A DNA stretch of 63,303 bases, counting the filler, from Trichodelitschia bisporula (Eukaryota): assembly GCA_010356995.1 (NCBI GenBank). It is 9 parts of 5 records of this genome, joined end to end, with 100 filler letters (N's around TTAATTAATTAA, not from the genome) between each part and the next. Parts side by side here need not be neighbours in the genome. Positions count along the whole stretch, not along the records: positions 39,195 to 59,721 come from ML996691.1; 8 more parts are not named here. One strand, 5' to 3'. Positions 1 to 63,303 of the stretch are shown piece by piece. The position numbers and the translations under genes were made by a program. The first letter of the stretch is position 1, and every line of letters starts with the position of its first letter. The notes under the pieces were generated by a model. The model worked only from the letters and a program-made list of their open reading frames with translations. It searched no databases and had not been told where the DNA came from.

Positions 1-354
1 CTGGCATGCTACATTGCTAGTATCACGCCCGATATATGCGTCAAACACGAAGGTAAACTAGCTCCAAGGCATACCGAAGTTCTCCGAGTTCTTCAGCATA
101 TATTTACGCGTAGTGCTTTATGTGTGCTCTGATGCGTCGTGTGGTGGATGGAAGTCAAATTGGCCTAGCGTGGGCCAATAGGAGGCCGAGGACGTGGGCT
201 GCAACCACGGGGTTGACATCTCTCACATCTTTCACATCACTATCTACGTCACCTAAATCACCCACGCACGTACACACCTCATCTCTCGTCTCTCACATCA
301 CATCTTGTCTCTGACACCACTTCGCCACCCACACATATACCAGCCAATCACAAC

Positions 355-826
355 TTGCGGCGAAGGACTCGAGATGGCAGACAGTCTGTTCTTATCAACT
401 CTCAGCCGTATCAAATCCCGTGCTCAGCGTTGGAGTGGTGCCAGGATGTTCAGCGTCGCAGCTACCCTCATCTCGCACGCATGGCGATCAATGTGCTCTC
501 GGCACCTTCCTCGGCAGACGAGAACGAGCGGGTGCTTTCAGGTAGCAGGCGGACGATCTCATGGGAGAGAGCTAGCATCAGTCCTGAGCATGTAGGCATG
601 TCTGAGTGTATGGTTAGCTGGCAGCGTACAGGCCTGATCTCGAGCATCTTCGTAGCTGGTGATGATGGTGAGGGTAAAGGTGCTCCGCAGAGCTCACGTG
701 ATGAATCATGTGACACGGATTGTTGATATATCATGATAGTATCAAGTATGTATTACCGAGTAGCCTGTAAGTGATACTAATCCAATACAGGCCAGATATC
801 GTATGTATTCATTATTAAAAGCTCTG
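355..826 (+). mobile_element. hAT DNA transposon 3' end: transposase C-terminal dimerization domain remnant plus probable right terminus
   Basis: ORF 355-726 reads W..YPHLARMAINVLSAPSSSADENERVLSGSRRTISWER..ECMVSW, matching the Dimer_Tnp_hAT pattern. An AT-rich subterminal tract ends ...AAAGCTCTG at 826 (CAGAG on the minus strand, Restless-like). Confidence 0.75.
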
Positions 827-837
827 AATGCGAGTGC

Positions 838-918
838 GTCCATACCGGGGAAAAGCCGTTTGCCTGTGAATGTGGCCAGAAATTTTACCAACGTGGGAAC
901 CTCGCCATCCACAAGCGA
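838..918 (+). pseudogene. C2H2 zinc-finger gene fragment
   Basis: Translates as VHTGEKPFACECGQKFYQRGNLAIHKR (HTGEKPF linker). It sits just after the hAT end and has a near-identical copy at 28731-28784 (-). Confidence 0.7.
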
Positions 919-1165
919 AGTATCATGAGTATCGGAAGGGTCATATCTCAATTAAGCGGGGGCGCCTGTTAGGACCCCTGTTCCGTCTCTGCAGCGTCAC
1001 CTCTGCCTGAACGTGACTCAGGCAACGCTACCCCGCACTCCGATTATCGCGTGGGGTGACTGGCAGTGGCGCAGGTGGCGACTGGGCTGGTGGCACGGGT
1101 GAAGTTGGTGGCGCGGGTGGAGTTGGTGGCGCGGAGGAGATAGTGGCGCGGGTGGAGGTGGCGCT
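913..1165 (-). repeat. Copy of the ~400-bp duplicated spacer (also at 8232-8630 and 28256-28650), ending in an 18-bp GGTGGCGCGGGTGGAGTT minisatellite
   Basis: The reverse complement aligns with the starts of the contigs at 8232 and 28256, both of which begin inside this minisatellite. Confidence 0.85.
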
Positions 1166-1651
1166 CAAGAATCAGGCTCTCCGTGTAGGGTCTCGGATGA
1201 CATACACAGGATTATCACCCTAGCATCCTAGCATAGCTTCACGTCTTTATCAATGGAGGCTAATGAGAGGACATGGTGTACGTGACTGTCTCCCTTTTCC
1301 GGCTTGGACCAGGTTGAGCTAGGGCCTGGCCCCGTCTTCGTCAACGCTCTGCACGACGAAAGAAGCTGGGAGTGGCAAACTTTGAATACAGCCACCACAT
1401 TTCATCATATCTTCTCTGCGTTATGAAGAAATGGTTAATTCCAGATACTTCCAGATCCACAATGTATTGAAGCTATTACATCACTGATGGCGATATTTTC
1501 ATTCGTCATTGCTACTATTTGTAATTGGAGGATTCGATTTCAAAGCTGTCCCATTTCAATACGTAATTCATTGCCACTTTCGCTCTAAAAAAAAGGTATA
1601 AAAAGACAATGGTCGCAACGGAGGTGGGTGGGGAGGAGGTTAAGAGACGCT

Positions 1652-1937
1652 TCAGCGATTGAATTCCATGCACAGCACTCGACCAGACGAATACCCGAAG
1701 CCAATCTTATCCCCGTGAATGGCGACGGCCTCCGGCCTGCGATACTCGACTGGAAGCCAAAGAAGTTCTTCCGCGCCTATGATTATCCATTCCCCGACAA
1801 TTCTGAAACGTGGAGGATCCGATCCGGAACCTGGCGACTGCTTGCCGTCCAGCGAGAAGGCCACGGCGTTGATATCCGACTGGCCCTCGAGCGTCTGCAG
1901 CGCCTTTCCCGAGCCGGCGTCCCACAGCCTGACCGTC
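1652..1937 (-). CDS. 3' end of an HNWD-type NLR (last WD40 repeat and C-terminal tail); partial, cut by gap
   Basis: [55 protein letters not shown]. Positions 1880-1937 match the WD40 repeat at 28098-28154. Confidence 0.85.
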
Positions 1938-2037
1938 NNNNNNNNNNNNNNNNNNNNNNNNNNNNNNNNNNNNNNNNNNNNTTAATTAATTAANNNNNNN
2001 NNNNNNNNNNNNNNNNNNNNNNNNNNNNNNNNNNNNN
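1938..2037. other. Assembly spacer (N44-TTAATTAATTAA-N44); also at 3274-3373, 8132-8231, 28156-28255, 37837-37936, 39095-39194, 59722-59821, 62046-62145
   Basis: Identical 100-nt artificial linker with stops in all six frames. Confidence 0.99.
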
Positions 2038-2347
2038 GGGGAGCGCGCATACCCATCCTATTGTGTATTCCTGGGCCTGCAGTTGGCGTTGCCTCCGAGC
2101 CGAAGTCGTGTGCGTATGAGACAGCTGGACAGTATCAGTCGATTTGGATTCGATGTCTGTGGAGCTTTAGGCGGGCCACGCCGACCGAACCTACCTTCTC
2201 GGCCAGTTGCTGTTTGTCGCTCGGCAAGTCAACATCCTCGAACGCAACATCCTCGCTGGAAGACGAGGCTCTGTTCCCGGATGACGAGATCTTCAGCCTC
2301 TTCGACGGCTGGATCAAATCGTCCGGCCCGAGCCTCTTTGACGCCAT
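2038..2347 (-). CDS. 5' end of a PNP_UDP-domain NLR (MASKR leader class); partial
   Basis: MASKRLGPDDLIQPSKRLK..EK, then a GTAGGT..CAG intron, then LSHTHTTSARRQRQLQAQEYTIGWVCALP. Region 2038-3157 duplicates 60888-62045. Confidence 0.8.
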
Positions 2348-3373
2348 CCGCAGAGCTGTACAACTTTTGACGGAGCCGGCAATGCCGTCTTGAGTAAGGC
2401 GGTGATGGTGGAGCAACGGCCCTTGAGAAAGCTGCTAGCGAGGAGGGCTCCTGATTTTGCTCAGCCTCACTGGCTTCGCACTGTACGCGAATTGCGAGAG
2501 ACGGATCATAAAAAGGCATACATACTGATGATGCAGCTGCCTGATCCGACGATAGCAGGAGATGATCTGTACAGACAGCCAGGGAGGAAGGCCAGATGAT
2601 GAGTGAAGCGTGCGTACCGGAATCGAGTGAACGGAGCATGAACGGGAGGGATGTGAGAGCCTTACCCCTCCTTATCGAAGGCCCTGCTTACATACCCATG
2701 CGCCTCTGCAGCCTACATGCATAACATGCATAATGTATGGGGCCCTCCACCAATATCAAGGCTTGGATTCACGGCTGAGAGAACAGACAGCCTGATGGCA
2801 TATGACACTGGCTGCGCGCTCTGCTGCAGCCTGAGGCTGAGCGCTGATGTGGCCTGCGCGCGGAGGCTATGTCCTCAGGCCGGTGGCGGGTCATTGACCC
2901 GGACGTTGTGGTTCTCCTTTTGTTGGTGAGGCGCTTTTGGCACGGCAAATGTGAATGAACAATTGTTTACTTTCTGCTCTCCCCCCCAGCCATCATCTCT
3001 CAGTGGCGCACCGCGGACGGCCCTTTGAAGGGGGCTTGGCGCGACCAGGGCGTTCTCCCTCGACAAACCTCCGCGCCCGCGCATCGACACTTCTTAATTC
3101 TCTTTCCGCCTTCTGCAACAGAAAGTCAGGGCTACCATCGCGTTACCCCATCTTCAAGAGCCCTCCCGCACGCATCGTCGTGCAGCGCACCCATCGCGCC
3201 AACCCCACCACCCGCCATCACGCCCACTGTGCAGGCTGCCAGCGACCCGCATCGCCTGCGCCCGATAACCATCNNNNNNNNNNNNNNNNNNNNNNNNNNN
3301 NNNNNNNNNNNNNNNNNTTAATTAATTAANNNNNNNNNNNNNNNNNNNNNNNNNNNNNNNNNNNNNNNNNNNN

Positions 3374-3565
3374 AGGCGTGATATCGACTGCCGTCCGGGT
3401 CACTTTGATCGCCTCTTCGAGGTCGTCCAGGTTGCCCGTCCGCTTATATCCGCTTTCGAGTGTGTTCCCCAAGTTGTTCAGCCTCTCCGCGAGAGCTGAG
3501 TGGTCGCTAAAAGTGACATCGACTGCCGTCCGCGTCACTTCGATCGCCTCTGCGAGGTCGTCCAT
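3374..3565 (-). CDS. N-terminal TPR repeats of a TPR-CHAT-type gene, copy 3; partial, cut by gap
   Basis: MDDLAEAIEVTRTAVDVTFSDHSALAERLNNLGNTLESGYKRTGNLDDLEEAI. Region 3374-4420 is homologous to 30485-31480. Confidence 0.8.
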
Positions 3566-5786
3566 CCTGTGTCTCCGCTGATGTTGGCTTTCTGGACTGC
3601 TTCCCAAGTTTTCAGCTCCCCTGCGTTGTCTAGATGGCCACAATGTAAGCAAAGAACAGCAGGGCACTCGGGTGTCTCACAGAACAGGTTTAGCACTAGT
3701 AGGAGACAGGCGTGAATCTGGCGAAGAATAGAATGCGATCGCTGCCTTCCCGAAGGCAGCATTCTACCCAGGCTTGGTAACGCCACATGTGATATTAAAC
3801 GTTAGCAGATTATTGGTGAGGGTTGGTTTGCAGCCTGGCAGTTGGGCTTGGTAAGGCCTCTTTTGCGGATAAGCTCTCGTAACGACATGCGGGGCACCGC
3901 CTGCCGCTGCCAAGGGTCGTGGTTTGTGCACTCACCTCCATAATTTCAGCTAGCCATACACCCCGCTCCGTGAGGGTGTCGTGGGATGTGCCGTCCGGGA
4001 TCTATCGCTCCCCAATCACGCTACTCCTGCCTGTCAGGGGCTATGAGCTTCTGAACCTGCCTTGGGCTATGCATTAGGCTGAGCCGTAGGCTCACCCTGG
4101 GCATAGCCTTGTGGTGAAGCCTTGTGGTGAAGCCTTGTAGTGAAGCCTTGAGCTCCGCCCCAGGTGAGGCTGAGGGTGATCTTCGACTGAGGAGCTCAGC
4201 CTTGGACCCCCACCAATTAATACATATGGCTACCACCGTTGGCTCTTGACAGGACAACGATTCGTCTCGTCTTGACCTCTAACCATCTGCTACTTAGCCT
4301 GTCTACAATTCCCACTGTGACAGGAGCATGCAACAGTGTGGAAGTCAAGAAGGGTATAGTACAGGCATGAATAGGTTAGTTCCACAAGGGTCTATCTGGA
4401 GAGCGAGCCACCGGACTCCTGAGTGTGACGGGCTAGCCCGCAGGCATTCGGGAGCTCAGCATGGCTGAGCCGGGCGAGCAGGTTACGGGATACAGCAGGG
4501 TTGAAAGGGCCATCCGCGGGGCGGTACCTTCCCCGCGAAACGTGGCGCCAAGCCTGCACCGCCGCTTTCGAACATCCCGCCTAGCTGAGCGGGATGTTGC
4601 CATTGACGATAAAGGGCCCACGCCTATACCTGTAGTTAGTTTCTCAATTGACCTTTACTGATCCAAAACCGGTGTTCCCTGCGCCCCGGTACACCCCGTG
4701 ACACCTTGTTTCTCAGGCAGACACGAAGTACCGCAGGTGGTACTTCGTGTCTAGCCTCTGATTGGCTGGGCAAAGTCCAGCCCATGGGCTGAACTTTCCC
4801 TTTAGGTCTAAGCGGCTTAGCAGCCAACAGCCCATCCTTCAGGGTGGGTAGTACAACCTAGCTAGATCATCTACACAATCCAACTCACGGTTCTCTCTCC
4901 ACCTTGTTGCTGCGCTCACAACCAGGTGACCGAAGGAAACTACCACACCAGAATGCGATGCAATCAGGCCATCTTCAGCTGATAACGTCCCGTAACATGC
5001 CTCCACAAAGCCTGCAGCCTTGCAGCCCCAGGCCCCCACAGCCGCAGCAATCTGGGCACCCTTGACCTTCACCCAGCGCAGCAACTGCCGCCGCGTGCTC
5101 AGCTCATAACGGGCTACCCCGTCACACAAGAAACCCGCATCGCACCCGCGCACACGTAAAAGTGGGCCATATTGTCACGGGGTGACGACGGGAGTCATGA
5201 ATACACCGCGGTATGGGGAACCAAGAGGTCGATTGAAGAGGAAAACTATGGAGGGGCAAGACTGCGCTTATAAGCTGTAGCCGCGCGAAAGGTTTTCCAG
5301 ATCCGGTATCCACCACGACAACAGGACACTATTAGGGTCCTTTGCCGCGCAATCCGTCTGGTACACCAGGGACGCCGCACTACGGGCCCTGCTGGGGGCT
5401 AGCCTATGACACACATAACCATGCTCACCAAGGGAATCAGGGCGCAAAACCTCTGCCACAAAGCTTGCTGAAAAGCAGGTGGTTCCATGCTTCTAGCCAC
5501 CCCCACAAATGCTTCGGAATGGGTCCGGAGAGGTACACCTTGGAGGTTTTGATGAGATTTTTGCCTATTCACTTCACACTTGTACACTAGCTGGCTAAGA
5601 TGATCTTCATGGACCCCTTTGGGAACCACAACATACTCGAAATACATTGATTATGATGTGCACGTCCTGAACCCTCCAGAGGAAGGTTATGAATTGTGAC
5701 AAAAGAGGAGCTAACAAAACGGTTGAGAATCAAAACAGAAGAGCTACCGTGCTTGCAGCGGGATCCAAAATGTTCCTTGCCACCAT

Positions 5787-6605
5787 TCACGACACAAACA
5801 CATCCGGTCCTATCTGGCATTCGTCGTGTTCTCCCTCCGGGACCGCTGAATCGCTCAAGACTACCTCAACGACATCTTCACCACCTTCCTGAAGGTCTCG
5901 TAGTTTGTCAAACCTTTCCCACCAAGGATCCTTTGAAAGCATGATCTTGTCAATTTTGCTCCTTGAAAACCATCTGGGTTGAACCTTGCGATATTGCACA
6001 GCACAGATCTGCTCGCCTTGCGCGATGAACTGTCCCAGCTCATTTTCCATACGCCCACGAGCGGCAGCAACGCCCGGATCGATTAAGCCCCCCAGCGGAA
6101 TCGCAATGCCAACGGCCATCAGCGCTGCGGAGACTGGTAAAACAACACTACCTCCTGCAGCGCGCTGTTCGCCAGCCTGTTCGATGATACGTGCATCCAA
6201 CACCGTGTGATAGCCGACCACCATGAATATATCTTCTCCTTCGTCCATCTTTCTCTCAAACCACATGCGCGTCGCTGTGTGCTGTAAAGCACCTCTGAAC
6301 CATTCTGTGGCGTTTTTCAGGTAGTATGTCCTGACTTGCGTAGATGTGATCCGCAGAGATGATTTGGTGCGCTTTGAGAAGGAGGCCGAGAGGAAGCTGG
6401 TAAGCTTCGCTGCGAAGCTTTCATCGGTGGTAGAGCCACGAAAGCCCTCGTATTGGCTTTGAATCTTCTCGGCCAGTCCATCGCCGATAACGGAGATAGA
6501 GTCGTGGAAGTCTTGGTGAGGTTCGGCAGTGCTGATGACGAAACGCCCAAGTTGAACGCTGGAGAGAGGGAGGAGGAATTGGGGAAGCAGGAAGCTAACA
6601 GGCAT
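5787..6605 (-). CDS. Fungal gasdermin (HET-Q1/RCD-1-like pore-forming cell-death protein), copy 1, 272 aa
   Basis: Intronless ORF from MPVSFLLP with gasdermin-type motifs in order: QLGRFV..P, a Ser/Thr-rich beta hairpin, IFMVVGYHTV, a Gly/Ala hairpin, ICAVQYRKV, and an acidic ~36-aa tail. It is divergent from a TPR gene. Confidence 0.8.
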   Translation of the reverse strand: MPVSFLLPQFLLPLSSVQLGRFVISTAEPHQDFHDSISVIGDGLAEKIQSQYEGFRGSTTDESFAAKLTSFLSASFSKRTKSSLRITSTQVRTYYLKNATEWFRGALQHTATRMWFERKMDEGEDIFMVVGYHTVLDARIIEQAGEQRAAGGSVVLPVSAALMAVGIAIPLGGLIDPGVAAARGRMENELGQFIAQGEQICAVQYRKVQPRWFSRSKIDKIMLSKDPWWERFDKLRDLQEGGEDVVEVVLSDSAVPEGEHDECQIGPDVFVS

Positions 6606-7962
6606 GATGGAATATTCCGTTCCGTTTTGGCCAAAGAGCCTTGGATCAAGAAGGATTTGAGGAGGAGAACTGGAGACGATAAACTTTATGGTTAGAATTC
6701 CATCGCATGAATGTATCCCGAAGGCTGTTGGGGCTGAAAAGAAGATGTAAGGAATAGGAAGGCTATGTTCGTCCTTGGCTATGGGGCTATCCCCGGAGGC
6801 TGCGTCGGCTGATGAGACGACATAGGGCATAAGAGAGCCGCATCAATCTCCCGGCATAGGGACATTCGTGGGGAGCTGTAAGCAAATGATAGGATACTTC
6901 CACGGTTCCCTAACAGCCGCGCGACGAAGATGCCTTTGACTAGTGTAGACGACAGTACTGAGAATCTCAGCCCAAAACCCGCACAAATCCCGCTCGGGCG
7001 GTGTTGTGGGAGACCGCCGCCGGACCTTGAACTCATTGGCTCCCCACGACCTCCCCACGCAGCTGCTGCCACGTCACGCCAGCCTCCCCACTCCTCGCAC
7101 TCCGCCGTGTCTCAGGCGGACGGCAGCGCGACCTGCTCAAGAGTCCGGTGGCTCGCTCTCCAGATAGACCTTTATGGAACTAACCTATTCATGCCTGCAC
7201 CATACCCTTCTTGATTTCCATACCGTTGCGCGCTCCTGTCACAGTGGGGATTGTGGACGGGCTGAATAGCAGATGGTCAGAGGTGAAGACGAGACATATC
7301 GTTGTCCTGTCAAGAGCCAACGATCGTAGCCATATGTATTAGTTGGTGGAGATCCAAGGTTGAGCTCCTCAGTCCAAGGATAACCCTCAGCCTGACCTGG
7401 AGTGGAGCTCAAGGCTTCAACACAAGGCTAAGCCTACGGCTCAGCCTTATGCATAGCCCAAGGCAGGATCAGAAGCTCTTAGCCCCTGACAGGCAGGAGT
7501 AGCGTGATTGGGGAGCGATAGATCCCGGACGGCACATCCCACGATACCTTCCGCCCTCACAGAGCAGAGCCTATGGCTCCCTGAAATTATGTAGTGAGTG
7601 CATAAACTACAACTCTTGGTAGCGGCAGGCGGTGCCCCGCATGTCATTACGAGGGTTTATCCGCAAAGGACGCCTTGCCAAGCCCAAGGGTCAGGCTGTA
7701 GGCCAACCCTCACCAATGATCTGCTGACATTCAATATCACATGTGGCGTTACAAAGCCTGGTAGAATGCTGCCTTCGGGAAGGCGGCGATCGCATTCTAT
7801 TCTTCGCCAGATTCACGCCTGTCTCCTACTAGGGCTAAACCTGTTCTGTGAGACACCCGAGTGCCCTGCTGTTCTTTGCTTACATCGTGGCCATCCAGAA
7901 TACGCAGGGGAGCTGAAAACTTGGGAAGCAGTCCAGAAAGCCAACATCAGCGGAGACACAGG

Positions 7963-8131
7963 ATGGACGACCTCGCAGAGGCGATCGAAGTGACGCGGAC
8001 GGCAGTCGAGGTCACGTCTAGCGACCACTCAGCTCTCGCGGAGAGGCTGAACAACTTGGGGAACACACTCGAAAGCGGATATAAGCGGACGGGCAACCTG
8101 GACGACCTCGAAGAGGCGATCAAAGTGACCC
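7963..8131 (+). CDS. N-terminal TPR repeats of a TPR-CHAT-type gene, copy 1; partial, cut by gap
   Basis: Same MDDLAEAIEV..RLNNLGNTLES repeat as the CHAT gene starting at 30676. Region 5432-8131 is an inverted duplicate of 30510-33247. Confidence 0.8.
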
Positions 8132-8853
8132 NNNNNNNNNNNNNNNNNNNNNNNNNNNNNNNNNNNNNNNNNNNNTTAATTAATTAANNNNNNNNNNNNN
8201 NNNNNNNNNNNNNNNNNNNNNNNNNNNNNNNGCGCCACCAACTTCACCCGTGCCACCAGCCCAGTCGCCACCTGCGCCACTGCCTCAGCTCGTCTCCCTT
8301 CCCCCGCCACGGTACAACCCCGCACTTAGCCGCTAGCCACCCCCACTCGGAGAATCGGAGTGCGGGGTAGCGTTGCCTGAGTCACGTTCAGGATGAGGTG
8401 ACGCTGCGGAGACGGAACAAGGGTCCTAACAGGCGCTCCCGCTTAATTGAGATATGACCCTTCCGATACTCATGATACTTCGCTTGCATGTCCAACCGGG
8501 CCAGTTCTGGAGGGGAACCGGGGACAGGCCGAAGACGGGGCGATTTGAGGGAGGCATGGTGGTTCAATGCGGAGGCAGGACGAGCACACGTCACTGCCCA
8601 TCCAAAATCTCTTAACGCGCCAGTAATTTACTCGAGCGGCGCCGCGCCCACCCACCGCTCGACGTAGACACCGAGGCGCAGAACCCGCACCGTACATCCC
8701 AGCTGCTGCATCCCGGCGCCCTCACCGAGTACAGTTCTGCGGGGCTGCCGGCGTTGTCGAGCCGACGGGCCAGCGCCCGCGAGCCGCTCCGGTTGAGCCT
8801 GTTCGACAAGGCTGGTCTCCGACCAGGCCCATGTTGCGCACCACTATTCCGCT

Positions 8854-9396
8854 GTGGCCGAGAAGCCGCAGAAGACGGCCCATGTCGTGATGCCGCCGGT
8901 GCGGCGTGTGTCTACGCCACATGGCAAAGGTCCGCCCCAGGGCGAGACGATTCAGGTGGAGCCGAAGCCCCAGATGACGCCAGCGCCGGACATACTAGGC
9001 AGCATCCGAGTTGACGGCTCGGAAACCGGTCTGGCCTGTCATCCAGGTCCAGCAGCCTGTTCAGGCTCGGCCAACCGTTCGGTCCAGCCTGCTCAGGTTC
9101 GGCCAGTAGTCACGGTCCAGCAGCCCGTGGTTCAGCCAACCGTTCAGATCGGGCCAGCCGTTCAGATCGGGCCAGCCGTTCAGATCGGGCCAGCCGTTCA
9201 GGTTCAAGCTACCCAGGTCCAGCTAGCCGTGGTCCAAAATGTCCAGCCCACTGTTCACCAGACTGCCCAGCCACCCGTCCAGTCAGACGATGAGCCAACA
9301 ATACATGTCAAGCCCCAACGCAAATGCAGACCCGCACGCTCAATGCCGCCGCCGCTGGGGACAACTCCGCGATCCGCGTCAGCATGGCCACGATGA
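8854..9396 (+). CDS. Q/V/P-rich hypothetical ORF with an 18-bp tandem repeat (VQIGPA x3); probably a degenerate gene
   Basis: GTTCAGATCGGGCCAGCC x3 at about 9142-9195. A frameshifted continuation runs to the solo LTR at 9592. Confidence 0.3.
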   Translation: MAEKPQKTAHVVMPPVRRVSTPHGKGPPQGETIQVEPKPQMTPAPDILGSIRVDGSETGLACHPGPAACSGSANRSVQPAQVRPVVTVQQPVVQPTVQIGPAVQIGPAVQIGPAVQVQATQVQLAVVQNVQPTVHQTAQPPVQSDDEPTIHVKPQRKCRPARSMPPPLGTTPRSASAWPR

Positions 9397-9591
9397 GTAC
9401 CAGGAATTCCCCGACGTCGACGCACGGGTGGTGGAAGAGGCGCGCAAACGCCCACGCCACGATGCGCTGGAGCTGAGCATCGACCAGCGCGAAAAGGCCG
9501 ACGCCGCGGAGCGCGACGACCCCGCGTACTTGATCCAGGGCCCGGGCGACGAGGGCGACCCGCCGATGCTCGCCGAGGTGCTGCAGGTACG

Positions 9592-9765
9592 TGTTAAGAG
9601 GGGATGTGTGATCAATGGAAGCATCACAGCATCATAAGTTGGACCAAAGGTCTGTCCATGAACAAGTTGCTCAATTGTCAAAGAGATGGGGATCCCGAGT
9701 CTACTTATACTCGAGCCCTGTGGCTGAAACTGGGTGAGGCTGAACACAGCCACCGCATTCCAACA
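9592..9765 (+). mobile_element. Solo LTR, family A (174 bp)
   Basis: TGTT...AACA ends; homologous to 13319-13492 and 39873-40046. No clean TSD (GTACG vs GAAGC). Confidence 0.85.
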
Positions 9766-11406
9766 GAAGCGTACGTCGGGGATCCCATCCCGAAGGCCTT
9801 CTCGATAAGCGGGCGGATAACCTCTACGCCCGGGACCGATTGCTGATACGCGGTCAATCGGGCCGAGGAAACGTTGCTGTAGCCACGGTCGGTAGAAGCA
9901 TACCCGTTCCTTCCGTCCCCCGACTCGTGGTCGCCCTCGCTACTCCATTCCGTTTTCTCAAGCCCTCGCCGGAGTGGCTGCTTAACGTGGTTGTGTACGT
10001 GTGGACAGGGGAGGAGAGGATGCGCAAAAGCTCAAGCTGGTACAGTTCCCCTGTACGCTTGGTGATGACGAGTGCCGTCAAGGTAACTCCGCAATGATTG
10101 ACTCCCCAATGGAAATCTGCCGCGGTATACTAAATGTTTGAAGCACGGGGCTTGCGCTTAAGGAGCGTCTTGCGGAAACGTTGATGACTGCGGGGGCCTC
10201 GAATTCATGGAAGTTTGCGAGCTCTTTGTGATCGGGTGGCTCCCCGGCCACCTTGCTAAACAGATGAGGATTTACGTGTTCGCGGCGCTTGCAAAAGCTT
10301 CCTGAGCTTTCTTACAGGAGGCCTTTCCAGGCTGGTGACGCAGTAACCAAACAAGGGGCTCCGCAGAGGCGCTGCTGCAGATGTACGGCTCCGGGGGCAC
10401 GCTGAAAGAGCGTTGCGGAAAACTGAAAGCGTGAACCTGAGAGGTTAAAAAGGGAGAACCCTGAGCTTGGGAAATCCTAAGCGAGCGGAAGCGAGCAATT
10501 TTATATTTATCCCCTTCAACAAACAGTATTACAGGATGCGGCATGCGCATTGAGCGCGGTAGCGGTAAAGGTAGAGAGATGCATGCGGAGGAGAGAGGGC
10601 AGCTCTCTCCGAGTCAGACCTCTCTATCCGCCCGTCACTTTGATTCCTCTGCACGCCGGGCGCAGCCCGGTGGCGCGCAGGCTTGGGCAGATGGAGTGAG
10701 ACCAGGCAAAGCCTCAAGCTGCCCACGTACGCCCGCCCTTGCGGTCGTGGGCAGGAGGAGTGAGATCCAAGGCTTCAAATGCGGTTTGCTTTGGGAGTCT
10801 TAGCGCAGTTGAACTATTCAATTCACGTCTCTGAAGGTTGTTTCTGTAGCAACAAGCAGATTGTCAGCATCGCATGAATTCCACTCCGCTGTATGCCCAT
10901 AACGGTGGGCGGACGCCGGCGGGGTAAGTAAAGCCAGTTAGAAGTCAAACCGTCTCCCCCCGCTTACGCCCATGGACCGGAGCGAACGGGCGAAACAGAC
11001 GGATGAAGAGATGTGCCTCGAGGCTATCTGTGTACCTAGCAGTGTTCCACGAGCAGGTCGGGGCTATAACATAGAGAAGCGCAGTGCTTTCTAGGCTGGG
11101 AAGGGATGTAATGGCGTAGTAAACATGCACGTGTTCTTACCGGAACGGAAACACAGTGACAAAAGCAGGAGTACCATATCATCACACCCGATCATGGATA
11201 TCAGACAAGAGATCGTAGCTCAACGAGCTCACAAAGATATTGCCAAGACGCAGAAAGTAACGACATAGTCATAGCTTTCACTCATTCACTCATTCTGCCC
11301 ATAAAGCTAATTGTAAACGTTCTGGAATTGTTTTCCCTCCAATTCCCCCGATCCCCTATCCTACCCCTACCTACCACCACTCTTCCACCTTTCGCAGTCT
11401 TCAACT

Positions 11407-12912
11407 ATGGCTCCCCATGTGAAGGAGTCTCCCGCAAAGCAGGAGGAGCTTACTGAGGAGAAGATGATGGCTAAGATCAACAATGAGAACGACCCTAACA
11501 ATGACGAAGATGTAAGCTAAAAGTAAACAAGGACAAACATTCCATACTGACTATTCTAGGTTGTTGTGCTTCAGAAGGCAGAGCTCGCTGTCAAGACTCC
11601 ACCTGAGCAAGGCCTTGAGCGCGACGATAAACGGAAGCGCAGTGCGGCGGCCGACGAAATCAGGTTCCCTTCTGGCCTAGAAGTGGAGAACGACCTAAAC
11701 CCGCCGAAGCGCCAGAAGAAGGAGCTTTTCACACCTTTCCCGGGCGACGAAATTCTGAAAGCGGCATGGGTTGTAGTCCGAAATCTTGAGATAACCAAAT
11801 TCGAGTCTCTCCACGATGCTGGTTTGTACAGCATGCGAGTGCTCAGTGAACACGGTCGCACTTGGGATAATGAGCCGGATGCCCTCTTGAAAGGCACTGC
11901 CGTAGCTCAACACCTCTTGGAGATGACCGAGATCTCCATCGAATCCTCCATGAGTGACACTGCTGCGGAACCGGTCTCATGCACTTCCTCGGATGCGCAG
12001 GCGGGAGGCACGGGTACCGATGCCGCGCACTCTGCCTGTTTCATAGACCCTGCGTTGGTCCCTCTTGGGGAGGAAGAGAATATTCCGGCACTGAGCCAGA
12101 ACTCAGTTGCAACCATGGAGAGCCTTCCCGAGACCATTGAGAGCTTTCACGAGACCATTGAGAGCTTTCCCGAGACCATTGAGAGCTTTCCTGAGGCCAT
12201 AGGGAATTCAGCTGCGGCCATTCGGAACCCGAACGCGGAGGCGCAGGAAATCGAGTCGATCTTCCAGTCGCATCTGCAGCCTATCTTGCAGCCCCTTCCT
12301 CCTACCACCGCGCCACAGATCGACCTTTCGCGCGTCTTTTCGGTGGCCAGTGGCCTTGTTTACCTCCCGGATGGAGTCCCAAACATTCAACACTACAAGG
12401 CCTGGGTCCACTTCGTTTACAACATCGGCGGCTGGCTCGTTCCTGGTCTCGGGACGATTGCGGACAGCGTGCTCGGCCCCGATCCTGTTCGGAAGGAGGT
12501 AGTCGACCAGATGTACCTGTCTGGATACCGTCGCTGCACGAAAGGTAGGACCTATGTCTTTCATCGTGACGCGCAGGACTGGCTGGGGCAGCTCGGGCTG
12601 CTACACTTCTTTCAGCCGCTCTTGGCCGCCATGGAACGCAGTCTTTGGACGATGCCGCTGGAGTTTATTCCAAACCCTTTCATCTGCAGTGGATGCAACA
12701 GGTCTTTCAGGTTCGTTGCGCGGAACAACAACGGGATCTCTGGCACCATGCGCCGCATTCTCAAGCATTGCCGTGAGGAGTGTATGTCTGTCGACGCTCC
12801 GGTAGGCTTCTGTCGCTGCGGTACCGTTTATCCGGATCTCCAGCATGTCGCCACTTGCCTTTGCTCAATGGATCACGGTTCGGATCACACTTGGAATCAG
12901 GCTCCGGTCTAG
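11407..12912 (+). CDS. Hypothetical protein (~485 aa) with a basic NLS-like region, ETIESFP tandem repeats and a C-terminal Cys/His zinc-binding cluster
   Basis: ATG at 11407; intron 11512-11559 (GTAAGC..CTGAC..TAG) joins in frame to the 448-codon ORF. A 21-bp repeat occurs about 4 times at 12118-12201. The tail carries CSGC..HCREEC..CRC..HVATCLC. Confidence 0.65.
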
Positions 12913-13318
12913 ACATCAGGAAAGAGCGCATGGCCAAACCGGATAGAACGATATGTGCGGCGCGCATCAAAACCTTGTACTTAGGCATTTTAGACGGCGA
13001 AGTAAAAAAACAAACGCTTTCGCTGACCTTCGCATCATGATGTCCGTGACCCCAGATGTGTGGAATGCTCTGAAGCGCCCCGGTCCTCATCGAGGCGAAA
13101 AAGCCGACTTTTACGGCGACGGTGCGGCCGTACACAGCGTGCTCGCATTGGGAGTCGATTGTGTATGGGTACGTCTGCGCTTCGTCGCGGCCTTCTCCTT
13201 GCCCTCTTTGCCGCATAGACACCGAGGATGTTGCTCATTTGGGGCGAGGCGCACATGGGTGATTCTTGCGCTGTTGAAATGCTGACAGGATCAGCGTCCT
13301 CGAGTGCTCCCCTGCATC

Positions 13319-13492
13319 TGTTGAAAGGTGATGCGTGATCAACAGAAACATCACTGCATCACAAGTTGGACCGAAAGTCTGTCCATGAACAAGTTGCTTA
13401 ATTGCCAAAGAGGTGGGGATCCCGAGTCTACTTATACTCGAGACCTGTGGCTGAAACTAGGTAAGGCTGAACACAGCCACCGCTTTCCAACA
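13319..13492 (+). mobile_element. Solo LTR, family A, with perfect 5-bp TSD GCATC
   Basis: GCATC|TGTTG...CCAACA|GCATC. Confidence 0.92.
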
Positions 13493-14257
13493 GCATCCCA
13501 GTCGGCAAACAACTTGGCATTTCAGCGTGTGGCGTGAACGTCTTCACTTCACCGACGCAATACTCACCGAACTCTTGAACAGCCTCACCGGTGTGTTCTG
13601 GTGCCGCTTCCCTGCCGCACCGGTGTGTGTTGCGTAAGGTTCGGCTGGCCGAGCGGTTCCTCCAGCCTGGATGCGGGTGCTGGATTGCAGGCTGCTCCTT
13701 TGTCTAATCCGGCCAGTACACGGAGGACGAATTGCACTTACGAATATCTCGTTCTCCCCGCCGCCGTTTTCGAAACTTTAGCCGCCCGCCACCGTCATCG
13801 CCGCGGCATCGGCCTGCGCTCTTCGATTGCTGCCGCCACCATTCGTGACAGGCAGCAAGTCTGGTGACTGCAACGTCACCGGCCGGCGAGTCGGCGGCTT
13901 ATGAACGGTTGGCGGCTTGCCAGAGTCGTAAAAAGGCTGGCCCGGTGTTATGTAAGAACCTAGCTCCGGCGCTTGTGCATTTGTATGGGCCGGTCCTCAG
14001 TTTTGACCTGCATGGCACACACTTGGAGTTGAAAGATGAGTGCCGTACTCTCACCCACGGCGATGAAGGACGCCGGCGGCGTGGCCACTGCACTCATGTC
14101 GGAGGCCGCGGAGCACAGCAAACATGAGAGCTCACTGCCGGGCAGCCAATGCGTCATTGACTTACACGACTGTTAGCCACCTGTCGGTAGGATGCTTGAT
14201 AGCCACGCGCCTGGGCCGGGTCATTGGGCGGTATCCGCCAACTACGGATGACATATG

Positions 14258-16633
14258 TGTTGGAAGGGGCCAGAAGGTATTTTGAGAAACTGTGGATCCA
14301 GGTCGAATACACGGTGCCACACAACCCGCGTCAGAACGGGATTGCCGAGCGAGCGAATCGATCCATCATGGAGTCGGCAAATGCGATGCTGAAGGACGCC
14401 AAGCTGAGCGGAAAGTTTTGGCGTCCTTCAGCATTGCATTTGCCGACTCCATGATGGATCGATTCGCTCGCTCGGCAATCCCGTTCTGATGCGGATTGTG
14501 CGGCACCGTGTATTCGACCTGGATCCCCAGTTTCTCAAAATATCTTCTTGCGCCTTCTGATATAAACTCTCCGGCATTGTCCATCCTGATGCATTTGACA
14601 TGATGCCCAACTTCCTTCTCTGCTTTCACCCTCCAGGCGTCGAAGCAGTCTAGGAACGTGATTGTTCGACTGTCCTTCGGATAGAATGTCCAAATCTTCC
14701 GAGAATATTGATCCGTGATCGTCATCATCAGGGTTCTTCCGTCGAGCGATGTTTCCGGCTCTGGTCCCCAGTAATCGATGTGAACTCGTTCAAGCAATTC
14801 CTCTACTGGCTCAATTGGCGTCTTTCCGGTCCGTTTCGTCATCTTCGCTCGCCTGCACGCGTCGTAGGTTCCTTGATGGCTGATCTTTCGCTGTATCCCG
14901 TCGGCTACCTCGTGGATTCTCGCCTCGCGGGATTATCCCATATGGCTGAGTCGCTTGTGCATAATCTCGTCGTGTTCTGGACTGAGCTGCGCGTCTGCTG
15001 ACAGAATGACTCCTCTCAACCGAACTGATTTCAGTAGATAGAGCTTCCGATGTCTTTCTGCCGTGGCTAGTTCCTTGCCTTGGTAAATGAGTCTGATCTG
15101 CTGTGCGTTCCCCGAGAACGTCACTCCACAATCACTCAACTGGCCCAGCGACACCAGGTTGAACGGACTCTCAGGACAATAGAGAGTTTCCCGTAACTTA
15201 ACAAACCCCCCGGCAACCTGACCTGGGCGATTCCCATCCAGTTCACCGTCATCCAGTTGCTGTTTGCGACTCTCACTCGGCCGTGAACTCTCTTCAGCGT
15301 TTCGTCGATAAGCGCTTCTCGTATGTTACAAATGTGCCTCGTTGCACCCGTGTCCAGCATCCACGCCGGTCGTCCGCCTAGAGCTGTCTCCGGGGCCTTC
15401 ACTTCCGCGTCTGAGATGTAGTCGCTTAGCTCGTCCTCGGCTGCTTTTGCGTAAAAGTTTCCTCGTCGCCTCCGTTGCGGTTCGTCTCTTCGCCTCCGCG
15501 GCGGTTCGTCTCGTTCGCCTCCATGGCGGTTCGTTGCTTCGTCTTCCTGACGATTCGTGTGATTTCGCGGGCCAATCCTGCGACCTCTCGTCGCTTTGCC
15601 GGTACCTCTGGCCTTCCTGCTTCTTGGACCATTCCTTGCCCTCGTCCATAGCTAGCCAATCGCGGCATTCTCGCTTCATGTCCCAGCTTCTTGCAATGGA
15701 AGCATCGTCTCTTTTCTGGCCGTATCCTAGCCAAATACGCTGATTTTCCCGCTTCTTCCGCCCCGTTCGACAATTCCAGCTCCTTCGCTTCCAGCTTCGA
15801 CACAATGCCGTCAAAATCAACCTTGTCCTGATTCTGAATGATCTCGATCGTCGTCGCGTACTCAGGCCCCATGTTTCGGATAAGAAAATTGAAAGGAACG
15901 TCTTCGACACGCTGATGTCCTTCAAAGCCATCTTGTTCAATTCCGTCTGTGCTCGCACCAGTTGCTGCGACTTCTCGTCGACCGTCTTGTCCGTCATGCC
16001 GATGATGTTGATGAGCTGTTGGAGTAGCTGCCATACTCCGGCCTCGCTCTGGCTTGTGTGAATCTTCCTGAGTGTCTCATAAATGTCCTTCGCCGTCGTC
16101 AATCCTTCCACGTATTCGGCCTGCTCGATGCTGAGGTTTGCCCGCAGTATCGCTCTCGCTGCGGCGTTGTCGACTTTCTTTCTCGCTTCTGCTGGTATGT
16201 CGTCCCTGCCGATATTCAATTGCCCCTCCTTGTCGTCGATCGTGTGCAGGAGATTCTTCGGCTCGGGCTCGTCCCGAATGACTGCATCCCATAGACGCCA
16301 GTCTGCTGTCGACTTGAGCGTGAATATAACACGTGACCTCTCGCTGGTCATAGTGGCCGTGGCCGTTGCGGTGCACCAAGCTCCGAAGATCGTGGAACCA
16401 ACTCGACTCTACCTAAACAACTAATCTTCCGGTAGCCTCGCGCTCACTGGGCTCATAAACTGTTGTAACTTCAGGGTCTTGGAGTATTGCGATGAGTTGG
16501 TCGAATTCCCGCAACCTAACTACCTGCTGATATATGTACATAAAGAGTGGCGGATATGCTTGCGCAAACAGAGAGAACTAGAACACATTCGAACTCAATG
16601 ATTACCAATCTGATCTTCTGGCCCCTTCCAACA
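14258..16633 (-). mobile_element. Truncated Ty1/Copia retrotransposon with a fold-back left end
   Basis: LTR 16461-16633; PBS-like GTTTATGAGCCC; gag from 16351 with a CFHCKKLGH knuckle; protease WMLDTGATRHIC; integrase HIDYWGP..DNAGEF..QNGIAERANR. Several frameshifts, no RT/RNaseH. TSD ATATG at 14253-14257 and 16634-16638. Confidence 0.92.
14263..14557. repeat. 140-bp inverted repeat (hairpin) of integrase sequence with a 15-nt loop
   Basis: Arms 14263-14402 and 14418-14557, with 6 mismatches outside the LTR-derived tip. Confidence 0.95.
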
Positions 16634-17070
16634 ATATGTAGGCTCGTCGTGGGGAACTATTCCACACGCCATCTCCTCCGACGTTGCCCACCCTTCGTAC
16701 CTACCTTAAACAGCAAACCTAGCCTCCGGCACTGCCGGCAAAGACTACTCATCCGTCGACATCATTTGCAAACTTCCCTATTATCGCGCGAACCTTGTCT
16801 TCGTTTGCCTAATAAGAACCCCCATTTCAGCTGCCGCCCTCTCCCCATTTAACCTGCGGTTTGGACTCTTTCTCCTCGGAGAACCCCTCCTCTCCTCAAG
16901 ACAGCCAAACTTCCCTTAGCATACCCTCTCAGGCTCCTCGCAGGTCTGACCTTTTTCTCCTTGGAAACATTCCTCCGGGAAATCACCGTCCATATCAGCG
17001 CAATCAGCTACCCTGAGCGGCCCACCGCAAATGACTCAGGGGACATCAGACCAAAGGGCCCGGGAGCGCC

Positions 17071-18398
17071 TTGAGTATGCCTTTTTGCTCTCAAAGTATC
17101 ATCTCGAGAAGGCGATTAAGAAAGCCGGACCGTCGACATGCTTATGCCAACTACAAGACACTTGCTGCCGCTGTTGCTGTTGCTGAAGCACACGCCGAAT
17201 GTCTCCATGCTGATACCGAGCTTGCCATCCGGGGTTGGGTTAGCAGTGGTGAAGGATCTGCCACAGAATGGTGGATGACGCAGGAAGCTCGCCGTTTCAA
17301 GATCGCAATCAGAGCGGCTAGCTGGCTAAAGTCGGCATATATGAAGCAGGCTGAGAGAGTCAAGCGCGGCGGCCCAGTAAGACGCGCGATCAACGCCCTG
17401 TTTGTCACAAGCCAAGTTGGGATTGCCGACGATAAAATCGGGATGGGCCCCCGTAGGAGATCGCATCAGAATAAGTTCCGAAAGGAGTTAATTGAATTCT
17501 ACGGGGCTGATACAACCCACCCGAACAAGCCAAAGGTCGTCTTGGAGATACACGACAGTGGCACTGGGAATACTTTGCCGAAGGAAGTCATCTTTGCCGC
17601 TCACTTAGTGCCCTGGTCGACCGATCCTAATATGTTGATTGCTTTCTTCGGTGAAAATGTAGCGGACGAGCTTCTGACGGCATGTATCTTATTCTCTTCT
17701 TCTTCTATAGTCCGGGGCGGTGGAGGAGCGTCTCCAGACAAAAGGACGTCTAAAGTGGAGAATACAAGCTGACGTTTACCATAGGCTTGGAACGGCCTGC
17801 TGCTTAGCAAGGCGGTTGAGACAGCACTTGACGAAGGCGCAATCCTCCCTGTACCAGACATCCGGGAAGGTCCCTCCACCGAAGATGTGGCCAAATGGGA
17901 GGCAAAGGAGCCTAAGAATTACAGGTGGCGGGTTCTGGACGAGGATGCGGAGTGTCTCGACGCGATTCTCATCCCGCCTGACTCCGGCTCCCAAAAAATG
18001 AGTGTTCGAGACCTGAACGGTCGGCCGCTGCCGTTCAAGAATAACAACCGCCCTAGGGCCAGATACCTTTACTAGGTCTTCTTAGTGGCGCAGCTCAACA
18101 TGCATGAGAATAGCAACTACCCGGCCCACAAGCTGGACTCCCAGCTGGGAAAGGTTTCTGGGCCACCCGGCAGGGCGTGAACCAGGCTTTTCTACGTGCC
18201 CTGGCTGAGGAAATCGGTCACGACACAGAGTTCATGGGCCCGATACCGACAGTGATGATTCTGAAGGGATTGTGGCCTTACTTTTCGTTGCAAAGATGCT
18301 CGAAGCTCGGGCACCACGCAAGGAAGATGATGACGAGGATGAAGGTGATGAAGGTGATGAAGGCGATGGTGAGTAACAGGGTTACGGGCTGCGAGTAG
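17071..18398 (+). pseudogene. Fungal HNH endonuclease (HNH_2-like) pseudogene
   Basis: FRKELIEFY..IFAAHLVPW..FFG..ELLT, then a GC-AG intron (17680-17784), then AWNGLLLS..DEG..RVLD..DLNGRPLPF..RPRARYLY* (premature TAG), a frameshift, LAEEIGHD and an acidic tail. Confidence 0.75.
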
Positions 18399-18707
18399 TA
18401 TGTTAATTGGTGTTTGATCGGCCTGTGTAAGTCGCTTCTTCTCTCATTTTCAAAGGCGCCATTCTGACAAGATGGCCATGATAGTGGCAACGGGCTGCGG
18501 AAAAACGCATGCTGGTTTAACTTGGCCTCTCGCTCAGACTTCTCCGGCGTCGGAATCAGCTGCAGAAGCTACGAGCGATGACGAGGGGAATTGTTTGAAT
18601 GCAGCAAGGCTGCAGAATCACGTATAAGCTTGATGAATGAGAGTACATCCGTAAACATAATCGCAATGTGGTGATGAACCATAATCCTGAGAAATGTATC
18701 GAAGCTT

Positions 18708-18785
18708 GCCCCGCATCCCTCACCCCGCATGCCCAACCCCGCATTCCTTACCCCGCATGCCCAACCCCGCATTCCTTACCCCGCC
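18708..18785 (+). repeat. Minisatellite, ~14-15-bp ACCCCGCAT-based unit, about 6 copies
   Basis: Alternating ACCCCGCATGCCCA / ACCCCGCATTCCTT units read directly from the sequence. Confidence 0.8.
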
Positions 18786-19903
18786 ATCCGCCTCCGCCGC
18801 CCCCACATCAGCCACCCCCGCTTCCGTCGCCTCCGTCACGGTCCTGGCCTCGAGCTGCCCACGCCGCCTTGGAGCCTTACCATGCGTGGGGCAGATCCTG
18901 CCAGGGCTGGAGAGCTCAGGTCTTCCTCCTCCCACTCCCTCTTCTCTCCCCCAACGGTTCAATCTTGAAGCACCATCACCACAAAACATGGATCCGTGAC
19001 ACCCCCCCAGCAAAAACCATCCAGCCCATCCCACCTCCTTACCCCCGCCGCAGTATCAACGCGAAGCCAGACTGACCGGCCGCTTACGCCTCCCTCACCC
19101 GCAACGAGAAATACCGCGCTGCGCGAGTCGGCCGCGCCTCGCAGTCGAGACGGCCGACGCCCACTCCGACGCCCTTAGCAGCGCATTCATATTGCCATTC
19201 GCAGCGTACTCGCTGTCCCTCGCCGGCCACAGCGTCACTGACGGGTGGGCGTGCCCTGTGTCTGGCCGGATGAGGCAGGTGAAGGTGTAACTGTGCCGCG
19301 GGCCCTCACGCCGGCGCCAACAGCCTCGGGATTGGCATAGTCCGGCAGGAGGTCGCGCGGACGCAGACAAGATATATATATTAAAGCCAGCAGAGGCCGC
19401 GACTGTTTTTAGGAAGTTCCTGGCGGACGCGATGTGGGGCTGGACTTGGTGTGGGCGCGGATAGAATTGGCGGGCCCGTCGTGGGCGTCAGTGTGCTGGG
19501 CTCTGGGGTGGAACCGCGAAGGCCTTCGGGTAATTTCCTCATGAATGTTGTTTGGCCTGTTACGAGGGGGGAAGGCATCGCATTCGGGCACTGTATGGGC
19601 GGGGGAAGACGGCGGAAAGGAAAGTCGGTACGGTAGTCCATTCACGTCCCGCTGTTGAACAACTCCCGTCGTCCTTCGACGATTATCAGCTGGGAGGGTC
19701 ATTCGTTTGTCTGCAGGCTCAGGTGGTTGCAGCCATCATCTGTCCGGCCTTCGTAGTATTGCCAGTGAAAGATATGCCTATTGGTTTGCACGTTTTCTGG
19801 TCGTAGGCGGGATGCCCGCTAGCAACATTATCATCTCCTTTCAACTCAAGCAGCACTATCTTGCGTCGTGCCAGCGAATTTCTCCCAGTTTTACACTCGC
19901 AAG

Positions 19904-21380
19904 CTACAGTTCTGACATCAATTCCATGCATAATACTTCACCAGAAAAGTATCCCAAGCCAAACTTGTGCCCACACACAGTGATAGCGTAAGGTTCACGA
20001 TACCGATCTGGTAGCCAGATAAGCTTTTGCATGTCCCTAATGACCCATTCTGCGGTGATCTTCAAGCGCCTGTACGGGGATTCAAGATCCAGTTGTCGCT
20101 TGGCGTCCGGTGAAAGCCCCAGGGTTTCCATATCCGCTTCGCCCATTGGTGTCAGTAGCCCTTTTCCCAAACTAGTGTCCCGAATCTTAACGCTGAAGGG
20201 CATTGACGATGCCAAGTGCTTACTGTCCGGCGAGTATGTCAGGTCTGCGAAGTAGGTGGGGTCTAAAGGGCGCTCGAGCGAGTCCAGTAGCTGGCCCGAG
20301 CTGGCGTCCCGTAGCTGAACCGTTTCGTCGTCCGATGCCGACTCGATCTGCCTACCGTCCGGCGAAAAGATTACTGTGCGGATGGGTTCTGAATGGATTC
20401 CGCGAGTCCATAAGAGCTGGCCTGGGCTGGCGTCCCATAGCTTGATCGTTTCATATTGAGACGCCGACACCAGCTGCGTATTGTCCGGGGAAAAGGCGAC
20501 GGCGCAGACAGAATGTAAATGGCCCTTAAGAGTCTTTCGTACCTCCCCCGAGACAGTGTCCCATAGCTTAACTGTGCAGTCGTACGACGCTGATGCTAAT
20601 TGCTTACCATCCGGTGAGAGACATACGTCGGTAACCCCTGAGGCATGTCTACCGAGAGTCTGCTGCGCCTGCAGCCCTAAGCCCGCGTTCCACAGCTTGA
20701 CCATGTTGTCGTTTGAGGCCGACGCCAACTGCTTGCCGTCAGGTGAGAAGACTGCGGTCTTAACATGTGAGGTATGTTTATTGAAAGTCTGCTGTAGCTG
20801 TCCTGAGACGGGGTCCCAGAGCTTGACCGTTTCGTCGTTTTGAGGCTGACGCCAGCTGCTTCCCGTCGGGCGAATAGACTACGGCGTTGACCCAGGATTT
20901 ATGACCCTCGAGAGTCTGTTGTAGCTGTCCCGAAACTGGGTCCCATAGCTTGACCGTGTCGCTGTTTGAGGCCGATGCCAGCTGCCTACTGTCCGGCGAA
21001 TAGACTATGGTTTCGATCCCTTGTGGATGACCCTCGAGGGTCTGTAGCAGCTGTCCTAAGATGGGGTCCCATAACTTGACCGTTATGTTCTGAGACGCCG
21101 ACGCCAGCTGCCTCCCGTCCGGCGAATAAACGACGATCTTGATGCGGTCTGAATGCCCATTGAGAGTATATTGCAGCTGTCCTGAAACGGGATTCCATAG
21201 CTTAACCGTACTGTCGGCTGACCCCGACGCCAGCTGCTTCCCGTCTGGGGAATAGACCACGGCATTGACAAAGCTATTATGGCCCCTGAGAGTATGTTGC
21301 TGCTGTCCCGAGACGGGTCCCAGAGCCTGACCGTGTCTTCGTGTGAGGCCGACGCCAGCTGCTTCCCATCGGGCGAATAC
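19904..21380 (-). pseudogene. HET-E-like WD40 repeat array (~10 repeats of 42 aa) with an NLR C-terminal tail; frameshifted, no NACHT
   Basis: Repeated [23 protein letters not shown]; tail LIWLPDRYR..FGLGYFSGEV; frameshifts near 21315 and 20840. Confidence 0.85.
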
Positions 21381-22191
21381 ACTGTAGCACACATCCTCCT
21401 TCTTCTCCGGCCGTCCGTTCAATCCGCCCTTACCCTCGGCCACGGACACCTGCCGCTCGCTCAACCACCCAGCCAAGTGCTCCGTATCGACTGTATCAAG
21501 GCGGTCCGCAATCGACAGCGCCGGAAGGCAGGTGAATATCTGGCCCGAATGCGATTCTGCACCAGGCGAATTGCCATATCCACCGTCGGGATTGGCGCAG
21601 GACTCGATATATGTCACCGCACGGGGAACATCGACGAGATCCAAGCGACCAAGGAGCGACAGCGCATTCAACCCTCCGTACAGGAAGCGCGTGTCAGGCT
21701 CTCCATACTGATGCCGAAGAACGTCCCCGTAGCCGGATCCTGCAGCCCCGCAATAACTGCTCCGTCAGTCCAGTCCACATCTTTCCAGCAAACTCACACT
21801 TAGCAATTTTCTCCTTCCCCGCCGGCACTCTCGCCTCAAGCTCCTCAAATCCATCCACCAGCACCAAAATCTGCACTCCGCTCACAGTACACAGCATATG
21901 CGCATCATGTCCTGGAGCAGCACTCATCCCGCCCGACTCATGCAGACAGCTGAGCACGATGTCGAGCACCTCCGCGTGGGGCAAGGCGTCCGGCTTCCCG
22001 AGCAGGTGCAGCGCGGTCAAGCCCCAGTATAATCCGTTTAGTCGTAGATGTTCCGTCAACCAGTACTCAAATTCGTCGCGCCGCTTGTCTAGCGTTTGAA
22101 TGTAGCGCACGTGGGCGCTGGTGTGAAGTTGCTGTGGGGAGGGTGCCGAGGAGAGGGCGCCGCCGCGGCCGGGGCCGGCGACGAGGGACAT
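21381..22191 (-). pseudogene. BET2: Rab geranylgeranyltransferase beta subunit, 5' portion, frameshifted and truncated
   Basis: [39 protein letters not shown] and [16 protein letters not shown]. One intron (~21745-21797); 1-bp deletion at ~21712; stops before the expected WW. Confidence 0.9.
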
Positions 22192-22895
22192 CGTGGGTGT
22201 GACTGTAGGTCTTCAAGGCTTAGCAAGGCTAGTTCTGACACTGCCAGCCGGTAAGTGTGCTGCAATGAAGCTGTCTGGGCTTTCTGGGAGGTGGAGCAGA
22301 GGTTGACGTGGGGTCACTTTGAAGGTTGCTTGGTCTCGTCGAGCGAAGCTCGCGGTAAGCGAGGAGGGTGGTAGGGTGCGGGAAGCGGAGATATGTCGGA
22401 TGATTCTCAAAGGGTTTACTCTGCTTGATCGGTATGAAACATATCAGCTCTAATGATCCCTCAGCCTTATGGCTTTGTACGTAGTAGATGAGAGTGAACT
22501 TTAACTTGAGTTGGCGGGGTTATAAACCCCGCGCCAAGCCGTAAATATATACTGCGAGGTGGGGCAAGAGCTTCAGCCACTCTTGTCACTGTACAGTAGC
22601 TCTGGACGAGAGAGGCGGCACTTGTGCTAGATCTTGAGGCCAACCTCAAGGAGTTACTGGGAGTAGATAGCCCCTAATCCATCCAAGGTCTGTGCCTTTA
22701 ACTTAGAGGCTTTCGGCCACGGTTGCCTCGCAGGGAGCTGGGTGATGGTGGTGATGTTACACTGAGGACGAAAAAATGGACTGATGTTGAATAGGATAGG
22801 GCTTCACCGAGCTTGGTCTCAGTCTCGAGGGCATTCTGGTGGGAATTTCGCCGGTGTCGCACTCGTGAAATCAAGCACCATACGCACAAAGCTAT

Positions 22896-23626
22896 CTATG
22901 CCTCCTCTTCCTCGTTGACAAACAGGTCCCAATCCTTGACCTCAAAGGTCTCCAAAATGCGGTCGCGCATCTGTATCGCCGCCCCGAGAAGCGGGCCCGG
23001 CTTGCGCGCCTCGAGGTCAACATCTTCACGGGCATACTCGTCTGCCACGTGTGGGACATTAATCGAAATGACAGTGTCGGTCTTCTGCGCCGCGAGCCGC
23101 ACGAGCACCAGGAGGACGCCCATGAAGTCGGCCTGCGGAGAGCGGGAGGGCGCGGCACTTGGGTGTTGGGTAGCAAACAGAGTGAACGCTGGGATCGACC
23201 TACGGAGTGAGGTTAGGTGGGGAATGGGGCACAGACGAGGTAGTTAACGCGTAAAGGAGAGCTGTACTCATATTAGCGGGGCATACATACGGCATTTTCG
23301 CCAGCGCCGCTGGGGCAAAATCCGCCCAGATGCGCGTCTCGTCGGCGCTGCTGGTGACGATATCGGTGTAATGGAAACGCAGAGCGGCTTCATCCGAGCT
23401 GTCGTTCGGCTGGATGACGCGCTCAGTTATGTCGAAGATGATGCTCGTGAGGCCGGTGGTGTGGAGGTAGACTTCCTGGTTATCGGGAACCTGGCGGATG
23501 GTGCTGTGGGGTTAGATGGGCGCAGAGTGGAGGCTTCCGTGAATCTCACCTAACGTCCGCGAAGTCGCGGGGAAGGTCGGCTGTGAGGGCGCCGCCGAAG
23601 AGTGGGACGGTAGTGAAGGTGGTCAT
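22896..23626 (-). CDS. MOG1: Ran guanine nucleotide release factor (Mog1p/PsbP-like)
   Basis: MTTFTTVPLFGGAL..FADVS|TIRQVPDNQEVY..SIIFDITE..LVRL..TD.VISINVP..FEVKDWDLF. Two canonical introns restore an intact frame. Confidence 0.9.
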
Positions 23627-24908
23627 TGTGAATGTTTTGATGGCTTTGCCGAAGTGAGGTGAGGTTCGAGGTTCACAGCAGGCAGGGTATTTAAGTCTGG
23701 GGGAAAGCTCTAGTTCTAGGCAGACATGACAGACTCAATGCTCAAAGCTATGACTATTTCAACGCCTCATGAAGGATGCAGCTCGAGACGAAATTATTGG
23801 ACAACTGAAGCAACTTTGGAAAGTGAGCGTTTCACATTCTCTAATCATCGATTTGGTCCTGCAGAGGCCTGTCTTTGTGTCGTACGGATGTACAGCACAG
23901 TTGATTAGTTTTTCCCCCACGTAAGTACGAGGTACAGTACAACGTTACTTCACACCCACGCGGTACCGTACTGATGCTTACTGACAGCCAGAGGGGTGGG
24001 TGGGACGACCCGAAGACCGAGTTTAGACATTTATCTGTCGCTTGATGTCGTCGCGTTGTTGTCGCGCACATGTCAGTGAGGAAGCGGCTTCTGCAGACTA
24101 TTCTTCTTGTTCCCTCGCAGGCGCTTCTCCCCCGATACAAGGCCACAAAAGCTGGTGCAGCCTACTCCGCATGGACGGGAGGTACAGCACAGTCAAGCAC
24201 CTCACGCAAGAAAATCGCCTTACTGTTTCGTACCATGGTAGTTTAAGCACGAACCACACGACTCTTCGAGCTCCGCCGGCATCTGCCTTCGGGAGGGGTG
24301 CAGTAATGTACAAATCCGCAGTGGTCAACCGACATGATGGGAAAACTTTTGAGAGCAGGCCTCGTCGACACCCAGGGTACAGCGGAGCGGACAATGGTTT
24401 TGCCAGCTGGCCACCTACCCTTCCATTCATACTGCGGTAAATTTAAGCCTTGATTATTGGTGGACGCATCGCCATGCAGTATGCATGTAGACTGCAGAGG
24501 CGCGTTGGCATGTTAGGCTTGCGCCTGTGAAGAAGAGGAGTTGGGGCTGTGCCTCTGAGGTGGAGGGATCAGGCTGCGCCTTTGAAGAGGAGGAGTGGGG
24601 CTCTCATTCCCTTCCCGTTCACTCTACGCTCAGTCAACTTCAAAACGCACGCTTCACCATCATCGGGCCTTTCTTCTCGACTGTTCGTACAACATCTTCT
24701 GCGATCATCGGATCAGGAAGCTACATCATCGGTACGAACACACTTCTTTAATCCCAGTCTCCTCTAACTCGCGTATAGCCCGAAGCCAGTAAGGCCAGGC
24801 AAGCCAGGAACCACCTCAGGATCATCTTTCTCAAAAGCTGTTGCTCTACTATCACCGTCTTACACCACACCACGCTGCCGGCTCCCTCTAAAGTGTGCAG
24901 CCCTGCGG

Positions 24909-27900
24909 ATGGCGTCAAAGAGGCCGAGGCCAGACGATTTGATCGAACCGTCGAAAAGGCTGAGGCTCTCATCACCGGGATATGGAGTCTCGTCTTCCAG
25001 TGAGGATAGACTGCAACCCAACAATGAGGTAGGTTCTTCGTTCGTATGATCTGCCCAGTGGCCTACAGAGATCGAATGCAAATCCACTGACATTGTCAAG
25101 CTATCCAATACTGGCACAACCGTTGTTCGGAGCCCGCCGGGGATCCGATTGAAGCATTCGCAATACACAATAGGATGGATATGCGCACTCCCTATCGAAC
25201 ACAAGGCTGCACGGGGGATGCTGGACGAAGAGCACCCAAGTCTCCCTCAGAATCCATCAGACGACAATGTCTACACGCTTGGCCGCATTGGCGAGCACAA
25301 TACGGTCATTGTGGGCTTGCCGGCAGGGTTAATGGGCACCTCCACAGCGGCCTGGGCGGCTAGTAAAATGCAGGCGACTTTCAGCTCGATTCGGTTCGGC
25401 CTGATGGTGGGCATTGGAGGTGGTGTGCCGAGCTGCAAAAATGATATTCGGCTGGGGGATGTTGTTGTGAGCCAACCATCCAAGGGCCATGGCGGAGTAA
25501 TTCAGTACGACTTCGGGAAAACAACACCAGACAAGTTTGAGCGGACTGGCTTCCTGAATTCGCCTCCCATCGTCTTGCTGAATGCAGTAGCGAATCTGAG
25601 GGCCAATTATGATCTGGGAGGGAAGATCTTGTGCCACCTTACGCAGCTGTCCCGTCAACCTTTATTTGCACGGGAGAATGCCGGACCGGATGTTTTATAC
25701 CGCGCTGACTACAACCACGAGCGACCCGGTACTAGTGATTGTAGTGAATGCAAGACGGACTTTATCAAACGGCGACAGCCACGTGGTAATGATTTTGTCA
25801 TTCATTACGGCACCATAGCATCCGGAAACCAAGTTGTGCGAGATGCCACGACAAGGGACAGACTCAGCAAGGATTTTGGAGGCGTTCTTTGCTTTGAGAT
25901 GGAGGCGGCGGGGCTTATGAACCATTTCCCCTGCCTTGTTGTGCGGGGCATCTGCGACTATGCCGACTCGCATAAGAACAAGAGCTGGCAACCGTATGCG
26001 GCAGTGACGGCAGCTGCGTATGCGAAAGAGATCCTGTTGTCGATACCGGCAGCCGAAGTCGAGACAGGATCATCTGCGTTTGAGGTGATGAACCAAAATC
26101 TCGGTAAGTGGCTTTTACCTTTCTTTGATGGTAGTTGTCATACGGTAGGGAAGAGAGGGCTAACCGCTGTTGTTAGAATTCAATAAGGTCCTCGGTAAAC
26201 TACCCACTGCTGTGGATGCGCCGTTCAATGTACGCAAACGAGAACACGAAACTGCCTGCCTCCCTGGTACCCGTGTCGCACTTCTCGACCAGATATATGA
26301 CTGGGTTGATGCAAAAACCCACCCAAATATATTCTGGCTGAGCGGGTTGGCCGGCTATGGCAAGTCTACGGTTGCGCGAACAGTGGCCGCCAGATGCTTC
26401 GGGAAAGGTCTTAGCGTCAGTTTCTTCTTCACCAAAGGCGGCGGAGATGTTGGCCACGCCGGTATGTTTGTTACAAGTATCGCAGTGCAGCTTGCAAATA
26501 ATGTGCCGGATCTAAAGCCGGTCATTTGCGAGGCCATCGCCAAGCACAGCAACATCGCAAACCTGTCTCTACGCGAGCAGTGGGACCGTCTTGTTCTCGC
26601 TCCTTTATCGCGGTTTGGAACCGATCAATCCTCTCCAACATTTCTCCTGGTTGTTGACGCTCTTGACGAGTGCACAGGTGAGAGTGACGCGCGGACCATT
26701 CTTCAGCTTTTCGCCGAACTTCGAGGATCAAACGAGGCCAGACTTCGAGTCTTTTTGACAAGCAGACCCGAAGCTCATATCCGGCAGGTATTTCACGATA
26801 TACCAGAAACAGAACGCTACGACTTTAGACTGCAGGACATATCGGAGTCGGTGGTCGAGGATGACATTCGCTTTTTCCTACGGCAAGAGTTCAGCGGTAT
26901 TGCCCGCCACCTTCATTGCAGCACTGACTGGCCAAGCGCGCAGGACATCATTCGTCTTGCTCGGAACGCAAGTGGCCTATTCATCTGGGCTGCTACGGCA
27001 TGTCGCTTTGTTAGGACGGGGAGACAATTTGCCACCGACAGACTGGCTACCCTCCTAAACCAATCCCCCACCGAGGGTAACACGCCGGAGAAGCAGCTCG
27101 ACTACATCTATTCCACTGTCCTCAAGCAAAGCGTTCCTGCTGAAGACTTTTCGGAAGCAGAGAAGGAAGAGCTGCGGTCTATGCTGAGATCTCTAATTGG
27201 AAGCATTGTGACCTTATTCTCTCCACTTTCCATCCAGTCCTTGAGCAACTTGATGGAAACTCGCGGCGACAAAGTAAGCCAGACACTGCACGATCTCCAC
27301 GCCATTTTCGACATTCCAAAAGAGCCAAATAGCGCACTCCGTTTACACCACCCCTCATTTCGGGACTTCCTTCTGGATAAAAAAAGAAGCGGAAATGCCA
27401 AGTTTTGTGTTGACGAGAAGCAAGCACATCAGTCTCTTTCTGCGCACTGCATGCGACTTATGTCCAAATCCCTTAAGCAAGACTTGCTGGGAATCGGCCG
27501 TCCGGGTGCGCCTGCAATAGAAATCGAGAACGATCGACTAGAGCGATGTCTCCCTGCTGAAGTACAATACGCATGCCTCTACTGGATCCAGCATGCTCAG
27601 AAGGGTGGCTCCCAGCTTAGAGATGATGACCAAGTCCATCGGTTTCTAAAGGAGCATCTCCTTCATTGGCTTGAGGCGCTTGGATGGATGCAGAAGGTTT
27701 CCGAAGGGTTTCATGCCATCGTGTCTTTGGAGTCCATGATATCTGTAAGCTGGACGTAAAGCAGAGTGGGGATGCTTGGCTGATACTTGGTTTAGGCGCA
27801 GAGGTGTCCGCGACTATCGGAGTTTGTTCATGACATGAAACGATTTGTCCCGTACAACCGGACAGCCATCGAACTAGCCCCCTTGCAAACATATTGCAGT

Positions 27901-28155
27901 GCGCTGGTATTTTCCCCGGCAGCAAGCCTCGTAAAAATGCAGTTTCAAAGCCAAAGGCCGCTGTGGATGCCCGGACTGCCGCAGGTTAGAGACAACTGGG
28001 ATACCTTGCTGCAGACGCTCGAGGGCCATTCGGAAGCGGTCAGCGCCGTGGCCTTCTCGCCAGACGGCAAGCAGCTGGCGTCGGCATCGGACGACTCGAC
28101 GGTCAGGCTGTGGGACGCCGGCTCGGGAAAGGCGCTGCAGACGCTCGAGGGCCAT
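24909..28155 (+). CDS. NLR: PNP_UDP_1 - NACHT - WD40 (HNWD-like); 3' end lost in gap
   Basis: ATG 24909; introns 25029-25100, 26104-26176 and 27745-27795 all splice in frame. Motifs [35 protein letters not shown]-loop GLAGYGKST, Walker [10 protein letters not shown], then a WD40 repeat. Confidence 0.93.
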
Positions 28156-28719
28156 NNNNNNNNNNNNNNNNNNNNNNNNNNNNNNNNNNNNNNNNNNNNT
28201 TAATTAATTAANNNNNNNNNNNNNNNNNNNNNNNNNNNNNNNNNNNNNNNNNNNNGCGCCACCAACTTCACCCGTGCCACCAGCCCAGTCGCCACCTGCG
28301 CCACTGCCTCAGCTCGTCTCCCTTCCCCCGCCACGGTACAACCCCGCACTCAGCCCGCTAGGCACCCCACGCGGAGAATCGGAGTGCGGGGTAGCGTTGC
28401 CTGAGTTACGTTCAGAGGTGACGCTGCAGAGACGGAACAGGGGTCCCTACAGGCGCCCACGCTTGATCGAGATATGACCCTCCCGATACTCATGATGCTT
28501 CGCTTGCAGATCCAACCGGGCCAGCTCTGGAGGGGAACCGGCGACAGGCCGAAGACGGGGCGATTTGAGGGAGGCATGGTGGTTCAATGTGGAGGCAGGA
28601 CGAGCACACGTTACTGCCCATCCAAAATCTCTTAACGCGCTAGTAATTTACATTCCAATTGAATGAAATCTGGCGCTGGATTTGGCGGCAAGACGGAGGA
28701 AGGTATCAGCTTCCATTGA

Positions 28720-30676
28720 TCACACCCTCCTGCGCTTGTGGATGGCGAGGTTCCCACGTTGGTAAAATTTCGGGCCACACTCACTGGACGGCCACAAGCA
28801 CCCAACCACATGTCTAAATCCGGCTACTTGGAATCCACTGACGACGTGCACTACTTCGTCCATCAGCCTGGCTGCTTGATTTTCCGCCGTAGAGCATGCA
28901 GAAAGATATGCAATCTCGGCGTGTGGAAGCCGTATCTGAGATACTTGGCGAACACTAAGCGTTTCCCTCCCTGGATTCCGGTCTGCTCCCCCAGCCGCCT
29001 GTAGAAGTGGGCCACTTTCGGACGGGTCGGTGGAATCCGATACTCCATGGCAAGCAAAATGAGCAATATCAGACTCTCCAAGATGCCGCATAACCGTCGC
29101 AACGTCGGGCAGATCGAGATGTCGTATCCGAGCGGAAGCCCCAACCGCGGCTTCGACCTCACACCGCTCAGCCTTCACTCCGTCGAGGCTGTGCGCATCT
29201 GGTGTAGTCCCCATAGTAACAATGAGCAACGCCGGCTGGCGGTTACGTGATACAGCTTCGCCAGACGCCCGCTCTCTGGAATAAGCAAGAGCTTTGATTG
29301 ATGGCGTGTATGACGACACAGCGCAACAGTATGCATTTTCCGATGCGTGTCCGGTTTCGCCGGCAGCGTGAAACGGGAAAGAACTAGCAAGGCCTGTGCC
29401 GATCCACCAGACCCTAGGCAAGGAGTCTGCTGAGAAGGAGTCTGCTGAGGTTTGGATACGGTACCGAAGCTCCTGAAAAACAAGCTTCACGCAGTTTTGC
29501 CACAACCACGAAAGGAATTCGCGATAGGCCTTGTTCCTTGCGCCACGATCGCCCGACGATGCATTGGTGAGGTCTTGACCCAGCCAATCTTCAGCTTCGG
29601 ATGCACCGAGAAGAGGAAGGGGGATGGCTGCGCAATTGGTGGGTGAGATGATAATCGCATCGCTTCTGAGACCGGTGGCATTGACGACAATGATGCATCC
29701 TTCTGCTGAACACTTTTGCATGTATTCAGTGGCCAGTGCCTTCTGGAACCGGCTGAATTGCGGCAGTCTCCGTATCTCCTCTATGCACTCTTCCAGCTCT
29801 TCGATAGCCTCTGAGAATCTCTCCAGAGCTATCTGTCGTAGACGCTGATCGGTGTTGCTCTTGATGGGGGTATTAACTTCCTCGCGGAGGCTCTCGTATT
29901 TTGTGCAAAGATCCGGGTACACCGCTCGCAGCGCAGAAACGTCACTTCGATCGTCGATGAGGAGTCCGAGAATGAGTGCGCGTCCCTTCTCTAATACTTC
30001 TAGAGCCTCGCTTGGAGGTTTCCCCACTTGAAGGGCAAGAGAGCATGCACTGGCCGCCAGACCAGAGAACAAGGAGACAACATGCTGCTGATCGTTCCGG
30101 CTCAATGATCGATTGTGAACGTGAGGGAGGAGATCGAGAGCATCAACTGAAATGCGATAAGCTGCCTCAAAGACTTGTCGGTCTTGGAGCAACAAGAGAG
30201 CATGCCTGGAGGCACGTAACCGGACGAACGGGGGAGCATTGGGGCAATGCCAAGCCCGTCTATAGGTGTCGAGAGCTGCGGCAGTTGAGACTTTAGGAGA
30301 AGCGCCCCTCCCAAGCTGAGAAGACACGTTGCGAGATCTGGGTGGCGCTAGGCGTGACATCGACTGCCCTCTGGGTCACTTTGATCGCCTCTTCGAGGTC
30401 GTCCATCTTGCCCGTCCGCTCATATCGGCTTTCGAGTTTGGTCCCCAAGTTGTTCAGCCTCCCCGCGAGATCTGGATGATCGCTAGGCGTGACATCGACT
30501 GCCGTCCGGGTCACTTTGATCGCCTCTTCGAGGTCATCCAGGTTGCCCGTCCGCATATATCCGCTTTCGAGTGTGTTCCCCAAGTTGTTCAGCCTCTCCG
30601 CGAGAGCCGGGTGGTCGCTAGACGTGACATCGGCTGCCGTCCCCGTCACTTCGATCGTCTCTGCGAGGTCGTCCAT
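28720..30676 (-). pseudogene. TPR-CHAT caspase-like protease; two frameshifts and a C-terminus replaced by a zinc-finger fragment
   Basis: TPR repeats (DHPDLAGRLNNLG), LEKGRALI, RSDAII, PRVWWIGTG..FPFHAAG, SSYTPSIKAL, catalytic HFACHG and AYLSACST, GFRHVVGCLW. Frameshifts at ~30345 and ~30295. Confidence 0.88.
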
Positions 30677-32019
30677 CCTGCGTCTCCGCTGATGTTGGCT
30701 TTCTGGACTGCTTCCCAAGCTTTCAGCTCCCCTGCGTAGTCTGGATGGCCACAATGTAAGCAAAGAACAGCAGGGCACTCGGGTGTCTCACAGAACAGGT
30801 TTAGCACTAGTAGGAGACAGGCGTGAATCTGGCGAAGAACAGAATGCGATCGCTGCCTTCCCGAAGGCAACATTCTACCAGGCTTGGTAATGCCACATGT
30901 GATATTAATGTCAGCACATTATTGGTGAGGGTTAGTTTACAGCCTGACGGTTGGGCTTGGCAAGGCGTCTTTTGCGGATAAACCCTCGTAACGACATGCG
31001 GGGCACCGCCTGCTGCTGCCAAGGGTCATGGTTTGGGCAGTCACCTGCATAATTTCAGCTAGCCATAGGCCCCGCTCCGTGAGGGGGGAAGGTGTCGTGG
31101 GATGTGCCGTCCGGGATCTGTCGCTCCCCAATCATGCTACTCCTGCCTGTCAGGGGCTGTGCATAGGGCTGAGCCGTAGGCTCACCCTAGGCTCAGCCTT
31201 GTGGTGAAGCCTTGAGCTCCGCCCCAGGTGTGGCTGAGGGTTATCCTTGGACTGAGGAGCTCAGCCTTGGACCCCCACCAATTAATACATATGGCTACGA
31301 TCGTTGGCTCTTGACAGGACAACGATATGTCTCGTCTTCACCTCTGACCATCTGCTATTCAGCCCGTCCACAATCCCCACTGTGACAGGAGCGTGCAACA
31401 GTGTGGAAATCAAGAAGGGTATGATACAGGTATGAATAGGTTAGTTCCATAAAGGTCTATCTGGAAAGCGAGCCACCGGACCCTTAAGCACGTCGCGCGG
31501 CCGTCCGCCTGAGGCACGGCGGAGTGCGGGGAGTGGGGAGGCTGGCGTGACGTGGCAGCAGCTGCGTGGGGAGGTCGTGGGGAGCCAATGAGTTCAAGGT
31601 CCGGCGGCGGTCTCCCACGACACCGCCCGAGCGGGATGTATGCGGGTTTTGGGCTGGGATTCTCAGTACTGTAGTCTACCCTAGTCAAGGGCATCTTCGT
31701 CGCGCGGCTGTTAGGGAACCGTGGAAGTATCCTATCATTTGCTTACAGCTCCCCACGAATGGCCCTATGCCAGGAGATTGATGCGGCCCTCTTATGCCCT
31801 ATGTCGTCTCGTCAGCCGACGCAGCCTCCGGGAATAGCCCCACAGCCAAGGACGAACATAGTCTCCCTATTCCATACATCTTCTTTTCAGCCCCAACAGC
31901 CTTCGGGGATACATTCATGCGATGGAATTCTAACCATAAAGTTTATCGTCTCCAGTTCTCCTCCTCAAATCCTTCTTGATCCAAGGCTCTTTGGCCAAAA
32001 CGGAACGGAACATTCCATC

Positions 32020-32838
32020 ATGCCTGTTAGCTTCCTGCTTCCCCAATTCCTCCTCCCTCTCTCCAGCGTTCAACTTGGGCGTTTCGTCATCAGCACTACC
32101 GAACCTCACCAAGACTTCCACGACTCTATCTCCGTTATCGGCGATGGACTGGCCGAGAAGATTCAAAACCAATACGAGGGCTTTCGTGGCTCTACCACCG
32201 ATGAAAGCTTCGCAGCGAAGCTTACCAGCTTCCTCTCGGCCTCCTTCTCAAAGCGCACCAAATCATCTCTGCGGATCACATCTACGCAAGTCAGGACATA
32301 CTACCTGAAAAACGCCACAGAATGGTTCAGAGGCGCTTTACAGCACAAAGCGACGCGCATGTGGTTTGAGAGAAAGATGGACGAAGGAGAAGATATATTC
32401 ATGGTGGTCGGCTATCACACGGTGTTGGATGCACGTATCATCGAACAAGCTGGCGAACAGCGCGCTGCAGGAGGTAGTGCCGTTTTACCAGTCTCCGCAG
32501 CGCTGATGGCCGTTGGCATCGCGATCCCCCTCGGGGGCTTAATCGATCCGGGCGTTGCTACCGCTCGTGGGCGTATGGAAAATGAGCTGGGACAGTTCAT
32601 CGCGCAAGGCGAGCAGATCTGTGCTGTGCAATATCGCAAGGTTCAACCCAGATGGTTTTCAAGGAGCAAAATTGACAAGATCATGCTTTCAAAGGATCCT
32701 TGGTGGGAAAGGTATGACAAACTACGAGACCTTCAGGAAGGTTGTGAAGATGTCGTTGAGGTAGTCTTGAGCGATGCAGCGGTCCCGGAGGGAGAACACG
32801 ACGAATGCCAGATAGGACCGGATGTGTTTGTGTCGTGA
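32020..32838 (+). CDS. Fungal gasdermin (HET-Q1/RCD-1-like), copy 2, 272 aa
   Basis: 8 aa differences from copy 1; intact ORF; head-to-head with TPR-CHAT across ~1.35 kb. Confidence 0.8.
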   Translation: MPVSFLLPQFLLPLSSVQLGRFVISTTEPHQDFHDSISVIGDGLAEKIQNQYEGFRGSTTDESFAAKLTSFLSASFSKRTKSSLRITSTQVRTYYLKNATEWFRGALQHKATRMWFERKMDEGEDIFMVVGYHTVLDARIIEQAGEQRAAGGSAVLPVSAALMAVGIAIPLGGLIDPGVATARGRMENELGQFIAQGEQICAVQYRKVQPRWFSRSKIDKIMLSKDPWWERYDKLRDLQEGCEDVVEVVLSDAAVPEGEHDECQIGPDVFVS

Positions 32839-33122
32839 ATGGTGGCAAGGAACATTTTGGATCCCGCTGCAAGCACGGTAGCCCTTCTCTTTTGATTCTC
32901 AACCGTTTTGTTAGCTCCTCTTTTCTCACAATCCATAACCTTCTTCTGGAGGGTTCAGGACGTGCACATGATAATCAATGCATTTCGAGTATGTTGTGGT
33001 TCCAAAAGGGGTCCATGAAGATCATCTTAGCCAGCTAGTGTACAAGTGTGAAGTGAGTAGGCAAAAATCTCACGGAAAACCTCCAAGGTGTACCTCCCCG
33101 GACCCATTCCGAAGCATTTGCG

Positions 33123-33196
33123 GGGATGGCTAGAAGCATGGAGATGGCTAGAAGCATGGAGATGGCTAGAAGCATGGAGATGGCTAGAAGCATGGA
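33123..33196 (+). repeat. 18-bp tandem repeat GGAGATGGCTAGAAGCAT x4
   Basis: Four units here versus one unit in the paralogous segment near 5485-5500. Confidence 0.9.
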
Positions 33197-34685
33197 ACCA
33201 CCTGCTTTTCAGCAAGCTTTGTGGGAGAGGTTTTGCGCCCTGATTCCGACGGCCAGTGTCACGGGCAACGTCTGGGACATCAAATGTACTGAGTGCGTGT
33301 ATGACTGAAAATACTGCTATGAAGAGGAAACGTGAAGGGTCTAGAACTGGAATGCAGATGCGGGGTGGCAGTGGACCCTGGGCTTGGCACCGAGCGGATG
33401 AGCAACGCACTGGCAGGGCCTGACGTGCTGAGACCATGACAGCCAGCCGCCATATCCCAGTGACCCGCACTCAGCTCCTCTGCTCCCCGCGAAGTTCCAA
33501 GAATCCGATCGTCATTGATTACCGTAACCGTGCTGTTACCCGCCAGCAACCCTTCCACTTCAGTCGTCGTGCATATCGTGCTTCCCCAGCCATTATCCCG
33601 CCGGTGTGCTCGCCGTCCTTCGTCATTGCCCGCGCTTCAAACAAGCGAAAATGTGGGGAAAGGCCCCGCTCAACAGCCGCCAGGTTGACGCAACCGCGCC
33701 ACACGCGACGTCAACGAAAAGTTACGACTGCCTCTACTCCAATTCAACCCGTCGTCATCATCATGCACCGGAGAACGTTCCGATCCAAATCAAACGCCCG
33801 TCAGGGCCCAGCTGGAGTCACACCAAGGAGCACGTAGCATGGTCAAACAAAGATTGTTCTACGAAGGTTCTTTGAGCACGTCCGCCAACATCGGCCCGAC
33901 CGCATTCGCGCCTCTCGGGGGTATCACTCCGTCTGCCGCACCCTTCCGACCCGGCATCAGATCCGCACAGATTCCAGTCGCTTCCAGTAACACAGATGTT
34001 CCGCTTCAAGGCCGGACTCGAGATGCCACCACGCGTCCACTGGTTGGCCTTGCCACGCAAGGCGTTGGCCCTTACGGCCGGAAACTGCAGCATCAAGGCT
34101 GAGGCTTCGGCAGGAGGCGGACTGGTCCGACCCGGCTGGTCAAGGGTGGCCGTCCCCACTCCTAGTGAAGTGCGGCCTCCCGACACGCATGGCGGAGCGC
34201 GTCCCATTCAGCAATGAAAGATCGGCGACGAGCCTGTCGTCGAGGGCCCAGACGCGGACCTGATTCAATCACCTTTGCCGCCACCGGCTCGGAATCTTTG
34301 CTGCAAGGACTGGAACAACTCACCTTGTGGCGACGAAGTCGTGAAACCCTCGCCTCCAAAGGCGTCCGCGGCAGAACGACCCAGGGCCGCGAGCGTGTCG
34401 GCAGCGATTGCCGCGGCGCGGCTGCAGCCGACGGGAAGCGACAAGTGCGCAGTGCCCAAAACCACGGCTCGCTTTCAACTCCGCCAAAACGCGCCAGAAC
34501 AGTAAACCAAAAGGCAGGTCGTCGAACCTACGACTGCCGCACGGCATCGTCAGCAGTGCCAATGCGTCGGCCAAAACCGTGACGAGCCCGAACGAGTCGG
34601 CGGTATGCTGTGCGGAAGTCTGTGTTCTATCAATTCGCCACCCACCCCTCCATCGCGTGCATCCGTCACCGGGCCATCGAACCCC

Positions 34686-36891
34686 TCAGCCGGACGCTCC
34701 CTCAGGGCCCCCGGCAGCACAACACTCCTGCTTTGCGAGCCACTCTGCCTCGCGCCGATCAAGCACCGCCGCAACCTCCGGCAACTCCAGAATCGCACAG
34801 CCGATGGCGCGCGTGGCCATGGCGTCAACCTTTGCGTCGTGGAACTTGGCGGACGTGGCCGCCTGCCACGCCTTGAGGTTCGGGTAAGTCCGCTTGAGAC
34901 CGTAGAAGACCGCAGATAACCCGTAGGCGTGGCTGGGGAAGAGGTGGGGAACGAGGCTCACGACGTCGACGTAGGAGGCCCCGGCAAAGCGGCCGGGCAC
35001 ATGCCGAGCTGGCGAGACGATGCCGGTGAAAGGCGCGGACAGCCGATCGAAGGCGGCGACGTCCACAGAGCTGCACCATCAGGGGAGATGCCGGCAGTTG
35101 TCCGAGCTTCGCAGCGCACTCAGCCAGCGTCACGCCGCACGTCCACATCCCACCGTAGAGTTTCGTGAGACGAAGAGCATCCACACGCGACGCACCCAGC
35201 AAGCTGGCCTCGTTGCAGAGCTCTTGTACGGACATGTCGTAGCCGATGTTGTAGCACCGTCCCTGCTCAGCCAGCAGAGCTGCGTGGGGATGCCCGGGCG
35301 CGCTGGGAGAACAACGAACTCAGAATCGACGATGAACGTGTTTTTGGGATGCGCCCGGAGGCAGTGGCGGAGCAGCAGCAGGGCATTCACGTCGTCCTGC
35401 TCCAGATTATTCACGTCCGCCACCCGCGTGACCTGCTCGAGATCCTGGATGCCCTGCGCGATGGCGCGCACATGCACGATGCGGTAGAAGACGCCCTCGT
35501 GCGCGACTGGCTTGTGGCACCCCACCATCGCCTGGCAATACGGCTTCTCGTCGGCCTACATGTGGGGGATGCTGGGGTCGAGCCAGCCGCCAGCAGAGGC
35601 GTTGAAACCCGGGAGGAAGTCGAACTCTGTCGCACTCTCGTCGAGGACCGTGGTAGGGACCGCTTTGCGTTCGCCGCCAACGCAAGCTGGTTCAACAGTA
35701 CCATGCCGAACGGCACAATCGGGACGTTAACGCAGAGCAGCGGGGTTACGGTTCATAACGCGCCGCCAGCTTGCGTCCAGTGAGGTGTAGACGCAGCCGC
35801 CCAGCGTCCAGTAGTCGGCGTAATAACGCGGCACCCAAGTCGCGGCCGCGTTCAGATTCCCGACGGGGAAGAAGGCGTGAGGCGTCCACAGGGTGCAGCC
35901 GCCAACCGCCTCAAACCGGTCGACGAGCGGCTTGAGTGCCGCTTCAAGCTCCGGTATGTACGCCGGCACATGGGCCATCGGATCGTCGCTCGGGCGGCAG
36001 CTGGCAGTCCAGACCTTGTGGGCGAGATATGCGGGCGTGTTCCGCGCACCCAGCTCATGCATGAGATTGATGCTGTGGCCGGAGCCAAATGCAAGCAGTG
36101 CGTCTCTGTCGAGGCGCCCGAAGACGTCAACGCCAAGGGGCAGCCTGAGGTAGCGCACCTTGTCGTCGCGATCCAGCGTAATCACGGCCATGTACTGCAG
36201 CGGCGCCTTGGGGCCGACATCGATGCGCATCGGGACGACGGTGTCGACGCCAGCGGGGGCAGTCCAAGCCAGCTGCGCGCAGAGCGTCGCCACGGTGCTC
36301 CGCAGGTCGTGCTGCACCAAGCCCGCGAAACCCGCGTAGGGAGTGGGTGGCGGCGCCTGGTACATCTTCTTGGCCAGCTTGCAGACTTCGGTGGCCGCGG
36401 TGGGCGAGGGGTCGCGTTTGTACGAGTACGGGTCGAGGATGTTGACCGCCGGGAGCATTGGCTGCGTCTTGGGATCGACCGAGTTCCAATGCTTGGATGC
36501 CTCTTGGTCGTCGTACTCCTTTTGGCTCATGGCCCACCGCTTGTGGTTGTCCGGCGTCACGGGCACCGCAAGCTCACGCTGCTTGACCCACTTGGAGAGC
36601 TTGTCCCAGGGGAGGAGGGATATCTTGGTGTTGGCTTCAACACGGGTGATCTCAGCGCGGGGCAGTTCGAGAATGTCGGGCCAGAAGCCACGATGGTATC
36701 CATCTTGTTCCATCCAACCCCTGAATTTGTCAATGAGACCCATTGTCTTTGACTTCCGTGCCGGTGAAGCCGTGGCGAGCGCGGACTTAGGCGCTGAGCG
36801 CGGAGGCGGACGCCCACGGGCGCTGGGTGGCCGGGTCAGCGGCCAGAAACTCTGCGTAGACTTGCTCCGGCGATGGCTTTGGATTCGTCAT
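34686..36891 (-). pseudogene. Large pseudogene with a C-terminal DEDDh (DnaQ-like) 3'-5' exonuclease domain
   Basis: Joined frames give ExoI FIVDSEF, ExoII SVDVAAF and ExoIII FHDAKVDAMAT. In-frame TAA/TAG stops and frameshifts; the N-terminal ~400 aa are unrecognised. Confidence 0.6.
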
Positions 36892-36999
36892 TGTGGGAGG
36901 TGGTAGGGAGTGGGTGTGTGAAGGTAGGCGAGGATATGGGGAGGTGATAGGCGGGGAGATGGGGTAGGCGATGTGTCGGCGACGGGCGGCGGGCCGGTG

Positions 37000-37102
37000 G
37001 AGGCGGTTTGCTGTGAGGGTAGGCGGTTTGCGGAAAGGGAGACGGTTTGCGGAAAGGGAGGCGGTTTGCGGAAAGGGAGGCGGTTTGTGGAAAAGGGAAG
37101 CG
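37000..37102 (+). repeat. ~19-bp minisatellite GGAGGCGGTTTGCGGAAAG, about 5 copies
   Basis: Read directly; lies upstream of the exonuclease pseudogene. Confidence 0.85.
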
Positions 37103-37253
37103 ATTTGCTGAGAGGTGTAGGTGACAAGTGGCGGCTTGCACCAGTGCACGCGTGCTTGCTCACTATCGAACAATTGCGGCGCGCTCAGGTCAAAATTGGT
37201 GGTGCGTCTGCGACGTGCGGACGTGAACCGGGGTGCAAACGCGCGTAGTTACG

Positions 37254-37447
37254 TGTTGGTGGTGGCTGAGATGGCGCGGCGGTGCAGCGGCCAGCGAGAA
37301 GTTCAACGCGACGACATCTCACCCATTGACTAGCCGTGGGAAGTGAGCTAGCAGTGGGATGTGAGCCGACTATATACCTCGCCAGGAGACGACCCCTCTC
37401 TCCTGGCTCCACTCCAGCCACCCCAGGTTGCCGCCACAAATTCAACA
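37254..37447 (+). mobile_element. Probable solo LTR, family B
   Basis: TGTTG...TTCAACA ends; the 3' ~97 bp are shared with 39622-39718. No TSD and the left boundary is uncertain. Confidence 0.6.
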
Positions 37448-37509
37448 GCCTACATCGTGGGTCTTGGCTGCGTCATGTGACACACAGCCTTGAAGTGATG
37501 TTTGCATGG

Positions 37510-37836
37510 TCACCGCACTCGGTCTGCAAGCCGCCTCAGCCATGTCCGGCTCTTCCCACTGCCACCCGGGCCAGGACCCAGCGATGCGAGCTGCTTTTCT
37601 ATGCGCTGGCATTTTTTATGGGATGGCCCCAAGACGGTTTGATAACGGGCAAGTGCTCTCGACAGCATGTCTTTAGCCTCGGTTGGCCGCCCCTGTTTTT
37701 GGGAAAGACCCCCAAGATTCCACATCGTGTTGAGCGCTGGAGGGAATTTGGAAATAGCTTCAGAACTGTAAGCCTCCTAGTAGCCTTGCAGCGCCCGCCT
37801 GTACATCTCCTCCGCCTCGGCCAGCTTGCCTTGGGA
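37510..37836 (-). pseudogene. C-terminal TPR repeats of an NLR; partial, with an in-frame stop
   Basis: QGKLAEAEEMYRRALQGY*EA..LNTMWNLGGL..QGRPTEAKDMLSRALARYQTVLGPSH. Confidence 0.8.
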
Positions 37837-37936
37837 NNNNNNNNNNNNNNNNNNNNNNNNNNNNNNNNNNNNNNNNNNNNTTAATTAATTAANNNNNNNN
37901 NNNNNNNNNNNNNNNNNNNNNNNNNNNNNNNNNNNN

Positions 37937-39094
37937 TGCAGCAAGGCATCCCAGTTGTCCCTAACCTGCGGTAGTCCGGGCATCCACAGAGGCATTTTGC
38001 TTTGAAACCGCCTTTTTACAAGACTTGCTGTCGGGGAAAATACCAGCGCGCTGCAATATGTTTGCAAGGGAGCTAGTTCGATGGCTGACCGGTTGTAGAG
38101 GACAAATCGTTTGATGTCATGAACAAACTCCGATAGTCGGGGACACCTCTGCGCCTGAGCCAAGTATCAGCCAAGTATCCCCACTCTGCTTTACGTCCAG
38201 CTTACCGATATCATGGACTTCAGAGACGCGATGGCATGAAACCCTTCGTAAACCGTCTGCATCCAGCCAAGCGTCTCAAGCCAATGAAGGAGATGCTTCT
38301 TTAGAAACTGATGGACTCGGTCGTCATCTCTAAGCTGAGAACCGCCCTTCTCAAGATGCTGGATCCAGTAGAGGCATGCGTACTGAACTTCGGGAGGAAG
38401 ACATCGGTCGACTCGACTCGACTCTTTATCTGTTGCAAGTGCACCTGGTTGGCCGATCTCCAATTGGTCCTGCTTCAAGAACTTGCGCATCAAGCCCATG
38501 GAATTTTTGGCAAGGGTTTGATGCGCTTGCTTCTCGTCTACCCAGAAACCCGTATCTCCGCTTCTCCTCGAATCGAGAAGGAAGTCACGAAACGAAGGAT
38601 GATGTAAGCGAAGTGCATTGGCTGGCTCTTCTGGAATGTCCAAGATTGCGTGAAGATCATTCAGTGCCCCATTCACTTTAGATTGGGGGATTTTGAGAAG
38701 CCCACTCAAGGATTGGGCGGAAAGTGGATAGAACAGGACCACGATGCTCCCAAGCAGTTCCTTCAATGTGGATCGCAGCTCATCTGCATCATCGTCTTCA
38801 TAGTCGGTAAGGGATTGGCGAAGAACAGTCGCGTAGATCTCGTCGAGATGCTTCTCTGGTACTTTCACAGTGCTGTGGCTTTGACCGAGGATCAAGCTTA
38901 GTTTCTTGGGAGCCAATGTTCTTCCTTGTTGAATAAAACGGCATGCGGTTTCAGCCCAGATGAACAGACCACTGGCGTTTTGGACAAGAGAGTCGATGGC
39001 TTGCTCGCCTGGCCAATCTTTGCCAAAAGAGCGTTCCCGGGCTAGACGTTCGAGCTCGTGCCGTAGGAAGAAGCGGATATCATTGTCAACAGTC
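37937..39094 (-). CDS. Internal fragment of a NACHT-WD40 NLR (post-NACHT helical region)
   Basis: [38 protein letters not shown]; intron 38156-38206; then [14 protein letters not shown]. Gaps on both sides. Confidence 0.88.
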
Positions 39095-39194
39095 NNNNNN
39101 NNNNNNNNNNNNNNNNNNNNNNNNNNNNNNNNNNNNNNTTAATTAATTAANNNNNNNNNNNNNNNNNNNNNNNNNNNNNNNNNNNNNNNNNNNN

Positions 39195-39367
39195 GTTGGC
39201 TTTCTGTTGGTGGTTCTCTGGAGGGCAAGTGGTAAGGTTGAGGTCTGGCTGACGTTGCTCGCGGGGGCAGGTGTAGTGGTCTCACCAGCAACAGGTGAGG
39301 AGGGTCGTGAAAGACTGGAAGAGGCATGGAAGCGGCCCCGTATCCGGATCCGCTTTGCAGGTGGCAT
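39195..39367 (-). CDS. 5' end of an NLR (MPPAKR leader class); partial
   Basis: Paralogous to the starts at 57074 and 62430. Confidence 0.75.
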
Positions 39368-39577
39368 CTTGGAAATAATGATGCTAGTCAAGAAATTGCG
39401 GACTTGTGAAAATGCAGGAGTGGAACTGGAGGTTAAAGGCGAGGCTTTGGGGCTTCGAGCTGAGCTCAACTGCGGGGCAGAATGCCAAGAATTGAGGCTG
39501 TGAGCTGCCGGGCGCGGAGGGGAGGACGAGATTGGAGGAGACACAGCCACATGCCACGGGGCATCGAGTTCTCCTAC

Positions 39578-39718
39578 TGTTAAAATGAAGTGTGAACTTG
39601 ACTGAGTTGCTTAATCGACAAGCAGTGGGAAGTGAGTTGAGTATATACCTCGCCAGGAAACGGCCCCTGTCTCCTAGCTCCACTCCAGCCACCCCAGGTT
39701 GCCGCCACAAATTCAACA
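39578..39718 (+). mobile_element. Probable solo LTR, family B (141 bp), non-matching flanks
   Basis: TGTTAA...TTCAACA; flanks CCTAC / AGTAT; joins the DUF3435 remnant to NLR upstream DNA. Confidence 0.7.
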
Positions 39719-39719
39719 A

Positions 39720-40310
39720 GTATTACTGGATCAAAGATAAGCTCCTTCGTTTCAGTAAGAAGGTGGGTGGCTCTGTTATATCATTTTTAGCCTGCAAGAG
39801 CCAAATTGAAGTTCCTTACGGTCTGGGATTTCACTCGTATCTTTGGGAAAGAGGAGGTCGACCTCCACAACCTGTTGGAATGCGGTGGCTGTGTTCAGCC
39901 TCGCCCAGTTTCAGCCACAGGGCTCGAGTATAAGTAGACTCGGGGTCTCCACTTCTTTGACAATTAAGCAACTTGTTCATGGACAGACCTTCGGTCTAAC
40001 TTGTGATGCTGTGATGTTTCCATTAACCTCACACCTCCTTTTAACATAAACAGCTTCGGCCGCATCCGCTCCGCATCGCGAATCAAGGAGAGCTTGACAT
40101 ACTCGTAACGAAGGACTCTGGGTAGTTCACCATGACCTCGTTTGGCGTAGTTCACACTAGTAGTGCCGCTGGCCTCGTTGCCGTATCCATAGAAATGAGT
40201 AACACCAAGGCCACTTGGACTCGTAATCTCTCGTTGGTATACTGCAGTTTGTCCAACTTCCAAAGATAGTTAAGAAAGATCATCATATCGAAGGTTCTTG
40301 CAGCTGCACA
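39720..40310 (-). pseudogene. DUF3435 tyrosine recombinase (Starship captain-like) remnant
   Basis: Manual translation: FDMMIFLNYLWKLDKLQYTNERLRVQVALVLLISMDTATRPAALL, frameshift, VLRYEYVKLSLIRD..KL, [LTR], VVEVDLLFPK, probable intron, ETKELIFDPV. Confidence 0.75.
39873..40046 (-). mobile_element. Solo LTR, family A, inserted in the DUF3435 remnant
   Basis: 174 bp; degenerate TSD CAACC/TAAAC. Removing the LTR plus one TSD copy restores the recombinase frame. Confidence 0.88.
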
Positions 40311-42031
40311 AAACTGCTTCCATTGACTCTGGAGTCGCTTGTGGTTGTGGGTTGCCGACTTAGAGTATCTACTTAGTAGTGGGCGATTTTTCAGCCTTGA
40401 GAGTTTTGGCGGAAGTGCTCAAAGAATTGTGTGAGAAAAGATTGATTGCCCCGCTTATTACCTTTTCTAATTTACAGGAATGAACAGTATATGTCCGTAA
40501 TGGTCCTCCAGGATGTTCCTGAATTTCATCGGACTTCGGCGTCATCCATCTTCACCACTTCGGTGTTCGCCGTGCCAAGCCTGACTTTCGGGTATCCTGA
40601 CATTGGGTATGCTGACAGAGAGAAGGTGAGCGTAGTTTTGCGTCGACATTGGAATTGAGGGTGGAAGCATAAAGTTTGGCTCGGGGGGAGTGTTTGGGGA
40701 TATTTAAATCAGACCATTAACCAGTTTACCTCCCAGCTCTCCTCAAGGCCATCTAACGGAGGCCCCACGTAAGGCGTGTAACAACGCCATATTTGTCTTC
40801 CCAGAGGCCTTTCAAGATTGAAAAATATAATTGAGAATTCCATTATCTAGTCGCGCGCTTAATGCAGATAACTTCTATTGGACAATATTCGCCAAGGCTG
40901 ATGACAAAGCACTCAAAGTGTTGGTCCAGATACGGAAATTCCCAAGTCGGGAACGCGGACGTAGGTGCAGTCTCTGACCTGTGGCCGTATGTGTACGATG
41001 ACGGCTGTACAACTCTCTTGAAACAATCCGACGCAGACGATGTCAATTTCTCGCTGGAGGAACTGCATCCATTCGGAACAGGCCCTCCAACCCCGCTAAA
41101 CAGCAAGATGAGGCCGGCACAATCTAGAGTATTTTTTGCTCTCAACGTGCAGCATCTCAGAATATTGTTGACAAAGGTCGCAGGAGCCATCTTCCGCCAC
41201 ACTCGCATCTAGTTCAACCATCCGGAGCTGCGCATGGCATCCGGCACAGGCTCGGCCCCCAGTGAAGCACGCTCATTCATAATCATGTAGCTCAAACATA
41301 CCGCAGGTAGACCCTCGACGACATTAATTCATCAGCCATGCGGCGCAGTACCACACAGTACAATTCCGAGGGTTGATACTGTATCACATACTGGGGCTGG
41401 CGGCCTCTCGGTTCGGAGCCTTGGCACCACAGCCTGATCACAATCCCGCTTCCGTCACAGCCCCACGAATTCGATATCTAGAGCCGCAGTGCATGCAGAC
41501 CAGTATACCACGAATAATTTCGAAGTAACTATACACAGTGCAATGTGTCGGCGTCTCTAAAGGGAAAGTTAGTCCGATTTCTGATGTCTGCCTGCGTGCT
41601 CGGCGCATATTATCGCCCGTTAAAGCGTATTGCTTGTGGTGGCGCTGCAGGTTGGCATATTGCACAAGGCTAAGCCGTACGTCTTGGTTACTGCATGACT
41701 GGATTTCAATTCGGATGGTCATTGGGCCCTGATGGCTACACAGGAAATGGGGGTCGGAAAAATCGTCGCACGCGATCAGGCTGCGAAGGACGGGTGCCAT
41801 GACTATTGGACCATCTCTCGCATTCCATGCAGCGCCTCCATGCACCTAAGTCCTGTCGGTAAAAGATGGACGTATCGATAATTGGTTTGAGCTCGCCGTG
41901 AGGCAGACACGGCTGCGGGAGGGGCTGCGCCCATAAGACCCTCCCCGCGGGGGTGGCTACAAAGTTGAGGAAAGCTCACGGAGGTCTGCTCAACGAGCCT
42001 TCCTGCTTGCATTTTCCATCAGCTCACCAAA

Positions 42032-44558
42032 ATGATGAGGTACCAGCACGTTGCTGGCGAAGACCGAGATGCCGGACGTGGAGCGACGGCATCCGCACAG
42101 GTCGAAGATATTGAACTCGACGCCAGACTCCGAGCGACAAGGCACCCTGTGCCTGATGGAGAGGACTTCAGACGTCGAGCAACTGCATACACACAGGTCG
42201 ATGATGACGAAGACGCCGGGCCCCGAGCGACAATGCACACCGTACCAGATAGAGTGGATGCCGGACCACCAGCGCCGATTGCCACGGCAGTCGAAGCCGG
42301 AGCAAGATTTGGGCACCTGGCCGCAAGCCGCCCGTGGGAACAGGTGAGCCCCGCCGCCTCTGCGACGGAGTCCGGTCCCTCGAATCGTACCGAAAAGGGG
42401 TCCGCCCCTTATTCAGGCAAGAAGTCACACTCCTTGAAAGGGTGGTGGACGGAAGCTGGCATCCTCTTTCTCGGCTTCGGCTTGTTAGCTGCCATCATCA
42501 GCGTCCTAGCGACGTACCATGGCAAGGTTCAGCCGAAGTGGAAGTACAGAATCAATTTGAACACATTGGCTGCTGTAATGTCAACAGTTCTGCGCGCCTG
42601 TCTGATCTCTGTTGTCGAAGAAGGTCAGCTCGATTTTTTGTGCCCTGTGGATACTAAGGAAGTCAGTAATCAGTCAGCTGAAATGGTACTGGCATCGTCA
42701 ACCTCGTCCGCTTCAGCACCTATCGTACTTCGACAGGGCAAGTCGTGGGCCATGGGGTTCATTTCTGTTCCCCATTCGCCTTCGAAAATTGTAAGTGCCT
42801 CGATCAACGCAGACATCCACTTACAAATCCAGCTCTATTGCTCAACTGGGTTGCTTTCTTACACTAGCCTCCTTTGCCATCGGGCCGTTCACGCAGCAAG
42901 CCGTTCGCTCAGTACCTTGTGACCGGGACTCTCCAAACTTCCGACCGTTCTTTCAGACTGCAAGCAAAATCGAGATGGGAGCAATCACCCGAGTCGGCCC
43001 GGCTACTTATTCTATCGATGGCCCGACCAAGGGTGCAGTTATTAGTGCTCTGGCAGACCCGGTGGCAAATCAATCCCTCGCGGGCATCATGGGAGGCTGT
43101 GGAACCGGCAACTGCACTTTCCCTGCAGAGAACGGTATCACCCATTCTACGATTGGAATGTGCACAAAGTGCATCGACACAACAAGATTCATCGAATGGG
43201 TTCCAGGAGTGATGGGCAATGAGAGCACTCCGGGTACTGAGTCCTCGATGCGTCTACCCAACGGACTGAACATCACGGGCCCCCCTTTCACCTGCCTTAC
43301 AAGTCAGTTCGACAACTCCTTGGATTGGATGATTTCCCTAGCGGATGACGAATTCCATGCAGCAGGAGAAAGCGGGATTGTGAAGTGGACATCGCTACAG
43401 AGTACGGCTGTGGGCTGCGACTATGGAACAAACCATTCGACACACCCGGGCACCTGGGACTGCGATAGGACGAAGAGCATGAACGTAAGTGGCAACGACG
43501 AATTCGTGACTTTGAACTACATTGCTACAACATGCGTCGTCTACCCATGCACGCGGCACTACCACGGTCGAGTCCAGGAAGGCGAACTTACCCAATCGCT
43601 GGTATCCGAAATCCCCGCGCCGGTTTTCGCTGACGACGATTTGATAGAGGCTGTCTCTACCGGGCCCATGTATCACGATCCTGGGTACGGCTACGCGCCA
43701 TTTGCGGGCCTTAAGAGAGAATGCTCCGTCAACGGGGCTCGCTTATGGCTAGCGAAGGTGAAGAGATTTGCACCGGACTCTGCGCATCAAAGCCCACGTG
43801 AGCAAGAAATGCACGGATATCATTTTCATCCGACGAAAGCCACCTTTAACGCGACCACTGAAGGCGGGTCGACCGTAAATCTGCCCATGGACTGCATCAA
43901 TCCCATCTCAGGCCTCTTCGTTGAAGCAATACGTTCGTTTCTCGCCTCAATCCTGCCAGGCAGCTGCGCTCTTCCCACACCCCCGTCCGGCTTTCCTTAT
44001 GGGGATGACTACTATGGGCCCTGGTTTCACGAGTACCGCGACTTTAGTTATGTGAACTGCAAGACGGACGTACTGGCGGAGTCATGGTGGCTCAACGGCT
44101 TTTACAATGGCGGAAACGCCACGCACGACACCATTGCGGGCACCGTCGGCGCCATGGCTGAAGCGATGACGTCGCGGATGCGACTGGTGGGTGTCAGCAA
44201 AGACACAAACCAAAGCGAAAAGGTGTTCGGCAAAGCTTCGCACACTACCATCTGTACCGAGTTTGATGCCTGGTGGATGGCAATGCCGGCGGCGGCGCTC
44301 GCCCTGGGTACCTTATTTTTGGCCATTGCGGTAGTGCAATCAACCTATGATGGCAATCCGCCACTGTGGAAGTCATCAGTATTGCCGCTTGTCTTTGCGA
44401 ACCCGGGGGAGCTTGGGGAACCGGCGGGGAGTATGAAGGAGATGGAACAGGCGGCGAAAGTCATTGAAGTGGAACTAGTGAAAACAGGGAACGGGTGGGA
44501 GTTTGTGGGAGGGCCTGGACACTCGCAGGTGGGAAGTGGGAGGGCAACTCCGGTTTGA
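42032..44558 (+). CDS. DUF3176 family membrane protein, paralog A
   Basis: WWTE..TM..INLNTL..ISQLKWYW..RPLQHL.YFDRASRGPWGS, PFTQQAV, CGTGNCTF, C-terminal TM and PLWKSSVLP. Two short introns (from ~42624 and ~42791). Confidence 0.85.
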
Positions 44559-44922
44559 GTCTTTGCTGTCAGCGGGGAGAAGTGTTTCGCACGCTTTGGT
44601 CGGATAGGCATTTGGTGTGGTGCTGGTTTGGGGAGGTCTCCGAGAGGTTCTGCACAAGTCAGAGAAGAGCGGACAAGACATGAAATCAACTATACAACCA
44701 ACAGGAATTCCCAAAACCCCAAGCAAAATGATTACATCGAAGCGAAACGCGCCCCCAACCGTCCAGACCCATAACCCATCAGTCATTATCATAATCATCA
44801 CCATCATCATAAGTACATCCCCTCGCTCATCGTACGCTCATCCCCTCATCCATCTTTTGCACATCCCCTCAGTCGTCCCGTACACACACCCTCTTCAACC
44901 ACCCATCAACTCCCCTAAACCC

Positions 44923-45645
44923 CTAAACCCACCCCTCCAAATACCCCCTCACACTCGCCTCATACGCCTCCCTCAATCCAGCCACACTCGCCTCCGCCCT
45001 CAACTGCCGCAGACTCCCCCCCCTCGGCGCACTCTTCCGCCTCAACCCGCGCGGTCCCCGCCCAGGTTCACTCCAAGCACTTCTTTCCGACCACGTACTC
45101 CTTTCCGACCACCCGCTCTCCTGCGAATCGCAGCTCTGCCGCCGTGCCGCCCGCGCCGATTCAGCGTACGGGCGTGTGCGCACCGGGACGGGGGGGGCGA
45201 TGGCGCTGGTGCTGATGGAGGAGGTGGAGGGCGTGGGAGATGAGGGCGCGTAGGCGTAGTAAGTGTGCGCTGGATTGGCGTACGGGCTGGCGTACGGGCT
45301 CGTGGCGTGTGCGTCTGCCGGGTACACATCCGGCGTGTACACATCCGGAACAAAACTAAACCGCCGGTCCGCGGGCGCAGGCGGGTCGAATACCGGGAAT
45401 GGTTCAGTTAGTGTTGCCGGCGGGAGGCAAAGGCTGTTTTCCCGCGAAGGAGGTTTTGACGGGGATAATGGTTGTGGAACGGCGGAGGGCGCGCGCGGGA
45501 TGGGGGTGACGGAACGGGCGAAGGGGGTTTTGGGGCGCCGGGCGCCGGCCCATTCGGACATTGCTGCGTTGAGGAGGTGGGTTATGGTGTCTTCGCCCGG
45601 GGAGGGGAGCTCTTCGAAGCTAAATGGGCGGCGGAGGGTGTGCAT
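44923..45645 (-). CDS. Hypothetical Pro/Ser-rich fungal protein (~240 aa)
   Basis: ATG at 45645 in good context (AAAATG); long open frame ending LRRKSAP..SLRQLR..LREAYE..YLEG. Confidence 0.6.
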   Translation of the reverse strand: MHTLRRPFSFEELPSPGEDTITHLLNAAMSEWAGARRPKTPFARSVTPIPRAPSAVPQPLSPSKPPSRENSLCLPPATLTEPFPVFDPPAPADRRFSFVPDVYTPDVYPADAHATSPYASPYANPAHTYYAYAPSSPTPSTSSISTSAIAPPVPVRTRPYAESARAARRQSCDSQESGWSERSTWSERSAWSEPGRGPRGLRRKSAPRGGSLRQLRAEASVAGLREAYEASVRGYLEGWV

Positions 45646-46904
45646 TTTGGGGGGTGGGTGACGGGTGGGGGTGCTGGTTGGGGGGGTGTTGCGCGGGCGC
45701 TGGTGTTGGTTGGGGGGGTGCTGGACGGCTGGTGATGCTGTCAGGGTGGTGTTGCACGGCTGGTTGATGCTGGTCAGACTGCTGCTCGATAGCTGGAGAC
45801 AGGGACAAACAGTTGGACCCAAAATCAACGGCGGGAGTAAGATATGCAAGGCTGGAAATTTGCACGCTGACGCGGGGCAGGGAGGCGGGATCTTATACCT
45901 AGCCATCCATCCTACGATAGCCAACTCGCCAGCCAAAGACAGAGGTTGGAGAAGCAAGGCTAGAACTAAGCTAGCATGTGGATCAGCAGCCGCGAGTGGT
46001 GACGTCCGAATGTCGTTCTCCCAGCCCCCAAGCCCGCTTTACGCCCACCCTGCCACCTGCAAAAGGCGTAAACCACTCGGAGAACTGGGTGTACGCCTCA
46101 GCCGCGCATGGGGATAATGGTTCTCACGCCATATCGAATACCAAACATGTTGCATCACCGCTCATGCTATCCATTTAGGTACCCCCCGGAGACAAATCCT
46201 TCGACAGACACCGCTCTCTTCGCCTCGCCCATCGGTCAGGCCAAACTCCTCCCATTCACACAAACGGTGAAGCTGACACTCGCCCTCAGCCCACGGCCCA
46301 TACCCGAAGAACCCTTCAGCCCTCGTATAAACTCCCGCGCCCCGCCATCGTTCAAACCTCCGCATGCAGCGGGTCGGGAGCGGCGCGCGTTGGCCAGTAG
46401 CGCGCATGCTGCGAAGCCATCTCATGCAGCCCGAGAGAAAAAGGCAATGCAGAAGTTTTTGTAGACACGGCAAACTGGTGGTGGAGGTTGGAGGTGAGGT
46501 TGGGGGGGCGTTGTGGGCGGTGGCTGGCGGCCGTTGGGTGGCTGGGCGCGTGGACGCACGGGCCAGGGCGGCTGCGACTACTGCTCACCTCCTCTCTTAC
46601 CCATCACGACACACAAAATTGCGAGCAAAGGATATCGTGAGAACATGGTGGATTAGCTGTGGCGAAATGATGCTGGAATTAGAAGCTTCAAGTCATTGCT
46701 GCATTCATGGCAAGATTCAAAGCAAGGCGCACATCTTCGCATCATACCCCGCCAAGCAGGACTATCGCAATGGGGCCATGCATATGACGCATGCATATCC
46801 AAGGCCATCCAACACCAAAACCAAGTTTCAGCTCTTGCCACCACTGATATGCCGAGATGCAAAAGTCACGATGGAAATCCCAAGAGAGCAAAAAGGTGAT
46901 GTTC

Positions 46905-46991
46905 TGGTCAGTACGGGGGTCGAACCCGCGACCTTGGCGTTACAGACAAGCCGTATTAGCACCACGCTCTAACCAACTGAGCTAACCGACC
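46905..46991 (-). tRNA. tRNA-Ile(AAT) with a 13-nt intron
   Basis: GGTCGGT acceptor stem, TAGCTCAGTTGG A-box, anticodon CT-AAT-A followed by the intron, GGTTCGACCC B-box, and a T5 terminator downstream. Confidence 0.95.
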
Positions 46992-49055
46992 ATCAATTAT
47001 ACATATTGATTGATGGCAAAAGTGCTAGTTGCCATTCAATAGGCGCACACAGGGCTTTGCGCTCGCGGGACTCCGATGAGGCATGGACTGCTTTCTTTTG
47101 ACCCGACGATGCTCACGATGCAACCCCCCACGTAGGCAGTACGCGTTATTATGTCCTCCGCAATGAGTTATAAGTCACTCGCCGCCCGAGAGGTGAGCAG
47201 CCCTCATGAGGAAAGATTTTCACCGCCCGCAACAGCGCCTCCCTTCACCAAGCGCTCGTGACCACAAGACACTAAACTACCCCTCCTTCATACCACTTCG
47301 TCATCGGTTGCCAATGACTCGAAGCAGTGCTTGATGACCTCCCCCAATTCCTCTCCCTCTCTCAACTTCTAGGCCCCTCGATCGCCTCCGACGGAATCGA
47401 TGCCGGTACTTCTTCAGCAGCTTCCGCTAGCAATACCAGAACCCGGTTAGACGTTCTAAAGGGACCCGCCCATACGGCTAGCGAAAGCCTGCATCTCATT
47501 TCCATTACTCGATAGGAGCAATCGCGTCGGCCAGCTCCGAGAGACATCTCTAACCCGTGGCCGCTGTCGGGGCCGTCGCCCAACAACACACCTAGCATCA
47601 ACTGCGGCACCGTCAGCTCCACTTCATTAAAGCGATAATAACAGAGACAGCGACCACCAGGGCAGCAAGGAAGTTCGCAAAATCTCTTCTTCCGGGTCAA
47701 GCGGCAAGGCGGCCAGAGTGGATTCGAGTCCGGCTCCATATCCCATTGGCGGCACGATGTTTCTATTACTCGATCAACGGCGGCACGAGCCAGCGACAGT
47801 GATATCCACGAAGTCAGGGTCAAATTTCGCTACTCTGCATGCAGACAGAATTGTTGAGAGTGGGGCGCGGGAAGATATCGTCGAAGAAATGGATACTCAT
47901 TGAACCTCTGGCTTACCCCGTGAGTATCCAATGCGTTCCAGCTGCGACTCTCTATACATCCGTAGTTGTCGTTCAGACACCCTCGTAGCTCAGGTACGTA
48001 CCATGCGGAGCCCCCCCCGGACCGCGCACTAACCCCATCCCCAGCCCTGTCAATCTCTTACTCGATCAGAACCGTTCCGATCGAGTAACCGCGGAAGCAC
48101 CCGGCATGACGCAGCAAGCGGCGGTCTAGCCTCGTGCGCGATCGGCAAATCAGCCACCAGCCTCAGCCGATAGCCCTGCGTTTGTGCGGAGCTGCACACG
48201 CCTGTTGTGCGTCCAGTTATTGGCCAATTGGCCCGTTTTTCTGGACCAAATGCACCCCGTTTGGCCGTAGCGCAGATACGGCGCGATAAGCACACTTCGC
48301 TCAATCCAACCGACGCTTATCGATTTCGACTTCTTTCCGGCCTTCCTCCACTTCTAAATCGGACGTTACGGGCGGGTTGGTGCTTCTGGATAGCCGAAAT
48401 GTCGTTTACTGGGGTACAGCGCAAGCTAGAATGTCTCCACATTGCCATAATGCATCGGACCGCCAGCCTTATCAGGGGGGACCGTTGCGCGCGTTCAGCT
48501 TCCGCTCCTGACTTCCGGTGCTAACACCACCTCGAAGCATCCAGCTCCCCCGGCCCAGGAATTTCCATCGAGTAATCCATCCGTCGACGGCAAGCCGCGG
48601 TGAATCCAGCGACTTCGGCACGGCGATCCCTCACCCCAGCGTACACCCGCTTCCGGACGGATGCATGCTCAATTTTGTACTGGGGAGGGGGAGGGTAAGC
48701 GGGCTGCTGCGGGTCTTTGGGGAAGATAGATAAGGGGACCTGCACCCCACATTTCATGCTATCTCGTTCCTGCGTACCCCAGCTTTGTCTTTGTCCTTGT
48801 ACTTCAACTCTCACTGCAGCCATTCGTCGCTGACAATCACTTCCCGCGCGCGCTTCTTCCCTTGACCGCGTTCTTTGTCCCTTATCGCAGGCTTATCAAT
48901 CGCTGTCTCAAGCGCTGTCAAATACCGCATACCGAAATCTTCCGTGAACCTCACCGGCTACCAGTATAAAGATCTACGCCACGCCTTGATCCTCCAACTC
49001 AATCCGGACCTCACCTCATCGTCACCTTCACCACCATCCCCTCAACCAGACCACC

Positions 49056-50609
49056 ATGGCTCCCCACGCAACCTCCCCCCCCCGCTCCGCCGCCTCCCCC
49101 CCCTCCACCCCCTTCGAGCACCCCGCAATCACCGTCCTAGCCTCCAAACGCGCCGTCATCGCCGGCCGGCTCACCGCCGCAACAATCATCATCTCCACCG
49201 AAACCGGCAAAATAACCTCCATCTTCGACTCCATCCTGCCCGCCTCCAGCTTCCCCCCCGACACCCCGTACCACGACTACACACCGCACATCCTCCTCCC
49301 CGGCCTCGTCGACGCCCACGTCCACCTCAACGAGCCCGGCCGCACGGAATGGGAAGGATTCTGGACCGGCACCAGGGCCGCCGCCTTCGGCGGCGTGACC
49401 ACCGTCGTCGACATGCCCCTCAACGCCATCCCACCCACCACCACCGTCGCCAACCTCACCACCAAAATCGCCGCAGCCCAGGGCAAATGCTGGGTCGACG
49501 TCGGCTTCTACGGCGGCCTGATCCCCGGCAACTCGTCCGAGCTTCCCGGGCTCGTTGACGCCGGAGTCCGCGGCTTCAAAGGCTTCCTAATCGACAGCGG
49601 CGTCGAGGAATTCCCCGCCGTGTCCTCGCTCGACATATCCAAGGCCCTGAGCGTGCTCGCCGATTCTCCGACTACAGTCATGTTCCACGCCGAAATGGTG
49701 CCCCCCATCACTGCCTCCGTCGGCGACGAAGTCCAACACTCCGACCTGCCGCCTATGGTCCCCTCCGGCCCGCTGGACCACTACAGCACGTTCCTGGACT
49801 CCCGCCCGCCGAGCTTCGAGACCTACGCTATCGCCGAGATTCTCTCCCTCGCACACCTGGCCCCCAAGCTTCCCTTGCACATAGTCCACCTCTCCGCCGC
49901 CACCGCCCTCCCCATGCTCCGCGCCGCCAGGGCGAGCGGCGTGAACATCACCGCCGAGACGTGCTTCCACTACCTCGCGCTCGCAGCCGAGGACATCGCG
50001 CCGGGGGACACGCGGCACAAGTGCTGCCCGCCGATCCGCTCGCGCTCCAACAACGACGAGCTGTGGACGGAACTGCAGTCTTGCACCGGGCCCGGGGAAG
50101 CGGACGCTGTGATCCAGACCGTGGTGTCGGATCACAGTCCGTGCACGCCTTCGCTAAAACTGCTCCCCTCGAGTGTAGCGGCGCGGGTGGACGGCGAGGC
50201 GGAGCCGGAACAAGCGGGGGACTTCTTCGCCGCGTGGGGCGGAATCAGCAGCGTCGGTCTCGGACTCAGCATCCTCTGGACCGAAGGGCGGAAACGGGGA
50301 ATAACAGTCGAAGACGTCGTGCGGTGGTGCTGCAAGAACACAGCCAAGCAAGTCGGGCTCCAAGGGACAAAGGGTGATTTGCGGGTTGGGTATGATGGGG
50401 ATGTAGCGGTTTTTGATCCGGAGGGGAGTTTCGTGGTTGAGCATAGTAGTATGTTGTTTAGGAATAAGTGCTCGCCGTATGAGGGGAGAGAGATGAGGGG
50501 CGTGGTGCGGGCGACGTGGGTTAGGGGGAGGAAGGTGTATGATCGCGCGGGGGGGTTTGGGAAGGGGGGGCCTAGTGGGAAGGTATTGCTTGAGCGGCGG
50601 ACGGTGTGA
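49056..50609 (+). CDS. DAL1: Allantoinase
   Basis: LPGLVDAHVHLNEPGRTEWEGF, GGVTTVVDMPLN, GFKGFLIDSGVEEFP, FHAE, HIVHLS, ETCFHYL, KCCPPIR, SDHSPC, AWGGISS. Confidence 0.96.
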   Translation: MAPHATSPPRSAASPPSTPFEHPAITVLASKRAVIAGRLTAATIIISTETGKITSIFDSILPASSFPPDTPYHDYTPHILLPGLVDAHVHLNEPGRTEWEGFWTGTRAAAFGGVTTVVDMPLNAIPPTTTVANLTTKIAAAQGKCWVDVGFYGGLIPGNSSELPGLVDAGVRGFKGFLIDSGVEEFPAVSSLDISKALSVLADSPTTVMFHAEMVPPITASVGDEVQHSDLPPMVPSGPLDHYSTFLDSRPPSFETYAIAEILSLAHLAPKLPLHIVHLSAATALPMLRAARASGVNITAETCFHYLALAAEDIAPGDTRHKCCPPIRSRSNNDELWTELQSCTGPGEADAVIQTVVSDHSPCTPSLKLLPSSVAARVDGEAEPEQAGDFFAAWGGISSVGLGLSILWTEGRKRGITVEDVVRWCCKNTAKQVGLQGTKGDLRVGYDGDVAVFDPEGSFVVEHSSMLFRNKCSPYEGREMRGVVRATWVRGRKVYDRAGGFGKGGPSGKVLLERRTV

Positions 50610-50763
50610 ATGGGTGGCGTTTTTGGGGCGGGGGATTTGTTTGGGTGGGCTTTTGTGAGTTCGGTTGGCGTTGCGTTGCCTGGTGGCGCGCGGTTGATAT
50701 GAGTAATGAGCTGCTTTGATATGGAATGTTGGTTTGTGTTGTGAGGTACTGTCACTGTTCGCT

Positions 50764-51290
50764 GGATTGCTTGTTCTGACTCGCGCGGTCTATCATCAAC
50801 GATAGGATCGGGAGTCTCATCTCCCTTACGGTAAAGCTCCCTGTAAACCGCTGTTTCCTTCGGCCATCTCTCGAAAACCGGTGCGCTAGACGCGCGAGTG
50901 AACGTTGAACATGGGTTCAGAATTGTGCGTCCGCCGACACTGGTTGACGTGACATCAGGGAAGCGAAAAGCAAACATCTTGGATTGAGAACTGAGATGAA
51001 GGAAGAAGCGCTGAGTTACAAGTGGATCGCTTGTTCTGACTTGAGCAGTCTATCGTCAACGTTGAGATCGGGAGTACCATCTCGACCTTGGTAAAGCTCC
51101 CAGTAAGCGGTTATTTCCTTCGGCCATCTCTCGAAGACTGGTGCGCTGAACACTCGGGCGAACTTTTAGACATGTGTTGAAAATGGTGTGTCTGCCGACG
51201 CTTACTGACATGACGTCAAAAAAGCGAAAAGCAAACAACTTGGATCATGAACTGAGATGAAGGAATGCTAAGTTGCAACTGCCCTCCTTG
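50764..51290 (+). repeat. Diverged ~260-bp tandem duplication, with a third partial copy at ~54795-54915
   Basis: Both units carry GCTTGTTCTGAC..GATCGGGAGT..TTCCTTCGGCCATCTCTCGAA..AAGCGAAAAGCAAAC..CTGAGATGAAGGAA. Confidence 0.85.
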
Positions 51291-51449
51291 TCCTGCCTCC
51301 CAAACGTTGTCAAGATGCCAGTGTCCTTCTCCTTCTCTCCATGCTCCATATGGTGAGTGCACACCAGAGCCCCTTCCCAAACCAGCACAACGCCCAGTGC
51401 CTATCCGACCAAGGTGTGCAAAACACAGCTCTCCGCTGATAACAAAGAC

Positions 51450-54023
51450 TCAAACCGGAGTTGCCCTTCCACTTCCGGGAAGTGCCCCATGAGATCCCCC
51501 CACAAACTCCCATCCGTCCCCTGTCTTCACCAGTTCCACTTCCATGCCTTTCGCCACCAGTTCCATCTCCGTCACACTCCCTGCCGGCCCATGAAGCTTT
51601 CCCGAGTTCGCAAAAACAAACGGCAAAACTGACGACTTCCACAGTGGTTGATTGTCATCGTAGGTTGATTGAACTACCGCGATGGCCAAAAACACGGCAC
51701 CCAGGACGAGGGCCACCGCCGGCATCGCCATCCACCAGCCATCAAACTCCGTACATACGTCAGTCTGCGAAGCCGTGCCGTACACAAATTCGGTTTGGTT
51801 CGTGTCTCTGTTGATACCCATCAGTCGCATCCGCGCCGTTAGTGTTTCGACCATGACGCCGATGGTACCCGTAATGGTTCGGTGGGTCGCATTCCCGCCT
51901 CTGTAAAGGCCGTTGAGCCACCATGAATCCGGCTGCTTCCCGGTCGGGCACATCACATTATTAAAGTCGCGGTACTTTGAAAACCAGGGCCCTCCCATCT
52001 TTGAGCTGTGCACTTGGTCCTGTTCCCACGGCGTTGAGGGGATTTGGCAGCTGCCCGACAGGGTCGTGGAAAGAAACGCATTTACTGCAATAAAGAAGCG
52101 GCCTGAGATGGGGTTGATGCAGTCCATGGGTAGATTCACGCTGGGCCCGCCTTCAATATCGGCGGTAAAAGTGGCATTCGTCGTGGGCTGTTTATATCCG
52201 TCAGGTCCGTATACGCCTTGTAATACACTTGCGCCTCGATGCGCCACGTCGGGAGCAAATCCGTTTAGCTTCGTTAGCCACAAAAAAACCCCGTTGACGA
52301 AGCAATGCCTCTTGAGTCCGGCAAATGGCCGGTAGACGTACTGTTGGTCTTCGTTGGTCTCGGCCTGGACAAACTCCGCCTGATTAGGGCTGTCGAACAG
52401 CGGCGCGGGGATTTCGGACACCAGCGTTTCGGTAAGTTGGCCTTCTTGAACTTGGCCATAGTAGTGCCGCGTGCATGGGTAGAGAATGCATGTTGTAGAG
52501 ATATAGTTGAAGGCCGCAAATGCATCCGTAAAATCAGTGCTCGTATTCATCTTCAAGGTACCCGCCCGATCACAGTTCCAGATGTAGTTGCCGGGCATAT
52601 GTGGGTCTGGACTTCCTCTGCGACAACCTATAGATGTAGTCGCCAGTGATGTCCAAGTTAACGCATTTGGGATTGTTGCTTTGAATTTTTCGTCTGCTAC
52701 GGATAGCATCCAGTCCAAGGAGCCACCAAACTTAGATACAAGGCAGGAGAAAGGGGGAGCCGTGATGTTTAGTCCGTTGGGTAGACCCACAAAGGCGGGA
52801 GCTGTGGTTGTTCTGTTCGAAAGGTCCGGAAACCATTTGATCAAGCTTGTTGTGTCTATGCACTTTGTACACATTGCAATCGTAGAATGGGTGACATTAT
52901 TGTCCGAAGGGAAAGTGCAGTTACCGGTTCCGCAGCCCCCGAAAAGGTCCGAGAGGGTTGATTGATTTGTGGACGGGTTTGCCAGGGCACCAACAAGTGC
53001 GCCTTTTGTCCCACCATCGAGGGACCACCCACCATCGGTGGTCCAAGAGTTCTCACCGCTTGGGCTCATTGCTCCTTCTCCGATTTTGCTTGCCGTCTGC
53101 AAGAACGGTTGGAAGTTCGGAGAGTCTCTTTTGCAAGGTACTGAGCGAATGGCCTGCTGCGTAAACGGCCCGATAGCGAAGGAGGCAATTGTCAGAAAGC
53201 ACCCCAATTGGGCGACAGAGCTGGATTTGTAAGTGGATGTCTGCGCTGATCAGGGCACCTACAATGATCGAAGGCGAATGGGGAACAGGAATGAACCCCA
53301 TGGCCCACGACTGGCCTTGTCGAAGTACGATAGGTGCAGAAGCGGACGAGGTTGACGATGCCAGTACCATTTCAGCTGGCTGATTACTGGCTTCGTTAGT
53401 ATCTATAAGGCTCGTAAAACCCACAGCTGACCTTCTTCGACAACAGAGACCAGACAAGCGCGCAGAATTGTTGACATCACAGCAGCTAACGTGTTCAAAT
53501 TGATTCTGTACTTCCACTTCGGCTGAACCTTGCCATGGTACGTCGCTAGGACACTCATTATGGCAGCTAATAAGCTGAAGCCGAGAAGGAGGATACCAGC
53601 TTCCGTCCACCACCCTTTCAAAGAAGGCGACTTCTTGCCCGAAGAAGGGGCGGGCCCCTTTTCGGTACGTTTCGAGCGACCGGACTCCGTCATCGAGGCG
53701 GCGGGGCTTGCCCGTACTCGTACCCGCGGGAGGCTCGCGGCCAGGTGCTCGAGTCTTGCTGCGACTCCGGCTCTCATGGGGATTGGCGCTGGCGGTTCGG
53801 TATGCTCTCCATCGGGTACAGTGTGCCCTGTCGCTCGGAGCCCGGCGTCCTCTCCATCAGGTACATTGTGCATTGTCGCTGGGAGCCCAGCATCCCCTCC
53901 ATAAGGAGCAGAGTGCATTGTGGCTTGGAGCCCGGCGTCCTCCCCATCTTCCGCCCGTCCGTGTACATTCACTCCCCGTCTGGCATCTTGGTCTTCCGCG
54001 GCAATGTGCTGGTACCTGATCAT
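51450..54023 (-). CDS. DUF3176 family membrane protein, paralog B
   Basis: Same motifs and intron positions as paralog A; N-terminal 15-aa repeats (GEDAGLxATMHxxPD). Confidence 0.85.
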
Positions 54024-55439
54024 TTTGGTGAGCTGATGAAAGATGCAAACATGAGTACTGGTTTAGCCGACCTCCGTAGGCTTTCTTTGACTTTGTAGAC
54101 AACCCCGCGCGGAGGGGCGCAGCCCTCCCACAGTCATGTCTGCCTCACGGAGAGTTCAAACCAATTATCGATGCGTCCACCTTATATCGATAGGGCGTGC
54201 GTGCATGAAGGCGCAGCAGATGAAGCGAGAGACGGTCGAATGTCATGGCGTCCGTCCTTGGCAGCCTGATCGCGAGCGACGATTGTTCCCCATCCGCGCT
54301 CCGCAGCCCTCATGGCCATCCGAATGGGAATCCAATCACAGCATCAAGGACGGACGCCGAGCAGCGCCACCACGGGAAGTACACTTAACCTTACTCCTAA
54401 CGGAGGATAATTATGCGCCAAGGACGCAGGCAACATCGAGAAATCGCACTACCATTCCCTTTCGAGACGCCGACGCATTCCACTGTGTACAATTACTGCC
54501 AAATTGAACGAGGCATACTGGTCTGCATGCACTGCGGGCCCGAGATAACTTTATTGAAATGGCGGGGCTGCGACGGAAAAGCGCAGTCGCGATCAGGCTG
54601 CGGCACCGAGGCTCCGAACTGATGTCACTAGCTCACAGAGCGTGGTATTGCCCCTCAGAATCATGACACCGCGTCGCATAGCTAATGTATTCATCGTAGA
54701 GCGTATTGCGAATGAGTGCCCTTGATTAGATGCCGAGCGCGTGCCGGATACTCGTACCATATGCAGCTCAGAAAGAACTTAAAAGGAAAGCGAGGATGGT
54801 GCGTCTGCCGACGCAGGCTGACGTGAAGTCAAGAAAGCAAAAGCAACAAACGTAGATTGACTGCAAATCTGAGATGAAGATGATAAGAATGAGGTGCAAC
54901 TGTTCTCTCAACTTTTGTCTTGGACGTGCCAAGGCACTACCCGTAGTGCAACCACTGCTCCTCCGGTAGCAATTCGATCCAGTCAAATCAAATCACCTTC
55001 AGTTCTAGAGAACTTTGCAACCAGTATTGAGCACATACGGCCATAGGTCACAGACATATACCTGTGTTCCCGGGAAAATAGCCGCCAAATCCGGCGGTTT
55101 GTAACGGCGTTCCTAGCGTCAGATTTCCCCAATGCAGGCTTCCAAGAAGTCGGGCGCTTAGAGTGTTCAGTATGCCTGTTGATGGCTAGCAAATTCCAGC
55201 GGACGAATTATATGAATTAGAAAATCTAAAATGTGGCTTACCCCGCATCGAGAATCAGCCCTCCGCCACTTTGTCTAGCTTCCGCCTCGTGCCCCTCTTG
55301 GGTCTCTCCATCGCCGCCGCCTCAATGCGTCCTCCCGCATGCCGGTTTTTCGTCTCGCCCACCCCTTCGTCTCGCCCGCCTCTTCGTCTTGCCCACTTCT
55401 TAATCTCGTTTTAACCCTTGCCTCGCCTACCTTTTCGCC

Positions 55440-55690
55440 TGATCTCGCCCTAGCAGCCACGCTGCCCGAGCACAGACTGCCTACTTGGCTCGCGTGGGGC
55501 ATTGAGGCGGGCGTGTCGGGCGCGCTGGCGGATGAGGACGGGGGCGTACGAGGGCTTGTTGCTGAGCGTTAAGTTGATTGGCGACCTCAATGTGCCGCAC
55601 GGGCAGCACACGTTCGTGGCGCCAGATATTGGGAGCCTGAATTTCGTGCGGTGTGCGCGGGAGGAGCCGTCCGGGGGGAGGGGCAGCGTG
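55440..55690 (+). pseudogene. Degenerate fragment resembling the C-terminus of fungal F-box / Cyclin_D1_bind proteins
   Basis: YEGLLLSVKLIGDLNVPHGQHTFVAPDIG..VRCAREE resembles the KLTGDPNVPRGEYTFIA motif. Confidence 0.45.
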
Positions 55691-57073
55691 CTGGTCAGCA
55701 GCGAGGTGGCGTCGGTGATTAGGCTGGCTTCCGAGGGGGAGCCAGTGCTATGGACGAAGCCACGGTGGGTCAGGGTTAGGACGTGGGTATGTGTGGGTTC
55801 TGCAGGCGCCTGGACGAGAAGTAGGAGTAGGGAGGTACGAGGGTCACGAACTGGCGGAGGTTTCGGCGGTGCTGCGGGGGGGTCGGGAACTGCGGGTAGT
55901 TTTGCTTGCGTCCACCAGATGAGTTGCTGCAGCTGCTGGTAGTAGACTGGTAGTAGTAGAGGTTAACCGTTGGGCCGCAGGAGGGGCTGTGCGGGAGAGG
56001 TTGCTAGAAGGGTGGCTGCGTGAAGGTGCGGGGGGCGGTGGGGTAGTTGCCCATGAAGGTTTACACACCGGAAAGCGACACGCTGATACGTAAGGCTTTG
56101 CGCGGCGTGACTTGCTACGGGTATGCCTAGGTGATTTCCGATAGCCCATCCGACGAGGGGAGAGCTGGGCGCGGTTTATTCGCAAACGAAGAGGTGGTGG
56201 AATGGGGTACTTGCGAGGCCGGGAATGCGATGGATTCGGGCCACATGGGGCCGCTTGATGGACGGGAGGAGCCGCTAGGCTAGTTCGAGGGGAAGCTAGG
56301 CGCTGTCTAACACTTCAACCTTTTGCCATTGTTGGCCTGTTGACGACAAGTTGTGGAGTTGTAGATGGACAATCGTTTCTCCTCGATGGGGATGAGGCCT
56401 TTCCTTCGCAGTTGGAACAGCCGTACGCTCCCGCGGGCTCAATTGTTCCACGGTACTGTATGTTTCTCAAGTCCGCGCTGACGACACGATACAACATGAC
56501 TGATACGATGTCGTCTGCTCAACTCCAATCGAGCCTTTAATCCAGCACCAGGACGCTTGCTGACACCGATCTCACACATTATCCAGCCACCTCTTCCACA
56601 GAATCAACTACGTATCTCCTCCATCAGAACAGTCTGTATGCCCCATCTGTCCCTGACTGCGCTGCCAAACTCCCTCCCAAAACCATAACCGCCACTCCGG
56701 CATCCTCCTGAGCCTGTTTATGCTCGAGCCCTGGTCAGTCTCGATATCCCGTACAGCACCTACAACGCAGGCATAGACGACGCAAGCAGCGTGGGCGGTG
56801 CAAACATGGATGAACAACCGGGTATGTCCTCCAGCGAAGTCTTCGTCTATGAACTGATCAGTTAGTAGGATAACTTGATGCCCCGTGGCATGTGGCTGTG
56901 TCTCCTCCAATCTCGTCCTCCCCTCCGCGCCCGACAGCTCACAGCCTCATTCTTGGCATTCTGCCCCGCAGGCGATCTCAGCTGGAAGCCCCAAAGCCTC
57001 GCCTTCAACCTCGAGTTCCACTCCTGCATTTTCACAAGCCCGCAATTTCTTCACTAAAATCATTATTTCCAAG

Positions 57074-59721
57074 ATGCCACCCGCAAAGCGGGTCCGGACA
57101 CGGGGCCACTTCTGTGCCTCTTCCGGCCTTTCACCACCCTCCTCACCTGTTGCTGGCGAGACCACCACACCTGCCCCCACGAGCAGTGTCGGCCAGACTT
57201 CATCTTTACCACTTGCCCCTCAGAGAGCTACTAACAGTGGGCCAGCCCGCCGACTTCGTCATGAAGACTACACAATAGGATGGATATGCGCTCTCCCGAT
57301 GGAACTTGCGGCAGCTCAAGAGATGCTTGATGAGGAGCATCAGAGTCTCCCTCAGAATGCGGCTGATTCCAACGTCTATGTGCTTGGCCGCATCGGTGGA
57401 CACAATGTCGTGATTGCGTGCCTACCCGTAGGCCAAATGGGAACCAATGCGGCAGCTTCGGTTGCTGCCCAGATGCAGTTGGCATTCAGCTCAGTCCGGC
57501 TCGGCCTGATAGTGGGCATCGGAGGTGGTGTGCCGAGTACAGCTGATGTACGGCTTGGGGATGTCGTCGTCAGTCAACCGTTCAAGGATCACGGCGGGGT
57601 AGTGCAGTACGACTTCGGCAAGACGACACCAGACAAGTTTGAACGGACTGGATCCCTCAATTCTCCCCCGCAGGTCTTCCTGAAGGCGATAGCAAGCCTA
57701 AAGGCCAATAACCTCCGAGAGAGAGTCGGGTTCTTGCATTCTCTTTCGAAGCTCGCCCAGTACCGAAGATTTGCACGGGACAACGCCGGGCCAGATGATC
57801 TATACCACGTTACCTACAATCATGAGGGAGGACCTGACGACTGCCAGAAGTGCCGGAAAGAGTACGTGGTACGGCGGCAGCCGCGCGGCGAGGATGTTGT
57901 TGTCCATTACGGCACCATAGCCTCCGGGAACCAAGTCATGCGCGATGCCAAGGAAAGAGACAAAGTCAGCACGAAGCTTGGAGGCGTACTCTGCTTTGAA
58001 ATGGAGGCGGCGGGGCTCATGAACAGTTTTCCGTGCCTTGTTGTGCGGGGAATATGCGACTACTCTGATACGCATAAGAACAAGAGCTGGCAGCCGTACG
58101 CGGCGGGGACGGCGGCAGCGTACGCTAAAGAGCTTCTATTGGTGGTTCCGCCGGCCAAAGTCGAGATGCCAGAATATCCATCCGCGCCGGCAATGCTCCT
58201 AAACTTGCCCAGGGCTGCAGACACACCATCCAACCCATACGAGCGGAAAAAAGCGCCTTGCCTGATTGGTACCCGGGTCGAACTTCTCAAAGAGATCTAC
58301 GCCTGGGCTTACGGGGAGAATTCGCCAAATATTTTCTGGTTAAGTGGTTTAGCTGGCACCGGCAAGTCCACCGTGGCTCAAACTGTGGCCGCCGAATGTT
58401 TTAAGAAGGGAAGGCTTGGAGCCAGCTTCTTCTTCTCGCGAAGTGGCGCAGATGTCCGGCATGCCGGCAAGTTCGTGACAAGCATCGCAGCGCAACTTGC
58501 AGACAATGTGCCGGGGGCAAAGCAGTCTCTATACAAGGCACTGAAGGAAAGAGATACCATCACTGAAGAGCCTATCCGCAGTCAGTGGCATCATCTCATC
58601 CTCGGTCCCATGTCGAAGCTCGAAGGCGACACCTCCCCTACTCCGCACATCCTGGTGGTCGATGCCCTGGACGAATGCGAGGGCGAGGACGACATAGGGG
58701 AAATTCTGAATCTCTTTTGGTTGCTGAGGAAAACCCGGCTCCGGCTGTTTTTAACGAGTAGACCTGAAGTACCAATCCGGTCTCAGTTATCTGAAATTCC
58801 AACAAGCGAGCACCTGGACTTGGTGCTCCACAGCATTGAGAAGTCGACTGTTGACAATGATATCCGCTTCTTTCTACGACACGAGCTCGAACGGCTAGCC
58901 CGGGGACGCTCTTTTGACAAAGATTGGCCAGGCGAGCAAGCCATCGATTCTCTTGTCCGGAACGCCAGTGGTCTGTTCATCTGGGCTGAAACCGCATGCC
59001 GCTTTGTTCAACAAGGAAGAACATTGGCTCCCAAGAAACTAAGCTTGATCCTCGGTCAAAGCCACAGCACTGTGAAAGTGCCAGAGAAGCATCTCGACGA
59101 GATCTACGCGACTGTTCTTCGCCAATCCCTTACCAACTATGAAGGCGATGATGCAGAGGAGGTGCGATCCACATTGAAGGAACTGCTTGGAAGCATCGTG
59201 ATCCTGTTCAATTCACTTTCCATCCCGTCCTTGAGCAGGCTACTCGGCCAGAATGTGGGACAGGCACTGGATGATCTTCACGCCATTTTGGACATTCCAA
59301 AGGAACCAGGTGACGCACTCCGTTTACATCACCCTTCGTTTCGTGACTTCCTTCTCAATCCAGGGAGAAGCGGGAAAACCGGTATCTGGGTTGATGAAGA
59401 GGAGGCGCATCAAGCCCTTGCCACGAAATGCATACAGGTCATGTCTGACTTCCTTACGCAGGACATGCTTGGAATAGGTCGGCCTGGAGTACTCAAGACC
59501 GAGGTCGACAGTCATGAGGTTGAAGGCTCCCTCCATCCTGAGAAGCAGTATGCATGCCTCTACTGGATACGGCATCTTCATAAGAGTGGATCTCAGCTCA
59601 ACGATGACGGTGAAGTTCATCAGTTCCTGAAGGAGCATCTCCTTCATTGGCTTGAGGCGCTTGGATGGATGCAAAAGGTTTCCGAAGGGTTCCATGCCAT
59701 CGTGTCTTTGGAGTCCATGAT
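57074..59721 (+). CDS. NLR: PNP_UDP_1 - NACHT (repeat domain lost in gap)
   Basis: MPPAKR start; [51 protein letters not shown]; open to the gap. Confidence 0.93.
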
Positions 59722-59821
59722 NNNNNNNNNNNNNNNNNNNNNNNNNNNNNNNNNNNNNNNNNNNNTTAATTAATTAANNNNNNNNNNNNNNNNNNNNNNN
59801 NNNNNNNNNNNNNNNNNNNNN

Positions 59822-61226
59822 GTCAGGAAGACAGGTTGGCGCATCTTGGGACCGATATGCATTGAATGGCGCCTCCTCAGCGGTGGGTAAGATCTTGAGT
59901 ACAGTGTTGAGATCTTCCCTACTGGTTAGCTTTCTTGCATGTGGTGAAAACTGGTAAGTCAAAACACAGGCGTACCAACCATTTACCGCTTTGATTGCTT
60001 CAACCACTGTGAGCGTTTCGGCCACCTCGGTCGGCTGCAAAACAGAGAGTATCTCCTTTGCAAACGCGGCTGCCGTCCCTGCCGCGTATGGCTGCCAGCT
60101 CTTGTTCTTATGCGAGTCCGCATAGTCGCATATTCCCCGCACAACAAGGCACGGAAAACTGTTCATGAGCCCCGCCGCCTCCATCTCAAAGCAGAGCACG
60201 CCTCCAAGCTCCACGCTGAGTCTGTCCCTTATCGTCGCATCTCGCATGACTTGGTTCCCGGAGGCTATGGTACCGTAATGGACGACAAAATCCTCGCTGC
60301 GCGGCTGCCGTCGTACCACGTACTCTTTCCGGCACTTCTGGCAGTCGTCAGGTCCCCCCTCATGATTGTAGGTAGCGTCGTATAAATCATCCGGTCCGGT
60401 TTTGTCCCGTGCAAATATTGGGTCCTGGGCGAGCTTCCAAAGAGAGTGTGAGAAGCCGACTCTCTCTCGGAGGCTATTGGCCTTAAGGCTTGGTATTGCC
60501 TTCAGGAAAACCTGTGGGGGGGAATTGAGAAATCCAGTCCGTTCAAACTTGTCTGGTGTCGTCTTGCCGAAGTCGTACTGCACTACTCCGCCGTGATCCT
60601 TGAACGGTTGACTGACGATGACATCCCCAAGCCGTACATCGGCTGTACTCGGCACACCACCTCCGATGCCCACCATCAGGCCGAGCCGAACAGAGTTGAA
60701 TGTCAACTGCATCTGGGTAGCAACCGAGGCTGCCGCATTGGTTCCCATTTGGCCTATGGGTAGGCACGCAATCACGACATTGTGTTCACCGATACGGCCG
60801 AGCTCATAGGTGTTGGAATCAGCCGCATTCGAACGGAGGCTCTGATGCACTTCGTCAAGCATCTGTTTGGCTGCCGCGAGTTCGATCGAGAGGGCGCATA
60901 TCCATCCTATTGTGTATTCCTCGCGCTTCAGTTGGCGTCTGGTGTTGGACTGAGTCAGGCTCTCTCGCAGCATCCGAGCCGAAGTCGTGTGCGTATGAGA
61001 CAGCTGGACAGTATCAGTCAATTTGGATTCGATGTCTGTGGAGCTTTGGGCGGGCCACGCGGACCGAACCTACCTTCTCAGCCAGTTGCTGTTTGTCGCT
61101 CGGCAAGTCGACATCTTCGAACGCAACATCCTCGCTGGAAGACGAGGCTCTGTCCCTCGATGACGAGATCTTCAGCCTCTTCGACGGCTGGATCAAATCG
61201 TCCGGCCCGAGCGTCTTTGGCGCCAT
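59822..61226 (-). CDS. NLR 5' half: PNP_UDP_1 and start of NACHT; partial
   Basis: MAPKTLGPDDL exon, intron, complete PNP_UDP domain, second intron, then LPTAEEAPFNAY..TCLPD. Confidence 0.9.
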
Positions 61227-62145
61227 CCGCAGGGCTGTACAACTTTTGACGGAGCCGGCAATGCCGTCTTGAGTAAGGCGGTGATGGTGGAGCAACGGCT
61301 CTTGAGAAAGCTGCTAGTGAGGAGGGCTACTGATTGTGCTCAGCCTCACTGGCTTCGCACTGTACGCAAATTGCGAGAGACGGATCATAAAAAGGTATAC
61401 GTACTGGTGATGTAACTGCCTGATCCGATGATAGCAGGAGATGCTCTGTACAAAAAAACCAGGGAGGAAGGCCAGATGATGAGTGAAGCGTGCGTACCAG
61501 AATAGAGGGTGCGGAGCATGAACCGGAGGGACGTGAGAGCTTTACCCCTCCTTATCGAAGGCCTTGCTTACATACACATGCGCCTCTGTAGCCTACATGC
61601 ATTATGTATTGGGGCCCTCCACCAATATCAAGGCTTGGATTCACGGCTGAGAGAACAGACAGCCTGATGGCATATGACACTGGCTGCACGCTCTGCTGCA
61701 GCCTGAGGCTGAGCGCTGATGTGGCCTGCGCGCGGAGGCTATGTCCTCAGGCCGGTGGCGGGTCATTGACCCGGACGTTGTGGTTCTCTTTTGTTGGTGA
61801 GGCGCTTTTGGCACGGCAAATGTGAATGAACAATTGTTTACTTTCTGCTCTCCCCCCCGGCCATCATCTCTCAGTGCCGTACCGCGGACGGCCCTTTGAG
61901 GGGGGCTTGGCGCGACCAGGGTGTTCTCCTCCCCCTCTTCACACCCCTCGACAAACCTCCGCGCCTGCGCATCGACACTTCTTAATTCTCTTTCCGCCTT
62001 CTGCAACAGAAAGTCAGGGCTACCATCGCGTTACCCCATCTTCAANNNNNNNNNNNNNNNNNNNNNNNNNNNNNNNNNNNNNNNNNNNNTTAATTAATTA
62101 ANNNNNNNNNNNNNNNNNNNNNNNNNNNNNNNNNNNNNNNNNNNN

Positions 62146-62430
62146 ATCGCCCTGACAGAGAGGTTGGTGCTCTTCGTCGAGCATTTTCCGGGGTGCTGCA
62201 AGTTCAATGTCAAGCGCGCAAATCCATCCTATTGTATAGTCTTCGTGACGAAGTCGGCGGGTTGACTTTCTGTTGGTGGTTCTCTGGAGGGCAAGTGGTA
62301 AGGTTGAGGTCTGGCTGACATTGCTCGCGTGGGGCAGGTGTGGTGGTCTCACCAGCAACAGGTGAGGGTCGTGAAATACTGAAGAGGCATGGAAGCGGTC
62401 CCGTGTCGGGATCCGCTTTGCAGGTGCCAT
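62146..62430 (-). CDS. 5' end of a PNP_UDP NLR (MAPAKR leader); partial, with small indels
   Basis: [22 protein letters not shown]. Region 62146-63303 is an inverted duplicate of 56197-57350. Confidence 0.75.
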
Positions 62431-63303
62431 CTTGGAAATAATGATGCTAGTCAAGAAACTGCGGACTTGTGCAAATGCAGGAGTGGAACTTGTGGTTAAA
62501 GGCGAGGCTGGGTGCTTCCGGCTGAGCTCAACTGCGGGGCAGAATGCCAAGAATGAGGCTGTGAGCTGTCGGGCGCGGAGGGGAGGACGAGATTAAAGGA
62601 GACAGCTACATGCCACAGAGCATCTAATTCTTCTACCAACTGATCAGTTCATAGACGAAGACTTCGCTGGAGGACATACCCGGTCGTTCATCCATGTGCA
62701 CTGCCCACGCTGCTTGTGCCGTCTATGCCCGCGTCGTAGGTGCTGTACGGGATATCGAGACTGACCAGGGCTCGAGCATAAACAGGCTCGGGAGGATGCC
62801 GGAGTGGCGGTCATGGTTTTGGGCGGGAGTTTGGCAGCGCAGTGAGGAACAGACGGCGCATACAGACCGTTCTGATGGAGGAGATACGTAGTTGATTCTG
62901 TGGAAGAGGTGGCCGGATAATGTGTGAGATGGGTGTTAGCAAGCGTCCTGGTGCTAGATTGAACGCTCGATTGGAGTTGAGCAGACGACATCGTATCAGT
63001 CATGTTGTATCGTGTCGTCAGCGCGGGACTCGAGAAATATACAGTACCGTGGAACAATTGAGCCCGCGGGAGCGTGCGGCCATTCCAACTGCGAAAGAAA
63101 GGCCTCATCCCCATCGAGGAGAAACGATTGTCCATCCACAACTCCACAACTTGTCGTCAACAGACCAACAATGGCAAAAGGTTGAAGTGCTAGACAGCGC
63201 CTAGCTTCCCCTCGAACTAGCCTAGCGGCTCCTCCCGTCCATTAAGCGGCCCCATGTGGCCCGTATCCATCGCATTCCCGGCCTCGCAAGTACCCCATTC
63301 TAC

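Follow-up and report, generated by a model that had tools for sequence, protein, structure and literature searches.

A DUF3435 tyrosine recombinase relic beside duplicated NLR genes in Trichodelitschia bisporula

The window analysed here is a stretch of 63,303 nt of fungal nuclear DNA from Trichodelitschia bisporula, made up of nine parts. Eight linkers of 100 nt, all identical (a 12-nt six-frame stop string between two runs of 44 N), join these parts and lie at positions 1938-2037, 3274-3373, 8132-8231, 28156-28255, 37837-37936, 39095-39194, 59722-59821 and 62046-62145. Distances across these linkers are undefined, and several of them fall inside duplicated NLR or TPR genes. To identify gene products, Pfam scans were conducted on 211 ORF translations (40 + 70 + 101). 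Besides the genes given below, this approach found a hAT fragment, copia gag and integrase and an amidohydrolase, and both transposon debris and duplications abound in the region. The window holds at least five PNP_UDP/NACHT paralog pieces. The main genes are as follows:

22899-23511, minus strand: Mog1 (Ran-interacting) housekeeping gene, two exon-like ORFs between WD40 and NLR genes
25050-27759, plus strand: PNP_UDP-NACHT NLR gene (Pfam), with the NACHT/NPHP3_N part at 26164-27759
28720-30787, minus strand: CHAT-TPR gene (Pfam)
41969-42922, plus strand: DUF3176 gene (Pfam)
53403-54062, minus strand: DUF3176 gene (Pfam)
56879-59773, plus strand: PNP_UDP-NACHT NLR gene (Pfam)

A region of NLR, CHAT, gasdermin and HNH genes had been described by the initial annotation to the left of a recombinase remnant. 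The NLR and CHAT genes are borne out by their Pfam domains and the gasdermin by a predicted fold, while no HNH domain was found in the 211 ORF translations and that element of the description is not supported. The gasdermin-fold gene (about 32017-32835, plus strand) adjoins the CHAT-TPR gene. It lies within ORF 31675-32835, the C-terminal 272 residues of which belong to a widespread Pezizomycotina family (108 matches) with no Pfam domain; the Pfam gasdermin model itself matched none of the 211 ORF translations. A structure model built from 26 family members (mean pLDDT 68.6, pTM 0.70) matched gasdermin-like RCD-1 from Neurospora best among PDB entries (Foldseek E 4.9e-4, the sole match at E<=0.001, with a target-normalised TM of 0.4-0.5), followed by bacterial and animal gasdermins. 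Sequence searches of the PDB with the ORF and with the family profile returned nothing meaningful (best E 0.86 and 0.78, respectively). At the level of fold, and with modest scores, these results support a gasdermin next to CHAT. In fungi, gasdermin/protease pairs have been reported for NLR-like genes with a CHAT or S8 protease (cited in PMC9815663), and the arrangement here resembles them in that the two genes adjoin one another. The CHAT/gasdermin pair is duplicated within the window (5484-8131 versus 33142-30508, inverted, 95% identity), with a second gasdermin-fold copy at about 5787-6842 on the minus strand.

An unusual feature of the same side of the window is a set of ORFs at 20778-22212 (minus strand) joining a prenyltransferase alpha-alpha toroid domain to WD40 repeats. 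This pairing may represent an NLR-like sensor architecture.

Comparison of the window with itself showed that positions 39195-59721 hold a mirror-image duplication, each arm of which consists of an NLR, a spacer and a DUF3176 gene, with PF11374 found in both arms. The left arm of this inverted segmental duplication carries its DUF3176 gene block at 41411..44636 (plus strand), paired with 51372-54619. Four blocks are colinear from the centre outward:

DUF3176 gene: left 44636->41411, right 51372->54619, 76-78% identity
spacer: left 41408->~40940, right 54622->~55085, weak similarity
NLR 5' end: left 39577->39204, right 56864->57237, 90% identity
NLR body: left 39094->38210, right 58846->59721, 83% identity

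The unique centre of the duplication (44.6-51.4 kb) contains the amidohydrolase and a tRNA gene. The latter (46904-46992, minus strand, 89 nt, 52 bits with Rfam) was not assigned an anticodon by ARAGORN, probably because it contains an intron. The linker at 39095-39194 corresponds to about 1.6 kb of the gene for NLR paralog 2 (NLR2), which fits a true gap inside the gene for NLR paralog 1 (NLR1). The 5' end of NLR1 is 90-91% identical to 56864-57237 (reversed) and to 62261-62636; beyond 39577 NLR1 lacks its native upstream DNA. NLR2 and NLR3 remain alike for at least another 660 nt upstream (56200-56864 and 62636-63300, 90.5% identity), while NLR1 loses its similarity to both of them precisely where a solo LTR, named LTR-A here, has its left end. 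LTR-A lies 211 nt upstream of the NLR1 start codon, and it may have altered the expression of this gene.

In the left arm, a foreign block of 1.35 kb, comprising LTR-A, a recombinase remnant and about 290 nt upstream of the remnant, separates the spacer from the NLR 5' end. The corresponding place in the right arm is 1.8 kb of DNA without recombinase signal, and neither tblastn nor HMM searches found a DUF3435 signal in the right arm. Since the mirrored arm is paralogous and lacks the recombinase, NLR1 would be part of a duplicated resident segment, and the recombinase block an addition to one arm. From right to left, which is the reading direction of the remnant, the block and the adjoining NLR1 end are composed as follows:

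40650..40940, minus strand: about 290 nt preceding the recombinase start codon and unmatched in the paralogous arm; a putative 5' terminal or untranslated part of the inserted element
40617..40649, minus strand: start codon and first 11 codons (MSTQNYAHLLS), 10/11 identical to residues 1-11 of P0001 and 9/11 to P0002
40404..40616, minus strand: 213-nt insertion relative to P0001 and P0002, with the direct repeat CTCTC on both sides
40158..40403, minus strand: N-terminal region and first catalytic arginine box (..NERLRVQVALVLLISMDTATRPAALL), E 1.5e-15 with our own HMM
40047..40149, minus strand: piece after a frameshift, YAKRGHGELPRVLRYEYVKLSLIRDAERMRPKLF, 16/20 identical to P0003 in a different frame, profile positions 208-234
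39873..40046, minus strand: LTR-B, a 174-bp solo LTR (TGTT...AACA) inside the reading frame, flanks GTTTA / GGTTG
39822..39872, minus strand: frame resumed after LTR-B, VVEVDLLFPKDTSEIP, profile positions about 235-250
39719..39768, minus strand: last recognisable piece, THLLTETKELIFDPVI, profile positions 252-267 of 747
39578..39718, plus strand: LTR-A, a 141-bp solo LTR (TGTTAAAA...TTCAACA), flanks CCTAC / AGTAT, with no target-site duplication
39195..39577, minus strand: 5' end of NLR1, start codon 39367-39365

The minus strand from 40649 to 39719 carries a tyrosine recombinase gene of DUF3435 (Starship "captain") type, reduced to its N-terminal third. A recombinase of this type had been proposed in the initial annotation from three motif-bearing frames, all of which are present on the minus strand where they had been placed: LW..D...Y.NER.RVQ.AL.LL....T.TRP in ORF 40152-40418, L.Y..V.L.L.R in ORF 39964-40269 and E...LIFDPV in ORF 39580-39780. 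Its proposed Pfam family, PF11917, proved to be the top family for the fragment, although the score did not reach the gathering cut-off: frame 40152-40418 alone gave E 0.015 and 14.7 bits against a cut-off of 25.8, and was the sole frame with a Pfam match among six fragments tested. The PF11917 model has 418 positions, of which the remnant retains fewer than 100, and the fragmentary relatives P0001, P0003 and P0004 also fall just under the cut-off (24.0, 21.2 and 20.3 bits, respectively).

Stronger evidence was obtained through relatives of the fragment. A word-index search gave 37 candidates, among which the single longer relative was P0001, a partial PF11917-annotated protein of 215 aa that is 84% identical to the first frame over half of the query. 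A HMMER search with P0001 recovered 135 proteins at E<=0.001, and the 33 of these with at least 550 residues were used to build an HMM of 747 positions. The full-length relatives are strong PF11917 members (seven of seven tested, E 5e-48 to 8e-86). When this HMM was run against the 2,493 six-frame ORFs of the window (at least 12 aa), a single match was returned, ORF 40155-40418 on the minus strand, at E 1.5e-15. With filters off, the adjoining frames align weakly but in order at profile positions 40-65, 155-199, 208-234, 236-245 and 252-268. When the inserted elements were left out and the two frameshifts bridged by X, the resulting read-through of 158 residues scored 85.4 bits (E 3.8e-25) over profile positions 29-65 and 155-267 of 747; its identity to the full-length protein P0017, over residues 210-312 of the latter, is 36%. 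In tblastn, 24 of the 33 full-length relatives match the window at E<=0.01, with all matches within 40075-40343. The similarity to clear PF11917 members is significant and colinear, and the assignment to DUF3435 stands.

A chance match, or descent from a different recombinase family such as Crypton, would have in its favour the sub-threshold Pfam score of the best frame (14.7 versus 25.8 bits). Against this are both E-values with the profile of PF11917 proteins, the 84% identity to an annotated member, the five pieces colinear with the profile and the first rank of PF11917 among Pfam families for the fragment. This explanation is consequently regarded as very improbable, and chance resemblance is for practical purposes ruled out.

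The remnant extends beyond the span originally given for it, with a start codon at 40649. Four colinear pieces were returned by tblastn with P0001: window 40649-40617 (P0001 residues 1-11, 10/11 identical), 40403-40284 (residues 10-49), 40289-40116 (residues 147-204) and 40149-40084 (residues 194-215, in another frame). The arginine box reads ..NERLRVQ..TATRPAALL, and the piece 40158..40403 that carries it is identical to P0003 at 36 of 43 residues. At about 40286-40289 there is an in-frame loss of about 90-97 codons, equivalent to residues 50-146 of P0001 and profile positions 66-154, and a second frameshift with about 50 extra nt precedes THLLTETKELIFDPVI, the piece that stops exactly at LTR-A (39719).

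The catalytic residues past the first arginine box sit in the C-terminal part of this family. The remnant ends at profile position 267 of 747 and does not extend to the second Arg, the His/Tyr or the nucleophilic Tyr of the active site; everything past the first catalytic arginine box is absent from the whole window. The C-terminal two-thirds of the recombinase were found nowhere in the window, either by tblastn with the 33 full-length proteins or by HMM search of the six-frame ORFs, and the gene is dead, a non-functional relic.

The 213-nt insertion has no other copy within the window. It was considered as an intron and rejected, as it has no GT..AG ends in a usable phase and has CTCTC at both ends. 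Heavy AT-biased (RIP-type) decay is not evident from the GC content across the remnant (0.43-0.51).

The right-hand junction of the foreign block is approximate (about 40930-40948), being where the similarity of the left arm to 54622-55085 tails off. We identified neither a terminal repeat nor a target site there, and 40650..40940 has no second copy within the window. Neither a 5S rDNA nor a tRNA target site lies beside the remnant, the sole RNA gene being the tRNA at 46904-46992.

Two solo LTRs have shaped what is left of the gene. Ectopic recombination between LTRs of LTR retrotransposons deletes DNA and leaves solo LTRs behind. Interruption of the frame by an LTR had been reported by the initial annotation and is confirmed in LTR-B, which has two more copies in the window, 9592-9766 and 13319-13493 (91-92% identity), the one at 13319 with a perfect 5-bp duplication, GCATC. 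When the 174 bp of LTR-B and 5 bp are dropped, the frame is restored and ..RMRPKLVVEVDLLFPKD.. aligns to P0004 without gaps; therefore LTR-B can be read as a plain insertion with a decayed duplication (GTTTA / GGTTG). LTR-A is related to LTR-B, has TG..CA ends and recurs in part at 37350-37447 (92%). Through LTR-A the remnant abuts the cut-short upstream region of NLR1, and the unmatched flanks of this LTR agree with the truncation originally described. As there is no target-site duplication and NLR1 homology stops exactly at this point, LTR-A is interpreted as a recombinant junction. The features of solo LTRs are present, with TG..CA termini and more than one copy for each element and, for LTR-B, a 5-bp duplication at the 13319 copy. 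As with solo LTRs and products of LTR-LTR ectopic recombination elsewhere, one copy (of LTR-B) has a perfect 5-bp duplication and one copy at a breakpoint (LTR-A) has unmatched flanks. Unlike typical LTRs, LTR-A and LTR-B are very short (141 and 174 bp), and no internal retroelement sequence is attached to either in the window.

Close relatives of the fragment in the protein collection are themselves all fragments: eight proteins of 79-215 aa from eight scaffolds of T. bisporula (Dothideomycete), three of which share their final residue and exceed 90% mutual identity. Exhaustive HMMER search yielded no close relative of full length, its best full-length matches having 27-33% identity, and a word search for longer proteins gave one match at 27% identity. 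The queries represent the N-terminal part only, so C-terminal fragments elsewhere would escape these searches. The 97-codon deletion of the remnant is absent from P0001 and P0002, and the LTR-B insertion is absent from P0004.

The history that best accommodates these observations, to which we give a probability of roughly 0.6, is that an element inserted into one arm and that nearly all of it, any cargo included, was later deleted between two LTRs. An inverted duplication would first have produced the two mirror arms, each with its NLR, spacer and DUF3176 gene. A DUF3435-led element would then have entered the spacer of the left arm near 40.94 kb, between the PNP_UDP-NACHT gene NLR1 (minus strand) and the DUF3176 gene (plus strand), with its recombinase reading leftward. 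The gene would subsequently have decayed through the 213-nt insertion, the in-frame deletion of ~97 codons and the frameshifts, while small LTR retrotransposons landed in or near it. Finally, two copies of LTR-A, the first within the recombinase gene and the second upstream of NLR1, would have recombined ectopically. This would have removed the catalytic two-thirds along with any cargo and the far end of the element, as well as about 1.8 kb of DNA native to the NLR1 upstream region, leaving one solo LTR-A with unmatched flanks. The sequence itself shows what the remnant is and how it is built, both LTRs, the paralogy of the mirror arms and that the window lacks the rest of the gene; the order of these events, and that a whole element was ever present at the site, we infer. 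A 5' element end would fit the position of the recombinase start, about 290 nt inside the right-hand junction and reading away from it. Some observations count against this history. The right-hand junction is placed to within a few tens of bases and has yielded no terminal repeat or target site, and linkers interrupt the DNA to the left. The divergence of the arms is unequal (DUF3176 76-78%, NLR 83-90%), and so the NLR and DUF3176 adjacencies could be separate in origin, or the NLRs may have been homogenised by gene conversion; with at least five PNP_UDP/NACHT paralog pieces in the window, a chance neighbour is also less unlikely. As all eight close relatives are fragments, the sequence may have spread as a fragment.

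This last point leads to a different account, in which an already dead DUF3435 piece was copied here, together with the 290 nt that precede it, through segmental duplication or ectopic repair or as a retroelement passenger, and no complete element ever stood at the site. The eight short relatives on eight scaffolds, three with a common end point, the lack of a full-length close relative at better than 27-33% identity in the searches above and the many segmental duplications of the window would all fit such an arrival. The fragment, however, has upstream DNA and then a true start codon at one end and an LTR junction at the other, exactly as deletion in situ predicts. P0001 and P0002 without the 97-codon deletion and P0004 without LTR-B also speak against a shared dead source, and the restriction of the queries to the N-terminal part would hide C-terminal fragments elsewhere. 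We consider arrival as a dead fragment unlikely, if less so than the proposal of the initial annotation that the immune island is cargo of the recombinase element. According to that proposal, the remnant is the captain of a degraded Starship, the LTR-LTR deletion took only the 3' part of the captain and some proximal cargo, and the NLR/CHAT/gasdermin genes to the left are what survives of the rest. The leftward reading of the recombinase, which had been stated correctly (start at 40649, minus strand), is the orientation needed, and a 5' element end would be in keeping with a junction about 290 nt ahead of the start. NLRs are reported to co-localise with DUF3435 in Starships, and by the loose 2022 definition DUF3435 and NLRs without target-site duplications are formally 'Starship-like' (PMC9156397). 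The abundance of transposon debris and duplications, the unequal divergence of the arms and the many NLR paralogs are likewise compatible with cargo.

Set against these points is the mirror arm, in which NLR, spacer and DUF3176 gene occur without a recombinase and the NLR retains the upstream DNA missing here, so that a cargo origin would need the mirrored NLR-DUF3176 neighbourhood to be a coincidence. The sole physical link between the remnant and the DNA to its left is an LTR junction without target-site duplication, and contiguity with the original element has therefore been lost. DUF3723 (PF12520), ferric reductase (PF01794) and patatin (PF01734) had no match in the 211 ORF translations, and the Mog1 housekeeping gene (22899-23511) sits in the left-hand region. 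The CHAT/gasdermin pair is itself locally duplicated, lies beyond two linkers from the remnant and is tied to it by nothing. We regard it as improbable that the island is the surviving cargo of a degraded Starship. The further suggestion that the gasdermin module arrived on a mobile element is not supported either. On the reading that we prefer, insertion into one arm followed by LTR-LTR deletion, the NLR, CHAT and gasdermin genes to the left would be resident, locally duplicated host genes and not cargo.

The 5' end of a Starship is occupied by its captain, a DUF3435 tyrosine recombinase of conserved location and orientation, and Starships proper are bounded by target-site repeats and confirmed against empty sites (PMC9156397). 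In Hephaestus, the captain HhpA is required for transposition and its active-site tyrosines Y381 and Y416 matter (PMC10104507). The remnant shares with HhpA and with the captains of Voyager and other elements (PMC9156397) the sequence family and the N-terminal region with the first arginine box. It may also share a place near one edge of a foreign block, reading inward, although 1.35 kb is all that is left of that block. Unlike these captains, it has about 158 recognisable residues of about 730-750 and none of the catalytic residues after the first arginine box. Unlike in Starships, neither terminal repeats nor a target site nor contiguous cargo can be demonstrated at the remnant; downstream of it come the LTR-A cut and then the truncated 5' region of NLR1.

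In the literature on these elements, degradation is said to be common, both of single copies and of Starship regions. The 'Starship-like' regions of Gluck-Thaler et al. 2022 (PMC9156397) combine DUF3435 with DUF3723, ferric reductase, patatin and/or NLR genes, and the present locus shares with them a DUF3435 sequence with NACHT NLR genes and no target-site duplications. It falls within that definition through its NLRs alone, with no DUF3723, ferric reductase or patatin match in the 211 ORF translations, and its internal paralogy indicates a resident NLR; the definition is a loose one and says nothing on cargo status. The 'Derelict' regions of that paper are without DUF3435 and keep Starship-specific cargo, which is the opposite of the remnant here. 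No paper naming Trichodelitschia together with Starship was found.

The object is an ordinary transposon relic, and its extension to cargo is unsupported and, on internal evidence, unlikely. The remnant is an unannotated pseudogene which has now been flagged, and the solo LTR-A in place of native upstream DNA accounts for a promoter region of NLR1 that differs from those of its paralogs. Were the cargo reading true, it would mean that complete cell-death modules of gasdermin and activating protease had moved between fungal genomes by giant transposons; transposition-driven inheritance of fungal gasdermin/protease clusters is raised in PMC9815663 as an idea only. A recombinase relic beside immune genes is not enough to call those genes cargo, and in T. 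bisporula the paralogous arm serves as an internal "empty site" which points away from that reading.
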